Assembly (NCBI GenBank): GCA_030390025.1
Contig: CM059426.1
Coordinates: 5,642,001-5,706,000 of the forward strand
DNA: 64,000 bases
Direction of reading: 5' to 3'
Source: Squalus acanthias
Taxonomy: Eukaryota
The notes beneath the pieces were generated by a model that did not search any database, was not told where the DNA came from, and was given only the letters and a program-made list of their open reading frames with translations. The position numbers were made by a program, and so were the translations under genes. Shown here one piece after another: positions 1-64,000 of the stretch (within the stretch, counting starts at the first letter, position 1; each line of letters begins with the position of its first letter).

Positions 1-225
1 CTACATTAGACTCCAGGGAAAATTGGTTACTTTGGCCATAAATATGATGTACTATAGTACTGTGAGGTAATTGCCTCTGCATCCTCGTCCATTCAAGGTT
101 ATTGTTCAGAAAAGGCTCCAGCATTCAGGGTTTCCTTTTCAACTTGAAAATAATCCCAGGAGGAGTGTTTTTTTAAAAGATTGTGAAGTACATGTACTAC
201 TGTGGGAACTCATGTGACTTGTTAC

Positions 226-607
226 ATTAGTGTAGTGGTTATGTTATTGGACTGGTAATCCAGAGGCCTGGACTAATAACCCAAAGAATGAGAGTTCAAA
301 TCCCACGATGGCAGTTTGAGAATTTTAATTCAGTTTTTAAAAAATCTGGAAATAAAAAGCTGGTATCAGTAAAAGTGACCATGAAGCTGTCAGATTGTCT
401 TAAAAACCAAACTGGTTCACTAATGTCCTTAGGGAAGGAAATCTGCCATTGTTACCCAGTCTGGTCTATGTGTGACTCCAGTCCCACATCAACATAGTTG
501 ACCCTTAACTGGCCACTGAACTGCCCTAGCAAACCACTCAGCAAGTAGGGATGGTTAAGAAATGCCAGCTTGCCAGTGACACCCACATCCCGAGAATGAA
601 TAAAAAT
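226..607 (+). mobile_element. tRNA-derived SINE
   Basis: A-box-like TAGTGTAGTGG, B-box-like GAGTTCAAATCC, and an A-rich end (gaatgaataaaaa). Confidence 0.65.
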
Positions 608-1780
608 ATGACAGAGAAAGTTTAGACCAAAGGAATAAGAAACACTTGATAAACTTGCCTATTTATGTAAGCAGTGAATTCAATCCTGGCACTGCTTCCC
701 ATTTCTGTTTTGTATAAAGTGTCCTTTAGTCACCTGCTGTGCTGAAAACTTATTTTTCAGTTTTGAAAGGGCTACGAATGGAACGTGTGGCTTCAATGTC
801 AAACTATCAACCTTCTGACCTGCTGCAGCGTTATAATAAACTGTTATATAGAATCACAATTAACTGTAAAGTAGGATTTTTAAAGTTCTTGATTGTGAAA
901 TCTTTTACAGTGAATACCTCTCCATCAAGAGCAGTGACTTACGGCTATGGCTAAATTGATGAGGAGCAGAGAAAACTGTTGGGTAAAGGGAGGGGTTGGA
1001 AATACTCTTCATGTGTTTCTACCCTCAACTTAACTCTCTTCCCTCCTCTTCCAGATTTTCTTTTAACTCCTGTTACACCCAATGAAATTGTAGTCTGTCA
1101 AACAAAAGATTGAATTGAGACCTTTGAATTTAAACTAGCAGTGTTTCTTCAATTTATTTTACTCTGGAAAAACCACAAAGCATTATTTCACAATTTTTTT
1201 CCAAAAAGAAGTGATTTAAATAGTGCATGCACAGTGGTCATTGTGAGCAAAATTGCAAATCTAGGCATTATATGATAGGTTCACATATTTAAACACTGGG
1301 GAGGTGGGGGTGGGGGTGGTGCCTAAGGCTTGGTTCTTACCAACCTGCACCTATAGCTGTTCTTGGACCCAGGTAAAACTGAATGTACAAGTCTTCTGAT
1401 TTAACAGCACCAATGCTGGGAGCCGGCTCCTGGAATCCAAACTTAAAAACAGTACAAAAATAGCTAAAATCTGGGCTTAGATTAATGGGGTATGAGTCTA
1501 TGGAGAGAAGTTCTATATCAGGCAAATGAAAACCTTTTCTGTGCATTTCTTAAACAGGGTGATGGGTTTCCCCATTTGTCATATTAAAATAATGTTCTGT
1601 CAGGACTAAGAGTTCTGTGTACTGTGGGCAGATGGAAACAGATTAGTCTAATGAAGAATTCTCTATTTGATATTTATCCTACCTTGACTAATGAATTTTC
1701 TGTTCTCTTTAGGTTTCCCCAGATTCTTTAAATCTTTAATTGAGCGCGCAACTTCTCAGTCCTGGTACTCTCCGTGCTCT

Positions 1781-1816
1781 ATGGTCTTTGACAGAGAGTG
1801 CGCAAGATCTAAGTGA
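1781..1816 (+). promoter_or_regulatory. Upstream ORF ([11 protein letters not shown]) ending 1 nt before the ARK2N start codon
   Basis: ATG at 1781, TGA at 1814-1816, then C and the main ATG at 1818. Confidence 0.55.
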
Positions 1817-1817
1817 C

Positions 1818-2559
1818 ATGAAGATGGAAGCAGCAGAGAAGGCAGACTTCTCTTCCCAGGACGGTCTGGAGGAAGCTGAGGCTTCAACAAAAGGTATTGA
1901 GACAAAAGTTGGTGACACCTGCAAGGAAAATGATGGGTCATTTCAGAAAGAGACCTCAGCAGCCAAATTGAGAAAAGAGGACAATGATCGTCCACCGAAA
2001 CCAAGTGGGCTATCTGCTGAACCTTGTTTGTTGATGGAACTTGGGCAAGACTCTTCTGAATCCCAGCTTCCGTCCGCAGACAGCGATAAGCAAACGCCTG
2101 GCCGCACCTATGATAGTGACTCTTCTAATCAGTGCATGGTTTCCCCTTCTTCCAGTGGTCATTTGGCAGACTCTGACACTCTTTCGTCCGTAGAGGAAAA
2201 TGAGGCACCTCAGGCAAATGTGGCTGTGGACGAGGATCCTTCGGGAGGATCCGGTCCTGCAGTCGGCAGAAAATCACGACGATCCAGGTCTGAGAGTGAA
2301 ACATCAACCATGGCTCCTAAAAAGAACCGCTCATCAAATGACAAGCAAAACGGCCGTGTGTCAAAGGTTAGAACCCAGAAGCAAAAGGAACGGATACGAT
2401 TGCTACGGCAGAAACGTGAAGCAGCAGCTAGGAAGAAGTACACGTTGCTGCAGGACAGCAGTACGAGTGATAGCGACTTGACATGTGACTCCAGCACAAG
2501 TTCATCAGAGGATGAGGTTTCTGGAAATGGCAAGAGGACGATTAGTGCAGAGATTCCAG
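1818..2559 (+). CDS. ARK2N: ARK2N (C18orf25/ARKL1) first coding exon; likely acceptor AG at 1711-1712, ATG 1818, phase-1 donor CAG|GTATTT
   Basis: Translation MKME...PCLLMEL..DSSESQL...[16 protein letters not shown]...[16 protein letters not shown]...[39 protein letters not shown]...AEIP matches human C18orf25 as I recall it. An in-frame TAA at 1737-1739 fixes the start. A polypyrimidine tract precedes 1713. Confidence 0.95.
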
Positions 2560-4045
2560 GTATTTACAAACATTCTTTACAGCAGTGATTTAAAAACCCA
2601 TGAAAGAAAATAGCAGTATCTTGGTGACCTGTGTAGTTTCTTGTTTAACTTCCTCCTGGTTTTAGGTGATTGCTTTAGAAATTAAACACAATTTTTTAAA
2701 CTGTCATAAAGCAATATATAGGTTTGTATTAAATATGTTCTTGATAACAGCCTAGCCACCCAGTTTTGTTTTCCTATCCCATACATAGAACATAAGAAAA
2801 TCTGGAATGAGAAATAGCTAATCAAGCTCACTCCTTCGCGAATCCATGTTCTATCATGGTTCCCCAACCAACACTATAATCATTTGATCTCCTGCTTCAA
2901 TTCGCACAAAGTTCCTTTCCCTTCCTCACTTGGGGGGAAAATGGCAAGTAGTACTGTTGCTATAAGCCTCAATCTCCCTTAACATGTTTGATAAAGTGAC
3001 AACTTTTTGGCTTTTGATGAATGAAGTGCATATAAAATGGAAACATTGTTTAAAAAAAAACTTCAGCTTTGTAAGCGCGCATCTAAATTATGTTGCATCA
3101 GATAGAGTACCATTCTAATCTATCTGTGCAATTGGAAGGAAGACCTTTCTGCTCTGTGTTATAAAATGGTAGAAGCCAAAGCCTCAGTTGGATGCAAAAT
3201 GTATAAAAACGTTGTTGGGGAATAGAAGAGTAATGGTTTTAATTGTTTTGCTTACGAATTGCAGTGCAGTAGAGCTTTACTGATAATCTCACTCACAAAG
3301 TGATTGACTCCAGCATTTTCTTGGAAAGCTTCTATTTTCTATATACAATCACCCTCCAGAATGCTGGTTAAATTTTGTAAAAATAGCCTCCTGCATAATT
3401 TTTAAACACTCCTGGAATTTGAACTTGGGTCACAATCAGTAATTTGGTATAGTAGTATAAATCTATAACTAGGACTGACTTTAGGATGTGGGGAAGAAGA
3501 AAACTAATTGTGACTCCTGTAGGAATATCTGGGTCACAGCATTTAACGGTAAACTGCTAGTGTTAATTCACATTGTTTATAAAGCAAGCACCTCAACGTT
3601 GACATTTTGTTATTGAGAATGGGTTGCATTGCAAACCTGATGACGTCAGGTTGCTGACGTTGAATGAAATTGTGCCGCAAAATCAATGTATGATCTGCTC
3701 TGATTTTGTGTCCACCGTTGCATCAATGATAAGTGGCAGTACAGAGCAGAAAATGGGTTTTGTTTCCACGACTGACAAGTGAGATCTGGATGAGCGTCCT
3801 AAATGAGATACGCTTATTGCTCAGATATGTACTATTGCTTACAGTGTGGCATTAACTTAGATTCTTAATCTGTCCAGTGTACATGAAAAATATCCATTCC
3901 CCCCCACAAGTAGTTTTAATTTTAGTGCATTTGACCACATCTACCACAGCAGGATTTTGATTCTTCGTGTGTGTGCCGTACTGCACCTTATTAGTTTGTT
4001 CAGAATAGACAGAGGATGAATTTGAATGTAATTAAGTAAAAAAAA

Positions 4046-4330
4046 AGGATAGCTCAGTGAGTTTATCCAATTTGTAGCTAGGCCATGCAGACCACAAATG
4101 TCCCATGTTTTGATCTAATCCGTGCTGAATTAGCTGTTCTCAGCTGGGCCAGGAGGAGGGTCACTATAAAAAGCCTTGGCATCCCTGGGTTAGGGAAGGG
4201 AAAAATGTTCCTGAGCTGCTTGCTATTTGGCGATCCCTGTTGGAAATGTGCTTGTTTGCATATCAAGCACACGCAGGATGAAGCTCGGATGTTATGCCCC
4301 ATAGTCTGTCAACTATTTACATGAATAATG
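4046..4330 (+). mobile_element. Old tRNA-head SINE family copy (family recurs in this window)
   Basis: Core gtgctgaattagctgttctcagctgggc...ccctgggttagggaagggg is shared with copies near 30255, 34215 (-), 48905, 54795, 57620 and 61315. Confidence 0.55.
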
Positions 4331-5044
4331 CTAACTTTTTGAGGTATCCCAACAAGGAATCGATGCCTTTTAAAAGAGAAGTTATGGGAAGAAAGTTGGC
4401 AAGGTGGAAGAACTATTCATTGTGTATTCATGTAAAAGCACCTCGGAAAGCTCTGGCTGAGACATTCATTTTGCTATTGTGAGCAGCATGGAATGATGGG
4501 TGTATTGAGTTGGGTCCAGAGATGTTTTGTCTCAGTACTTCAAGCTTACTTCAACCTAGATATGGCACAGAAACATAGTGTCTGATTGGGAGGGCAGCCA
4601 AGAGCGAGTAATTCTTTACATTTTGTTTTAATATGAAACATATAGAATAAAGGGTATGTAGATTTTTTAAGGAGTGCGCTGAAGCCAGATTGGTTCTTGT
4701 ATATGGGATTATTGCTTTCAGAGTCAAATTACACCCAAATTTTCAAAATACAATAATAGCATCCAACTACAGGTACCTTGATTTCCTTTCTCCATTGAAT
4801 CATTGCTGATTCTTTCAATTTGTGTGGTCTTGTTTTCTTTTAACCATCTTTGCAGTGTTTGATAACCCTGGTTGCAAGTGGTAATGACAAATATGGATTG
4901 GATTTGCTTTTGCACATTTCTTGTAACTGAAGCTCTCTGGTAACTTGATTGCAAAATTGTGAAATGGGGAAATCCCATTATGTAAAGCTGCTTTTACTGT
5001 AACTTTGCATTAGCATAACTAGACTGGATCCTTGTCCTACCACA

Positions 5045-6386
5045 AAGAGAGTAGTGGTGAACGGTTGTTTTTTAGACTGGAGGAAAATGTGCAGTGGTGT
5101 TCCCCAGGGGTCAGTGTTGGGACCACTGCTCTTTTTGATGTATATTAATGTCCTGGACTTGGGTATACAGGGCATAATTTCAAAGTTTGTAGATGACACA
5201 AAACTTGGAAATGTAGTAAACAGTGAGGATGAAAGTAACAGACCTCAGGAGGACACAGACAGACTGGTGAAATGGGCAGACACATGGCAGATGAAATTTA
5301 ACACAGAGAAGTGTGAAGTGATTAATTTTGGTAGGAAAAATGAGGAGAGGCAATATAAACTAAATAATCCAACTTTAAAGGGGCGCAGGAACAGAGAGAC
5401 CGGCTGGACAAGTTGAGAAGGCTGTTAAAACGGCATATGGGATCCTTGGCTTTACGAATAGAGGCATAGAGTAATTAAAGCAAGGAAGTTGTGCTAATCC
5501 TTCATAAAACACTGGTTAGGGCTCAGCTGGAGTATTGTGTCCAGTTCTGGGCACCACACTTTTAGGAATGATGTCAAGGCCTTGAAGAGGGTACAGAGGA
5601 GATTTCCTAGAATGTTACCAGGGATGAAAGACTTCAGTTATGTGGGGAGACTAGAGAAACTGGGATTGTTCTCCTTAGAGCAGAGAAGGTTGTGGGGATG
5701 TTATGATCTGGAATGCACTGCTTGAAAGGGTGGTGGAAGCAGGTTCAATAATAGCTTTCAAAAGGGAATTGGGCAAATAAAGAAAGACTTGCATTTATAT
5801 AGCACCTTTCACGACCACCGGACGTCCCAAAGTCCTTTACAACCAATGAAGTACTTTTTGAAGTGTAGTCACTGTTACAATGTAGGAAACGCGGCAGCCA
5901 ATTTGCACACAGCAAGCTCCCACAAACAGCAATGTAATAATGACCAGATAATCTGATTTAGTGATGTTGGTTGAGGGATAAATATTGGCCAGGACTCCGG
6001 GGATAACTCCCCTGCTCTTCGAAATAGTGCCATGGGATCTTTTACGTCCACCTGAGAGAGCAGACGGGGCCTCGGTTTAACGTCTCATCCGAAAGACGGT
6101 GCCTCCGACAGTGCAGCGTTCCCTCAGTACCGCACTGGAGTGTCAGCCTAGATTTTGGTGTTCAAGTCTCTGGAGTGGGACTATGAACCCACAACCTTCT
6201 GACTCAGAGGCGAGGGTGCTACCAACGAGCCACTGGCTGACACTTCAAATACCTGAAAAGGAAAAATTAGCAGGGCTAAGGGGAAAGAGTGAGGTAGTGG
6301 GACTAATTCGATAGCTCTTTTAAAGCGCCGACACCATCACGATGGGCTGAATAGCCTCCTGTGCTGTATCATTCCATGATTCTATG
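5045..6386 (+). mobile_element. 5'-truncated CR1 LINE (RT C-terminus), interrupted by a SINE at 5780-6245
   Basis: Peptides [22 protein letters not shown] and WQMKFN; frameshifts; tail tgattctatga. Confidence 0.9.
5780..6245 (-). mobile_element. Deu-domain SINE (SacSINE1/AmnSINE-like) with CAAATA target-site duplication
   Basis: Deu core (reverse complement of aaagatcccatggcactatttcgaagagcaggggagtt), tRNA-like head at the right end and L2-like tail at the left. CAAATA at 5774-5779 and 6246-6251. Confidence 0.85.
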
Positions 6387-6964
6387 AAATGATACTCTGG
6401 AAAATGAGTACAGTGTCAGGCTGCTTGTGATGCAAATGTTAAATATAAACAGTCCAAACTGAAACAGATGCCCCAAAACCTTCAGACATTTACAGCTGTT
6501 GATTCATCAGTGTTGGAGCACATTTCATTTCCACTTCCGTCAAAAATTTTAAAAACTGTACAACTTGGCTGTGATATTTGTCTGCTGTAGAGACTATGCT
6601 TAGGGAATGCCTTGGTTGGTGTGAACTTCCAATCTGGAGATATCCTCCAATTTGGCTGTTTGCCTTCCCACCACCGCATTGTTGTTTTACCCTTCATAGT
6701 TAGTTTCCACTGATCTATTGCCACAAGTGCACTATTTGCTTATTGTATCCGCCTCCTCACAGTAGTTCCATTCTTCTCTTGTCTCCTTGTCACACTGTTT
6801 GTCACGACATTACTCAATACCTGGCTAATTCTGTGTACTCCTTAACAACCAATCCTACTACACAGCTGTGAGGAATTCGAGCAGACTGAGAAATTAACAA
6901 ACCAACAATTCATAACCAATTTGCTCTGCTCACAAATACATAAAGCTCTGTTTTTATGTCAGCT

Positions 6965-7730
6965 GAGTCTATAGGAATAGAAGCATTTAGCCCCTCGAGC
7001 CTCTTCTATCTCGGTTTTGAATTTTTCAGTTGACCCAGCATCCACAGCCTTTTGGGGAGCGAGTTTCAGATTTCCACTATCTTCGTGTGAAAGTGCTTCC
7101 TGATTTCACTCCAAAAAGGCCTAGCTCAAATTTTAAGATTATGCCCTTTTGTTCTGGATTCCCCCCACCAGAGACAATGTTTTTTCTGTATCTACCCTAT
7201 CAAATCTGTTTATCATTTTAAAGATCTCGATTTTTTTTAAATCTCCCCCTCAACTCAAACTCAAAGGATTGCAAACCAAGTTTGTGCAACTTTCCCATAT
7301 AATTTAACCCTTTAAGCCCAGGTATCATTCTGGTGCATCTGTGCTACCCTTATCTTTCCTGAAGATTGGTGCCCAAAACTGAATGTAGTACGCCAGATGG
7401 GGGTCTGACTAAGACTGTACAACAGAAGCATTACTTCCTTACTTTTGTATTCCAACTGCCTTGAGGTAAAGGCCGACCTTCCATGAATATTTTTGATTTC
7501 TTTTTGTACCTGTGCACTAGCTTTTAACGATTAATGTATGAGCACCTGAATCTGATTCCTCTGCCACAGTTCCTAGTCTCACCATTAAGAAAATAATCTG
7601 ATGTCTTTCTCAGATCCAAAGTGGATGATATCATATTTCCCCACATTGAACTCCCTCTGCCAGTTTTGCCCACTCACTTAGCCTGTCTATGTCTCTTTGT
7701 AACTACCTGCATCTATACAACTTACTGCAC
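6965..7730 (-). mobile_element. Degenerate CR1 LINE 3' fragment
   Basis: Reverse strand resembles the CR1 RT C-terminus and 3' end seen in better-preserved copies in this window. Confidence 0.65.
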
Positions 7731-8984
7731 ACAGTCAATTTTAGCTCTGATCACTAGACACAAGCGTTAATATTCATATAACCCATCCCAATGTTCATCA
7801 AGGATAAGCTTTCACTTGAAAGGCTACCAGATGTTGCAAAACCTTGGATCACTTGGAGCTATGTGTTTTTTGCAGCTTTTTTAGACTGTGATTAGCCTTT
7901 ACTGCAATGTTTGGTTGGAAGCAGTGGAGGGAAAGTTGTGTGAGGTATGCTGGTAGATGAATTATCCAAAGATGGAGGCACAGGTCAGAAGCTAAACATG
8001 CGTCATTTCAGAATAATGTGCAAGTTTAATATGAAATTCTTGTTGTCACTATTAATTACTTGGTAGTTGTATTGCATATTAGTATTGCTTTCATTTGTTT
8101 TTCACTACAGGCTTTCATCTCTAGAAATGTACTTGATCCAAAAAGAACAGCAGGATCTTTCACTCTCAGTAGGGCTCTTGTTTGAAACAGCACAATGTGG
8201 AGTTTTCTGGTGATTAGGGGTTGGGGAATGGGGCTGACTAGCGGGTTGACTGACATTGAGTTCTCAGTCTTTTACCTTTTTATTTTTCAGTGCATCACAT
8301 CAGATGATGCACATGGCAAGGATGATGTGAATTCATCACATTTCTGTCAGCATGGACTGAATTGAAATGAAAATGTAAATGAAAAACAGAAAATGTTGGA
8401 AATGTGAAATAAAAGCAGAATATTGGCAACATACTAGCATCTGAAAAGAGAAACAGCAGGTTAATGTTTAGCTTATGGGAAGAGAGTAGGGCCACGGGAT
8501 TAGTTTTGGATGGTTTTAGCAAAGACTTGATAGGCCGAATGGTCCCCTTTGATGTAAACCTCCGTGGTTCTATGGAGTGTACATCCTTTTTCAAAAGTGA
8601 AGCATTTCCAACATTTTCTGTAATAAAATGACACCTCTTAGATTTTCATGTTCATTTTCAGAAAAGCAGCAGCAACCCAAAGGGACCATACTCCACAATT
8701 AAAAGCACCATATTGTTTTCCGGTGTTCTTAAACTGTTTTAAGCATCATTTTATTAACCTGATCTTTCTCGCCATGGCTTCCATTTCAGAATAGGCGCCC
8801 AGACTGTTGGTCTCTTATCTAGCGTCTAGTGTGGCGCCATTGTGACCTGCTAGGCATTTTTAATTATTAAAATTCAAGTCTCAAATTTGGAAAGTTCTAA
8901 GGAAAAGATCATTGGAGGCAAAGAAGTTTAAGGAGAGGTGTTAAATTCTGAAGAGGCATAGATTATATAGATATAAGCATTATA

Positions 8985-9215
8985 ATCACTTTGACTGTGA
9001 GCACAGAGCTAGAGGACACAGGTTTAAAATTAACAAGCTTCAAGTAAGACTAGAGATGTAAAGAAACATTCTGCTGCCCCCCAACCCCTCCCACAGGATA
9101 GTGGATGTATGGACCAGACTTCCAGCTAAAGCAGTTGGGGCTGAGTTGATTGACACAAAAAATGAGCTGGATAAATATCTGCTTGGGATTGGGATTGGAG
9201 TTTTTAGGAATAGAT
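8985..9215 (+). mobile_element. Highly degenerate CR1 3' fragment
   Basis: Remnants of agaggacacaggtttaaaat...gtatggaccagacttccag...gagctggataaatatct. Confidence 0.45.
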
Positions 9216-9439
9216 GTAGACTAAGGTAATTAAATGATCCATGGGGGAGGGACTTTCTTGGCTAGAGGAGGAGAAATGTGTTTAGAGGGCAGCTGGCTAA
9301 AGAAATGAACAGTGGAGGTGATAAAATGGATGAATATTCTGGAGTTCTGCATGATAACTTTTGGAGATCACTGTGTACTTGTTTCCTTGAGACTATGTGG
9401 CTGGGATAGAGTCCATAATAGGGTAAATAAAGAACAGAT

Positions 9440-9835
9440 GTACTCAGTTTCATTCTCAGCATGACCCAAAGTATTTTACAGGCAATAGATTACTTTTGCA
9501 GTGCAGTCATTGTAATGCAGGCAAATGTGGCAGTCAGTTTGTGCACAGCAAACTGTCAGAAGCAACCAATAATCTGCCTTTCGTGGCATTGGTTAGGTCA
9601 CTGGGAAATCTCCCTGTTCGACTTCAAACAGTGCCATGGGATCTTTTTCATCCAGCCGAGTAGGCAGATGGGGCCTCGGTTTAAAATTTTATCCAAAAGA
9701 ATGCACCTTCGATGATGCAGCCCTACCTTAGTACTGCACCGAAATATCAGCTCAGATTATGTGCTGATGTCCATAGTGTGGCTTGAACCCACAACCTGAC
9801 TCAGCTGAGAGTTCTACCAACTGAGCCAAGCTGGT
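9440..9835 (-). mobile_element. Degenerate Deu-domain SINE
   Basis: cagtgccatgggatcttttt...ggcagatggggcctcggttt...cttgaacccacaacc aligns with the 5780-6245 copy. Confidence 0.75.
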
Positions 9836-10508
9836 AGAATGTGCCTGGTCTGCAGAAGAGGTTGTGTTTGCTGGTCTAAATGGCCCTTCTTAGTTGCACA
9901 TTTTGGTAAAATTTAATGACTTGATGCCCAAATAATCTGTTCAAGTATGTTGGTTTCCTGATGAGTTATTCCATTGTGCGTTTGTTATAGTTTATATTTT
10001 GTTAGAATCCTAATTTAAGTTACTGAAAAATGGAATATATGGGGGGGGGGGGGGGCGGAATTTTAACGAGGGTGAGCGCGCAGGTTTGGGTGAAGGTGGC
10101 GGGGGGGGTGAAACCCTGGAAAAGTGCGAGCGTCCCGGGAAGCTGGCTCCAAGCCGCCAACTTCCGCATTTAACTGCAGCACGTTAGGCTGCGTGCGAGC
10201 AACCCCACTCGGGAGAGGCGGGTTGTCAATTTCAGTATGTAAATAGGTCAATCTTAGCGATATTAACGTGGGTTTTGGAGTTTAACTTTGGCTCCACGGG
10301 TTTCCCGGAACTCGCCAGTGAAAAGCAAGGCGAGAAGAAAGCAGCAATTAAGGGGGTTGAAGCCATGTCAGGGAAATACTGAGTACTCCCAGTTGCTTTC
10401 TTACCTGCTTGTGTGAAGAGTTTGTTCACAGTACTTGTGCTGAGAGATTATTTTACACACATTGGAGATTACTTTACACGCTTTGGAGGTCTGATCTATC
10501 ATATCAGC

Positions 10509-11653
10509 ATGGGTGCCGCTTATGCTGTGTTACTTTGGACCTCAGATAGGACCAAGATGACCAGCAGGAGCAGCAGGACCTGCATCAGCAACGATCTGCT
10601 GCTCACAGATCTGCAGCTCCATAGGAGAGAGGGGAGCAGCAGAGAGGTGCAGCTTGCAGGAGGCCATAGCCGGCACACAGGGTCTACAGGCAGAGGATAA
10701 GCTTCCTCAACATGTAGGCTCGGGGTGTCTCATTAGGTGGTGGCAGACATTTGCAGCCTTCTGGAACAAGATCTGCCAACTGGACCTGGTGGCCACGCTT
10801 TACCAGTGACTGTCAAAGTCACCACCGCCCTCAACCTTTTTGTCTCTTCATCCTTCCAGAGCTCTGCCGGAGACATTTGCAGGATCTCGCAGTCGACGGC
10901 ACACAAATACATAAGACAGGTGACTGATAGTTTATTTGCCAGGGCCGACAATTATGTCAACTTCGCCTGCGATGACGCCAGTCAGAATGAACGGACGCTT
11001 GGGTTTGTGGTTCTGGCTGGTTTCCCACAGATGTAGGGCGTCGTCGACTGCACGCATGTGGCAATTAAGGCACCCATAAATCACTCAGAAGTGTTTGTCA
11101 ACTACAAGGGCTTGTACTCCATCAATAAGCAGCTGGTGTGCAACCACAGAAAGATAAGATCTTTATGCAGGTGTGCACAAGATTCCTGGGCAGCTGCCAT
11201 GATGCTTTCGTCCTACGGCAGTCCACCCTCCCTAATGTCTTCGCATCTGATAGCAGAGTTACCGGCTGGCTGCTTGGGCACGAGGGATACCGCTTAAAAC
11301 GTGGCTGATGACACCTCTCAGAAACCCGAGGAATGAGGCCCAGGAGCGATACAATGAATGCCATACGAGCACCAGATGTGCCATCGAAAAAGCCATCGGC
11401 ATGCTAAAAATGCGCTTCAGGTGCCTGGTCAGAACTGGAGGTGCCCTTCAGTACGCACCAGCCAGGGTCTCCAGAATGGTCATGGTGTGTTGCGTTCTGC
11501 ACAGCATTGTGCAGCAGCGAGGTTTGGACCTAGGGGAGAAACCGAGCAGAACACAGAACCTCCTCGGACGATTCAGAGGAGCGGGCGGAGGAGGCGGAAG
11601 GTGATGCGCACATCGCTGCCCGGGATGCCGTCATTATTGCGAGGTTTACTTGG
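10509..11653 (+). pseudogene. Harbinger (HARBI1-like) DDE transposase, inactivated
   Basis: Motifs [59 protein letters not shown] and CCVLHSI. Stop at 11034-11036, frameshifts, and the usual GDxGY reads GHEGY. Confidence 0.9.
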
Positions 11654-11967
11654 GGTTCCACCAGTGCATCCATCTAACAAACCATATGCAAAAGCCACTT
11701 TTGCCCTCCAACCCACCTGCCACTAACACAAAGCAGTCCTGCAAACAACCAACCCTGCCTTTCACAGTCCCCCATTGCTCGATGTCAATTCATGTCTTCC
11801 CATTCATTATCACACAACTGAAAAGGTCTCTTGCCAGCCAGCAAGCAAGAATGAGCAAGAAGTGAAAGTGGTGCAAAACAATCATATTTATGTGGCTCAC
11901 ATATAAAACAGAAACTTAACATTCTAACAATGTGTAACTCATCCTTGTGCAACTACAAATCTTTACT

Positions 11968-12028
11968 GTGTTTCCAGCATTTTCTGTTGTTATTTCAGAT
12001 TTCCAGCACCTGCAGTATTTTGCTATTG
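11968..12028 (+). mobile_element. 61-bp Penelope-like terminal fragment with a 14-bp TSD
   Basis: Insert matches 53271-53330. Flanked by TACAAATCTTTACT at 11954-11967 and 12029-12042. Confidence 0.8.
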
Positions 12029-13149
12029 TACAAATCTTTACTCTTCCTTTTCCTACCAATTCTACATGGTACAACCCCTGTGGCTTCAGCAGAGGTAGAG
12101 GCAGGCTGCTCAGATCCCTGCCCTGACAGCTGAGATGCTCTTGGCCGACGTCCTCTGGGTTTTGGAGCCTCTGAGGGCCCCGCCAGACTGCTCCACCTGC
12201 ACCTGTGTGTGCAGGGGAAGACTCGCCAACCATCGGGACACAAGGTTGCATCTGGGGTACTGACCCGGGGGGGGGGCGGGGTGGGGTGAGTGGTAGGTGG
12301 CAATGGGTGAGAAGTGGAAGCGCTTTGAGCAGAGTCTCCACTTCCATGTACCTTTTCACCATCCCTCTCATGGACCAGCCACATTTCCCAGCTAGCAATG
12401 AACTGGAGAGCACTTTGCTGCAGAGCAGTGGGACGATGAACAGCCAAGGCTAGGGTATCAGTCATCCTATTTAAGGTGGCATTCACAGTGTGCAAGCCAT
12501 TGGTGAATGCCTGCATGCACTCGTGTGATTGCTGCGTTTGATGCTCCATGCAGTTGGCCAGTCTTTCCATGGACGAAGACATCATCGCAAAGGCCTGCGA
12601 CATCATGCCAATCGTGCTTGAGACGGACTCCTCCAGTCTCTCTGCAAGCATGCACAGTGCGGCTGGAACGCCGGCCAGTACATCGCACATTCTCTGCTGC
12701 TGCTTCAGAATTATCCTGTTCGTTAGCGGCCCCCGAGGTACAGCATCTGCGTCCAGCTGAGCAGAGCTTGGAGCGTCCTGCGCCCTCCGACGCAAACTCT
12801 CCGCTGTTCCTGTCTCCACCATCTGCTCATGCTCACTTGTGATGTGTGAGTGACCAGGTGACAACACTACTGTCTTCCTTACTGGTCCCACCGAAGTGTG
12901 AGTATCTGAGCTGGTGCATGGTCTGCATGAGTCATGTGAAGGTGCACCCTCCGAGAGATTGACTTCCTCTGAGGAGTCGAAGTTGTCATCGGCCAACTGG
13001 GCCACCTCCTGCGGAACGCGTGGCACCACGCTCCTGCTGCTGACCTCCACTACCTTCAACCACGCCGCCTTGGTGTCCTCAGCCGGCTTCTTCCCCCCGT
13101 CTCTAGGGAACAGTATATCCCTCCTGCTCCTCACAGCCCCCAGCAGCAC

Positions 13150-13650
13150 ATAAGAACATAAGAAATAGGAGCAGGAATAGGCCACTTGGCCCCTCGAGCC
13201 TGCTCCGCCATTCAATAAGATCATGGCTGATCTTGGGCTCAAAGCCACTTCCCCGCCCGCTCCCCATAACCCTTCACTCCCTTATCTTGCAAAAATCTGT
13301 CTATCTCCACCTTAAATGTGTTTAATGACCCAGCCTCCACAGCTCTCTGGGGCAGAGAATTCCACAGATTTACGACCCTCTGAGAGAAGAAATTCCTCCT
13401 CATCTCAGTCCTAAAAGGGCGACCCTTTATTCTAAAACTGTGCCCCCGCGTTCTAGGTTTCCCCACAGGGGGAAACATCCTCTCTGCATCTACCTTGTCG
13501 TGCCCCCTCAGTATCTTATGTTTCAATAAGATCACCTCTCATTCTTCTAAATTCCAATGAGTATAGGCCCAGCCTGCTCAACCTTTCCTCATAAGTCAAC
13601 CCCCTCATCTCTGGAATTAACCTAGTGAATCGTCTCTGAACTGCATCCAG
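13150..13650 (-). mobile_element. Young 5'-truncated CR1 inserted in the Harbinger Myb gene
   Basis: Peptides VQRRFTRLIPEMRGLTYEERL and NFFSQRVVNLWNSLP; (TTCTTATG)n tail at the left end. Confidence 0.92.
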
Positions 13651-14385
13651 GAAGGTGTCACTGAACCGAGGCGCAGCCTTTGCCCTTCCTGACTTCATTC
13701 TCTCTTTTCTTTCTCTTTGCCTCCCAACTCCAAACTCTTTCAAATTGCATGTTTTGGAGTGTCCCTTTAAATACTGGAGTTCAAATCACGTCATGCGGAT
13801 CATCATCACGCCCGCTGTGGCTAATTGGTCGGGAAACCCGGAAATGGTACGGTAATGCAGTGGCTGGGTTCACAAGCCACTGACGTGTGGTGTACTGACT
13901 TCCGGGTTTCCCGCACGCTGCCGGATCTCCCCCCGCTCCCAGCGCGTGTGATCTTAAAATCCAGCCCTATATTTCTGAAAAATATTGAGAATGCATTCCA
14001 CTCTTTTTAGAATTTTACAAAAGATTTGTATTTATTTTTTAATACTTATTTTCAAAAGCATGTGTAAACATTGTAGATTTTGATCTTGTGATGCTTGGAG
14101 GAGTGGTGCATTGATATGTTGCTGTTCTTCACGTGGTTATGTTTGCAGAGGGGGCTGTGTGAGTTTAAGGGTTGAAGCATTTATTCTGGGCTTCAGTTGG
14201 GTCAGGGAGCCTGTACTTTGAGATGTCATGTTGGGCCATTTTCTTGCCTGACCTTTTGTGGGTAGTTCGCTGTTGCAAGGTCTGCTGAAAGGTTGTGTTG
14301 AGTGAACCATCAGACTGTATTTAAGTGGCTACTTCAAAGATAGGCTGAAGTTAAATAATTAGGCCTTTTAAAAAAACAAACTGAT

Positions 14386-15018
14386 GCATCCAAAAGTTGC
14401 TGTCCGATATGCGCCGCTCCACCGTTGGCGTCGCGAAAATGGCATCTTGCTGTCTGCCTTGCCATTGAAATGCATTGAATGGCGTGAAGTTGCTGTATTT
14501 GCGCAGTAGGTACGAACTAAACTCGCCACAGAAAAAGTCTTGTCATTTCAAGTCTTTTAACGACAAGATAATTGTTATTTACTGCCAGTCAACCTCTCTG
14601 GCACTGAAAATTAACTATTCCAAATGTGGAGACGCATTCCTTCTGGTTTTAATTGTTGGAGATTTTATAAAAAAGTAAAATTACATTTTTTTTAATAACT
14701 TTTCCTTTTTCTCTTTTTTTCTCTTAATCCAATCTCTTTCCCTCTCTTTATCTCTCTGTACCTGATTTGACATTGAATTCACCCATTCTAATTTACACTT
14801 CCTTCTCAGTCTTGTGCTGTTAATTTCACAATCGTTCAATCTGGTTAAGGTGGTACCCTGTTGCTTTCCCTGTTCACTCAGGTCCCAGATGCCTGGTTTC
14901 CATCGCTGTGATGTTATCAGCTCGCACTTTTAGCAACTTGCCACGCAGAAAATTTTAAAACCTAAACCCAACTAATGGTAAACACTGTTCGAGTCCCTGT
15001 CACAGCAAATTATGGCCC
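14386..15018. mobile_element. Probable non-autonomous DNA transposon (Harbinger-like MITE), degenerate
   Basis: Right end cagcaaattatggccc resembles the TIR of the 47748-48489 element. The left end ccaaaagttgctgt is a degenerate match. CpG-rich ends with an AT-rich centre. Confidence 0.45.
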
Positions 15019-15190
15019 AATATCAACAAAAGTAAAACTTTTGATCTATTAGTTTGTAAAAAAAAACTTTTGCCTGGTTGGTTCTCAGTCAAGGGAGCAG
15101 GCGTCCGGGGCAAGACTTGATTCTCCAAGACCCAGTTTATGCTTGCTGTTTTAAACTATGGTGTGCTTGTTTCTGCCCCCTTGGCCCTCC

Positions 15191-15580
15191 CACCCTCCCT
15201 ACACCTTCTCAGCCTCCCTACACCTTCACACCCTCCCTACACCTTCACACCCTCCCTACACCTTCACACCCTCCCTACACCTTCACACCCTCCCTACACC
15301 TTCACAGCCTCCCTACACCTTCACAGCCTCCCTACACCTTCACAGCCTCCCTACACCTTCACAGCCTCCCTACACCTTCACAGCCTCCCTACACCTTCAC
15401 ACCCTCCCTACACCTTCACAGCCTCCCTACACCTTCACAGCCTCCCTACACCTTCACACCCTCCCTACACCTTCACAGCCTCCCTACACCTTCACAGCCT
15501 CCCTACACCTTCACAGCCTCCCTACACCTTCACAGCCTCCCTACACCTTCACAGCCTCCCTACACCTTCACAGCCTCCCT
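15191..15580. repeat. 19-bp minisatellite (CCTCCCTACACCTTCACA[G/C]), about 20 copies
   Basis: Directly visible tandem array; explains the three repetitive ORFs at 15078-15646. Confidence 0.97.
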
Positions 15581-15658
15581 CCTTTTTTCCATCTGATATT
15601 TAATTTCATAATTTCTCCTCCATGTCACTACTGCTGCTCAATTTGATTTCTCTTCCTT

Positions 15659-15682
15659 CTCTCTCTCTCTCTCTCTCTCTCT
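15659..15682. repeat. (CT)n microsatellite
   Basis: Directly visible. Confidence 0.9.
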
Positions 15683-16102
15683 CATATTCATTCTCTTTCT
15701 CTCATTACGAGCTTTCTTTTTAATAAGAAAAATGGTGGCAATCAGAGGAACTTTTTGTAACTAATGTATAAATAGATTGGATGTCATCTCAAACCTGTAT
15801 CAAATCAATGACTCTGGTGATTTACTTGTTTCCTGATGCACTTCATATGAGGCAACTTGAGTAGTTCCCCTGTGAGCTCATTTGAAATCTGAACCCTGGA
15901 ATGATGTGTGCCTGCCCGAATTAATGTGCTATCTAGGACAAGAGAAGGAAAAAACCTTGATAAGGCTCTGCATGACAGGCCATTATTTAACCGTAAAAAG
16001 TGCCAGGAGTTCATGGTAAAACCTGTGAATGGATACGAAATGAGTTTGAAAAGATAGGCAGTTTTGGGTACTAGTTGGGGAATTTTTGTTGGGTGTGGGG
16101 TA

Positions 16103-16536
16103 AGAAACATAGAAACATAGAATCTAGGAGCAGGAGTAGGCCATTCGGCCCGTCGAGCCTGCTCCACCATTCAATACGATCATGGCTGATCATCCAAATC
16201 CAGTACCCTGTCCCTGCTTTAATCCCCACAGTACACATATCCCACCCTACCCCCGTAACCCCACGTATTTAATTCCCCCTAACATATCCCATCCTATCCC
16301 CATAACCCCACATATTTAATCCCCCCCTAACACTAAGGGTCAATTTATCATAGCCAAATCAACCTAACCCGCACATTTTTGGACTGTGGGAGGAAACCGG
16401 AGCACCCGGAGGAAACCCACGCAGACACGGGGAGAATGTGCAAACTCCACACAGACAGTCACCCGAGGTCAAGATTCGAACCCGGGTCCCTGGCGCTGTG
16501 AGGCACCAGTGCTAACCACTATGCCACCGTGTTGCC
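16103..16536 (-). mobile_element. HE1-like V-SINE with CR1-derived tail
   Basis: Reverse strand reads tRNA head (gcatagtggttagcactggtgcctcacagcgccagggacccgggttcg), then V-domain (gtggagtttgcacattctccccgtgtctgcgtgggtttcctccggg), then ttctatgtttctatg tail. Confidence 0.9.
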
Positions 16537-16774
16537 CTGTGCTGTTACTAATTTACATGAACAACCCGGGATCAGAATCATTTCTCCAGACTTTGTTACT
16601 TCTAGATTCACTGTATGCTGCATAGCTTATTATCAGGAAGAATTCCTTCTTTGAATATTGTTGTGGGATCTCCGTCATCAATAAATGGGCATTGGTTTAA
16701 TGTCTCTTCTTAAGGGCATAAGCTCCAGTGTACCCAATGTCCTGGAGTGGGGCTTGTATCCAAAATCTGACTCT

Positions 16775-17412
16775 TAGGCCCTGATAGTCACTGGGGTGGG
16801 GTTTCAGAGTGGGAGGGGGTGGTGGATGGACGGGAAACCTAGAAGTGCATGTTACCCCGAACGCAAACTCCACGGTGTGTGTATTTTTAAAAAACAGATT
16901 CCCGCCCAGAAGCCAGCCTGATTGACAGGCTGCCTGTTGGGCGAGGAAGTTCACCAGAAAACGCTGCAGCCGAGGATCAGGTAAGTTTTGTGGTTGTTGG
17001 GGGTAGAGATCGTGGGGTGGGTGGGGGGGAGAGCGCGTGCTTGGGGGTGATTGCGGGGGAGGTCGGAGATTGTGGGGGGGGGGGTGTCGGGGAGAGATCT
17101 AAGGGGTGTCAGAGATGGAGGGTGTCGGGAAGATCGGGGTCCTTGATCACGGGGGTGTGGGGGGGGAGTGGTTAGTGTCGGGGGGAGATCATGGGGGTGG
17201 TGAGTGTTTACAGGTAACCTTGTTGGCCGAGAGGAAACACTCCTGCTCCTCCTGGCTTACAAGCAATGCTGGATCTGGCCCATGTCCTTTTACCTGCCGG
17301 CTTTCCCGAGGCCTGGGAAGCCCGGCCAACATGAGTTAAAAATGGAAGCGCGCAGCCTCCTTAAAAGGTCACCTGACCCAAACCCGCCCATTTTTGGGCA
17401 TTAAAATGACCC
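16775..17412. mobile_element. Probable Harbinger-derived non-autonomous element, G-rich
   Basis: Contains cgggaaacctagaagt, like the subterminal motif of the 10041-13967 element, and ends ttaaaatgaccc, similar to its TIR. The left end is unclear. Confidence 0.45.
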
Positions 17413-19849
17413 ACTTAATGGTGCAAACAACTGAGCCAAGATGACATTTATTAGTCCAATATGTCTCCAAGTCTACAGTACACATACTGTAACAAAAGCT
17501 ATTTTACCCAGGAATTGGAGTTTCTAAAATATATCTGGAGACAGCTGTAGTTTAGTTTGGTCACTTGATTGTAATTTCTGATACATTATACATTTTGATT
17601 AGTATTAAGAGTTTTCTTATCTTCTCTTCCGCTCTCTGGCAAGCTTTTGTGATCAGAGGCACGTTCAATTAAATACTTCTATTTTGGGGTAACACTGAGC
17701 GTTGTACCAGTGTTTTGAAAGTTCAGCTATCTACTGTATTTCTATGAAATTGCTCACGGCACTAATTTAGTGCAGTTGCTAATTCAACTATAGGCATCGT
17801 CATAGTATCAACAACTTGCATTTATGTAGTGCCTTTTAACGCAAGAAATGCCCCGTGGTGCTTCAGAGGTAGGGGTAAGGAAAACTGATGCTGAGCCAGA
17901 TGGGTAGCCTATATGCCAACCTACAAAACTTGGAATTGCTGACACAACCCCAAATAATTAACACCTTAAATAGCATACAACTGAAAATCAGTCCTGAGTG
18001 AAGGCCTGGGACCAATGCCACCGCCTCAAAGAAACTGAATAAGTTAAATTCCTTTGGGATCACATTCCCCAATTCAGTGTAACTGCATGGCCTCATATGG
18101 GAGAGCAAAGGGCATATGAACTTATAACTTGAGCTGCAGCTATACTTAGAAATTCCGTCAGTTTTATTATTGGGGTGGGGTGAACTGAAGTAGACAAAAG
18201 TTGAAATTTATGAATTTGATGCTGGAAAAACTGGGTAAGTACGAGGTGTGTGACGGTGAAGTAGTGGCCAGCATTCCCAGCACTATAACTGAGACCCCAG
18301 ACACTCAGGTTCGTGCTTAGTTTAATTAATTCGTTTATTTATTACCTCTCTGGCATTACTAACCTCCAATTCCAATCGAATCATGAAAAACTAAATTTCT
18401 GTTAAGTAATTCAGGCTTTCAGTGACAAGGACTCGGAGCCGGAGAGTATGTTCCGAACATGTGTAGTGCAGGCAGTCAGCTGCTGAAGATGGTGAGAGGC
18501 TGGAATGATGTGTCTGGAACAGGTACAAAACGGTGGGGTGCAAGAGACACCAGCACTGAGTCTCTCCTGCATACTAAGCTCCTGAATTTGTATAAGGTGT
18601 ATACAAAAAGGTGCATGTAACTTTGGGTGGGCGCTTGGACTTTTGCACATGCATGCACACAAACAACTTTCAAGATATTTTGGAGTGAGACATAGCCTGG
18701 AGTACTGGAGACAACAAAAGTTCAGATTTTAATTTGCAAATGTTGTCATGAGGATCGCACTCCCAAACTGCTAACTGTTGACAACTGTGAAAAGTAAACG
18801 TAGTGTTAAGTAATTTAAGTTTATTATGTCTTTCTCTGTCTACTTAGTCTATAATACTAGGAGAATAGAGATTTAAAACTTTTCAAACAGAAATATATTA
18901 AACAAAATTGGTCTACTGTTTGGCCTAGACAGTCAGCCAGAATGTGCAGGACCAAGATTCTTTATGGCACTGACATGATCTGTTGGAAATCTTCATAGCT
19001 GCCAACATTCCAAACTCGACCCACAGGAACCCCAGGGCCCAATTAATGCTCCATAATGCATTACTCACTCTTAGCTCTCACTGAAACATGGTGCATGCAT
19101 AGAAGAGATGGCTCAACTTTGTAGAATGGTGAACATGGGGTGGGGGGGGCGGGGGGACTGTGCGAGTGGTGCAAGTAGAGGGCCAAAACGTGGGGTTGTC
19201 AAATATGCACATGAGTAGAATGGAATGACGAGCTTGACCATCTTGTGTTAATTCACTGAATATCAGAGTATGTCACAGTTCATAAACTTAAAAAAAAAGG
19301 AACAAAATGTTGATTGGTTTGTGCACCATTTCCCGCCATCATGGAACCATGAAATGAGCAGCTGTTGCTTGTGACTGGAACCACAGCAACAAAGGTGAGT
19401 GCCTTTAAAAATGTCCCACTATATGACAGTAGGTACACGGCCTTTTGGTGACCTAAGGTAAGGGTCATGTGAGAGGGGTACATAGGGAGGGTAGGAAGAC
19501 TTTAGTTAGCAAGGTCAAGCCTTTTGAAAATTTTGAGGTTCCCCAAGCTAAAGATAAAATCCCCTGTATTGCTCGTGCTCTACATATTTCATTAACTGAA
19601 CAAAAGATGATGTACTTGAGGTGGGAAGAGGGGGCGGGGTTCTTGTCTATTATGAGTCTCCTTAATATAGAAAAAGGTACCCAGCTCCAGTCGAATAACT
19701 TTCTAGGGGCTGTGTGGGGGAGGATCAACAAAACCACAATCTGCTATATTTGAAACCTAAAGACAGAATTGTGGTCCAGTGTGTTGGCTATGAAAATTGA
19801 CTAAAACTTACTCTAGTTGATTTATGTGCTGCGCTATACACTAAGTTTA

Positions 19850-20290
19850 TTGAAAGATTGAACTGGCTGGGGCTCGTTTCTCTAGAAAAGACGAGACTGA
19901 GGCATGACCTGATGGAAATCTTAAAGTTTATGAAAGGGTTTGATAGGGTAGATGTAGAGAAGAGGTTTCCACTTGCGGGCGAGACCAGAACTAGGGGCCA
20001 TAAATATAAGATAGTCACAAATAAATCTAATGGAGAATTCAGGAGTAACTTCTTTACCCAGAGAGTGGTTAGAATGTGGAACTCGCTACCACAAGGAGTA
20101 GTTGAAGCGAATAGCATAGATGCATTTAAGGAGAAGCCAGATAAGCACATGAGGGAGAAAGGAATAGAAGGATATGTTGATGGGGTTAGATGAAGAAGGG
20201 TGGGAGGAGGCTCGTGTGGAGCATAAACACCTGCATGAATCTGTTGGACTGAATGGCCTGTTTCTGTGCTGTAAATACTTAGTAATACTT
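19850..20290 (+). mobile_element. CR1 LINE 3' fragment
   Basis: Peptide TRTRGHKYKI...NFFTQRVVRMWNSLPQ; same subfamily as 51240-54115. Confidence 0.9.
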
Positions 20291-20592
20291 TGTAAATAAG
20301 AGGCATTGTGCCTCTTCAAATCATGTTTCTGTGCATGCATGACATCCACATGCGCAGAAGCAGCAAATTGTGAACTCCACGAAATAAGTTATTTTAGAGC
20401 CGAAAACGCAAATTGACAAGGCACTATGTGAATGGAGTGGACACAGGTTAAAAAAGCACGTTGTCTACTCTAAATGCATGTGATTGGCATCTATGGAGTA
20501 GAGTTTTGAGATTTTGAAAAGGAAAAGGGCAAATAGGTTTAGTGAGGGATTTCTTAAGAGCAGTGGCTGAAAGCTCTGCCACCATTGGTGGG

Positions 20593-20730
20593 CATGATGT
20601 GGAGATGCCGGCGTTGGACTGGGGTGGACAAAAATGAGAAGTCGCACAACACCAGGTTATAGTCCAACAGATTTATTTAATTTTACAAGCTTTCGGAGCT
20701 GTTCGCTCCTTCCTCAGGTAGAGTAGCTGT
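20593..20730 (-). mobile_element. Penelope-like pseudo-LTR fragment, same family as 23587-24006
   Basis: Close reverse-complement match to 23880-24006; includes a hammerhead-like core. Confidence 0.75.
20684..20720 (-). ncRNA. Minimal type-I hammerhead ribozyme motif
   Basis: Reverse strand: TAC-CTGAGGA-A-GGAGC-gaaca-GCTCC-GAAA-GC-TT-GTA. Confidence 0.6.
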
Positions 20731-21412
20731 GAGAGAATCTCCCAGAATTCACAACTAAGGGAGAAATGCATAGAAGCTGGAATCAAAGGAACACTGATTG
20801 GGAAGGGTGATACAGCTGGAAGAGATTGCAGGGATAGGGTGAGATAAGGCCATAGAGGGATTTACAGATCATGACAAAAATTCTCATTTAATGCTTCGGG
20901 GGACCAGGAGCAAGTGTAGGATCAGACACATGTGCCAGAGTTTAGGTCAAGTTGGAGTTTATGGAGGGTGTAGGATGGGAGGCCAGCAAGGAGTAGTCAA
21001 GTCAGGAGGTGACAAAGGCATGTACAAGGGTGTCTGCTGTGCTAGAGTTGGAAGTAAGTGGGCTTGGTAATGCAGTGGATTTGAGGTTTAAAGCACAGAG
21101 AGTTGAGCAGGAAGCCAAGATCACAAACAGTCTGGTTTAGCTGAGGAGAGAAATGGAACCACTTGTAAGGGAGACTATGGTTTTGATCCCGTCAATGTTG
21201 AGCATGGGGAAATTGTGTCACATCCAAGACATTTGAATGCTTCGCCAGTGCTCCTCAGTCTTTCTATCCTATGGACCTTTTTTGGTTAGAGTTGGCTGCG
21301 AGCTACTCCCAGGTTTCCACCAACGTTGCTCTAAAATGGGCTGCTAGTTGGTGAGAATACTCTGGGATGACTCTTGGTAAGTGCCTGATCTTGGCATTGG
21401 ACTCCCCCATGG

Positions 21413-21533
21413 CAGCACTGCTGAGATCGGTATGTCAGCACTGCTGAGATCGGTATGTCAGCACTGCTGAGATCGGTATATCAGCACTGCTGAGATCGGT
21501 ATGTCAGCACTGCTGAGATCGGTATGTCAGCAC
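21413..21533. repeat. 23-bp minisatellite (CAGCACTGCTGAGATCGGTATGT), 5.3 copies
   Basis: Directly visible; one substitution among the copies. Confidence 0.97.
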
Positions 21534-21559
21534 CCAGGAGATTTGGAAGAAGAAATGAA

Positions 21560-21835
21560 CATTGCAAGTATTTTACTTATGTCTCAAACATCTCAAAGCG
21601 CTTTCCATGAAATTAATTATTTTGAAGGGCATTAACTGCTATATGCTATATAGGCAAATTTTATGTACAGCAAGACTCCACAAATTAGGTAAATGATCTG
21701 TTTTTGGTAGTGTTGGTTGAGGGAGGAATGTAGAGCAGGACATTGGGATAATTCTCCACTTTTCTTTGAATGATGTCGTGGAACCTTTGTCCACCAGAAC
21801 AGTTTAATGCCTCAGCCAAAGGTATTGCAGTTCAC
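21560..21835 (-). mobile_element. Degenerate Deu-SINE whose head continues at about 23303-23390 beyond the CR1 insertion
   Basis: Similarity to the 5780-6245 copy on both sides of the CR1. Confidence 0.6.
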
Positions 21836-21840
21836 TGTCA

Positions 21841-23302
21841 GCTAATGTTACCCCACTGTTCAAAAAAGGTGGTAAAGAAAAAACGGGGAATTATAGACCA
21901 GTAAGCCTGACATCGGTTGTGGGGAAAATGCTAGAGTCCATTATAAAAGATGTAATAGCAGAGCACTTGGAAAACAGTGACAGGATTGGACAAAGTCAAC
22001 ATGGATTTACAAAAGGTAAATCGTGCTTGACTAATCTACTGGAATTTTTTGAGGATGTAACTGATGGAATAGATAAGGGAGAACCAGTGGATGTGGCGTA
22101 TTTGGACTTTCAGAAGGCTTTCGATAAGGTCCCGCATAAGAGATTAGCGTGTAAAGTTAAGGCACATGGGATTGGGGGCAAGGTACTGACTTGGATAGAG
22201 AACTGGTTGGCAGACAGGAAGCAAAGAGTTGGAATAAACGGGTCTTTTTCCGAGTGGCAGGCAGTGACTAGTGGGGTTCCGCAGGGATCGGTCCTTGGAC
22301 CCTAGCTATTCACTATATATATTAATGATCTAGACGAGTGAACTAGATGTAATATCTCCAGGTTTGCAGATGACACAAAGCTGGGTGGGCGTGTGTGCTG
22401 CGAGGAGGATGCCGAGAAACTCCAGTATGATTTGGACAGGTTGGGTGATTGGGCAGAAGCATGGCAGATGCAGTATAATGTGGATAAATGCGAGGTTATC
22501 CACTTTGGTGGCAAAAACAGAAAGGCAGATTATTATCTGAATGGCAATAGATTGGGAGAAGAGGAAGTGCAACAAGACCTGGGTGTCCTTGTGCACCAGT
22601 CGCTGAAGGTAAGCATGCAGGTGCAGCAGGCGGTTAAGAAGGCAAATGGTATGTTGGCCTTCATAGCGAGAGGGTTTGAGTACAGGAACAAGGATGTCTT
22701 GCTGCAGCTGTACAGGGCCTTGGTGAGACCACACCTTGAGTATTGTGTGCAGTTTTGGTCGCCTTATCTGAGGAAGGATATTCTTGCCATGGAGGGTGTG
22801 CAGCGAAGATTCACCAGACTGATACCTGGGATGGCAGGAATGACGTACGAGGAGAGATTAGGTCGATTGGGCTTATACTTGCTGGAGTTTAGAAGAATGA
22901 GAGGAGATCTCATTGAAACTTATAAACTTATAAAATTCTAACAGGGCTAGACAGACTGGATGCAGGAAGGATGTTCCCGATGGCGGGTGAGTCCAGAACA
23001 AGAGGTCACAGTCTAAAGATAAGGGGTAAGCCATTTAGGACAGAGATGAGGAGGAATTTCTTCACCCAGAGAGTGGTGAACCTGTGGAATTCTCTACCAC
23101 AGAAGGCAGTTGAGGCCAAGTCAGTAAATATATTCAAGAAGGAGTTAGATATATTTCTTAAGGCTAAAGGTATCAAGGGATATGGGGAGAAGGCAGGGAC
23201 AGGGTACTGAGTTTGGATGATCAGCCATGATCTCATCGAATGGCGGAGCAGGCTCGAGGGGCCGAATGGCCTACTCCTGCTCCTATCTTCTATGTTTCTA
23301 TG
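21841..23302 (+). mobile_element. Young 5'-truncated CR1 LINE with a nearly intact RT domain
   Basis: Peptides [51 protein letters not shown] and FADDTKL. Two stops, a short-duplication frameshift near 22920, and a (TTCTATGT) tail. Confidence 0.96.
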
Positions 23303-23586
23303 AAATGTTGATGCTCAATTCCTGAAGTGGGGCTTGAACCCATAATCATCTGACTCGGGTGAGAATACTGCCTACTGAGCCAAGTTGATAAACTGAGGTC
23401 ACTGTGCCCCTGAAGCTAATTGGTGCTGTAATATCCTACACAACCCAGAAGCTATGGAATCAAGGTTGGGTTCAGTAGCCGGCACTATCAAAATCCATTA
23501 AATGTAGGTAATACAGACATGATATGAGATACTGCACAACAAACTGCTGTATGTAGGCATAATGCTTCCCTCTCTTGCTGTATGTA

Positions 23587-24006
23587 AAAAAATGAGAAGT
23601 CGCACAACACCAGGTTATAGTCCAACAGTTTTATTTAAAATTACGAGCTTTTGGAGCTGCTGCCCCTTCGTCAGGTAAAGGTACAGTGAGGGAATCTATT
23701 ACACAGTATATATACACAGAGAGCAATTTGTCTGCAGAGATACAATCTTTTAGGGAGGCATTACATCAAAGACACATCAGAGTGTGTCTTTGATGTAATG
23801 CCTCCCTAAAAGATTGTATCTCTGCAGACAAATTGCTCTCTGTGTTTATATACTGTGTAATAGATTCCCTCACTGTACCTTTACCTGACGAAGGGGCAGC
23901 AGCTCCGAAAGCTCGTAATTTTAAATAAAACTGTTGGACTATAACCTGGTGTTGTGCGACTTCTCATTTTTGTCCACCCCAGTCCAACACCGGCATCTCC
24001 GCATCA
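23587..24006. mobile_element. Fold-back (inverted pseudo-LTR) insertion, probably Penelope-like, with a 12-bp TSD
   Basis: 189-bp arms at 23588-23776 and 23783-23971 with a 6-nt loop, plus an unpaired 35-nt tail. TTGCTGTATGTA at 23575-23586 and 24007-24018. Confidence 0.8.
23881..23918 (+). ncRNA. Minimal type-I hammerhead ribozyme motif
   Basis: TTAC-CTGACGA-A-GGGGC-agca-GCTCC-GAAA-GC-TC-GTAA: core boxes, stems I and II, and a palindromic AGCT stem III. Confidence 0.65.
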
Positions 24007-25639
24007 TTGCTGTATGTAGGTATAATGCTTCCCCTTCTTGGTGTATATAGGCATAATGCTTCCCCTTCTTGCTTATATAGGCATAATGCTTCCCCCTCTT
24101 GCTGAATATAGGCATAATGCTTCCCCCTCTTGCTGAATATAGGCATAATGCTTCCCCTTCTTGCTGTATATAGGCATAATGCTTCCCCTTCTTGCTGTAT
24201 ATAGGCATAATGCTTCCCCCTCTTGCTGAATATAGGCATAATGCTTCCCCTTCTTGCTGAATATAGGCATAATGCTTCCCCTTCTTGCTGAATATAGGCA
24301 TAATGCTTCCCCTTCTTGCTGTATATAGGCATAATGCTTCCTCCTCTTGCTAGCAGAGATTTTGTTTAATGGCTAAAATGCCTCTGAATCAAGGTACCCA
24401 CCCTGAGCCACCATGTTTTTAGACTTTGTGTTGATGTCTGAGTTTGGTATTTGTAAAATTGCTGAGGTTGTGACTGTTGACACTGCTTTCTAAAACATTT
24501 CAGAAGATTTTTGTTGGCTTGTTTACATATGTATATAAAGTGTTTATTATTTATCGAACTTGAGTGTGCTATTCTATATCTCCGTCTATAAGTTCAGTTT
24601 GAATCGGCTGCTACACTTCTAAATCAACCAATGGCTGCCATATCTTTTCAGAGGTGCAGTTGAGATCTCAGATGTGTTTTTTTTGCTTTGCCTTTCAATA
24701 TTAGGGTTTGGGCATAGCTGCATTCTGGAAGGCTCCTTTTAAATATCCATTTCAAAAAATATATCCTAGCAGAGCACTAATCAAATATTTATTGGCATAT
24801 CTTCAAGGCCTGACCTTTTCCACATGGACCAGAAAAGCAGACAACATTTAGGTATTTCTGACCGTGTGTGATGACAGACTAGTCACATCACCCTTCTCTC
24901 CACAGCTAGCCTTCAGACTGGGTGGCGGGCGCCATCACTGGTTGGACTAAGGAGCGATTCCGTGATAATTTAACTGTAAAGCTGATCAGATTTTGAAGGA
25001 CCGTAACTTGGATTTGTCCATAGATTTGTCTGCCTGCATTTGTGCAGGGACAAAAGTGATAATAGCTGGAAAAGTCTGTTCAGTTGTATGTCACATTGAT
25101 TTATGTAAACTGACGGCCTATTGGGTCCTGATTTTTTTTCACGCCTCAGCGCAGACTAGGAATAAAACCTGGGATCTTATCTACTTAGTTACACACTACA
25201 TTTAGAAAATGAGTCAGCGAGGGAGTGAGATTTTTGGAAATTACTGAGAAAGTTCATTAAATGGAGATTAAACTGGTCTGTTGTTGATTGAATCCCATTT
25301 TGAAATTTTTGCAAAAAAAAATCCTTTTTATTGAATGTTAAGCCCCAGATTTTCCTATCGAAGGCCAAAACCAGTGGTTAGTCCTGGAAGAGAAAGCTTT
25401 ACATTTTTTGATAGCTTGGCCATAATATAAAGGCCAAAGTTTGAGATTTTTTCTGCTTTTTTTTTGTATATTAGGTGGCATAACAGGGTGCAACTGGAGG
25501 CAACTGTAAAGAGGGCAGATGTCTTAGAAATTTGACCCTGCTGATTGCTGGGAACACAGAGGACTTGGAGGAATTGTACCAGTGGGCAAGTCATTGAATA
25601 TCTGTAGCCTAATGCATGCTCTGACAGCCCTGATTCAGC

Positions 25640-25975
25640 AACTGATGGTTAACTTTGCATTTGAACTTCTACATATGAAAGACACAGTCCCAAGTGACGA
25701 CACTGCCTGGAGGGAGTTCCACAGGCAGAAGTTGTGTATGATTTGCTTCGCTGCTGAGACTTCCTGCAGAATTTTTGGATTGATACAGAATGTTATGGTG
25801 CAGCTGTGGCATCTCTTGTATTCCTAGCATAGAGGTGAATGTTTGGCTCGAATGCCAGCAGCTTTTCTGGTGCTGCTTCGGTCATAATATTGTAGAGGAC
25901 TTGCATCCTTGTTGCAGCTCTCTAATGTTGGAGAGAATGGCCCTTGGCACAGATTTGGATCATCCTCTTTGAGTC
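25640..25975 (-). mobile_element. Very old LINE 3' fragment
   Basis: Reverse strand retains LWNSL and RNTR-like remnants typical of CR1/L2-clade ORF2 ends. Confidence 0.35.
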
Positions 25976-27750
25976 CCATTGATCTGCTTGGATTTGGACT
26001 GTACTGGGTTCATTAGCAAAAGAGCTGAACCGTTTGAGGTTATCACTCCTAGTACATTTGTCATTCTTATTTGGTTTATTTATCTTAGTTATTCTTTACA
26101 TAAAAATGCTCTGCTTATTTACTTATGTCTCTTGGATTACCATGCCTTATCTCTTGGTAAGAATGTGAGTAAATGGACACAAAGAAGCAACATTATTCTG
26201 TGCAGGAAATGAGATGTAACCCCAGAGCCACTCTTTAAATATGCAAAAAGTGCTCTGACTAGAGGAATAAGACCCCTATTATGGCAAGTTCATGACCGTA
26301 AATAAAATTAGAAACAAAATGAACAATTCTTTACATCCAGCATGCTATGGTGGTAAAGGGGAGCTGAAAGTTGGGGGCTAAGCTCCAGATTGATCTTTCG
26401 GTAATGACCACGAGAAAAAACTATGCAGATTTTAATAGCACAAAATACATCAATAAAAGAATGTGGGGAAAAAAGGCTTGTATTTTTCACCTGCTTTTCT
26501 GTAACTCTGGATGGAACAGTATTTGCTGCAGACAGAGTTGGTGGTTTGATCACTTCTAGTGCTGGATATAAGAAATGTAGTGCATTCTAACTGGCAACTT
26601 CCTGTTACTAGTTTGGAATGCTGACAGGGAATGCAGTCATTGTGGAAGCACACCCATCCTAAACAGGAATGACCGAAGGTGTTTTTTATAGTAAATTCCC
26701 ACCAGTACTAAGATAACTGAAGTCTCTTATCTTAGTTGTATTGTAACTATTTTCGAGGCAGAGTCTTGATCGTATTTTTCAAAACTACTGGTAACATCCA
26801 AATCTTAAAAATCAGCAGATATCCCTTTGCCTGTCCCAGTGGACGGGACAATGTAGCCCCTTGTATGTTTATGCAGTGAGTGTGGAAGTTTGCCATTTGC
26901 TTTTGAGAGTTTAAGGAAACCTGAAGCTGAACTTAAACCACCAAGCTATGTCTGCAGCACATTTCTGTAGTTAATCGATATGGCGCAAATCTAATAAAAC
27001 CTTTAAGAAGTCCCTTGTTTTTTATTCTTGTCTTGGCTTCTACAGTCAGTGCTAAAAATTAGACTCCATGTTATGTGCAGTAGTTAAACATTCTTTCCCT
27101 GTCTGATTGTACTACATTTATAACAAAATAGATGATTCTCAGTACTGATGAAAATGGCTGCTAACATTGATGAGTGGGAAAATGTAGCGAAGTGTTAAAA
27201 CTATGGTTGCTTTTCCCCTACAATTTATTTAATCAAATTTAAAGAGTTTTAAAAAGGCAGTATTCCTTTTGGTAATTTACAAGAGGCTAAAATTCTTAAA
27301 TCTGTATTTTCCTTTCTCAACTTGAAATTATTTTTATTAATGCCATACATAAAAATTGTATTTTGAGGACTAAAGGGAGTGCTATCTAGTAGTTTATGGT
27401 TTTCCCTCTTGGGAGCAAGAAGCCTTCCTCAAATGGAAAAAGGTTTTACTTTTCGAAGAGAGTTATTTCCAGAATCGGTTGATCAATGCAAATTTTGCTT
27501 AACAGGGATTGTATCTAGTATATCTGTAATGTAATTTTTGCTGTTCAAATTCTGACAATAGATTGGGTCTGATCAGCTAACTGTTCACAGAGGAAAAGTG
27601 AATGTAGATTTCTTTAAAAGCAGCTATAATACAAGTCTGTTATGTAGAATTGCTTTTTGATCAGGCTGACTGAAAGGGATCCTGTCTCTTTAAAAGGTAA
27701 AATGGGTGTGTTGTAATCGCTCTTATCAAATGGCCTCAATGTCTTTCAAG

Positions 27751-28214
27751 CTGCCAACAATCGTGCAGAGGGGACTGCAGGCACTGCCGCCCAAATGGCT
27801 GGACTACTGGACAGTGGGATCTCATGGGAGCGGAACTGTATCGGCAATGTCCTGGAGGAAGCAATGAACTGTTTTGCTGAGATGCAGCGGCAGACAGAGG
27901 AGAGATTCCGGATGTGGATGGAAAAGCTGACCCGCTTGGACACTGATGAGGACACAAAACAGCAACCGAATCGACAGGAGCCCAAAATGCCAACAAGGGG
28001 CACACCAATGCCCCCTCCTACTCAACCCAGCACATTTATGCATCTGTCCAGCAACCATTCAAATCCACAACAGTCATATAACCCTTATGTGAACAACCAT
28101 CCAAATGCCGACAGTACTCCAGCATATCAAATGGCTTTCAACAACAATCCGTCAGCTGGTTTTCCGGAGAATGGAAACTCCTCTGGTCATGACCTTAATC
28201 ATTCAAACCTTTAA
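27751..28214 (+). CDS. ARK2N: Candidate alternative terminal coding exon of ARK2N
   Basis: Acceptor tctttcaag|CT joins the phase-1 G of the first exon in frame (GCT). The frame is open to TAA 28212-28214. An in-frame stop at 27714-27716 bounds it upstream, and AATAAA follows at 28611. No TE-like sequence recognised. Confidence 0.75.
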
Positions 28215-28610
28215 ACAGTCAGAAATTGAAATCTTATAATTAAACTCCCAGCCAAACTAGTGTTTTTGTGGGGAGATCTCTTTTAACTAAGATTTCTAAA
28301 CATCATACATGGGCAGCAATGCAGTTTTTGTACACAATGCAGGAACTTCAGTGGCCAGGTTGTTGTTAATCTCAGAATGACTGCTTGAAATATAGAATTT
28401 TAAAGCCAAAAGTCACCGTGATAACTATAACAACCTACCTCTGATTTTACCTTTGGTCACATTGCAGGGCATAAAAACTTTTCTAAATGTTACTGTTCAA
28501 TTGGCGTATTGACTTCATTAATCAAAATTATAATTTTTTAAAATTGTTAAAGTTACAATATCCGTTAAATGAAAACTGTACTTTTACAATTTCAAGTTAC
28601 TTAATATGTT

Positions 28611-28616
28611 AATAAA
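28611..28616 (+). terminator. Candidate poly(A) signal for the alternative terminal exon
   Basis: AATAAA about 400 nt after the TAA, at the end of an AU-rich stretch. Confidence 0.5.
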
Positions 28617-30254
28617 AACACAATTATGTTACAGGTTGGTGCACCCACACACAGTTCTGATTTTGTGCATCTGAGACCATTCTGATTTGCAGGCAGTGAC
28701 CAGTAAAAGCCCAGTGATCATACCTTGTCTGGGTAATGTGTGAGATGGGGGAATGCTTGCCAAAAGATGCAGTTACTGATGCCTCATCTTTGCAAGTATC
28801 CAAAATGACTCCCCTTCCTCTTTACCTCTTCTTCACCCAGCACATCTCTTACCCATCTCCTCTTTCCCCTTCCAACTTCCACTTTTTTCCGGCTCTCCCC
28901 CTCTCCTGTCCCAGCACTTCAAAAAAACATTGCTAGAGTCTTTGTTTTTTTAAATTGGATACTAGAGAAACTACTTTACGTCTGCTGCTGCTAGGGTAAG
29001 AACTGAAAGTACTGATATAAGTTTGAAGCATGTTTATGATGAGACCCCAGTTCCCCCTCTTACTCTTTTCAGTGCAGATAATGGATAGGCAAAGCCTCTG
29101 AAGCCCCCAACACTTGGCACCAGTGCTACTGCGTGCTTGTTTATTTTTCATCTGGACTGCATTTTACATTGAAGCCATTGCACATTACTGAACAAATGTA
29201 GAAAATAATTCCTCTTTTGGGGATGGGACAGTGGAGAAAGACAATATCTATTTTGACTGCATGCCTAACGGTAACAAACGGAAATTGAAAATTGCTCAGT
29301 TCAGAATCTGGGACTATCTTTTTTGGGTTGCACCAGCAGAAATTACCAATTTCAAGTCCACTAAGCCAGTGTTAAAAGTGACACAGTAGTACTGCCATAT
29401 CGTGTTTCTTCTAATGCCATGACACTAACTTGCTGTACAGTGGTAGAAACTGAGCACTGTACATATTTGTCTCAGGTTTAGAACACATTGACCCAATATC
29501 TCCACAATATATTGGTGCAACTTAAACAATCAGTGTCCTTTTGGTACTGAACTGGCCACTTGGGCAATTATATCATTTGCCTTCAAATGCCCAGTATGAT
29601 CCATTTCCTCCCCCCAACCTGTATTGGATATGGGACATCATAGACCATCTGCCCCGGGCCAACTGATCTGAGCGAATCAAGCTTTGAACTGTGTCTCCAG
29701 TCTGCAGACCATATTTTGTTGTTTCCTGCCCCCCATGCCCTGGACATGTTGGTTAAACAGTTGGCCAAAGTTGAGGTCTCATTGCCTGGATCTGGATATC
29801 TATGTGTATACAGTGTATGAAATGGTTTCAACCCAATTGAAATGTATTTTAAGTTGTCCAGATACTTGCATTAACCTTCAATTTTAGATCGTCATCAAGC
29901 AGCAGCAATAGAAATGGACCTGGTAGAGTAGGTGATTAAAGTAAAACTTGAATAAATAAGACTGGATGCCATTAAAGAGGGGCATTTAAAAAAATATAAA
30001 GCTTTTGATTACTGAGACCCTTTGCAAATGAACTATGGATTTCCACCTTTTAGATGGCTTGTGGTATGAGGCTGTAAAAGATAATTGGAAGATATAGATT
30101 ATAAATTTGAGATTTTATGGATAATGTGCTTGTACTTTATTTACATAATCTCAAAATTACTGTTTGCTTGACAAAAATATCCATGTTACGATGCAGAATA
30201 CCCAGGAATGCTTACTTTGCATAGGGATCAAGTTTCATGTAAAGGTGCTCCCCG

Positions 30255-30790
30255 AATACCTCAGTCAGTGAGTTAATTGCCTGGGATGGTACTGACCAGA
30301 AGTATATTGGACTTGATCCCTGGTCTGTGCTGAGATAACTTCTACTTTGAATGGACTTGCAGGTAAGAAATTGATGGCACAAACATTTAAATCATTTAAG
30401 TGACAATTGGAAACCGTGATTGGGAGGTTTTTCTAGATGGATGAGCTAAGATCGACCAAATGGCCTTTAGCTTGTGATCTCAGCTCGGGCAGTAACAGGT
30501 GTTGCAATTGGCAACGCAACACCCCTAGGCTAAGTAGGGGAAAATGATCAGCCAGGCCTCTTGCCCGTGATTGCTGTTCATTGACTCCTTTTAGAAGTGC
30601 ACATGTGAATGTCTGGTAAGGGCAGGATTAGGCTCAGATGTGATGTCTTCCGAGGTTGCCTAGCCTGCTGAAGTTCACCTTTAAGTATCGCATATAAAGA
30701 ATGCCCAATTGAGTGAGGTCCAAGAGAGCTGCCTGTAGACACCTATCCCAGCATGAATTGGTACTTTCAAGAGAAAGAGAAGAAATTCGG
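30255..30790 (+). mobile_element. Old SINE family copy
   Basis: tgatccctggtctgtgctgag...gatctcagctcgggc...ggcaggattaggctcagatgtgatg aligns with the 61315 copy. Confidence 0.6.
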
Positions 30791-33700
30791 AAAGAAAAAC
30801 ACATTTGTTCAAAGGTTGTAAGGGTGAGGGATTAAAAACTTTCAAAAGGTGTATATATCTTTCAGGATATCTAAATTAAAAATCATTTAGGCCACCACTC
30901 CCCCAGTGAAATGGCCGAATTAATATAGTAGATTCACATTATTAGACTATCCTAATGCCAGCGTCATGGGCATAACAAAATAAGTGTATGAATTTTACCC
31001 TTTTATATGTCAGTAGGCCTTTGGTGAATGTGTGCCATTCTGTTAAACAGTTACAATTTAAATAACTGAAAGATTAGGCTTAGTTACATTTAGAATCGCA
31101 ATGAAAGCATGGAGCTTCCATAAATTAGTTTTTTTTTAAAAAGCAACTCAAGGCATGTTCTTTAATCTTCAAATACACTCACAGAAGTAACTTGAAGTTC
31201 AGTATTTCTGTGGTTTATACAAAATGACCACATGTCCAACTGCTTTAGTTTATCCATTGCATGTGCTGATAAACCAAAGTTCAAACTGTGCAAAACAAAA
31301 CCCCTCCCTTTTGGCAATTCTTAGATTTAAACATTAAAAAAAGTAATACAGCTGACACAGGCGATACATAACCATGTTTAATGTTCATTAATAATACAGA
31401 AACATCAGTGTAGATGGATTTCTGCGATGTAATATGGCCCTGAATCACAGCTTTGACCCACTGTATTAACTGTTTGCGCCAGTCTTGGGAGAAGAGGAGA
31501 TGAAGGGAAGGAGACTGCCTGGTATTGGGATTTGGCAATGTCCCATGAGTGAACTCAGGTGGGATATTTGAGTAGTGGAAGAATTTGTAAATCCCACTGA
31601 CAAAAATTCAGGAGGGATGGGGATCTTCTGAAAACTGAGTTGTGCTCCTCCTCATTTTCTGAATTCAAATTTTATGTTGTTACTCAGCCTTCTAAGTTGC
31701 CCTGCCTGTGTTTCATTGTATTGGATAGCTGCTATTCCTAAAGTTCACAGGGACAACTTCGTGGCATAGAGTTTTTTTTACGGTCTTTTGGTCTTTGCTG
31801 TCAAAGCACTATATGTGATTTTGCTGATGACGCTCTGAACTGCTGTTTAACCAAAATGCTTTGGATACCAACTACTGATGTGTTGCTCCAAACATTTACA
31901 TGACTGCTACCAACGGTAAGCTGTGTTTTGACTGTCTTTTCCATCACCAGAAATCCATCTGTAGTTTTGTCTTCATACTGTATTTAGGAAAGTTAAAAGT
32001 TAACAGGGTATTGTGATAAACAGTTCAAATGAAACCTCTCCAAAAGCCTTTTCCCCCCAAATAAAATGTGCAAATGACTCAAATGACATGAAGTATTTCA
32101 ACCATCTTCTTTGCAGATTTATTCATTTTTATGAAATCAGAAATTTTCATGGTACTGTATCAGAAGTGGCTTTCATCGAAACAGTCATGTTTCATGGGCA
32201 GGCAGTTTCGTCTGATGTCTATCCTCTGGAATGGGTTGAATGTGTACATTTTAGGGGGAAGAAACTGTCACTAGTTTTTGTGTATGTGTTGTGTACTAAA
32301 TTTTAAACCATTCACTTACCAGTGATGGAGGGAGGACAGGTACTCCTTAACCCTATCCCTGATTTGACTGCTATTAAAAGTGACTGGGAACATAGCCCTT
32401 GCTGGATTGAATTTTAACCCGTAACTAAATTTGATTCCATGGCCTTTTTCATTGTCGAGGGCTCTTCCTATTGATAGGCAACTAGAGCTCTTAATTGTTT
32501 CCCTTTGTCCCCAGAGTGGTGACGCCTTGGTAGTAGCTAGCTGGCTACTTAACTTGCCAAAAGCAGTGTCATGATGACTCCAATCATTCTTTGTAGTTTG
32601 GACATTGTCGTCTGCTATCATTTTCTTTTGCTCCTTGCTGCCAGCTGTCCAAGCAGTGAGGTTAACGGCAAAGAATCAGATAGCTGCTGGATTTTATTTT
32701 CATTTGAGAACTTTCTGCTGGGAGAGGGGGGAAGAAAAAAAGTAAACTTAGAATGATTTTTTGTAGTGCATGGTTTTTTTTTTAACAACTGTAACAATAT
32801 CATGAGTGGTCATGGTTGGTTGATTGTTTACAGCCCTGTCACCATTACTTTGATTTCAGGGGCTCTCTGATGCTAAACTTAGGACCCAGAATTTATTAGC
32901 TGCTGTTCTAGGTAAGGGATGTCTCACCCCAGAGTGGGGAGAGAAGGTACTGGCAGCATTAGATATCCTCCCTCTTTCTCCTACTCACCAAAGTACAATT
33001 GGAAAGTCGCAGAACAATGTCTGCTTAGTTGTTTTGTATGATTCTGTGTTATGGTGCGATATGCTGTAACATTATGCTACGTGAAAAGTGCCGTCACATA
33101 TGAAGGTTTGTGATGCAAGAAAAATCCAACACCCACCAGTCTGTATAGATCGAGATGCATTCTCCCACCCCCCACCCCCACCCCCGTTCTCCAAGAATTG
33201 TTTTAAATTTCATTCTTCCTCTTGGTTTTGTAGATTTAGCAGTATGTTAGCGATAAAGCAGTCTCTGAAATCTGTGGCTCACTATACGGATGAATGTAAA
33301 GTGTCTCCAAAGATATTCTTGAGCAGTTTCTGAAAAAGCAGCTCAACTAGATCAATGGAGGCGGGGTTTCATCTCTTTACTCTGTTATTGAAGCTGCTAT
33401 TTGCACTGGAACAGTGAGTTATTAGTATTTACACAACTTCTATAGACACTAGTTGTGGACAGTATTTACAGTGCAATTTGCTTTAAGAACAATAAACTCT
33501 GTTTGTACTAGAGGTGGACACAAGTACCAGAACCTGCGATTTGTATTTCTTTTTAAGAGATGGATTTAAACTTGTGCCTTTTTTTTTTGTTTGCATTTTG
33601 ACAATTATCACATCAAACTTTCAAAGCCTTCAATTCCTTTTGTAACACAGAATTTGAGAGGGATTTTTTTTTGCTTGTTTTTTCCTAGTTCTATTTTTGA

Positions 33701-33804
33701 TATGGCTATGACTAGGAACTGATGGCAGCCTCTGGCCCTAACTCCATTCTCATTATTGATTGGCCACTCTTAAGCTCAGAGTTTCGGCATCCCATCAGTT
33801 CAAG

Positions 33805-33885
33805 GAACATAAGAAATAGGAGCTGGAGTAGGCCGTACAGCCCCTTGAGCCTGCTCCGCCATTCAGTAAGATCATGGCTGAACTT
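33805..33885 (-). mobile_element. CR1 3' tail fragment
   Basis: gaacataagaaataggagctggagtaggcc..., matching 13154-13230. Confidence 0.8.
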
Positions 33886-34214
33886 CTACATCAAAACCTG
33901 AGCTGATTTGTGTTGTGGGATGCTCATGGGGAGGAAGGTTGCTTCAGAACTAGAAATTAAGTTAAGTGCATATTAAGGTGAGCATCAATATTGGATCTAA
34001 TCATCATTTTACAATAAGTCTTGCTCCTGAATACATGGGCGACGTGTGTAAAAGATTACAAAACCGATTTTTACAGATTTGATCCACAGGGAGACATGTC
34101 AGTGCACCGACCGGTTGTGTTTCACCTCAAACTTAATGGTCAGCGTTACAGCCTTTAGCTTTTTAAAAAACAAAATTTAAAAAGCCAGAAATTGCAGACA
34201 TTCTTTGTAACGCC

Positions 34215-34450
34215 ACTGACTCTGATCAACATGAAGGGTCCTCACTATCTTGTCCAATATGCCAATTCTTATGCAAGATTTAACGTGCGTGTTGGTAGGC
34301 AATTCAACCTGTTCTTGTCCTCATGCACACTTCCAGTAGGGGTTTCTGGATAATCAGCAGAGGGACCCTGGACAATGTTTCTCCGTCCCACTGTGGTAAA
34401 AGTGAGGTCAGTTTTACCACAGCACAGCTACTCTCTTTAGCTCAAATACT
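34215..34450 (-). mobile_element. Old SINE family copy, degenerate
   Basis: Reverse-complement similarity to the family core (ttccagtaggggtttctggataatcagcagagggaccctgg). Confidence 0.45.
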
Positions 34451-34654
34451 CACTGGTTAAACTCACTGAATCTTCTGTGGGGGGGAGGAGTATTCTTGAA
34501 ACGAGCAGTGTTTCCACGCATCCATGTGAATTGTTAGCTATCAAATGGCATTGTGCAACTCAAGCTAGACGAATGGGATATCTCTTGGAAACCTATGCAC
34601 ATAGAATCTATATTTATCTTTAAAGAAGCACAGTTTTTGTGAAAAACCGGTTTC

Positions 34655-35300
34655 ATGTAGTCATAGAATGTAATTTCAGCCCATTAAGTATGTGCTGATT
34701 TTTTTTGTTTGCTTCTACATGAGCCACCTAGTCTGATCCAACCTTCCTGCTTACTTTTCATATTCCTTGATATTCTTTTTCAAGCAACTATCGAATGCTT
34801 TCACAGTAGAATTTATCGACTCTATCAGCAACTGTTTCGTGCAGAGAATTCCACATTCTAATCACTGTCCTGTGTAATTTTTTTATCACACCCCCTCTTT
34901 TAATTATTTTTATTATCTTAAATTAGTGCCTTTTTTGTTACCATCTTTCCAACCAGTGGAAAACAATCCATCACTATCATAACCATGAACTCTCAACTTT
35001 CTGAACTTAGTGAAAAAAGCCCTAACTTCTCAAATCTCTCTCTTTATAACTAATTCTCTCCTCCATGGTAACATCCTAGTGAATCCATCCTGCACCAGTT
35101 CATTGTCTTAAATGTCCTTCCAATAATGGGTGCCTAAAACTGTACAAAATACTCTCATTGTAGTCTAACTTCTTGTGCACATTTAACATTACCTCATTTA
35201 TTTTATATTCTATGCCTCTATGTACAAAACTGAGGATTCAGTTTGCCTTGGGTACTTGAACCTCAACTTTTATTGACCTATGTATCTGCACTTCTTTACA
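34655..35300 (-). mobile_element. Degenerate CR1 3' fragment
   Basis: catagaat tail, gcagagaattccacattcta (WNSL region), and gtgcctaaaactgtacaaaatactc (EYCVQFW region). Confidence 0.6.
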
Positions 35301-38300
35301 GAAAATTCTGTAGTGCGTTTTTGAAAATTGCATTGAAACGCATCATTGTGCAATTACAAATTAAGTCATTACAAAGAAAATGAAGTCGGGATATTCGCCT
35401 ACCCCTAAACACAGATGTTTGAAGTGAAGGCACTGCCTCTTTTAAGAATGGTTCCAGTTTTCTTCTGCCACCCCCTCCAGTTTTAATTTGTATCAAGACA
35501 ATTCACTAAATGAAAGAAGGGCTCCCCAAATTGTAGGTTAGTTTTTTTAATCATCCAGTCTCCACTGTAGCTAGATTTTGCATCTTGAAGCTTAACCTTA
35601 ATGGAATATTCCTGTGTAAGATCCTACGGTAGTCATCCTTAAGCATTCCTTATCTAAGTACAAGCTGTATGTTTTTTAAAATTAGATTTTAGTTGTTTTT
35701 AATTTAAAGATGGCTGCCTTCTCAGTCCTAAGATATGGTATATCAGTGTCTAATCTCAAGTTGCAGCTTACTAAGGTTAAGAAAGATGTCCCTTACTGAA
35801 TGAAAATTCAGTTCACTTGAGCGGCACCAATTTAGTTCAGATGTAGAGTGAAATTATTTTTGGAATGACTAGGATACTTGTGGTTGGTCTGTAACATTTA
35901 AATAGAGAAAAATTGCAAAGTCATATTTTGATCCACGTCATTTTAATGAGTCAGTAATGGTTTAGATTAACACCCTTGCCTCGCCATCACTTGCATTTGT
36001 GGAAAGTATCGTTGATAACATACCTAACAATAGTACTGAGTTTAGGATAACACTCTCCTCCTTGTTAATGGTTTGCAAAGTGTCAAATAGAGTAAACAAG
36101 TCACTCAACCCATCACAATTTTGGTATAAACTAAGGCTCCTGTGGTTTCAGACCCCAGGATCTTTGCAAGATCACATGTAATGCAGAGGCTCCCAGTAAC
36201 TGACATCCAGGATTGTTGCTTGTGTCCACCTTTACTTTCAAGGGAATTGCTGTTGCAACCCCTTACCTACGTTATGTAACGATATTGTTTACCAAGTACT
36301 GTATTGCCAAAAACCCTGTAAAATCCAGAAGTGTAAAATACTGCAACTTCAATGAAAATAAATTGTTCAAAGAGTAAAAACTCCTTTTGGCTTCTTCACC
36401 TTCTGTTTGTGCTGATGTTTCCAAGAGTGCAAAGCTGTAATGTGCCTGGTGCAATAGCATTTGGTGTGCTGCGAACTAGGAAATGCGATGCACTTCAAGA
36501 CTTAAGGTGGCAAGTGCGGTGCATGGATACTCAAGTTTTGTTTGCTTTAACCTTGAGTATTGCAGTGGAAATTGCTTGCAAGATTAGTAACTTTTAATTT
36601 TTTTTTGGGAGGGGGTGCAGCTCAAGTCGTGTGTAAAATAGCTAATTCCTGTATAATTATTGTCATCAAAGAGACCAAGCAGAATCTATAGGAAATAAGA
36701 CAATTCCTTTGCAAAAGCCTAGGTAATGTTTCTGCTAATGGTGAAGAATAAGAGTAACAGCAAGATCCAGCAGTTAGTGTTTAAGAGCATGGGTTTTCAA
36801 AAATCGACGGATAAATGACTCCTCCAGTCTCCAGCAAATGGGAACTTTTAGATTCGAAAGCTGGAATAAAACACCAGTGGTTAGTGAAGTGTGTGTGGAG
36901 CTGGAATTATTCATGCAGCTTTAGTGCTCTGGAAAGCTGTGTGCATTTTGCAGCTTCCCCTTCCTAATGGCTGATCACATCTGAATCTAAAGAGAAAGCA
37001 GTGGCTACAGGTAGATGCAGTAATCTTTATACTTGCATGCCCATGGTAGTTGAGCCAATAAGGATTTGGATATAATTGCGCAATGTTTACTGATTAACCG
37101 AAGTCTTACATTTTTATTTGATCCATTTTAAGTTTATTGTCATTACCCTGGGCAAGCGTTCTGCTCATAAGCCTCTAGCAGTGCTGCTCATGAGCTGGCT
37201 GCTAGGAACTGCACGAGTACTTTTCTCCCACTCTCCACCATTTCTTACCCTCTCTCCATCCCATCAGCAGCACAGTGGAAATGGAAAATTTTATGTGGGG
37301 ATGCAGTGACCTGCGCCTGTCAAACCACGACTTTTGTGGCTGTTTCCCTCATTTTTAATTCTCTTCGCTCCTTCCGTTGAGGGCAGTGACCTCAGTGAAC
37401 ACTCACAAGGAAGTTGACTATTCCCTCTGGCTCTGTGTCAAGTGCTATAACCAGTGTCTGCTGTTGAGTTGAGATGCATTCTCTCTAATTCCCCCTCATT
37501 GTGTAGTCTTAATGCTTTTGATCAGTGACATTTAGGATTTATCCTTACTTTTTTAGCATCCTGAAATTTTTCAGACATTGTTTTGTATGGAAATGAACTA
37601 ATCCTGGTTAACCAGATTTCATTTATCCCACTCTGAAGACTGATCTTTACACAGACAGGATTTATGACTGAGCTCAGCCATATAGAGGGCCAAAGGGTAT
37701 TTTTTACAGTGGAGATGTTAAAAGAACTTTCATTTATAGGTTATACCTATATAGCCTCCCACAAGTGCGATAAATCTATGTATCATGTGTTAGAGGGGTA
37801 GAAGTTGAGGCATCTTTCAGAAGATGCAACACATGAGCCATTGACATTTTACAACTGTGAACTCTGGCTTTCTATTGTGACCAAACAAATTACAGTAAAA
37901 ATGTGAGTCAAGAACCAAAAGCAAAAGTACATTTATTGTTCATTGTAAAATGAGCAGCACCAAAACACGTGCAAGAAGCAATGTTTTGTTTAAACAGCAT
38001 CTGCTATTGCATCTGGCACAAATCATTTGTAAAAATTATAAAGGTTCCTTGAAATGAAGCATTTTATTGACTTTTAGATCCACCCCTGTATATGTGAGTA
38101 TTAGTCCAAGAAGTTATGTAGAAAGAGGCTTCTTGACATTTCAATTCAGTATTGACTCAGCGAACCCTCTACCTTTTTTCTGTCATAAACCTCATTTATA
38201 TCCTCAAGGAGGCCAATTTATCAAGCTTTATTCTTGCAGTCTATCTATCGCTTGGCTTATTACTGTGAAATCACTTGTACAAGCTGCACCTCTATATAGG

Positions 38301-41007
38301 TCACTAAAATCATCATTTTAGATAATCGTGAAAATTGTATCAGCATAGAAGTTTCACTGCTATGTTTATTGAACATATACACCATTATTAGATTATATTC
38401 TTGCACAATCTTTTAAAAACATAATTTCACTTTGAAATCACACCCCTTTGAGCAAACAGAACGGTGATCATTTTGGGCACCACTTTTTCATTTGAAGGGA
38501 ATCTGGTTCCTATGAAGTGACAGAGAGCTGGAAATATTGATTAAAAGCACAGTGCACTTTACTTTTACAAAAGCTGTTGTATCTGAATGGCTGGTTAATT
38601 TTTGACAATGTGCTTAATGTGAAAGCCTCTGAGCTGCACCACAAAACCCTGAAGCAAATAGGCCTCCCCCCCCCCCCCACCCCCCCAACCCTGGGTAAGA
38701 GCATTTTAATGCCTCGTACGCTGTCTCAGAATACCATGGTCCTTTCCCTTGTAGTGATCTGCACTAAAGCAGTACGTTTCTTAAGCTCAGCGACGTGTTG
38801 TTTGGTAACACTGAAGATGCAGGACCACAGCTACAGAAATAACCAGATGTGCCTATACTTTCTGAATCTGAAGACTGGAAATATTTGCCAAACATGTTTT
38901 AAAGGGTAGGTGCTAAAGTATTTCTATTTGCATGTATGTACTACTGATGAATGTTGCATGTCATTAAGTGTCTGTTCTATGTATTAATTGCCCTTGTATA
39001 AATATTGATGGCAAAAAAATGTGGAACTCAGTTGGTCAGTGTTAATTTGCTTAGTTCTGCACCAATACTGGATGTTATTATCTGTTGGACTACATAATCT
39101 TACAATTTGCAGCATAGCAACATACAATGTATATTTGTTTTATTTTTCTAAAGTTTAAAACTTAAATGGCTCAAATAAGCAGTTTGGTCCCGATAAGTGC
39201 ATAACTAGTTCCCCCAGAAATGTTGTGCATGATCAGTACTTGGGTTACAGTAAGAACGGAAGGGAATGCTACATGGGAATTATGCTTGGATCAGATATGC
39301 ATTTTGTTTTTCTAGCTTGATCACAACCAAATTGTTTCTTCCTGTTTATGCAAAGTTCATGTATTTTATGATGCACTGCGCATTACCACACTTTTGGCCA
39401 ATTTTATTTATAATCAAGTATTTTCTGTTGATTAAAGAATCTCCACATTGAAAATACTATAGTGAAATAAATTGGATCCTTTATTTTTTAAAAAACCAGT
39501 TGATTCCTGTTGCAAAGTACATGTGTGCCAACATTAGATGAGGATAGGTTCAGAATCTGCTGTGCGACCCACCCATGATTGAATAGCCTGTTAATACCAA
39601 CTGCCTCGGTTCACAAATGGAGAATGGCCACTGAGGCGAGGTACCAAAGAGCTGCTCGTACCCTTGAAACTGTATCTTCTCAGGAGTCGCTTCTTTTAGA
39701 AGTTGCGTGAAACGAGAGGGGGAAGAAAAGCTAATTCTAAGCATGCATTCACTACCGTGCGCATTGTCGGTTGGTACATTACGCAAAATATTCTCTTTTC
39801 ATTCTGATTATGTTTTTTAGCCCATAGTAATTATGTTGAACAAAATTGCATGTTTGTGTTTGCAGTCTTTGGAGAACCATCTGTGAATACCAAATTTAGC
39901 CTGTTGCGACACTGTACCATTCCCATAAACTCCTTTGCTGATGAGATTCAGTTTTTAAATTTAATTAATTGATTCAGTTCTGTTAATTCTGTGCCGATCA
40001 GAATAGTCCTGCTGTATGTAAACCCATCTTCACTCCAAACAGTCCTACCTTCTAAAAAGTGTCTTCTGACCTACATTGCGGGCGCAAGTGAGGTAGATTA
40101 GAATATAATGAGGAACGAGATAGCCATGTCATTTGAAATAAACCCCATAGTGGTTATTAGATCTAAACTGTATATTCATGAAAAGCTGGTGGCACTTTAT
40201 GATTTTAGATAATTACCCCTTTTGTCTAAATGATGCTGATCAGCAAAAAGTTCAAGAATTCACCAAGAAAATGTACAGTCAGATAAATGTGGACAGTACT
40301 GTATGTGTTGTAAGATTCTAGGATCTGATAGTTTCATCAGTGTCCATCAGATCCATTCTTCTGATTGAGTGGTTATTGCCCTGTTCTTTCCTTTTTCCCC
40401 TTCCCGAAAAATTGGTTTCTAAAATGTATTTACTGTGGGGGTTTTTTTTCTAATTGAGTCAGACTGATAACTTAGTTGGTCATTTGTGAAAGAACCATCA
40501 ACATGCTTCTCTCTTGTTCTGTTAACTCAAAATACCCTCTAAAGCTATGTTGTTGTAGTGAATATTGTTAAAAGTTTGCTTTAAATATTTCATTCTGTTT
40601 ATAAAAAAAAAAAAATCTTTTCATCTGAATTTAAGATGATCAAGTATGGAGGCAAAAATTAACAGAAAGCTCAGGTGGGAATTAGTTGCTGTTCATTCAA
40701 TTGTATCAGCCCTGTGCAAAAATCATTGTACTTAAGTTGGGGTTTTCCTTTACCAACTTATTAATGCATTGAACATTACTCCAGTTGGTTAAACCTACCA
40801 CTAATTTATATATGTAATAAATTGATGTTTCCTACTTCATAACAATCATTAATGGCTGTGTTAAGCTTTGTCAACAGCACTTGGCCACCAAGTAATATTG
40901 AGTGGTGCAATCTGTTTTAAAGCCTTTATGTTTGTGTGTGCCCACACAAGCCTTCAAATATTTTTTCTTAGTACATAAGATGAAAGGATACATGCTGCAC
41001 AGGTATA

Positions 41008-41372
41008 CAGGAAACTCTCTTTTAACCGGCACCCAAATAACCGGAAATCTCTCTTAACCAGCAAAATTCTTGAGTAGGTAACCGGGGTTTTCCTTCATCT
41101 CTCCTCTAAAAATAACTTTAAAAAAAAACCCCGAGGCGTTTGCCTTGTATCGGAGCATGTAGATTGGGAGGGGAATGTGCAGCCCGGGTAGGCAGCGGAC
41201 ACGACAGATGGTCAGCTGGCGGTCCCCGGGGAGACGGAGCTCCGAATGCAGGCGCATGTCAGTGTGTACGGGGCTCTCGTACGTTGGGAGATATAACTCT
41301 CCATTATCCGGACTGTTTGATTAACCGGCACCACGCCGGTCCCGTCGGTGCCGGTTAATAAAGAGTTTCCTG
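41008..41372. mobile_element. Tc1/mariner (pogo/Tigger-like) MITE, 365 bp, with TA target duplication
   Basis: 26-bp TIRs CAGGAAACTCT(C/T)T(T/A)TTAACCGGCACC with TA on both sides; internal TAACCGG repeats. Confidence 0.9.
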
Positions 41373-44300
41373 TATTAAACAATTCAGGTGCAATTGGGTA
41401 TGTAATGCAGCAAAAAAGATGGGTATAAAGTTAGCTAACTTTTAAAGGAAGGAAATTGAGAAGTTTGCTGTGTTTTTAAAACTGGGTGTTTGTGTGTCTC
41501 CCCCTCCCTATTACCCTCCATCCCCAGTCTCCTTGGGGTGCTCACTACCAGTGTACAGGTGGGAGATCTGCTTCTCAAGCTGTCTCCCATTGCTGCTCTT
41601 TACTGATTACTGGGAAGAATCTTTTTCTTTTCCCTCCACTTCCCAGAAGGCCAACTGAAATTGGCAACACCACTGGGTAGGAGAGTGGGAGGGTGAATGC
41701 TGTCATGGTGCTCCAACACACGGTGTTGTCTGATTTTCAAAAGACATTTCTCATAGTAAAAGGTGGTGATTAGTGAAGAGAAAACCTTCCTTTGTTTAAC
41801 TGCCAGACAAGATTATTTTTAATGGTTGAAACAAAACCCCTCATGTTCAGCATCACAATCATCTTTTATTTACACATAATCCGAGGAGTAATGCATATGC
41901 AGTTGCACTATTGATGTATTTCTAGAACCATGAAATTGTATAACAGTGCATTTAGCAGTGAACGAGTTAAATGGAGAGTAATAAACACCTGAGAGTCACT
42001 TACAAAGCAGAAATCCCATCTCGGTTCAGTTTATCACCTAAACTGCAGGAATGAAATTTAAGCATTTGATCTATCATCTAATTGGCAAGATGATATTACT
42101 GCTTTGAAAGCCCTCTTGTGTACCCATTTGTAATATTTACCGTGGAGTTTGTGGGGCATTTGTCAGCGATGGGTAGACGTCTAGACATCAGCTAGTGCTC
42201 TCTCTGTAGTTTCATACATAATGATGTTCACATTGAAGAATTGCTTTTGTAATGCTAACAGTTTTCGATTTGGTAATCTACAAATTATTAGCAGGAAATA
42301 ACAGATAGATTAGATATCGGCTAGTATTGGGTTTAGTTAATACCACCTAAGTCCTTTTTGAATATTTTTCTATAGGAGAGTCTCTGTTTTCAGTGGTCAA
42401 TAAAAGTCCCTCTCCATACTAGTACTTTTTATGTGCTTATCTATTAAACAAAACCGATTTCTAATGCAAGAAGGATTGTCTTCCTCACACTCAACACTCA
42501 ATTATCGCCACTCCTAAAACGATCATTTACACAGTCCCTTAAGTCCCCTCCCTATTCTGCACATATTGTTTATGGATGTATCATCATGTTTCTTTTGCTG
42601 CTGTGACTCATTTCCATATATCTGCAGGGATCAAAATATTTGTAAAATCGTTGTTCCATAAGCTGTCATGCCAAGAAAAGTATAGTTTTTTTTCTTCTTG
42701 TGACGGTTTGAGATTATTAATGCATTTTCTACTTTCTTCAAACTTTTTTTCTTCCTCAAAATATATATATTTAAAAATTTTCTAATTGGAAGAAGGGTGA
42801 GACTTTTTACTTTTCTCTGAACCCCTGTGCGAGGATTTCAGTTTCTCATGTTCAAAATCCACAAGATTAATAGGAGTTTACTAGGTGATTAATTGTTCAT
42901 GGTGTACAGCCCAATTAGTCAGGGCTGAAGAAGTGAGAATCTCCTTAAAGTCCTTCTTTATAGAGATTCTCGCATTGTTTGAAGGGTATTCTTCATCCAA
43001 AGCGATCGTGTAATTAACTTAAAACAGAATTCTGCACTGGACAACCCTGAGGTCTATAAATCTCTACATCTCAAGTCTCTGGGGCACAAATTAGAGAAGC
43101 ACAGGCTAAGTAAGGCTGATTGTTTAGCTAGCAAACAGAAGTATCAACATATATGCACTTTTCTCATCCATCCTCATGAAAATGAGAAATGAAAACCAAT
43201 TGGCAGCCTAAGTCTGGGATTGGTAACCTGTTATTTGGCTCATGTGTGTGATGTAAACTTGTATCAGGCTTAAATTAATGCATGATGCTAGCACATTTCA
43301 CACCAGCCTGCCTTGATGAATGTTGTAAAGGATAAGCATTAGGAATTAACCATTAGCTATTCCCCTATGTGATTGCTGCATTGTGGATTTGAAGGGTTTA
43401 GGTACTTTACTAGCAAGTTCTAAAAATGGAGATGTAGGTTATAAAATGTACTGTCAACACTTGTGACTCTTGATGTTAATTTGTGAGAAATATAAAATGG
43501 AAAAAAATTAGGTTGCACCCAGTATCTAGGGGTAGATTGAAGATGTTCCACATGTGGGATAATTTACAACATGTACTTGTAGACCAATCTAGGATTATGT
43601 AATGCCTGATGAAATCCAATTATTAAAGGCAGTCAAGAGAAAGGTCTTTGAGAACAGTGATATCAGAGGTTGAAAAGGGATGAACCTTGCTTAAAATAAC
43701 AATGGCAGAGTAAATGAAGCAAGTTATCACTTTAATTTTCAGCGAGTTATACATTATTCAGGCAGCACAGAAAAGATATGTGAACTAAAATATGGTGGAA
43801 CTTATTTTATATATGCACTCTGCTGCAACCTTGAATAAAAATCTGAATTGGAGGAAGGTGGCGGAGTTCCCTCTGCTGCAGAGACCCTGGATCCTAAACT
43901 CCTTTCCTGGCGTTTTCACAAAACATGCCGAAATAACTTGGTCTCCTTATTTTAAAGAGTCCCACTCAAAACTGAGCACTCTAGAATCCACTAAACCATC
44001 TGTAAACAACTTGGACCTAAATATAGTCTTTGTCCCTTCAGTAACATTTATTGAAAGTGGATCAGACTCACTAGGGGCTTTGTTTGATCCAACTGCAGGT
44101 CTTTGCGATATCCAGCAAAGTGGAAACTTTCCCCAATTATACTCTACAAGTGACTTCCTCCTCAGAGTGTTGGTGACAGCGAGATGCTTTCCAGCCCAGC
44201 TTTTCTGGCCCTTGCCCACCTGTATAGCCTAAGTGCTCTTCCCACATTTTATTAGATTGTCTGCCCTTTGGCTTATTTCAGATCCCTCTTCCTTGGTATG

Positions 44301-46179
44301 TTGGCCAAAGTGCACTGACTTCAGATGGGGGCTGCGTTTTACACTAGTTCTTTCCTCCCTTCCCATTCAATTCAGAATTTTGTTTTAAAACATTCAGATT
44401 GTGCTGTACTACAGATGTGTAATATGTGGATTTATGCCCTTGCCATACAGTGAGTTTTCCAATCTCAGCTGTGCTATTGTGGTTGGAGAAGTGCTGAGTA
44501 GAAGATGGAGGTATTGTAGTCCTGGTTTGCTTGGTCACCTTATAATATCTTATCATAGAGCGATAGGTCTAAGCACGTCTTTAGGTCGTCCTCTTCACTG
44601 GAGACGGTGAGGGCATAGGAGTGTCCAAATGGAAAAAGGAAAAGATAAAGGACTAACTTCAAAATAAAACGGCCCTGTATTATTATGTGCTCCTAAATAC
44701 AGATTTATGGGGCTCAGAAACTAGACTTCTGCTTTAACTGAACTTTTGTACAGTTTTCTCCAGTCAACACTGATGAGATTTTATTTTCTAAAATGTTTTT
44801 GTGGGGTGTTAAGTTTAGGTTGTACCAAGAATAGCCAAGCGTTCAGCCCTGGCACAAAGTGCCTATCTGAAAATAGCATGTAAACTCGTAAACCTTCAGT
44901 GTTCTACTATCTACCTGCCATCAGGTTGCCCACTTGGCTCAACAAAGACAATGTAGTCTGGGATGTGCTCTCCAAAATAAACAGTGTTATGTTATATTGC
45001 ATGTTATCTTATAAGAGACATGCTTAGTGGTGCAGAATAGTTCGCTCCTCTTGTCCTAATTTCTTCCTCTTTCCCTCCCCACGAATGGTATTGTGAGGTG
45101 TATTTTGACTAGGAACTGGTTAAGCTTGCCCGTTTGAATTCTAGCCTTGAACTCAAACTCTATCTGGGTTCCTCACATGGGAGTACCAGCTAACACCATC
45201 CTCATTGCTATTTCATATCTTTGAAGCAAATATACGGACAAGATGTGTGGCAACACATACTAAAGTGCAGTATGATGGGTATGCTAAGCAGTCACAACCA
45301 AATGTGCCTTGAAATTTTTGCTTTGCATCTTTGTACATAACTGCATATTAGGTGAATCTCACATAGCAACTAGAAAAGAGTAACTGAGGCTACATGTTGT
45401 TTTGAAATTGAGGGAAGATAATGGGTGCAAAGACTAGGTGGGGCACGTGCCTTATACAATTGGCCTAAGTCCTAAAATAGGGCCTGTGCTGATTTAACAG
45501 GGATGGGGGTGGGGGGTTGAATGATAAGATTGCAAAATCGAATTGTAAAAGATTCTGCCTTTTTTAATTTGCATAAACAAAAATTGTCAGGATATTGAAT
45601 GGTAAGGACTTCTTGTTTGTTCTTAGAAATTGTGTGTGTGTGTTGTCCTGCCCATAGTAAATACATTTAACCTGCCCTTTCATGCTGCCATTCTTGGTCA
45701 GTGGTAGCATGACCATGTATTGAAACTGCAGTTCCTAGTCAGACCATGCCTACAGTGCTGTCCACATTTAATGCTTTGTTTTCAGATTATCAGCAACATC
45801 TCTGGGAGTTACTGATGAATTTGCAAAGCACATTGAGCCTGAAAAGCTTGGTGTTTCTTTTTGACCTTCCCCATTGATGCATTTTAATTCAAAAAATTTC
45901 AGTAAAGCTATTTCACTGTTCTAGAAACTACTTCCTCGCTTGTGTGCATGCTGGAGGCTGTACTGCATTTAACAAGGCAATAGGTACAGGAGACCAATAA
46001 ATGGAGGAATAGTAGAGGCTCATCACTATAGAAAACATTGTAAAACATTTTCTGAATTATTTTAGTTAATCACTTGAAGTTATCACAATTCCCCCCCCCC
46101 CCCCCACTTTCTACCTCTTCCACCCTCCTTCCCTTCTGTACATGTAAATAAACTCATCCATTGTGTTGTGTGTTCTCAG

Positions 46180-46356
46180 ATGGACCTCCAGTGATAGCAC
46201 ACTATGATATTTCTGACACTAACTCCGACCCAGATGTACTGAACGTCGACAATCTTCTTGCAGCTGCTGCCGTCCAGGAGCAATTCTCTTTCGGACATCA
46301 CGAGTTTAAGGTGAACACGGTTAGGAACCGAGGACTGCTGGAACAATGCGTGGCAG
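46180..46356 (+). CDS. ARK2N: ARK2N internal coding exon (DGPPVIAHYDISDTNSDPDVLNVDNLLAAAAVQE...), 177 nt, phase 1-1
   Basis: Acceptor ttctcag|AT and donor GCAG|GTCAGT. The peptide matches the DGPPVVAHYDMSDTNSDPEVVNVDNLLAAAVVQE block of C18orf25. Confidence 0.95.
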
Positions 46357-46635
46357 GTCAGTCTAACAAGAAAAGTATTTGCCTTTTTTCCTTTGCCTCT
46401 GCATTATATGAAGTAATTTTGTTATAACTATACTAAGACATTCTGAGCCATTGTCCTACTCTATTTGTTCCCTGAGCTGGATTTCCCTGTCAGCAGTTTT
46501 GGTGATGACAATCTGTGACATGGAACAACTTGCATACTAACGTACAAAAAGAGAGTCAAAAAAGGGACATCAGGCTGCTCACATCCACCCCATCCAGTCA
46601 TTGCTGCAACCTTGTACACTCATCCCCTAACTTCC

Positions 46636-46690
46636 CTAAATTAGCCACAGGTTGTTTTGCCTGAGGCAAAACAACCTGTGGCTAATTTAG
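46636..46690. repeat. Perfect palindrome, 27-bp arms with a 1-nt spacer
   Basis: CTAAATTAGCCACAGGTTGTTTTGCCT-G-AGGCAAAACAACCTGTGGCTAATTTAG. Confidence 0.97.
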
Positions 46691-46799
46691 CAAAACCTCT
46701 AGGAAATTCCCTTCATCATAATCACAACTAATAAGCAACTTCCCCCCCAATAACTATATGGTCACGTTCCCTTTTTAAAGGACTACAGCAACTCCATGC

Positions 46800-47720
46800 T
46801 CGGTGTTGAAGTTTAGCAGTTTTAGCCAGAGGATGATGCTTCCTGAAAAAATAAGTATTTTCTGCCACCTAACCAAACTCTTTTGCCTATGGATTTCATT
46901 GACTTGACTTCCCTACCCATTTCAAATCTATCTAACTGGACTATATCCAATTAATTCATCACTTTAAAATTTCAGTCATATCCCTTCTGCCTATGTGCTT
47001 TTCCAGAACTAAATAACCTTAATTCTTGAAACCTAGCTGTACATATGATTTAGTGTCATTCTGGTCACCCTTCTCTGCACCTCTACATAGCCTTTATATC
47101 CTTCACCATATTGGGAACCAAAACTGGAGCACAATACTCCTGAGTAGGGATATACAGGACTATGCCAGGAATCCCTAATAACTGTCTCACTTTCCAAGTG
47201 TTCCTGTAACAAATCCCTTCCTACCACAGTGAAACTCATAGACCTATAATTTTCAGGGTCCAATTTCTTCCCCTTCTTAAATAATGGGATCACATGAATA
47301 ATCCTCCAATCCATGGGAAACAACCCAGACCTCAGTGAACTATTGAATATAGGAGACAGTGGTCACATAACTTCCCCCGTTTCCCTGCGCAAATGGCATC
47401 GGGACTTGTAGCAGTATCAAACTTAAGTGAATTAATCTTAGCCATTTCTGAAGTTATTTCTAATGAAACATTTTTAGCTACACATTTATCCTGTAATACA
47501 GAGGCAGTGTCATTGCCTTGAGAAGCGAAAACTGATGCAAAGTGTCTTTTTAGCTCATCAGCATATCTTTAATCTACAAACCTAACTTGTCTTGACAAAT
47601 CCTGCAGAGCACAAATGTGTTCCTTGATTGTTCTGACTTCTAACACAACTGAAAAATGCCTTGCTGTCACAAGTGCAATAGTCTTTTTTCCGAATGACAT
47701 CTGAGCATTCCTAATACTGG
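46800..47720 (-). mobile_element. Degenerate, internally deleted CR1
   Basis: Reverse-strand peptide FPMDWRIIHVIPLFKKGKKLDPENYRSMSFTVVG and EVQRRVTRM. Confidence 0.75.
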
Positions 47721-47747
47721 TTTTAGTTATTCTCCGCTGTTTTTAAT

Positions 47748-48489
47748 GGGCCAAAAATTGATGCCGCTACGCGAGAGTACGCACTGCGTACTCTCGCGTA
47801 TTCTCTCTCCAATTGCCGGTTTTCTGCATGCACTGCGCATGCGCTGAAAACCGGCACTTGGTCTTTGGAAAAGGGGGCGGTTCCTCGGTGCACCGCGTGC
47901 GCGCTACAGGCTGCGCGCACGCTGTGCACTTAGTGCTTTGGACGCGCAGGTAAGGACGGAAGATTTTAGAAATGAAAAAAGGAGGAGTAAGACCCACTTT
48001 TAACAAGGTAAGTAGTGAATTAAGTATTATTTTGAATTTTTTTTAACAGGTATATCTTTTTTAGAGACTTTAAGACAGGTAAGTTTATTTTTATAACTTT
48101 TTAAAAGATTTTAAATTTTTTCAAAAATTTAATTTTTTATTTAAAATGGTTAATTTATTTAACTATACTTATTTTATTAATGTGATGGTTTTTTTTTTAA
48201 TTTAATTGAGGTTTAGCTGTTATTTTGGGGGTGTGTAAGATTCATAGCTTTCACAGCACGTATGTGAAACTTATGAATGGAAGATGGTGTGCTGCCATTG
48301 GCTCTAACTGAGTCACGTGATCCCACAGCTCGCACGAATTCACTACGCCGGTGGGATACGCAAGCACTGCCCAGCTGATGTCTGGAACATCAAGTTCGTG
48401 CGAGCTGGATCTGAAAAAGCCAACGCGGAGTGAGAGATCGCGCCTGCTCCTTACCCCCGCGGGAACAGAGCGAGATCAATTTCTGGGCC
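47748..48489. mobile_element. Non-autonomous Harbinger-like element with 15-bp TIRs and a 3-bp TSD (AAT)
   Basis: Left GGGCCAAAAATTGAT; right (reverse complement) GGCCCAGAAATTGAT. AAT at 47745-47747 and 48490-48492. Confidence 0.75.
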
Positions 48490-48499
48490 AATACTTTTT

Positions 48500-48700
48500 A
48501 ACAAAGTATTTACAGCACAGAACCAGGCCATTTGGCCCAACAGGACCATGCTGGTGTTTATGCTCCATACGAGCCTCTCTCTTCACCAAACCTTACCTAC
48601 ATATTCTTCTATTCCTTTCTCCCTCATGTGCTTATCTAGCTTCCCCTTGAATGCATCTATGCTCTTCGCCTCAATTACTCCCCGTGCTAGTGAGTTCCCA
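48500..48700 (-). mobile_element. CR1 3' end fragment
   Basis: Aligns with 51250-51450. Confidence 0.8.
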
Positions 48701-48904
48701 TGGTCCTACTTTCATGACAATCCGACCGTTTATACATAATGAAATTAAGCTAAAAAGGTATTCCATCATGAATTACCCTATTTATGCATTTAGGCTTTAC
48801 TTTACCTTTAACACCCCTTTCCTTTATTACATTTCAGGGGCCCATTGGGTACAATTGAAGATGAATATGGATTTTCTGTATTTTATGTTCGTACCCATGG
48901 TCTA

Positions 48905-49170
48905 AATAGCTTATGCAATGAGTAATTGAGCCATCCAGAGCCAGGTTCAACCTCTGGTTTGTGCTGAGTTACTAATCTCAGCCAAAGGAGCAAGCAGGAA
49001 TGCTACAATTAATCTCGGTAATCTTGGGCTAGGGAGTGAAAAATTGCTCATGATCTTTTGTTGATCAGTATCCAGTGACCCCACTGCTGGACCTTTGTGT
49101 GAAAACGTACCCCAACACGAGGCAACAACTTTAGGAGAGTGGGCAGAGAAAAATTGGGGAGAAAAAGTGA
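48905..49170 (+). mobile_element. Old SINE family copy
   Basis: ggtttgtgctgagttactaatctcagcc...gggctagggagtgaaaa...tatccagtgacccc. Confidence 0.55.
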
Positions 49171-50204
49171 AGCTTACAACAGATTAAGGTGATTGACATC
49201 ATGATTCGCATGACAACGTTTCAAAGCAAAAATCTGTTATCATTGACCTGACTTTCATATCAGAGCCGGGTCCTTGCTCATCGGTGGCGGGTTCCATTGG
49301 GAAGATCTTTCAACTGCAGTGGGGGTGTAAAACGGACGGTAGTGGATCACTCGTTTTATGCCCTGCAAAAGTTGACAGTTCCGCCCATGGTTGCTGGAGA
49401 TAGGTTTCTTTGAAGTGTGATTTTCATTAACGTATGTGTGAAGAGAAGAAGGTGTTAGTTTAAACCACAAGCACATTTTGTTATGATATGAAATGGTCCA
49501 GAAATTGTTCTGTGAAAGTCATACCTTAATTTGGTAATGTAGCTTGATATAAAACGTGCCGTTCGCCCATTCCAGTGGTTGTGGTGTAGTACAGTTTATT
49601 AATTTTCTCGTCTGCACCTTCTTTGGCCAAGAGGACAGGCTGGGGACCTGCTTGCAGGCTTCGCTCAATGCCAGTTTATGGTTAACTGTTGGAAGGTGTC
49701 CAAGAGTGGGCCATGGTGACTGTCTTTTGCTTAATAATTCACCATGTGGGGAACTGTAAATGTAAACACAAGTTGCCCCATTTTTAAACACAGTGCATTG
49801 GACCCCAATGAGCTGCGTCGTTGTGCTGCCCTCACCCACACCGCACAAACTATTGTACAGTTGGCTACCAACCTCTATTGGTCAGTTTTGACAATTATGC
49901 GCAATATAGTGAATCCAAGTGTGATTTTTGTATATCTCAATCAATTACAGTACTAATTTAACATACGTGCATAGTGTTCGGAAAGTCACCATATGATCTA
50001 CTTGTACTAAGGACTATATTGGCGTTCTAATGCGCTGTGTTACGGAGAAGTGATTGCCTGTGGTTCACCATGCAGTGAATTGGTAGTCACATTCTTGGAG
50101 ATGCCAAGCACTTTTCCTGAGGGAGGAAGGAAGAGTTATTCTTGGCTTCCTTGCATAACTTCTATTAACTGGTTATGGAGTGTTAGGCCGAGTTCTGGAA
50201 AAAA

Positions 50205-50640
50205 GAAAACTTGCATTTAAATAGTGCCTTATCATATCTCTCAAGACATCCTAAAGTGATTCACAATCAATGAGTTCATTTCAAGCGTAGTTATTGTTGT
50301 TATGTAGGTAAAAACAGCAGTTGTGTATCAAGGCCCCAGAAACAGCAATGAGATGAATAACCAGTTAATCTATTTTGGTGTTGATTGAGAGAGGAATATT
50401 GGCCCGGTGGCCAGGACTCTGGGAGACCTTTTGCACCTCTCCAAATAGTGCTATAGGATCTTTAACGCTCACCTACGTAGGCAGATGGGGCCTTGGTTTA
50501 ATGGCTTATCTGAAAGATGGCAATGCAGCACACCCGAGAACTGCATTGAAATGTCAGCCTGGGTTAAGTGCTTGAGTCCTGGAGTGGTACTTGAACCCCT
50601 CAACCTTCTGACTCAGATGAGAGTACTTCCAATTGACCCA
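50205..50640 (-). mobile_element. Deu-domain SINE, diverged
   Basis: Collinear with 5780-6245. Confidence 0.8.
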
Positions 50641-50899
50641 AAGGTTTCCTACCTGTTCTTTTGACCGGGATAGTTTGTAGCACGGGGACACTATAGGAAA
50701 GGAATGAGGAAAAGTAAGGAACTGAGGCAGGAGCTGTGAGATACCAGAAATTGGATAGTTTGGGGAGTTTGGTAAGGAAGATTTTCTCTACATTTGAAAT
50801 GCTAATGATTATTCATTTTCAGGCGACAATGAATTTTGCCCAAGTAAAACATGTCTGAATATTCTTGCTAAGGTTGTGTTTGCTTCTGGTTCCTTGCAG

Positions 50900-51026
50900 G
50901 CCAAAAAGAAGAGAACTTCATAGCAGCTGATGGCTCTACAGGTTTCTCTGTACCAGTAAAGGAAGAAATCCAGATTGCATCCTCAGATAGCGAGGTCGAA
51001 ATTGTAGGAGTCCAAGAAGATACAAG
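50900..51026 (+). CDS. ARK2N: ARK2N internal coding exon (GQKEENFIAADGSTGFSVPVKEEIQIASSDSEVEIVGVQEDT), phase 1-2; absent from the ORF track
   Basis: Acceptor ccttgcag|GC and donor AAG|GTACAG. Manual translation contains the conserved IASSDSEVEIVGVQE SIM block. Confidence 0.95.
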
Positions 51027-52596
51027 GTACAGGCAATTCATCCTGAACATCAATAACGGGAAAATCCCTTGCTCCAAATGCCCTGCAGGCATGGTCTAGA
51101 AATAGTAATTTCCTATCAAGTGACTAGCATATTCATAAAATAATCGCATCATATGATTCACTGTAAAAGATTAAAGCAGAAGGTACTAGGGCAGAAGTGC
51201 AAAAATGGGGCACCTGTCCAGATCTGAGTCTGTATTACATAGTATTGGATAGTATTTACAGCACAGAAACAGGCCATTCGGCCCAACAGGTCCATGCCAG
51301 TGTTTATGCTCCACACAAGCCTCCTCCCACCTTTCTTCATCTCACCCTATCAACATATCCTTCTATTCCTTTCTCCCTCATGTGTTTATCTAGCTTCCAC
51401 TTAAATGCATATATGCTAGTTGCCTCAACTACTTGTGGGAGCGAATTCCACATTCTGAACACTCTCTGGGTAAAGACGTTTCTCCTGAATTCCCTATTGG
51501 ATTTTTTAGTGACTATCTTATAGTTTTGGCCCCTAGTTCTGGTCTCCCCCGCAAGTGGAAACATCTCCTCTACGTCTACCCTATTAAACCCTTTCATAAT
51601 CTTAAAGCCCTCTATCAGGTCACTCCTCAATCTTCTCTTTTCTAGAGAAACGAGCCCCAACCTGTTCAATCTTTCCTGATAGGTGTAACCTCTCAGTTCT
51701 GGTAAATCTTTTTTGCACCTTCTCCAGTGCCTCTATATATCCTTTTTATAATATGGAGAAACTGTTCACAGCACTCCAAGTGTCGTCTAACCAAGGCTCT
51801 ATACTAGTTTAACATGACTTCTCTGCTTTTCAATTCCATCCTTCTAGAAATGAACCCCAGTGCTTTTTTTTGCTTTTTAATGACCTTATTAACGATCTGT
51901 ACCAGATCCCTCTGCTCCTCTACCCCATTTAGATACTTATTTTCCAAGGAGTATGTGGCCTCCATATTCTTCCTACCAAAATGTACCACTTCACACTTAT
52001 CTATATTGAAGTTCATTTGCCAATTACACGTCCATTCTTCAAGTTTATTAATGTCTTCCTGTATTTTGTCGCAGTCCTCCTGTATTAACTACACCCACAG
52101 TATTGTGTCATCCGCAAATTTTGAAATTGTACTTCTGATTCCCGAGTCCAAATCGTTTATGTTAATATTGAACAATAGTGGTCCCAGCACCGATCCTTGT
52201 GGAACACCACTTCCCACCTTTGGGAAGTCTTTAGTAATTACCTTTAACCCCTACTCTCTGTTTTCTGTTTTGTAGCCAGCTTGCTATCCCTTCTGCTACT
52301 TGTCCCCTGACTCCACATGTTCTGACCTTAGTCATGAGTCTACTATGCGGTACCTTATCGAAGGCCTTTTGAAAATCCAAATATATTATGTCTGCTGCAA
52401 TACCCTTGTCTACCCTTTCTGTTACTTCAAAGAATTCTGTAAGGTTGGTCAAGCATGACCTTTCCTTTGGAATCTGGGCTGACTATTCTTTTTTATATTT
52501 TCAGTTTCTAGATCTTTTTCTATTACATCTTTGAGAAAAGATTCCATTGTCTTTCCTACCACCGGCGTTAAGCTAATTGGTCAATCGTTCCCTGGG

Positions 52597-53334
52597 ATAA
52601 AAACAGAAAATGCTGGGAATACTCAGCAGGTCAGGCAGCATCTGTGGAGAGAGAAACAGAGTTAACGTTTCAGGTCGATGACCTTTTGTCAGAACTGGAA
52701 AAAGTTAGAGATGTAACAGATTTTAGGCAGGGAAAGGGGGGAGGGGAGGAAAGAACAAAAGGGAAGGTCTGTGATAGGGTGGAAGGCAGGAGTGATTAAA
52801 TGACAAATGGTATAATAGTACAAAGCAAAAGGAGATGGTAATGGGACAAGAAAGAAACAAAAGATGAGTCTAGAAGAGGTGTAAATGGGAATGGCAGAAT
52901 CATCAACAGCTGCCATGTGAAAAAATAGGGGCAGAGGTTATGGTCTGAAATTGTTGAACTCGATGCTGATTCCAGAAGGCTGTAAAGTGCCTAATCGAAA
53001 GATGAGGTGCTGTTCCTCAAGCTTACGTTGAGCTTCGTTGGAACAACGTAAGAGGCCGAGGTCAGAGTGGAGTGGAGAATTAAAGTGACAGGCGACCGGA
53101 AGCTCGGGGTCACACTTACGGACTGAACGGAGGTGTTCAGCAGAGCGGTCACCCAATCTGCATTTGGTTAGATCTGTTACATCTCTCAAACTTTTTCCAG
53201 TTCTGATGAAAGGTCATCGACCTGAAATGTAACTCTGTTTCTCTCCACAGATGCTGCTTGACCGGCTGAGTGTTTCCAGCTTTTTCTGTTTTTATTTCAG
53301 ATTTCCAGCATCCGCAGCATTTTGCTTTTGTATA
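52597..53334 (-). mobile_element. Penelope-like element 3' part (GIY-YIG C-terminus) between inverted pseudo-LTRs, 10-bp TSD
   Basis: RLGDRSAEHLRSV..LPVACHFNS...RKLEEQHLIFRLGTLQPSG is the PLE endonuclease end. Arms about 52597-52722 and 53172-53295 are inverted. GTTCCCTGGG at 52587-52596 and 53335-53344. Confidence 0.9.
53199..53234 (+). ncRNA. Hammerhead ribozyme-like motif with a mutated stem III; second copy on - at 52660-52696
   Basis: AGTT-CTGATGA-A-AGGTC-atc-GACCT-GAAA-TGT-AACT. The - copy has GAAA-CG-TT-AACT but CTGACAA. Confidence 0.55.
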
Positions 53335-54114
53335 GTTCCCTGGGCTTGTTCTATCTCCCTTTTCATATATAGGAATCACATTAGCTGTCCTCTGGCACTA
53401 TTCCCTTTTCTAATGAATTTCTATATATATGTAATAGTGCCTCTGTGATCTCTTCCCTTTTAATATGCGCAGATGCAAACCATCCGGATAAGTTTAATTT
53501 GTTTATCAATGATCTCCACCCTTTCTATCTTAAATGTCTTTATATCTTTTTTAATCTCTGTCATGACAACCATGTTACTCTCCCTGGTAAATACCGAGGC
53601 AAAGTAATTATTTAATATTTCTGCCATTTCCCTGTCATTCCCTGTGAGTTTATCCTGTGTATCCCTTTGTGGCCCTATCCCTATCCTGACTTTTCTTTTG
53701 TTATTTGTGTCTGTAGAATACTTTACTAATTCTTTCTATATATCATGATAATTTACTTTTGTAGATTCTCTTTGCCTTTCTAATTGTTTTTTTTGACTTC
53801 TTTCCTAATCTTTTTGTATTCCCTTTTGTCATCCTCCTTTGCTGTCTATGTACTTGGTGTATGCCTTTATCTTTAGTTTCAATTTGGCCCTTATTTCTTC
53901 ATTCATCCTTGGTATGTCATTACTAGCTAGTTTGTTTTTGCTTTTTAGTGGGATGTATTTCTCCTGGACGCTATTGATCCTCGTTTTAAATGTTTCCCGC
54001 TGCCGTTCTATTTCTATGTTTGTCAGTAAATCTTTCCAGTTTATTTTTCCTAGTTCCGTTCTTTTTCCCCCCATAAAATCGTTTTTTTCCCCCAATTTAT
54101 TTACTTTCACCTTT

Positions 54115-54400
54115 TGAACATTCCCGATTTTAAATGCTCCACCATTGCCGGTCGTGCCATCAGCTGCCTAGGTCCTAAGCTCTGGAATTCCCTCCCTAAA
54201 TCTCTCTGCCTCTCCACTTCTCTTTCCTCCTTTAAGACGCTCCTTAAAACCTATCTCTTCGACAAAGCTTATGGTCATTTGCCCTAACATCTCCTTATAT
54301 GGCTCGGTGTCAAATTTTGTTTTTGGTAACACTCCTGTGAAGCACCTTGGGATGTTTTATTACGTTAAAGGTGCTATATAAATACAAGTTGTTGTTGTTG
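54115..54400 (+). mobile_element. L2 LINE 3' end with (TTG)n tail
   Basis: Peptide remnant GPKLWNSLP...FKTLLKTYLFDKA; tail ctatataaatacaagttgttgttgttg. Confidence 0.85.
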
Positions 54401-54794
54401 TCTTGTGTCCTTCTCAATCTTTATCTTAAACATTATTATGTTGTGATCGCTATTGTCTACAACTTAATTGAGAGAGGGGAACCTTCAAAAGCCACAATAG
54501 GGTTTTATATCTAAAGAACATAATCAAAATTAAATGGATCTATTTAATATATATTGCCCATTGAATTGCTAAAATTATAAATTCTACCAACAATTGTTTA
54601 GCATATCATTTAGAAAAAGGGATTTGTAAAAATTAATTTCATCTACAGTATCATTCCTGAGGAAACGCCATCTGCCTTTTCCTGTCCACCTGTAGCTTGG
54701 TGCTGTTTCTCAGGTTGCACATGGGACATTGATGGATGGACTGTGTTCACTTTTGTGTCCATCACTCCCACTAACTTAATGTCTTCTGCATTCA

Positions 54795-55175
54795 GCAGGA
54801 GAAGCTGATGGACCAGGAAGGCCTAGATTAATTTTCCTTGGTCTGTGCTGTGTTAACTAATCTCAGCCATGTGATGGGGGCTCTACAATTGGTTTCAGCA
54901 CATATTGGCGAGTTTTCTCATTTATAATCACTGTCTTGACCCCTGCTAGAAAGTGCACATTTATGGGCATTACACAGGACAAGATTGGACTCCACTGTGA
55001 TGCCCTCATAAGAACATAAGAAATAGGAGCAGGAGTCGGCCATTCAGCCCTTATGGTAAAGTAACCTGCTGGTGCACTGTCTAGATTTGCATATGAAGAA
55101 TGACCACGTGGAACAGATACTAAAAGGCCACTTGTATTTATGGAACTGTTACTGCCTTGGGAGAGGAAGGAAATT
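54795..55175 (+). mobile_element. Old SINE family copy with a short CR1-tail insertion (about 55008-55050)
   Basis: Family core ggtctgtgctgtgttaactaatctcagcc; insert ataagaacataagaaataggagcaggagtcggcc. Confidence 0.6.
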
Positions 55176-55436
55176 GGCAGTGGGGCACCTACAAGCTCCA
55201 GCATTTTTTAGTGTTGAAGTGCTAATTGGAGTTAAATTGTGTCGCAGCATGGAGATTCGTCAATCTCGCATACCTGCTAGTGGCCATTGCCGGAGCAACA
55301 TTGATGGCTCGGTTGACTGATGATGAGGCAGATCCTTAAAAGAAAGTTGGATCCTTATCAAAAATGTGAATTTAAAAAGCTAAAGGGACTTCAAAAATGA
55401 GTTGTCATCATTTTTTTTTTAATTGCTTGCAAACAG

Positions 55437-55635
55437 GTGCACTCAGACTAGACCTGGTGTCATTCAGAGCTGTTCAGCATGGAAGCAGAGTTCTCATTCA
55501 TACTGCCTCAGCAGCAGGGCGCAGCAACAGCAAATGCATTCGTGGGCTGCCGTTTCCCAGCCAACCTGGAGTGGGCCGCCGGAGGTTGTTGACCTCACCC
55601 TTGATGAAGACGCTAGACGCAGATACTTGCTGTGA
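55437..55635 (+). CDS. ARK2N: ARK2N last coding exon ending PEVVDLTLDEDARRRYLL*
   Basis: Acceptor aaacag|G completes AGG (Arg). The C-terminus matches C18orf25 (EVVDLTLDEDSRRKYLL). Total CDS is 742+177+127+199=1245 nt, or 414 aa. Confidence 0.95.
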
Positions 55636-57619
55636 GGAATCATGTTGTGCTGTCTTTGTTCTGTGGTGCAGGAAGAGGAGAAAAAAAAACTTGCTTGGCA
55701 TCTCCTTTCTATTGTTCACAAAAATTTGAAAAGTTATTATTTTGCTTTTTTCATTGAGTGGAGTTTCTGTAGTTTCCACCATTTTAGTACTTTCCAAAAA
55801 GGTATGTTTCACAATTGTCCTAAAATGTCAATACATCAGCATTGTGGGGTCCATATTGGGAGAGAGTGTGTTTCTCAATGGCTCTTTAATTTGTATTTTA
55901 CTTTGTGCCAGGTGTTTTAGTAGGTTACAGGATTCACATTACACATACCTGAATTGGAATTAGACATTTTATGATCAGAGCTAAACTTGGCACTTAGATG
56001 CTGTTACCAGGCTGGAGCTGGATGCACTATAAATTTTTGCAGCAAGTAAGTAGTTCTCCCTTTTTTTCTTAAATTTCAGAGCTAGTCCAGCAGAAGCTGA
56101 ACATACTTGTTTGAGACTAGTGACAGGGCCTCCTGCTTCTGAGCTCCAAGTGTGTAGTGCCGGGCCACTTTAATTACAAAATGTGCCAGCGTTACAGTAG
56201 AAGAGGATCCTTTGGCCTATGATACTGATTGGGTGTCCTTAATGATGTACAGACACGAGGGGAAATTTAAATCAATCATCAGCATAATGGCACTGCCTAT
56301 TTAATCTGGCACGGAATCCAAGTTTATTAGTCGCTTAATCCCACACTTCATTGTGCTAAACGTGATCTGATGGTTAGTTCGGCTAATTCAGTCATATGGA
56401 GATTGCCCAGTTGCTGAGTAAAAGTAGTTATGTCTGTCTGACAGGTGCACCTTTCATTCACATTCATTTTCAACAGCTCTCCACTTATTAACCTTAATGT
56501 TTGCAGTCGGTTTCTCTGCTGCTACCTGGGAGCCCTGCAGTTGCAATTGCAATATAAAGAAATTAGAACTGACGGAATGGTTTCCATTCTTACCCCAATA
56601 GACTTGATGTCAGTTATTATCTCAATATAACAAATGGCTGAACTCTAGCCACTTAAACATATTTATAACATTAACTCTCTTTTCCCCATCTTAATGGTTT
56701 TTGTAATAATTCCCATAATGTCCAGTGGAGTTTAGTATCTCTTATCGCTGGCAGCATCAAGTTATTGACGTAACTGGCAGTAATTTAAAATAAAATCTTC
56801 AGCTACAAGGGAATTGTGTATTTGCAACCAGTTCGAGAGGAAGCTGATTATGAAATTTGTTAGAATTAGAGAAGTGTTGCCCTTTTGTCCAACCTCCTCA
56901 TTGACCCCAAGGAACACTGAAAGGTTAACAACTGTTGTAATTTAAATAGTGACTAAAAAAAATCAGGAAAGTTCCAACAGATCAACAATGAAGTTCTTGT
57001 GCAACCTCCCGATTGGACAGGAATATGTTAATGATGCAACTTGGTTGGAGAGGTTGTGTGTATAAAGTTACAGATAGGGCCAATGGGGAACTCTTACTTT
57101 GAAAGCAGTTAAAAGCTGCTGCTGATGGCTTATCCTGACATCTGCATCTGAGCTACTGCTGCTGTGAAGGGTGATGAGCAACATACATTTTTGAAAGATC
57201 AAGAATTAAAAGTAGTAATTTGCATGCTTTTTCTCCCCACACGACTATTTTCAGGGGTAGTTCTTGGAACAGCCAGGAAAGCACCGTTCTTAAAAACTCT
57301 CATGGTCCCACCATGTTTGCCACCCAAAAGAATTTTGCACGTCAGCAGTAGCAATTTAATGCTGCTCAAACTTTTGCAACTTGCTTTTCCCCCCCAGGCA
57401 TTTTGGTAATTTGTAGTTGCAAGCATGGTTGTCATTCATGACATGCCGTCCGCTGTTTGTGGTGGCTTAAAATCAAATGTGTTAAATCTTGCAGTAAACT
57501 TGGTGCATGGCACTGTAATAGTTGTGCAACAAGGTATGTTTCACAGGGCACTTGCTTTACTTTTGGTGCTCAGATGAGTTTTATTTGGTGAAAAGCACCA
57601 AAAATGAAAGGGGAGCTCA

Positions 57620-58010
57620 CTGGGTAATTGCATCGGAAGTTGTGGTACTGGTTCACACAGATCAAGAGATTCTCAGGTTTATGCTGTTAGCTGATCTCAG
57701 CTTGGACAGTGTGGGTGCTACAGTTGCTTTCAGTGCCCCTGCTCGTGATCTGTGCTAGAAAGTTATACGTGTGCACTTCAGGGGAAGACAGGATTGGGAT
57801 TGGTTGTGATGATTGCCCCGTGGTTGAGTAGCCTACCGACCCTGTGAATCATAGAATCTTACAGCATAGACGGAAGTCATTCGGTCCATCGTGCCTGTGC
57901 CGGCATTTAGTCGCACTCTCCTGCTCTTGCCCCATAGCCCTGCAAATTGCTTGCATATAAAGAATGGCCAATTGACAGAAGTACTGGAAGGAAGTCGGTA
58001 TCTAGGAGCC
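57620..58010 (+). mobile_element. Old SINE family copy with a CR1-tail insertion (about 57846-57948)
   Basis: Core gctgttagctgatctcagc...ggtgctacagttgctttcagtgcccct; insert gaatcatagaatcttacagca. Confidence 0.6.
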
Positions 58011-61000
58011 ATACAATCTCCCCACACCTGCTGGACAAAATGGGAAGAAGAAATTTTGGTTTATACTTTGATCTTTTTTCTTTTTAAATCTGGCTTAATA
58101 GATCTGCTCGCTTCCTAATATTTAAATTGTCATTTTGGAATCAAGACTCCAAAGAAAGTTAGGCTATCTATCCTGTTACATGTTTGTTGTAGCATTGTGC
58201 TAAACGGCAATTTTAATTTATTCATAAAGTTGCTAAAAATGGGCCCTGCTGGTGGAAGCAGTGTTGAGTATTTCAGCAGCCTTCAATTACAGGCCTGAGA
58301 CTGTTTCTCAACCCACCAACTAAGTTGTCAGATGAGCTGGCATTCCATCTTAGTGAAGAGTAGCGAACAAGTACCAAGAGGGTGTTGCTGGAGCCTTTAA
58401 ACAGAAACCTACCTTTTTGGTCACAAGTGTAAATGATCATCCTGAAAAGTCACTAAAACCCTAGTGTGTGTGGTAACAGTGTCTGAATTTTGTTTTAATT
58501 TGTGTTTGTCTTTATGCTTTTCCCCCAAACTTTTAGTAATCAAAGTTTTGTGCATTTTTGTTTTAGGAAGGAGTCTGAGCAACAATAGATTTTTTTTCTG
58601 AGTTCTACTATCCTGCAGCTAGTATCTAATGTCAACCACCATAGGTTGTTTTAATCAGGGCGTATTAGGAAGTGTTCGAATATTGGTGCAGGATCTCTAA
58701 TGGTATCAAAATGATTAGATCCCAAGACGAAGCCTGATGCTCTGCTCTTGACTATTGCACAGTGATTTCTATCTCTAGAGGTTGCTACTGAGCTGTACGG
58801 AGGCTGTAGTAGACTCTTGTCTACAGGTTCCCAGACTATGAGTGATACTCAGCTTCCTGTGGTGCATGGGTTTAAAAAAAAACAAATTAAACAACCCTCC
58901 CCTGTCAAAATAGAGGCAAAGAATCCAGTTGTCATTCAGTAATGTAAGTTTTTGGTTGTGGATTTAAGTACTTTAAAAGGGTTTATTTACGTATAGGACA
59001 AAAGGGGGCATTTTATATACAAGATATCACATAACCTCAAGATACATAGTGGCATGCTTAAAACACAACATAACCTGTGTTCTTAACAGCTTAGCTGGTG
59101 TTCATGGAGATAGTTTTACTCTTTGGCAAGTTTTTCTTTGGCAGACAGGTTTATGTAACCATCAGGTGACCGGAACTGAAATAGTATTTGTTCTGTCTAA
59201 TTTGAACTGAAAACTTATTGCACCATGTGGTTTGAACCAAGCTCATATTGTGCCACCTTGTTTGAGCCTGGTCTTAGATACCTAGCTGCATGTCACTGGG
59301 CAATAATAGACTCCTCCACCTTATAGGATTAGAAACCAGTAGGTTCTATCATTACTAGTACCCAATGATGATGCTGTTTCTACAGAGAAATGCTGGCACC
59401 CCCTTGTTTTAAAACATTGAATTTTAATGTGGATACTTTGAGGTAGAATAGTGCCTGATGTGATTTGGCAATGCACTTCACTGCATGATGTATTTGCTAA
59501 GTCACCAGTGGCCCCATGAGTTGGGATCCTGTTTATATTGATTGTGAGAGGTATTTTCATTCAATCAACAAAACAAAAAGTTTCACAGTGAGCCACAGGG
59601 GCTCCTTGACCCCACCCACCCCAAACTTTGAATACAATTGCTTCCGACTGTGGAGATCTCATCACTTGGGCGTGCAGGCTTCATTTCCAATGAATTTCAT
59701 CAGCTTTTCGACCTTTGTGCAATATTGTTGCAATAACAGAGTGTTCCACCTCAGGGCAAAGAGAAATAGCCATAGTTTGTGTCTTTGGGCGGGGTAAATA
59801 AAACTTAAGACCTGGAATGAAGAAGTTACTCATTGGGCAGCTGAGCCTTTTCCAGCTACTGAGGTTTAGGTTAATGTGGGTGTGCTTGCCCACTGGAGAG
59901 TAACTTTCAATTCAGTAGCGGGGAGAGCGCGGCTCCAGTGGGGGGAAAAGGGTGAAGAACCTGCTGTTAGGGCAGAGGCTGTTGAAAGAAATGTTACTAC
60001 ATTAAGATTTGTTTGGTATGCTCTTGAAACCTCACCTATGTCGACCAGCAAAAGGGAATGCTGGCTTCACAGTCCAAGGAGATAAGCAAATCAAATTATG
60101 GCAATAAATAGCCACGGATCCTCCTCCTCTGTTTGACAGTTTGCACTCTGCCTTAACCCAAGTTGTGGCTGGGCTACCGTGGCAAAGTACAAATCTGTAT
60201 CTGGTTGAAGTTGAACTTAGTCAGGTTACTGAGCAGAATGAAGTATTATTTAAACAAGTATTACATCTGGAACACTTCTGATCTTAATCAGACTAAAGTG
60301 TAATATTTTGTGCATCCCTGCATTATCCTGTCCACCCGACCCACACTGCGCCCCCCACCCACTCGTATTGCATTCTTTCTTTTCCTCAAGCATAATGGAC
60401 CTGCCCCTACCTAAAGCTGGAGATCTGGATCCCAATACTTTGGGTTTTTTTTAAAACTGTTCCTACAAAATATTTGCTTTTTCTTTACAAAACATAGGCC
60501 AATACCACTAACATTTTTCTAGTTCTCAATACAGATTTGTGTGCAAAATTACTGTCACTGATAATTGGAAATTCCCATCTAATGCTCTCCATTCTCCCTT
60601 GCTGTATATGTGCACCAGCATTTGAGGATAGTCATTTTGTTTAATGAATATCCTATGAGTGACGAGCTCATACAATCAGTATCTAACAGGTGAAGATTCC
60701 CAATGACTATTTGCTTCGGTTTTATAAGCACTTAATGTTTTGTAGCAGTTTTAGAAACCTGAAAAATAGTGGTGGACATTGAGTTTAAAGTGTGTGCATG
60801 ATGCTTTCCTCATCAGTGAAACCTGTGAGGAAACTGCAATACAATGCTGCTATCCAATTCCATGTGACTATTAAGACATCTAGTCCCCCCATTACAAGGC
60901 GTTTGCTAACAAGAAAAGGGGGGTAGTGTATGTACTTGATAGTCCTTGTCAAATACTGTGCTCCTGAATCTTTCTAACTCAGCTCTGAGCAGTAACTGCA

Positions 61001-61314
61001 GCAGAATTAAGGAAAGGACAGTTGAGGGTAGCTCTTCACCCGACACACTCGACTTGTGATGCAGTGTGCAGTATGAATCACTTGCGTCATTTCAATGTGT
61101 TGCCACCAGTAGAGAGTTCTTCACTGATTTGTGAAGCTGCAGAAAGAATAAGTAAACAAGACGGGAGATTAAACAGTGGCAGAGACTGATGGAGCAGTTA
61201 CAGTGGCCTCTGCCCATACAGTATTGGGGTCTGAGCCGAGTGAGTAAAAGAATTTGTCCTTTAGATTGATTTTCCTCACCTTTACTTTTTCCATTAAGGT
61301 ACAAAAGTGGCAGC

Positions 61315-61715
61315 TTCCTCAATCACTCAGTAGGTGTGTGCACCATATCGTGTGATACTGAGCCATACACATCAGGCATTGTCCAGGTTTGATCTTGGTC
61401 TCTCCTGAGTAAATTGACCTGAGCTCAGTTGGAGGTGGGAGCACTACAATTAATCTTAGTGTGCCAAAGCTAGAGAGGGGGAAAAAAGCTAGTGTTCTCA
61501 TCTCTGGATCACTATTCAGCGATCCCTGCTGAAAAGTGCACACGTGTAGATGCCGGGTGAAAACCGGATTAGGCTCAGCTGTGATGCCCCCACGGTAAAA
61601 TAGTCTGACTATAATCTAATACCCACTTATATGATGGATTGGAGGGCTACCAGTGTCCATGGGATCCTACCCCAGTATGAATCAGGATCCTGGAGGGGGA
61701 AGCTTGGGAAGGAAG
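61315..61715 (+). mobile_element. Old SINE family copy (most complete)
   Basis: tRNA-like head followed by the family core ...cgatccctgctgaaaagtgcacacgtgt...ggattaggctcagctgtgatgcccc. Confidence 0.6.
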
Positions 61716-62553
61716 TATAAGGAGCTGTTGAGTAGATCACAGTTGTGCTTGAAGGACGATTCTCTTGGGCTGATAACCACTGTAAGAACCCCAGATGGCG
61801 GGCAGCTTCCCTCGGTGCATGAAGTTTTGCATTATTCGGACTGGAACTTCTGCTCTGGTTGCTGGGAGAATCACAAAGAGCCATAAAAGACAAGGTGAGG
61901 TATGAATTAAGGGGAGATACAATCTAATGGCATCAACAGTAACACTCAAGAGGGTATTTGCTTATCTGCTATTTAGGGGTATTTAGTGCAGAATTTCACC
62001 ATGTACCAAAACAGGGCCCTAGTGTGTCACAAGCCGAACCATACATGTTCACCACCACAAACATTACTGCTTAAATTTAAATCTGGATAGCTAGGCAGGG
62101 CGAGGGTTATTCTGTGTTTTCAGAACCACCTTCTGTTTGACATTTTGTTTAATTTTTCTGTCAAATTCTTTTGCGTGGGAATGGAATAAAGTTTGCTGTT
62201 ATTTTCTACTGAAAACAGGCACACACGATGGTAACGGCAAGATCAAAAAGATTTGAGGTATTATATTGCTTGTAAGTAAGTTTTATTAAAGCATAAAAAT
62301 TGTATAGAATTATTACGAGTTTTATGCGCAATATAAGGGAGCAATTCTAAATAATCCTCAGCATGTAAATTTAAGATCTGGTGAGATTGCACTAATTATG
62401 GATTTGTTTTTTTTTGCCCCCTCTCAGTATTGATTGTTTTTTTGGAAAAATGTAAATACTGTTTGTGCTGCCTTGTCTGGAGCTGTGGTGGCAGTGTATA
62501 GATTTTTAACTGTTATGCAGTGATTATATGAAATAGAAAAATTGAGAAAGGAG

Positions 62554-62559
62554 AATAAA
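62554..62559 (+). terminator. Candidate distal poly(A) signal of ARK2N
   Basis: AATAAA preceded by TGTA motifs, including TGTAAATA at 62451-62458, and followed by U/GU-rich sequence. Confidence 0.45.
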
Positions 62560-63327
62560 AATTTAACTTTTAAACATCATTGTTGAAGGCTGACTTTTTT
62601 TGTAACGATCTGTTGATCCTCTTTTAGTTGCTCTGGGTAGTTGTCAAAAATATTCGCACATAATCCATACTCTTTTGAATTTTGTGCTCATCATGACTTG
62701 TGTTCTCAAATTCATATTGGAGTTCCCCAAAGTATTGTTGCAGTATTTCCTATGTGGTTTCAAATGTCATAAAACTCAGAATCACCACATCCAAAAGTAT
62801 CAGAATTCTTAAAGATGTGTTACAGTGATTCACAGTTACACACAGGGCACTATGAGCAGTAAGGTTTAGCTGCCGTGCCTGAGTGACTGGCCTCCTCATG
62901 CCCCACCCCTCAATGCTGACACTGAGGGCTGCATCTCCACAGGGCTGTGGAAAACTCACATGCAAGGAAGCTTCGCTTTTGCTTCTTAAATTTGACCATC
63001 TGTAAAGAAATCTTTTAAGTATTAATATATATTAATGTTGTACACATCCACGCTGATGGCAGGACTGCATCCTATAGAATACCACTCATCGAGATCAGAG
63101 GAAGCAAGGCTGAGCTGAGCTGAAAGACATAAGAGATGGGGAAATTAGGCATGAAGATGAAAATGAGGATTTGCAAATAAATGCAGATGCATCTAGCCAA
63201 TCCAGCACTCTGAAGAAGAGTTGATCAAGAGATGACTTGGTCCGGCAGTGGATTTGACACTGGCCTTCCATCACTGGGAGCTGGCATCAAATCCAGCCCA
63301 AACTGATGAGCTGAAAACGCTTTGTCT

Positions 63328-64000
63328 GTTCACAGCATCAGTTTCCACATGTACACTGACGACACCCAGCTCTACCTCACCACCACTTCCCTCGACCCCT
63401 CCACGGCTTCTAAGTTGTCAGACTGCTTGTCCAATATCTAGTTCTGGATGAGCAGAAATTTTCTCCAATTAAATATTGGGAAGACCGAAGCCATTGTTTT
63501 CAGTCTTCTCCACAAACTCCGTTCCCTAAACACTGACTCCATCCCTCTCCCTAACATTTGTCTGAGGCTGAACCACACTGTTCGCAACCTTGGTGCCATA
63601 TTTGACCCGGAAATCAGCTTCTGACCACATATCCGCGGCATAACTAAGACCGCCTATTTCCACCTCCGTAACATTGCCCATCTCCGCCCTTGCCTCAGCT
63701 TATCCGCTGTTGAAACCCTCATCCATGCCTTTGTTACCTCTAGACTTGACTAGTCCAACGCACTCCTGGCTGGCCTCCCACATTCTACCCTACATAAACT
63801 TGAGGTCATCCAAAATTCGGCTGCCCGTGTCCTAAGTCGCACCAAGTCCCGTTCGCCCATCGCCCCTGTGCTCGCTGACCTACATTGGCTCCTGGTTAAG
63901 CAACACCTCGATTTCAAAATTCTCATCCTTGTTTTCAAATCCCTCCATGGCCTCGCCCCTCCCTATCTCTGTAATCTCCTCCAGCCCCACAACCCTCAGA
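63328..64000 (+). mobile_element. L2 LINE RT fragment, running off the window end
   Basis: + strand reads SFHMYTDDTQLYL...WMSRNFLQLNIGKTEAIVF...VRNLGAIFD...[11 protein letters not shown]. Confidence 0.92.

Follow-up and report, generated by a model that had tools for sequence, protein, structure and literature searches.

The ARK2N (C18orf25) gene of the shark Squalus acanthias has an alternative last exon that is spliced in frame to the first coding exon, and its product ends in a deeply conserved, predicted helix in place of the SUMO-interacting motifs (SIMs) of the canonical form. That the exon is spliced goes beyond chance, as the junction is present in contigs of all four runs examined and the exon has homologs in 78 clusters of longer proteins. 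In the reading that we favor, to which we assign a probability of about 0.5, the exon removes the SIMs and the helix would dock onto a conserved partner protein, redirecting the CK2-carrying N-terminus. Positions below are those of the window, the whole stretch of 64,000 nucleotides that we analyzed, and the features are collected in Table 1.

The ARK2N locus and its alternative last exon

The gene is identified as ARK2N by its first coding exon, which encodes the Pfam domain RNF111_N (PF15303, E=7.5e-20), and by the SIM exons behind it, where the protein terminates with no RING; PF15303 occurs at two loci in the genome, this one and an RNF111-like one. The nearest annotated relatives are proteins of a sawshark and a sevengill shark, with 96-97% identity over the alternative exon. 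Translation starts at the ATG at 1818, and a phase-1 donor (G/GTATTT) follows 2559. Within the first coding exon, the basic stretch presumably has a nuclear-localization role. The serine-rich acidic stretch beyond it is likely the CK2-beta-binding segment, by analogy with the serine-rich CK2-beta site that excerpts of PMC10542384 give for human ARKL1. The canonical SIM isoform has 414 aa, or 355 aa if the exon at 46180-46356 is skipped, and its C-terminus reads ...VVDLTLDEDARRRYLL before the stop. The bin holding this skippable exon is covered in 4/4 runs and the adjacent intron bins are near zero, the contigs here giving bins and not junctions.

The same N-terminal exon bears, at 2025-2057 (+), a kinase motif whose S67-equivalent serine lies in ELGQDS. 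This form is present in 8 of the 9 cartilaginous-fish proteins checked (the other has no pattern match), and ELRRDS in all five bony vertebrates. The muscle papers describe S67 as an AMPK site, whose basic residues may have been gained only in bony vertebrates, if the equivalence obtained by counting along the possum protein is right.

Table 1. Features of the shark ARK2N locus, in window positions, and the RNF111-like paralog, in genome coordinates
Feature	Position	Strand	Remarks
First coding exon of ARK2N, coding part	1818..2559	+	247 codons + 1 nt; common to all isoforms
Basic stretch of the shared N-terminus, RKSRRSRS to RKK	2268..2438	+	From sequence
Serine-rich acidic stretch	2454..2516	+	From sequence; present in both isoforms
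Intron end before acceptor, weak pyrimidine tract	27730..27750	+	Conserved across vertebrates, untranslated in this shark
Alternative last exon, coding part	27751..28214	+	Isoform residues 248-401 and stop
Near-invariant 39-residue core, isoform W273-D311	27825..27941	+	Predicted single amphipathic helix
ENGN tail motif	28167..28178	+	Exit point of frog models to SIM exons; no GT there in shark
Probable 3' UTR, about 8.2 kb, end approximate	28215..36385	+	Contig cover, with small holes and one repeat inside
AATAAA proposed earlier as poly(A) signal	28611..28616	+	Single contigs of X1, X2 and X3 run through
AATAAA, candidate intermediate poly(A) signal	32060..32065	+	One X2 contig ends at 32059; T-rich downstream
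AATAAA, candidate main poly(A) signal	36357..36362	+	Contig ends at 36366 (X2) and 36362 (X3); T/GT-rich downstream
Competing downstream exon of the SIM isoform, DGPPVIAHY...	46180..46356	+	Skippable in frame
Exon with SIM1 (EVEIV at 50992) and adjoining serine/acidic CK2-type site	50900..51026	+	
Canonical last exon, coding part, with SIM2 (VVDLT at 55585)	55437..55635	+	
RNF111-like paralog	G000:C23:44164429-44226900		N-terminal exon; SIM exons follow near 44210760 and 44226870

The sequence-only reading had described an unbroken 464-nt frame that opens at the first AG behind an in-frame stop and fuses in frame to the phase-1 donor. Both points hold: the AG at 27749-27750 follows the TAA at 27714-27716, the sequence across the fusion is TISAEIP-A-ANNRAEG, the protein counted from the ATG at 1818 has 401 aa, and a TAA at 28212-28214 closes the frame. 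The P/N/S/Q-rich tail that it noted is also present (44/83 residues, 53%), as is the AU-rich tract behind the frame, with 31% GC over the 406 nt past the stop vs 50% in the coding part.

The predicted join of 2559 to 27751 is seen in contigs of each of four runs (X1, X2, X4 and X6, from two studies and two organisms; 4 of 23 listed) over the region 26500-30000; that the runs are RNA is a guess, with none of those listed recorded as such. In all four, a contig has a loose 5' end at 27745 that is identical to window 2530-2553, after which TTCCAG (2554-2559) overlies TTCAAG at the acceptor. Between donor and acceptor 25,191 nt are skipped, and protein and DNA searches of the 3.7-Gb genome each find the exon once, so that a processed DNA copy is an unlikely source; the dispersed copies expected of a transposon fragment, which the sequence-only reading had raised, are not among the genomic matches. 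Contig depths cannot be ranked between runs and give no expression level. Before the acceptor, an in-frame reading GL[NI]VF[KQ] is shared by 15 ORFs in the database that extend into the intron; the shark has an in-frame stop at 27714 and no in-frame ATG upstream of the acceptor.

Among the contig joints listed there is no onward splice from the alternative exon, the contigs running unspliced past its stop, and by inspection the shark exon has no consensus-like phase-1 donor. In the shark, the exon does replace all SIMs, as proposed, since EVEIV and VVDLT lie on excluded downstream exons, and the CK2-type site beside SIM1 is lost as well; as a rule across vertebrates the proposal fails on the frog models described below. 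The new tail has no conserved SIM core ([VIL]x[VIL][VIL] or [VIL][VIL]x[VIL]) common to most tails, with IQLV the commonest, in 22 of 138.

A 3' end near 28630, which had been placed there from the AATAAA just upstream, is not supported, as contig cover goes on to about 36,200-36,450. The hexamer AATAAA is found in 21.5% of random 403-nt stretches drawn from 2600-55000, and its occurrence at 28611 is not beyond chance; this is at most a minor site. The AATAAA at 32060 is crossed by X1 and X4 contigs. Cover ends at 36453, 36366, 36362 and 36199 in X1, X2, X3 and X4, respectively, and then gives way to patchy low values; relative to the AATAAA at 36357, two runs end no more than 5 nt away, one 91 nt beyond, and one 158 nt before it. 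This hexamer is most likely the main poly(A) signal of the helix isoform, for which contig ends are only a hint, and cleavage probably takes place mainly around 36,360-36,385, although contigs cannot fix an end. The likeliest length of the last exon is about 8.6 kb. Short dispersed repeats at about 33820-33900 and 41000-41400 draw thousand-fold contig depth, the former falling inside the probable 3' UTR.

Distribution among jawed vertebrates

The exon matches 78 clusters of longer proteins (from 237 candidates), 77 of them named, all of these being jawed-vertebrate ARK2N/C18orf25 models or hypothetical proteins. They span sharks, rays, chimaera, bichir, sturgeon, gar, bowfin, eels, coelacanth, amphibians, reptiles, birds, echidna, and marsupials. 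The first search suggested absence from most teleosts, which was overturned when a second seed (38 matches from 54 candidates) added salmonids, pike, fugu, cod, killifish, and stickleback, and an HMMER search added cyprinids. No name among the exon matches is that of a lamprey, hagfish, or invertebrate, and we infer that the exon arose in the ARK2N lineage before the split of cartilaginous and bony fish. The encoded protein is deeply conserved from sharks to marsupials, which at the protein level answers the concern about conservation raised in the sequence-only reading.

Although the exon had been called hidden, it is already annotated as an isoform in most jawed vertebrates, and the accompanying suggestion that an uncharacterized predicted isoform might exist elsewhere proved right. 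Automated models list an ARK2N 'isoform X2', as in Heptranchias perlo (XP_067839146.1), Chrysemys picta (XP_005305464.1), Gallus gallus (XP_015132907.1), and Trichosurus vulpecula (XP_036615147.1), with the same junction and the same exon as the shark isoform and mostly about 385-440 aa. These models are uncharacterized, and no Pfam family covers their helix.

Several database models depart from this pattern. A second, diverged ARK2N copy of tarpon ends in the helix exon, and cyprinid isoforms keep the helix and have lost its WDRNC start (P0161, P0162). Models from swallow and chimaera (P0108, P0133) fuse HAUS1 to ARK2N or straight to the helix exon and are probably annotation chimeras of adjacent genes; we considered an origin from HAUS1 and rejected it, as the HAUS1 match to P0133 stems from a gene model into which the neighboring gene is fused.

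Among 179 helix-bearing proteins, 171 lack SIM motifs and eight have them. Four of the eight are frog proteins (Discoglossus, Ascaphus, Pelodytes, and Pyxicephalus) with an identical PEN-DGPP junction, which also occurs in Xenopus laevis and a second Ascaphus record, making five frog genera overall; the remaining four are 'hypothetical protein' models whose junctions differ and which may be artefacts. The motif [EQD]NGN is present in 147 of the 171 SIM-less helix proteins, and the frog models use the exon as a composite one, probably leaving it through a GT inside the ENGN motif. Because helix and SIMs coexist in these models, the exon is not only an off-switch.

Placental mammals are absent from the named exon matches, with 15 of the 196 members of the largest cluster among the matches listed, and monotremes and marsupials are represented by 13 entries in three clusters. 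Two short proteins (P0158 and P0166) contain decayed helix copies on a tetrapod-type background, and in both the reading frame appears to be lost within the helix or behind it. Common to the two are I>T, N>S, and A>S changes and a one-residue deletion, found in none of 175 intact sequences, as would fit a pseudo-exon that descends from a single ancestor. When both decayed copies were used to scan metagenomes, 202 pattern matches resulted, with none confirmed. From these comparisons, loss or decay of the helix exon in placental mammals is likely, if short of proven; word-seeded searches miss diverged copies, as they did those of teleosts, and the claim is to be taken with corresponding caution.

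The predicted helix and its possible roles

The near-invariant core is the most conserved part of the isoform. Between shark and possum it is 92% identical vs 65% for the shared N-terminus, and core identity exceeds that of the N-terminus in 7/7 comparisons (97/76, 92/60, 92/67, 92/65, 92/62, 74/54, and 59/47%). AlphaFold, with 22 sequences, predicts one helix over exon residues 29-68, with pLDDT of 92-98 over residues 31-60 and low-confidence flanks (mean pLDDT 58.8), consistent with a helix of about 40 residues between disordered flanks. The segment had been described as an amphipathic or coiled-coil helix; a single amphipathic helix is indeed predicted, but its periodicity is not best matched by a leucine-zipper coiled coil of the classical type. 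The hydrophobic moment peaks at 100 degrees (p=0.001 against shuffles) and is lower, with p=0.013, at 102.9 degrees; at the heptad angle vs 100 degrees it is 0.41 vs 0.50 in one calculation and 0.36 vs 0.42 in another. The best heptad register, GLMFQTFWLL, puts G, Q, and T in core places.

After exclusion of 10 broken, partial, or chimeric rows, 13/35 helix positions are invariant among 41 distinct gap-free variants. On the helix wheel, variation is centered near 349 degrees and hydrophobicity near 136 degrees (p=0.003, 20,000 shuffles), with the qualification that shuffle p-values overstate independence because the variants are related by descent. Variable positions thus tend to face away from the hydrophobic side, a pattern that suggests selection acting on a surface of the protein. 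Exon residues E35, E49, and E50 are invariant and R46 and R53 nearly so, all of them flanking the hydrophobic face, and two Phe and one Trp are fixed in the helix; these fixed charges and aromatics would amount to more constraint than self-pairing usually needs.

Searches for relatives of the helix gave no Pfam family (best RhoGEF, E=0.073), no relative in the PDB by sequence (best E=2.3), no Foldseek match in the PDB, for which a lone helix is a poor query, and no usable match in the ESM Atlas (best 0.75). Blank family and structure searches do not prove novelty. With HMMER, 1.84 billion protein representatives yielded 17 matches, 16 of ARK2N type and one a repetitive artefact.

In the mechanism that we propose, the first coding exon is joined to the alternative last exon with both SIM exons dropped, the step shown by the contigs. 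The exon would be chosen at its weak, conserved 3' splice site and the transcript cleaved about 8.6 kb downstream. The helix would then serve as a docking surface that folds on binding a conserved partner protein, and the isoform would keep CK2-beta binding without SUMO or PML-body targeting, so that the CK2-carrying N-terminus is redirected away from SUMO-rich PML bodies. Interactors reported for C18ORF25 include JUN and JUND, which would be candidate partners. Excerpts of PMC10542384 report that, in human cells, the ARKL1 SIMs mediate binding of SUMOylated RNF111 and location to PML bodies, that CK2-beta binds the serine stretch, and that CK2 phosphorylates S328 beside SIM1. As the N-terminus is kept and both SIMs are dropped, we read the helix isoform as part of a retargeting switch, which would equip a CK2 scaffold with a SUMO anchor or a helix anchor, or in frogs with both.

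Self-association, the idea of the sequence-only reading with its geometry modified, is the main competitor to docking. The helix could pair with itself as a straight or right-handed coiled coil (3-4-4, hendecad-type), making the isoform an oligomeric CK2 scaffold, and the single long predicted helix, the 3-4-4 rhythm of hydrophobic exon residues (30, 33/34, 37/38, 41, 44, 48, 52, 55/56, and 59), and a best hydrophobic period of 99-101 degrees would all suit such an arrangement. However, the heptad angle fits worse, Q and T occupy core-facing positions, invariance reaches the flanking charged residues, and no coiled-coil relative emerged among the 1.84 billion representatives. We favor docking for the constraint on aromatics and flanking charges and for a period that is not heptad-like, and regard self-association as unlikely, though worth keeping in view. 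A less probable alternative, which we doubt, is that the exon mainly ends the transcript early, yielding less SIM-bearing ARK2N and a SIM-less CK2-beta competitor, and is conserved for RNA-level (splicing) reasons. The conserved intron end before the acceptor and the room for regulation in a long 3' UTR would agree with this, as would the reported activity of the N-terminus alone; according to excerpts of PMC11181095, CSB is bound by the N-terminal part of ARKL1 on its own, in an assay for which the SIMs seem not to be needed, although the role of the N-terminus in TC-NER is disputed in excerpts of PMC11789047. Yet the substitutions in the helix are conservative (K/R, M/I, M/V/L, and E/D) and track its face, which RNA constraint would not be expected to produce, the frog models keep helix and SIMs together, and Rfam has no family in 26000-38000.

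A further alternative concerns descent only and is compatible with docking, oligomer, and RNA-level readings alike: that the exon was exapted from part of a transposon protein, such as the coiled-coil end of a Harbinger Myb-like protein, or is a remnant shared with the paralog RNF111. The exon may bear some resemblance to such a Harbinger end, and a Harbinger-type transposase fragment sits in the same intron. But there are no dispersed copies beside the one genomic match, 16 of the 17 HMMER matches are of ARK2N type, and a nearby 427-aa ORF has no match to the exon (E=0.51); the matching shark RNF111 intron, inside 80 kb, scores no more than 8.5 bits vs 120 for the control. Given the copy count, HMMER, ORF, and RNF111-intron comparisons, we rejected both origins as unsupported and consider either of them very improbable. 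Since the matching RNF111 intron has no detectable helix exon, the module looks specific to ARK2N.

The window has other repeat-like content. A DDE_Tnp_4 transposase fragment at 11254-11604 (+; E=1.4e-13) faces a 428-codon open frame without Pfam match at 11995-13281 (-), a layout that we take to recall a Harbinger element with a second gene; a search of 9500-14500 gave no terminal inverted repeat with an exact match of 12 bases. Open frames at 5003-5416, 19800-22941, and 51337-52275 presumably correspond to LINE reverse-transcriptase fragments, and two tandem arrays (15100-15650 and 23939-24365) give repeated translations in several frames.

Significance and relation to known systems

Work on ARK2N in human cells and mice has treated it as a scaffold linked to CK2 and SUMO that acts in PML bodies, DNA repair, and muscle, and its most conserved part in other jawed vertebrates is a module that human and mouse models probably lack. 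If so, knockouts and expression data from zebrafish, Xenopus, and chicken mix two or three proteins of different targeting. The isoform itself is already in automated annotation; none of the titles and abstract openings searched deals with the exon, the helix, or the loss of it, most subscription papers being outside the coverage of this search, and these appear to be undescribed in the literature. A wider proposal, which we advance tentatively, is that an undescribed orphan helix, near-frozen since the split of sharks and bony vertebrates, directs CK2 to a partner independent of SUMO in fish, amphibians, reptiles, birds, monotremes, and marsupials and was lost as a placental pseudo-exon. If true, functional work in human and mouse has missed one of two ancestral ARK2N outputs, the helix would be a ready bait for the conserved partner, and its decay would mark a domain loss specific to placentals that can be dated.

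Among the closest known systems is human and mouse ARK2N/ARKL1/C18ORF25 in its two-SIM form, which, in the excerpted reports (PMC10542384, PMC11181095, and 10.1101/2023.10.30.564812), shares RNF111_N and the serine-rich stretch with the shark protein. The canonical 414-aa shark isoform likewise has both SIM-type motifs, whereas the helix exon removes them together with the CK2-type site; the word 'isoform' has no occurrence in the main texts of PMC10542384 and PMC11181095. Arkadia/RNF111 and the split Arkadia-2 locus (Ark2N and Ark2C/RNF165) have a paralogous N-terminal exon followed by SIM exons, and poly(A) sites cut the Ark2 locus into separate modules, according to excerpts of PMC3627648.

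More generally, the arrangement in the shark is of a common kind, that of alternative last exons. Together with composite (internal/terminal) exons, these form a general class that arises by intronic polyadenylation. As in that class, a terminal exon that is otherwise skipped lies in an intron and swaps the C-terminus, with composite use in the frog models; unlike the class, the ARK2N tail neither truncates nor duplicates the normal C-terminus; it is a module unrelated to it and conserved above the rest of the protein.
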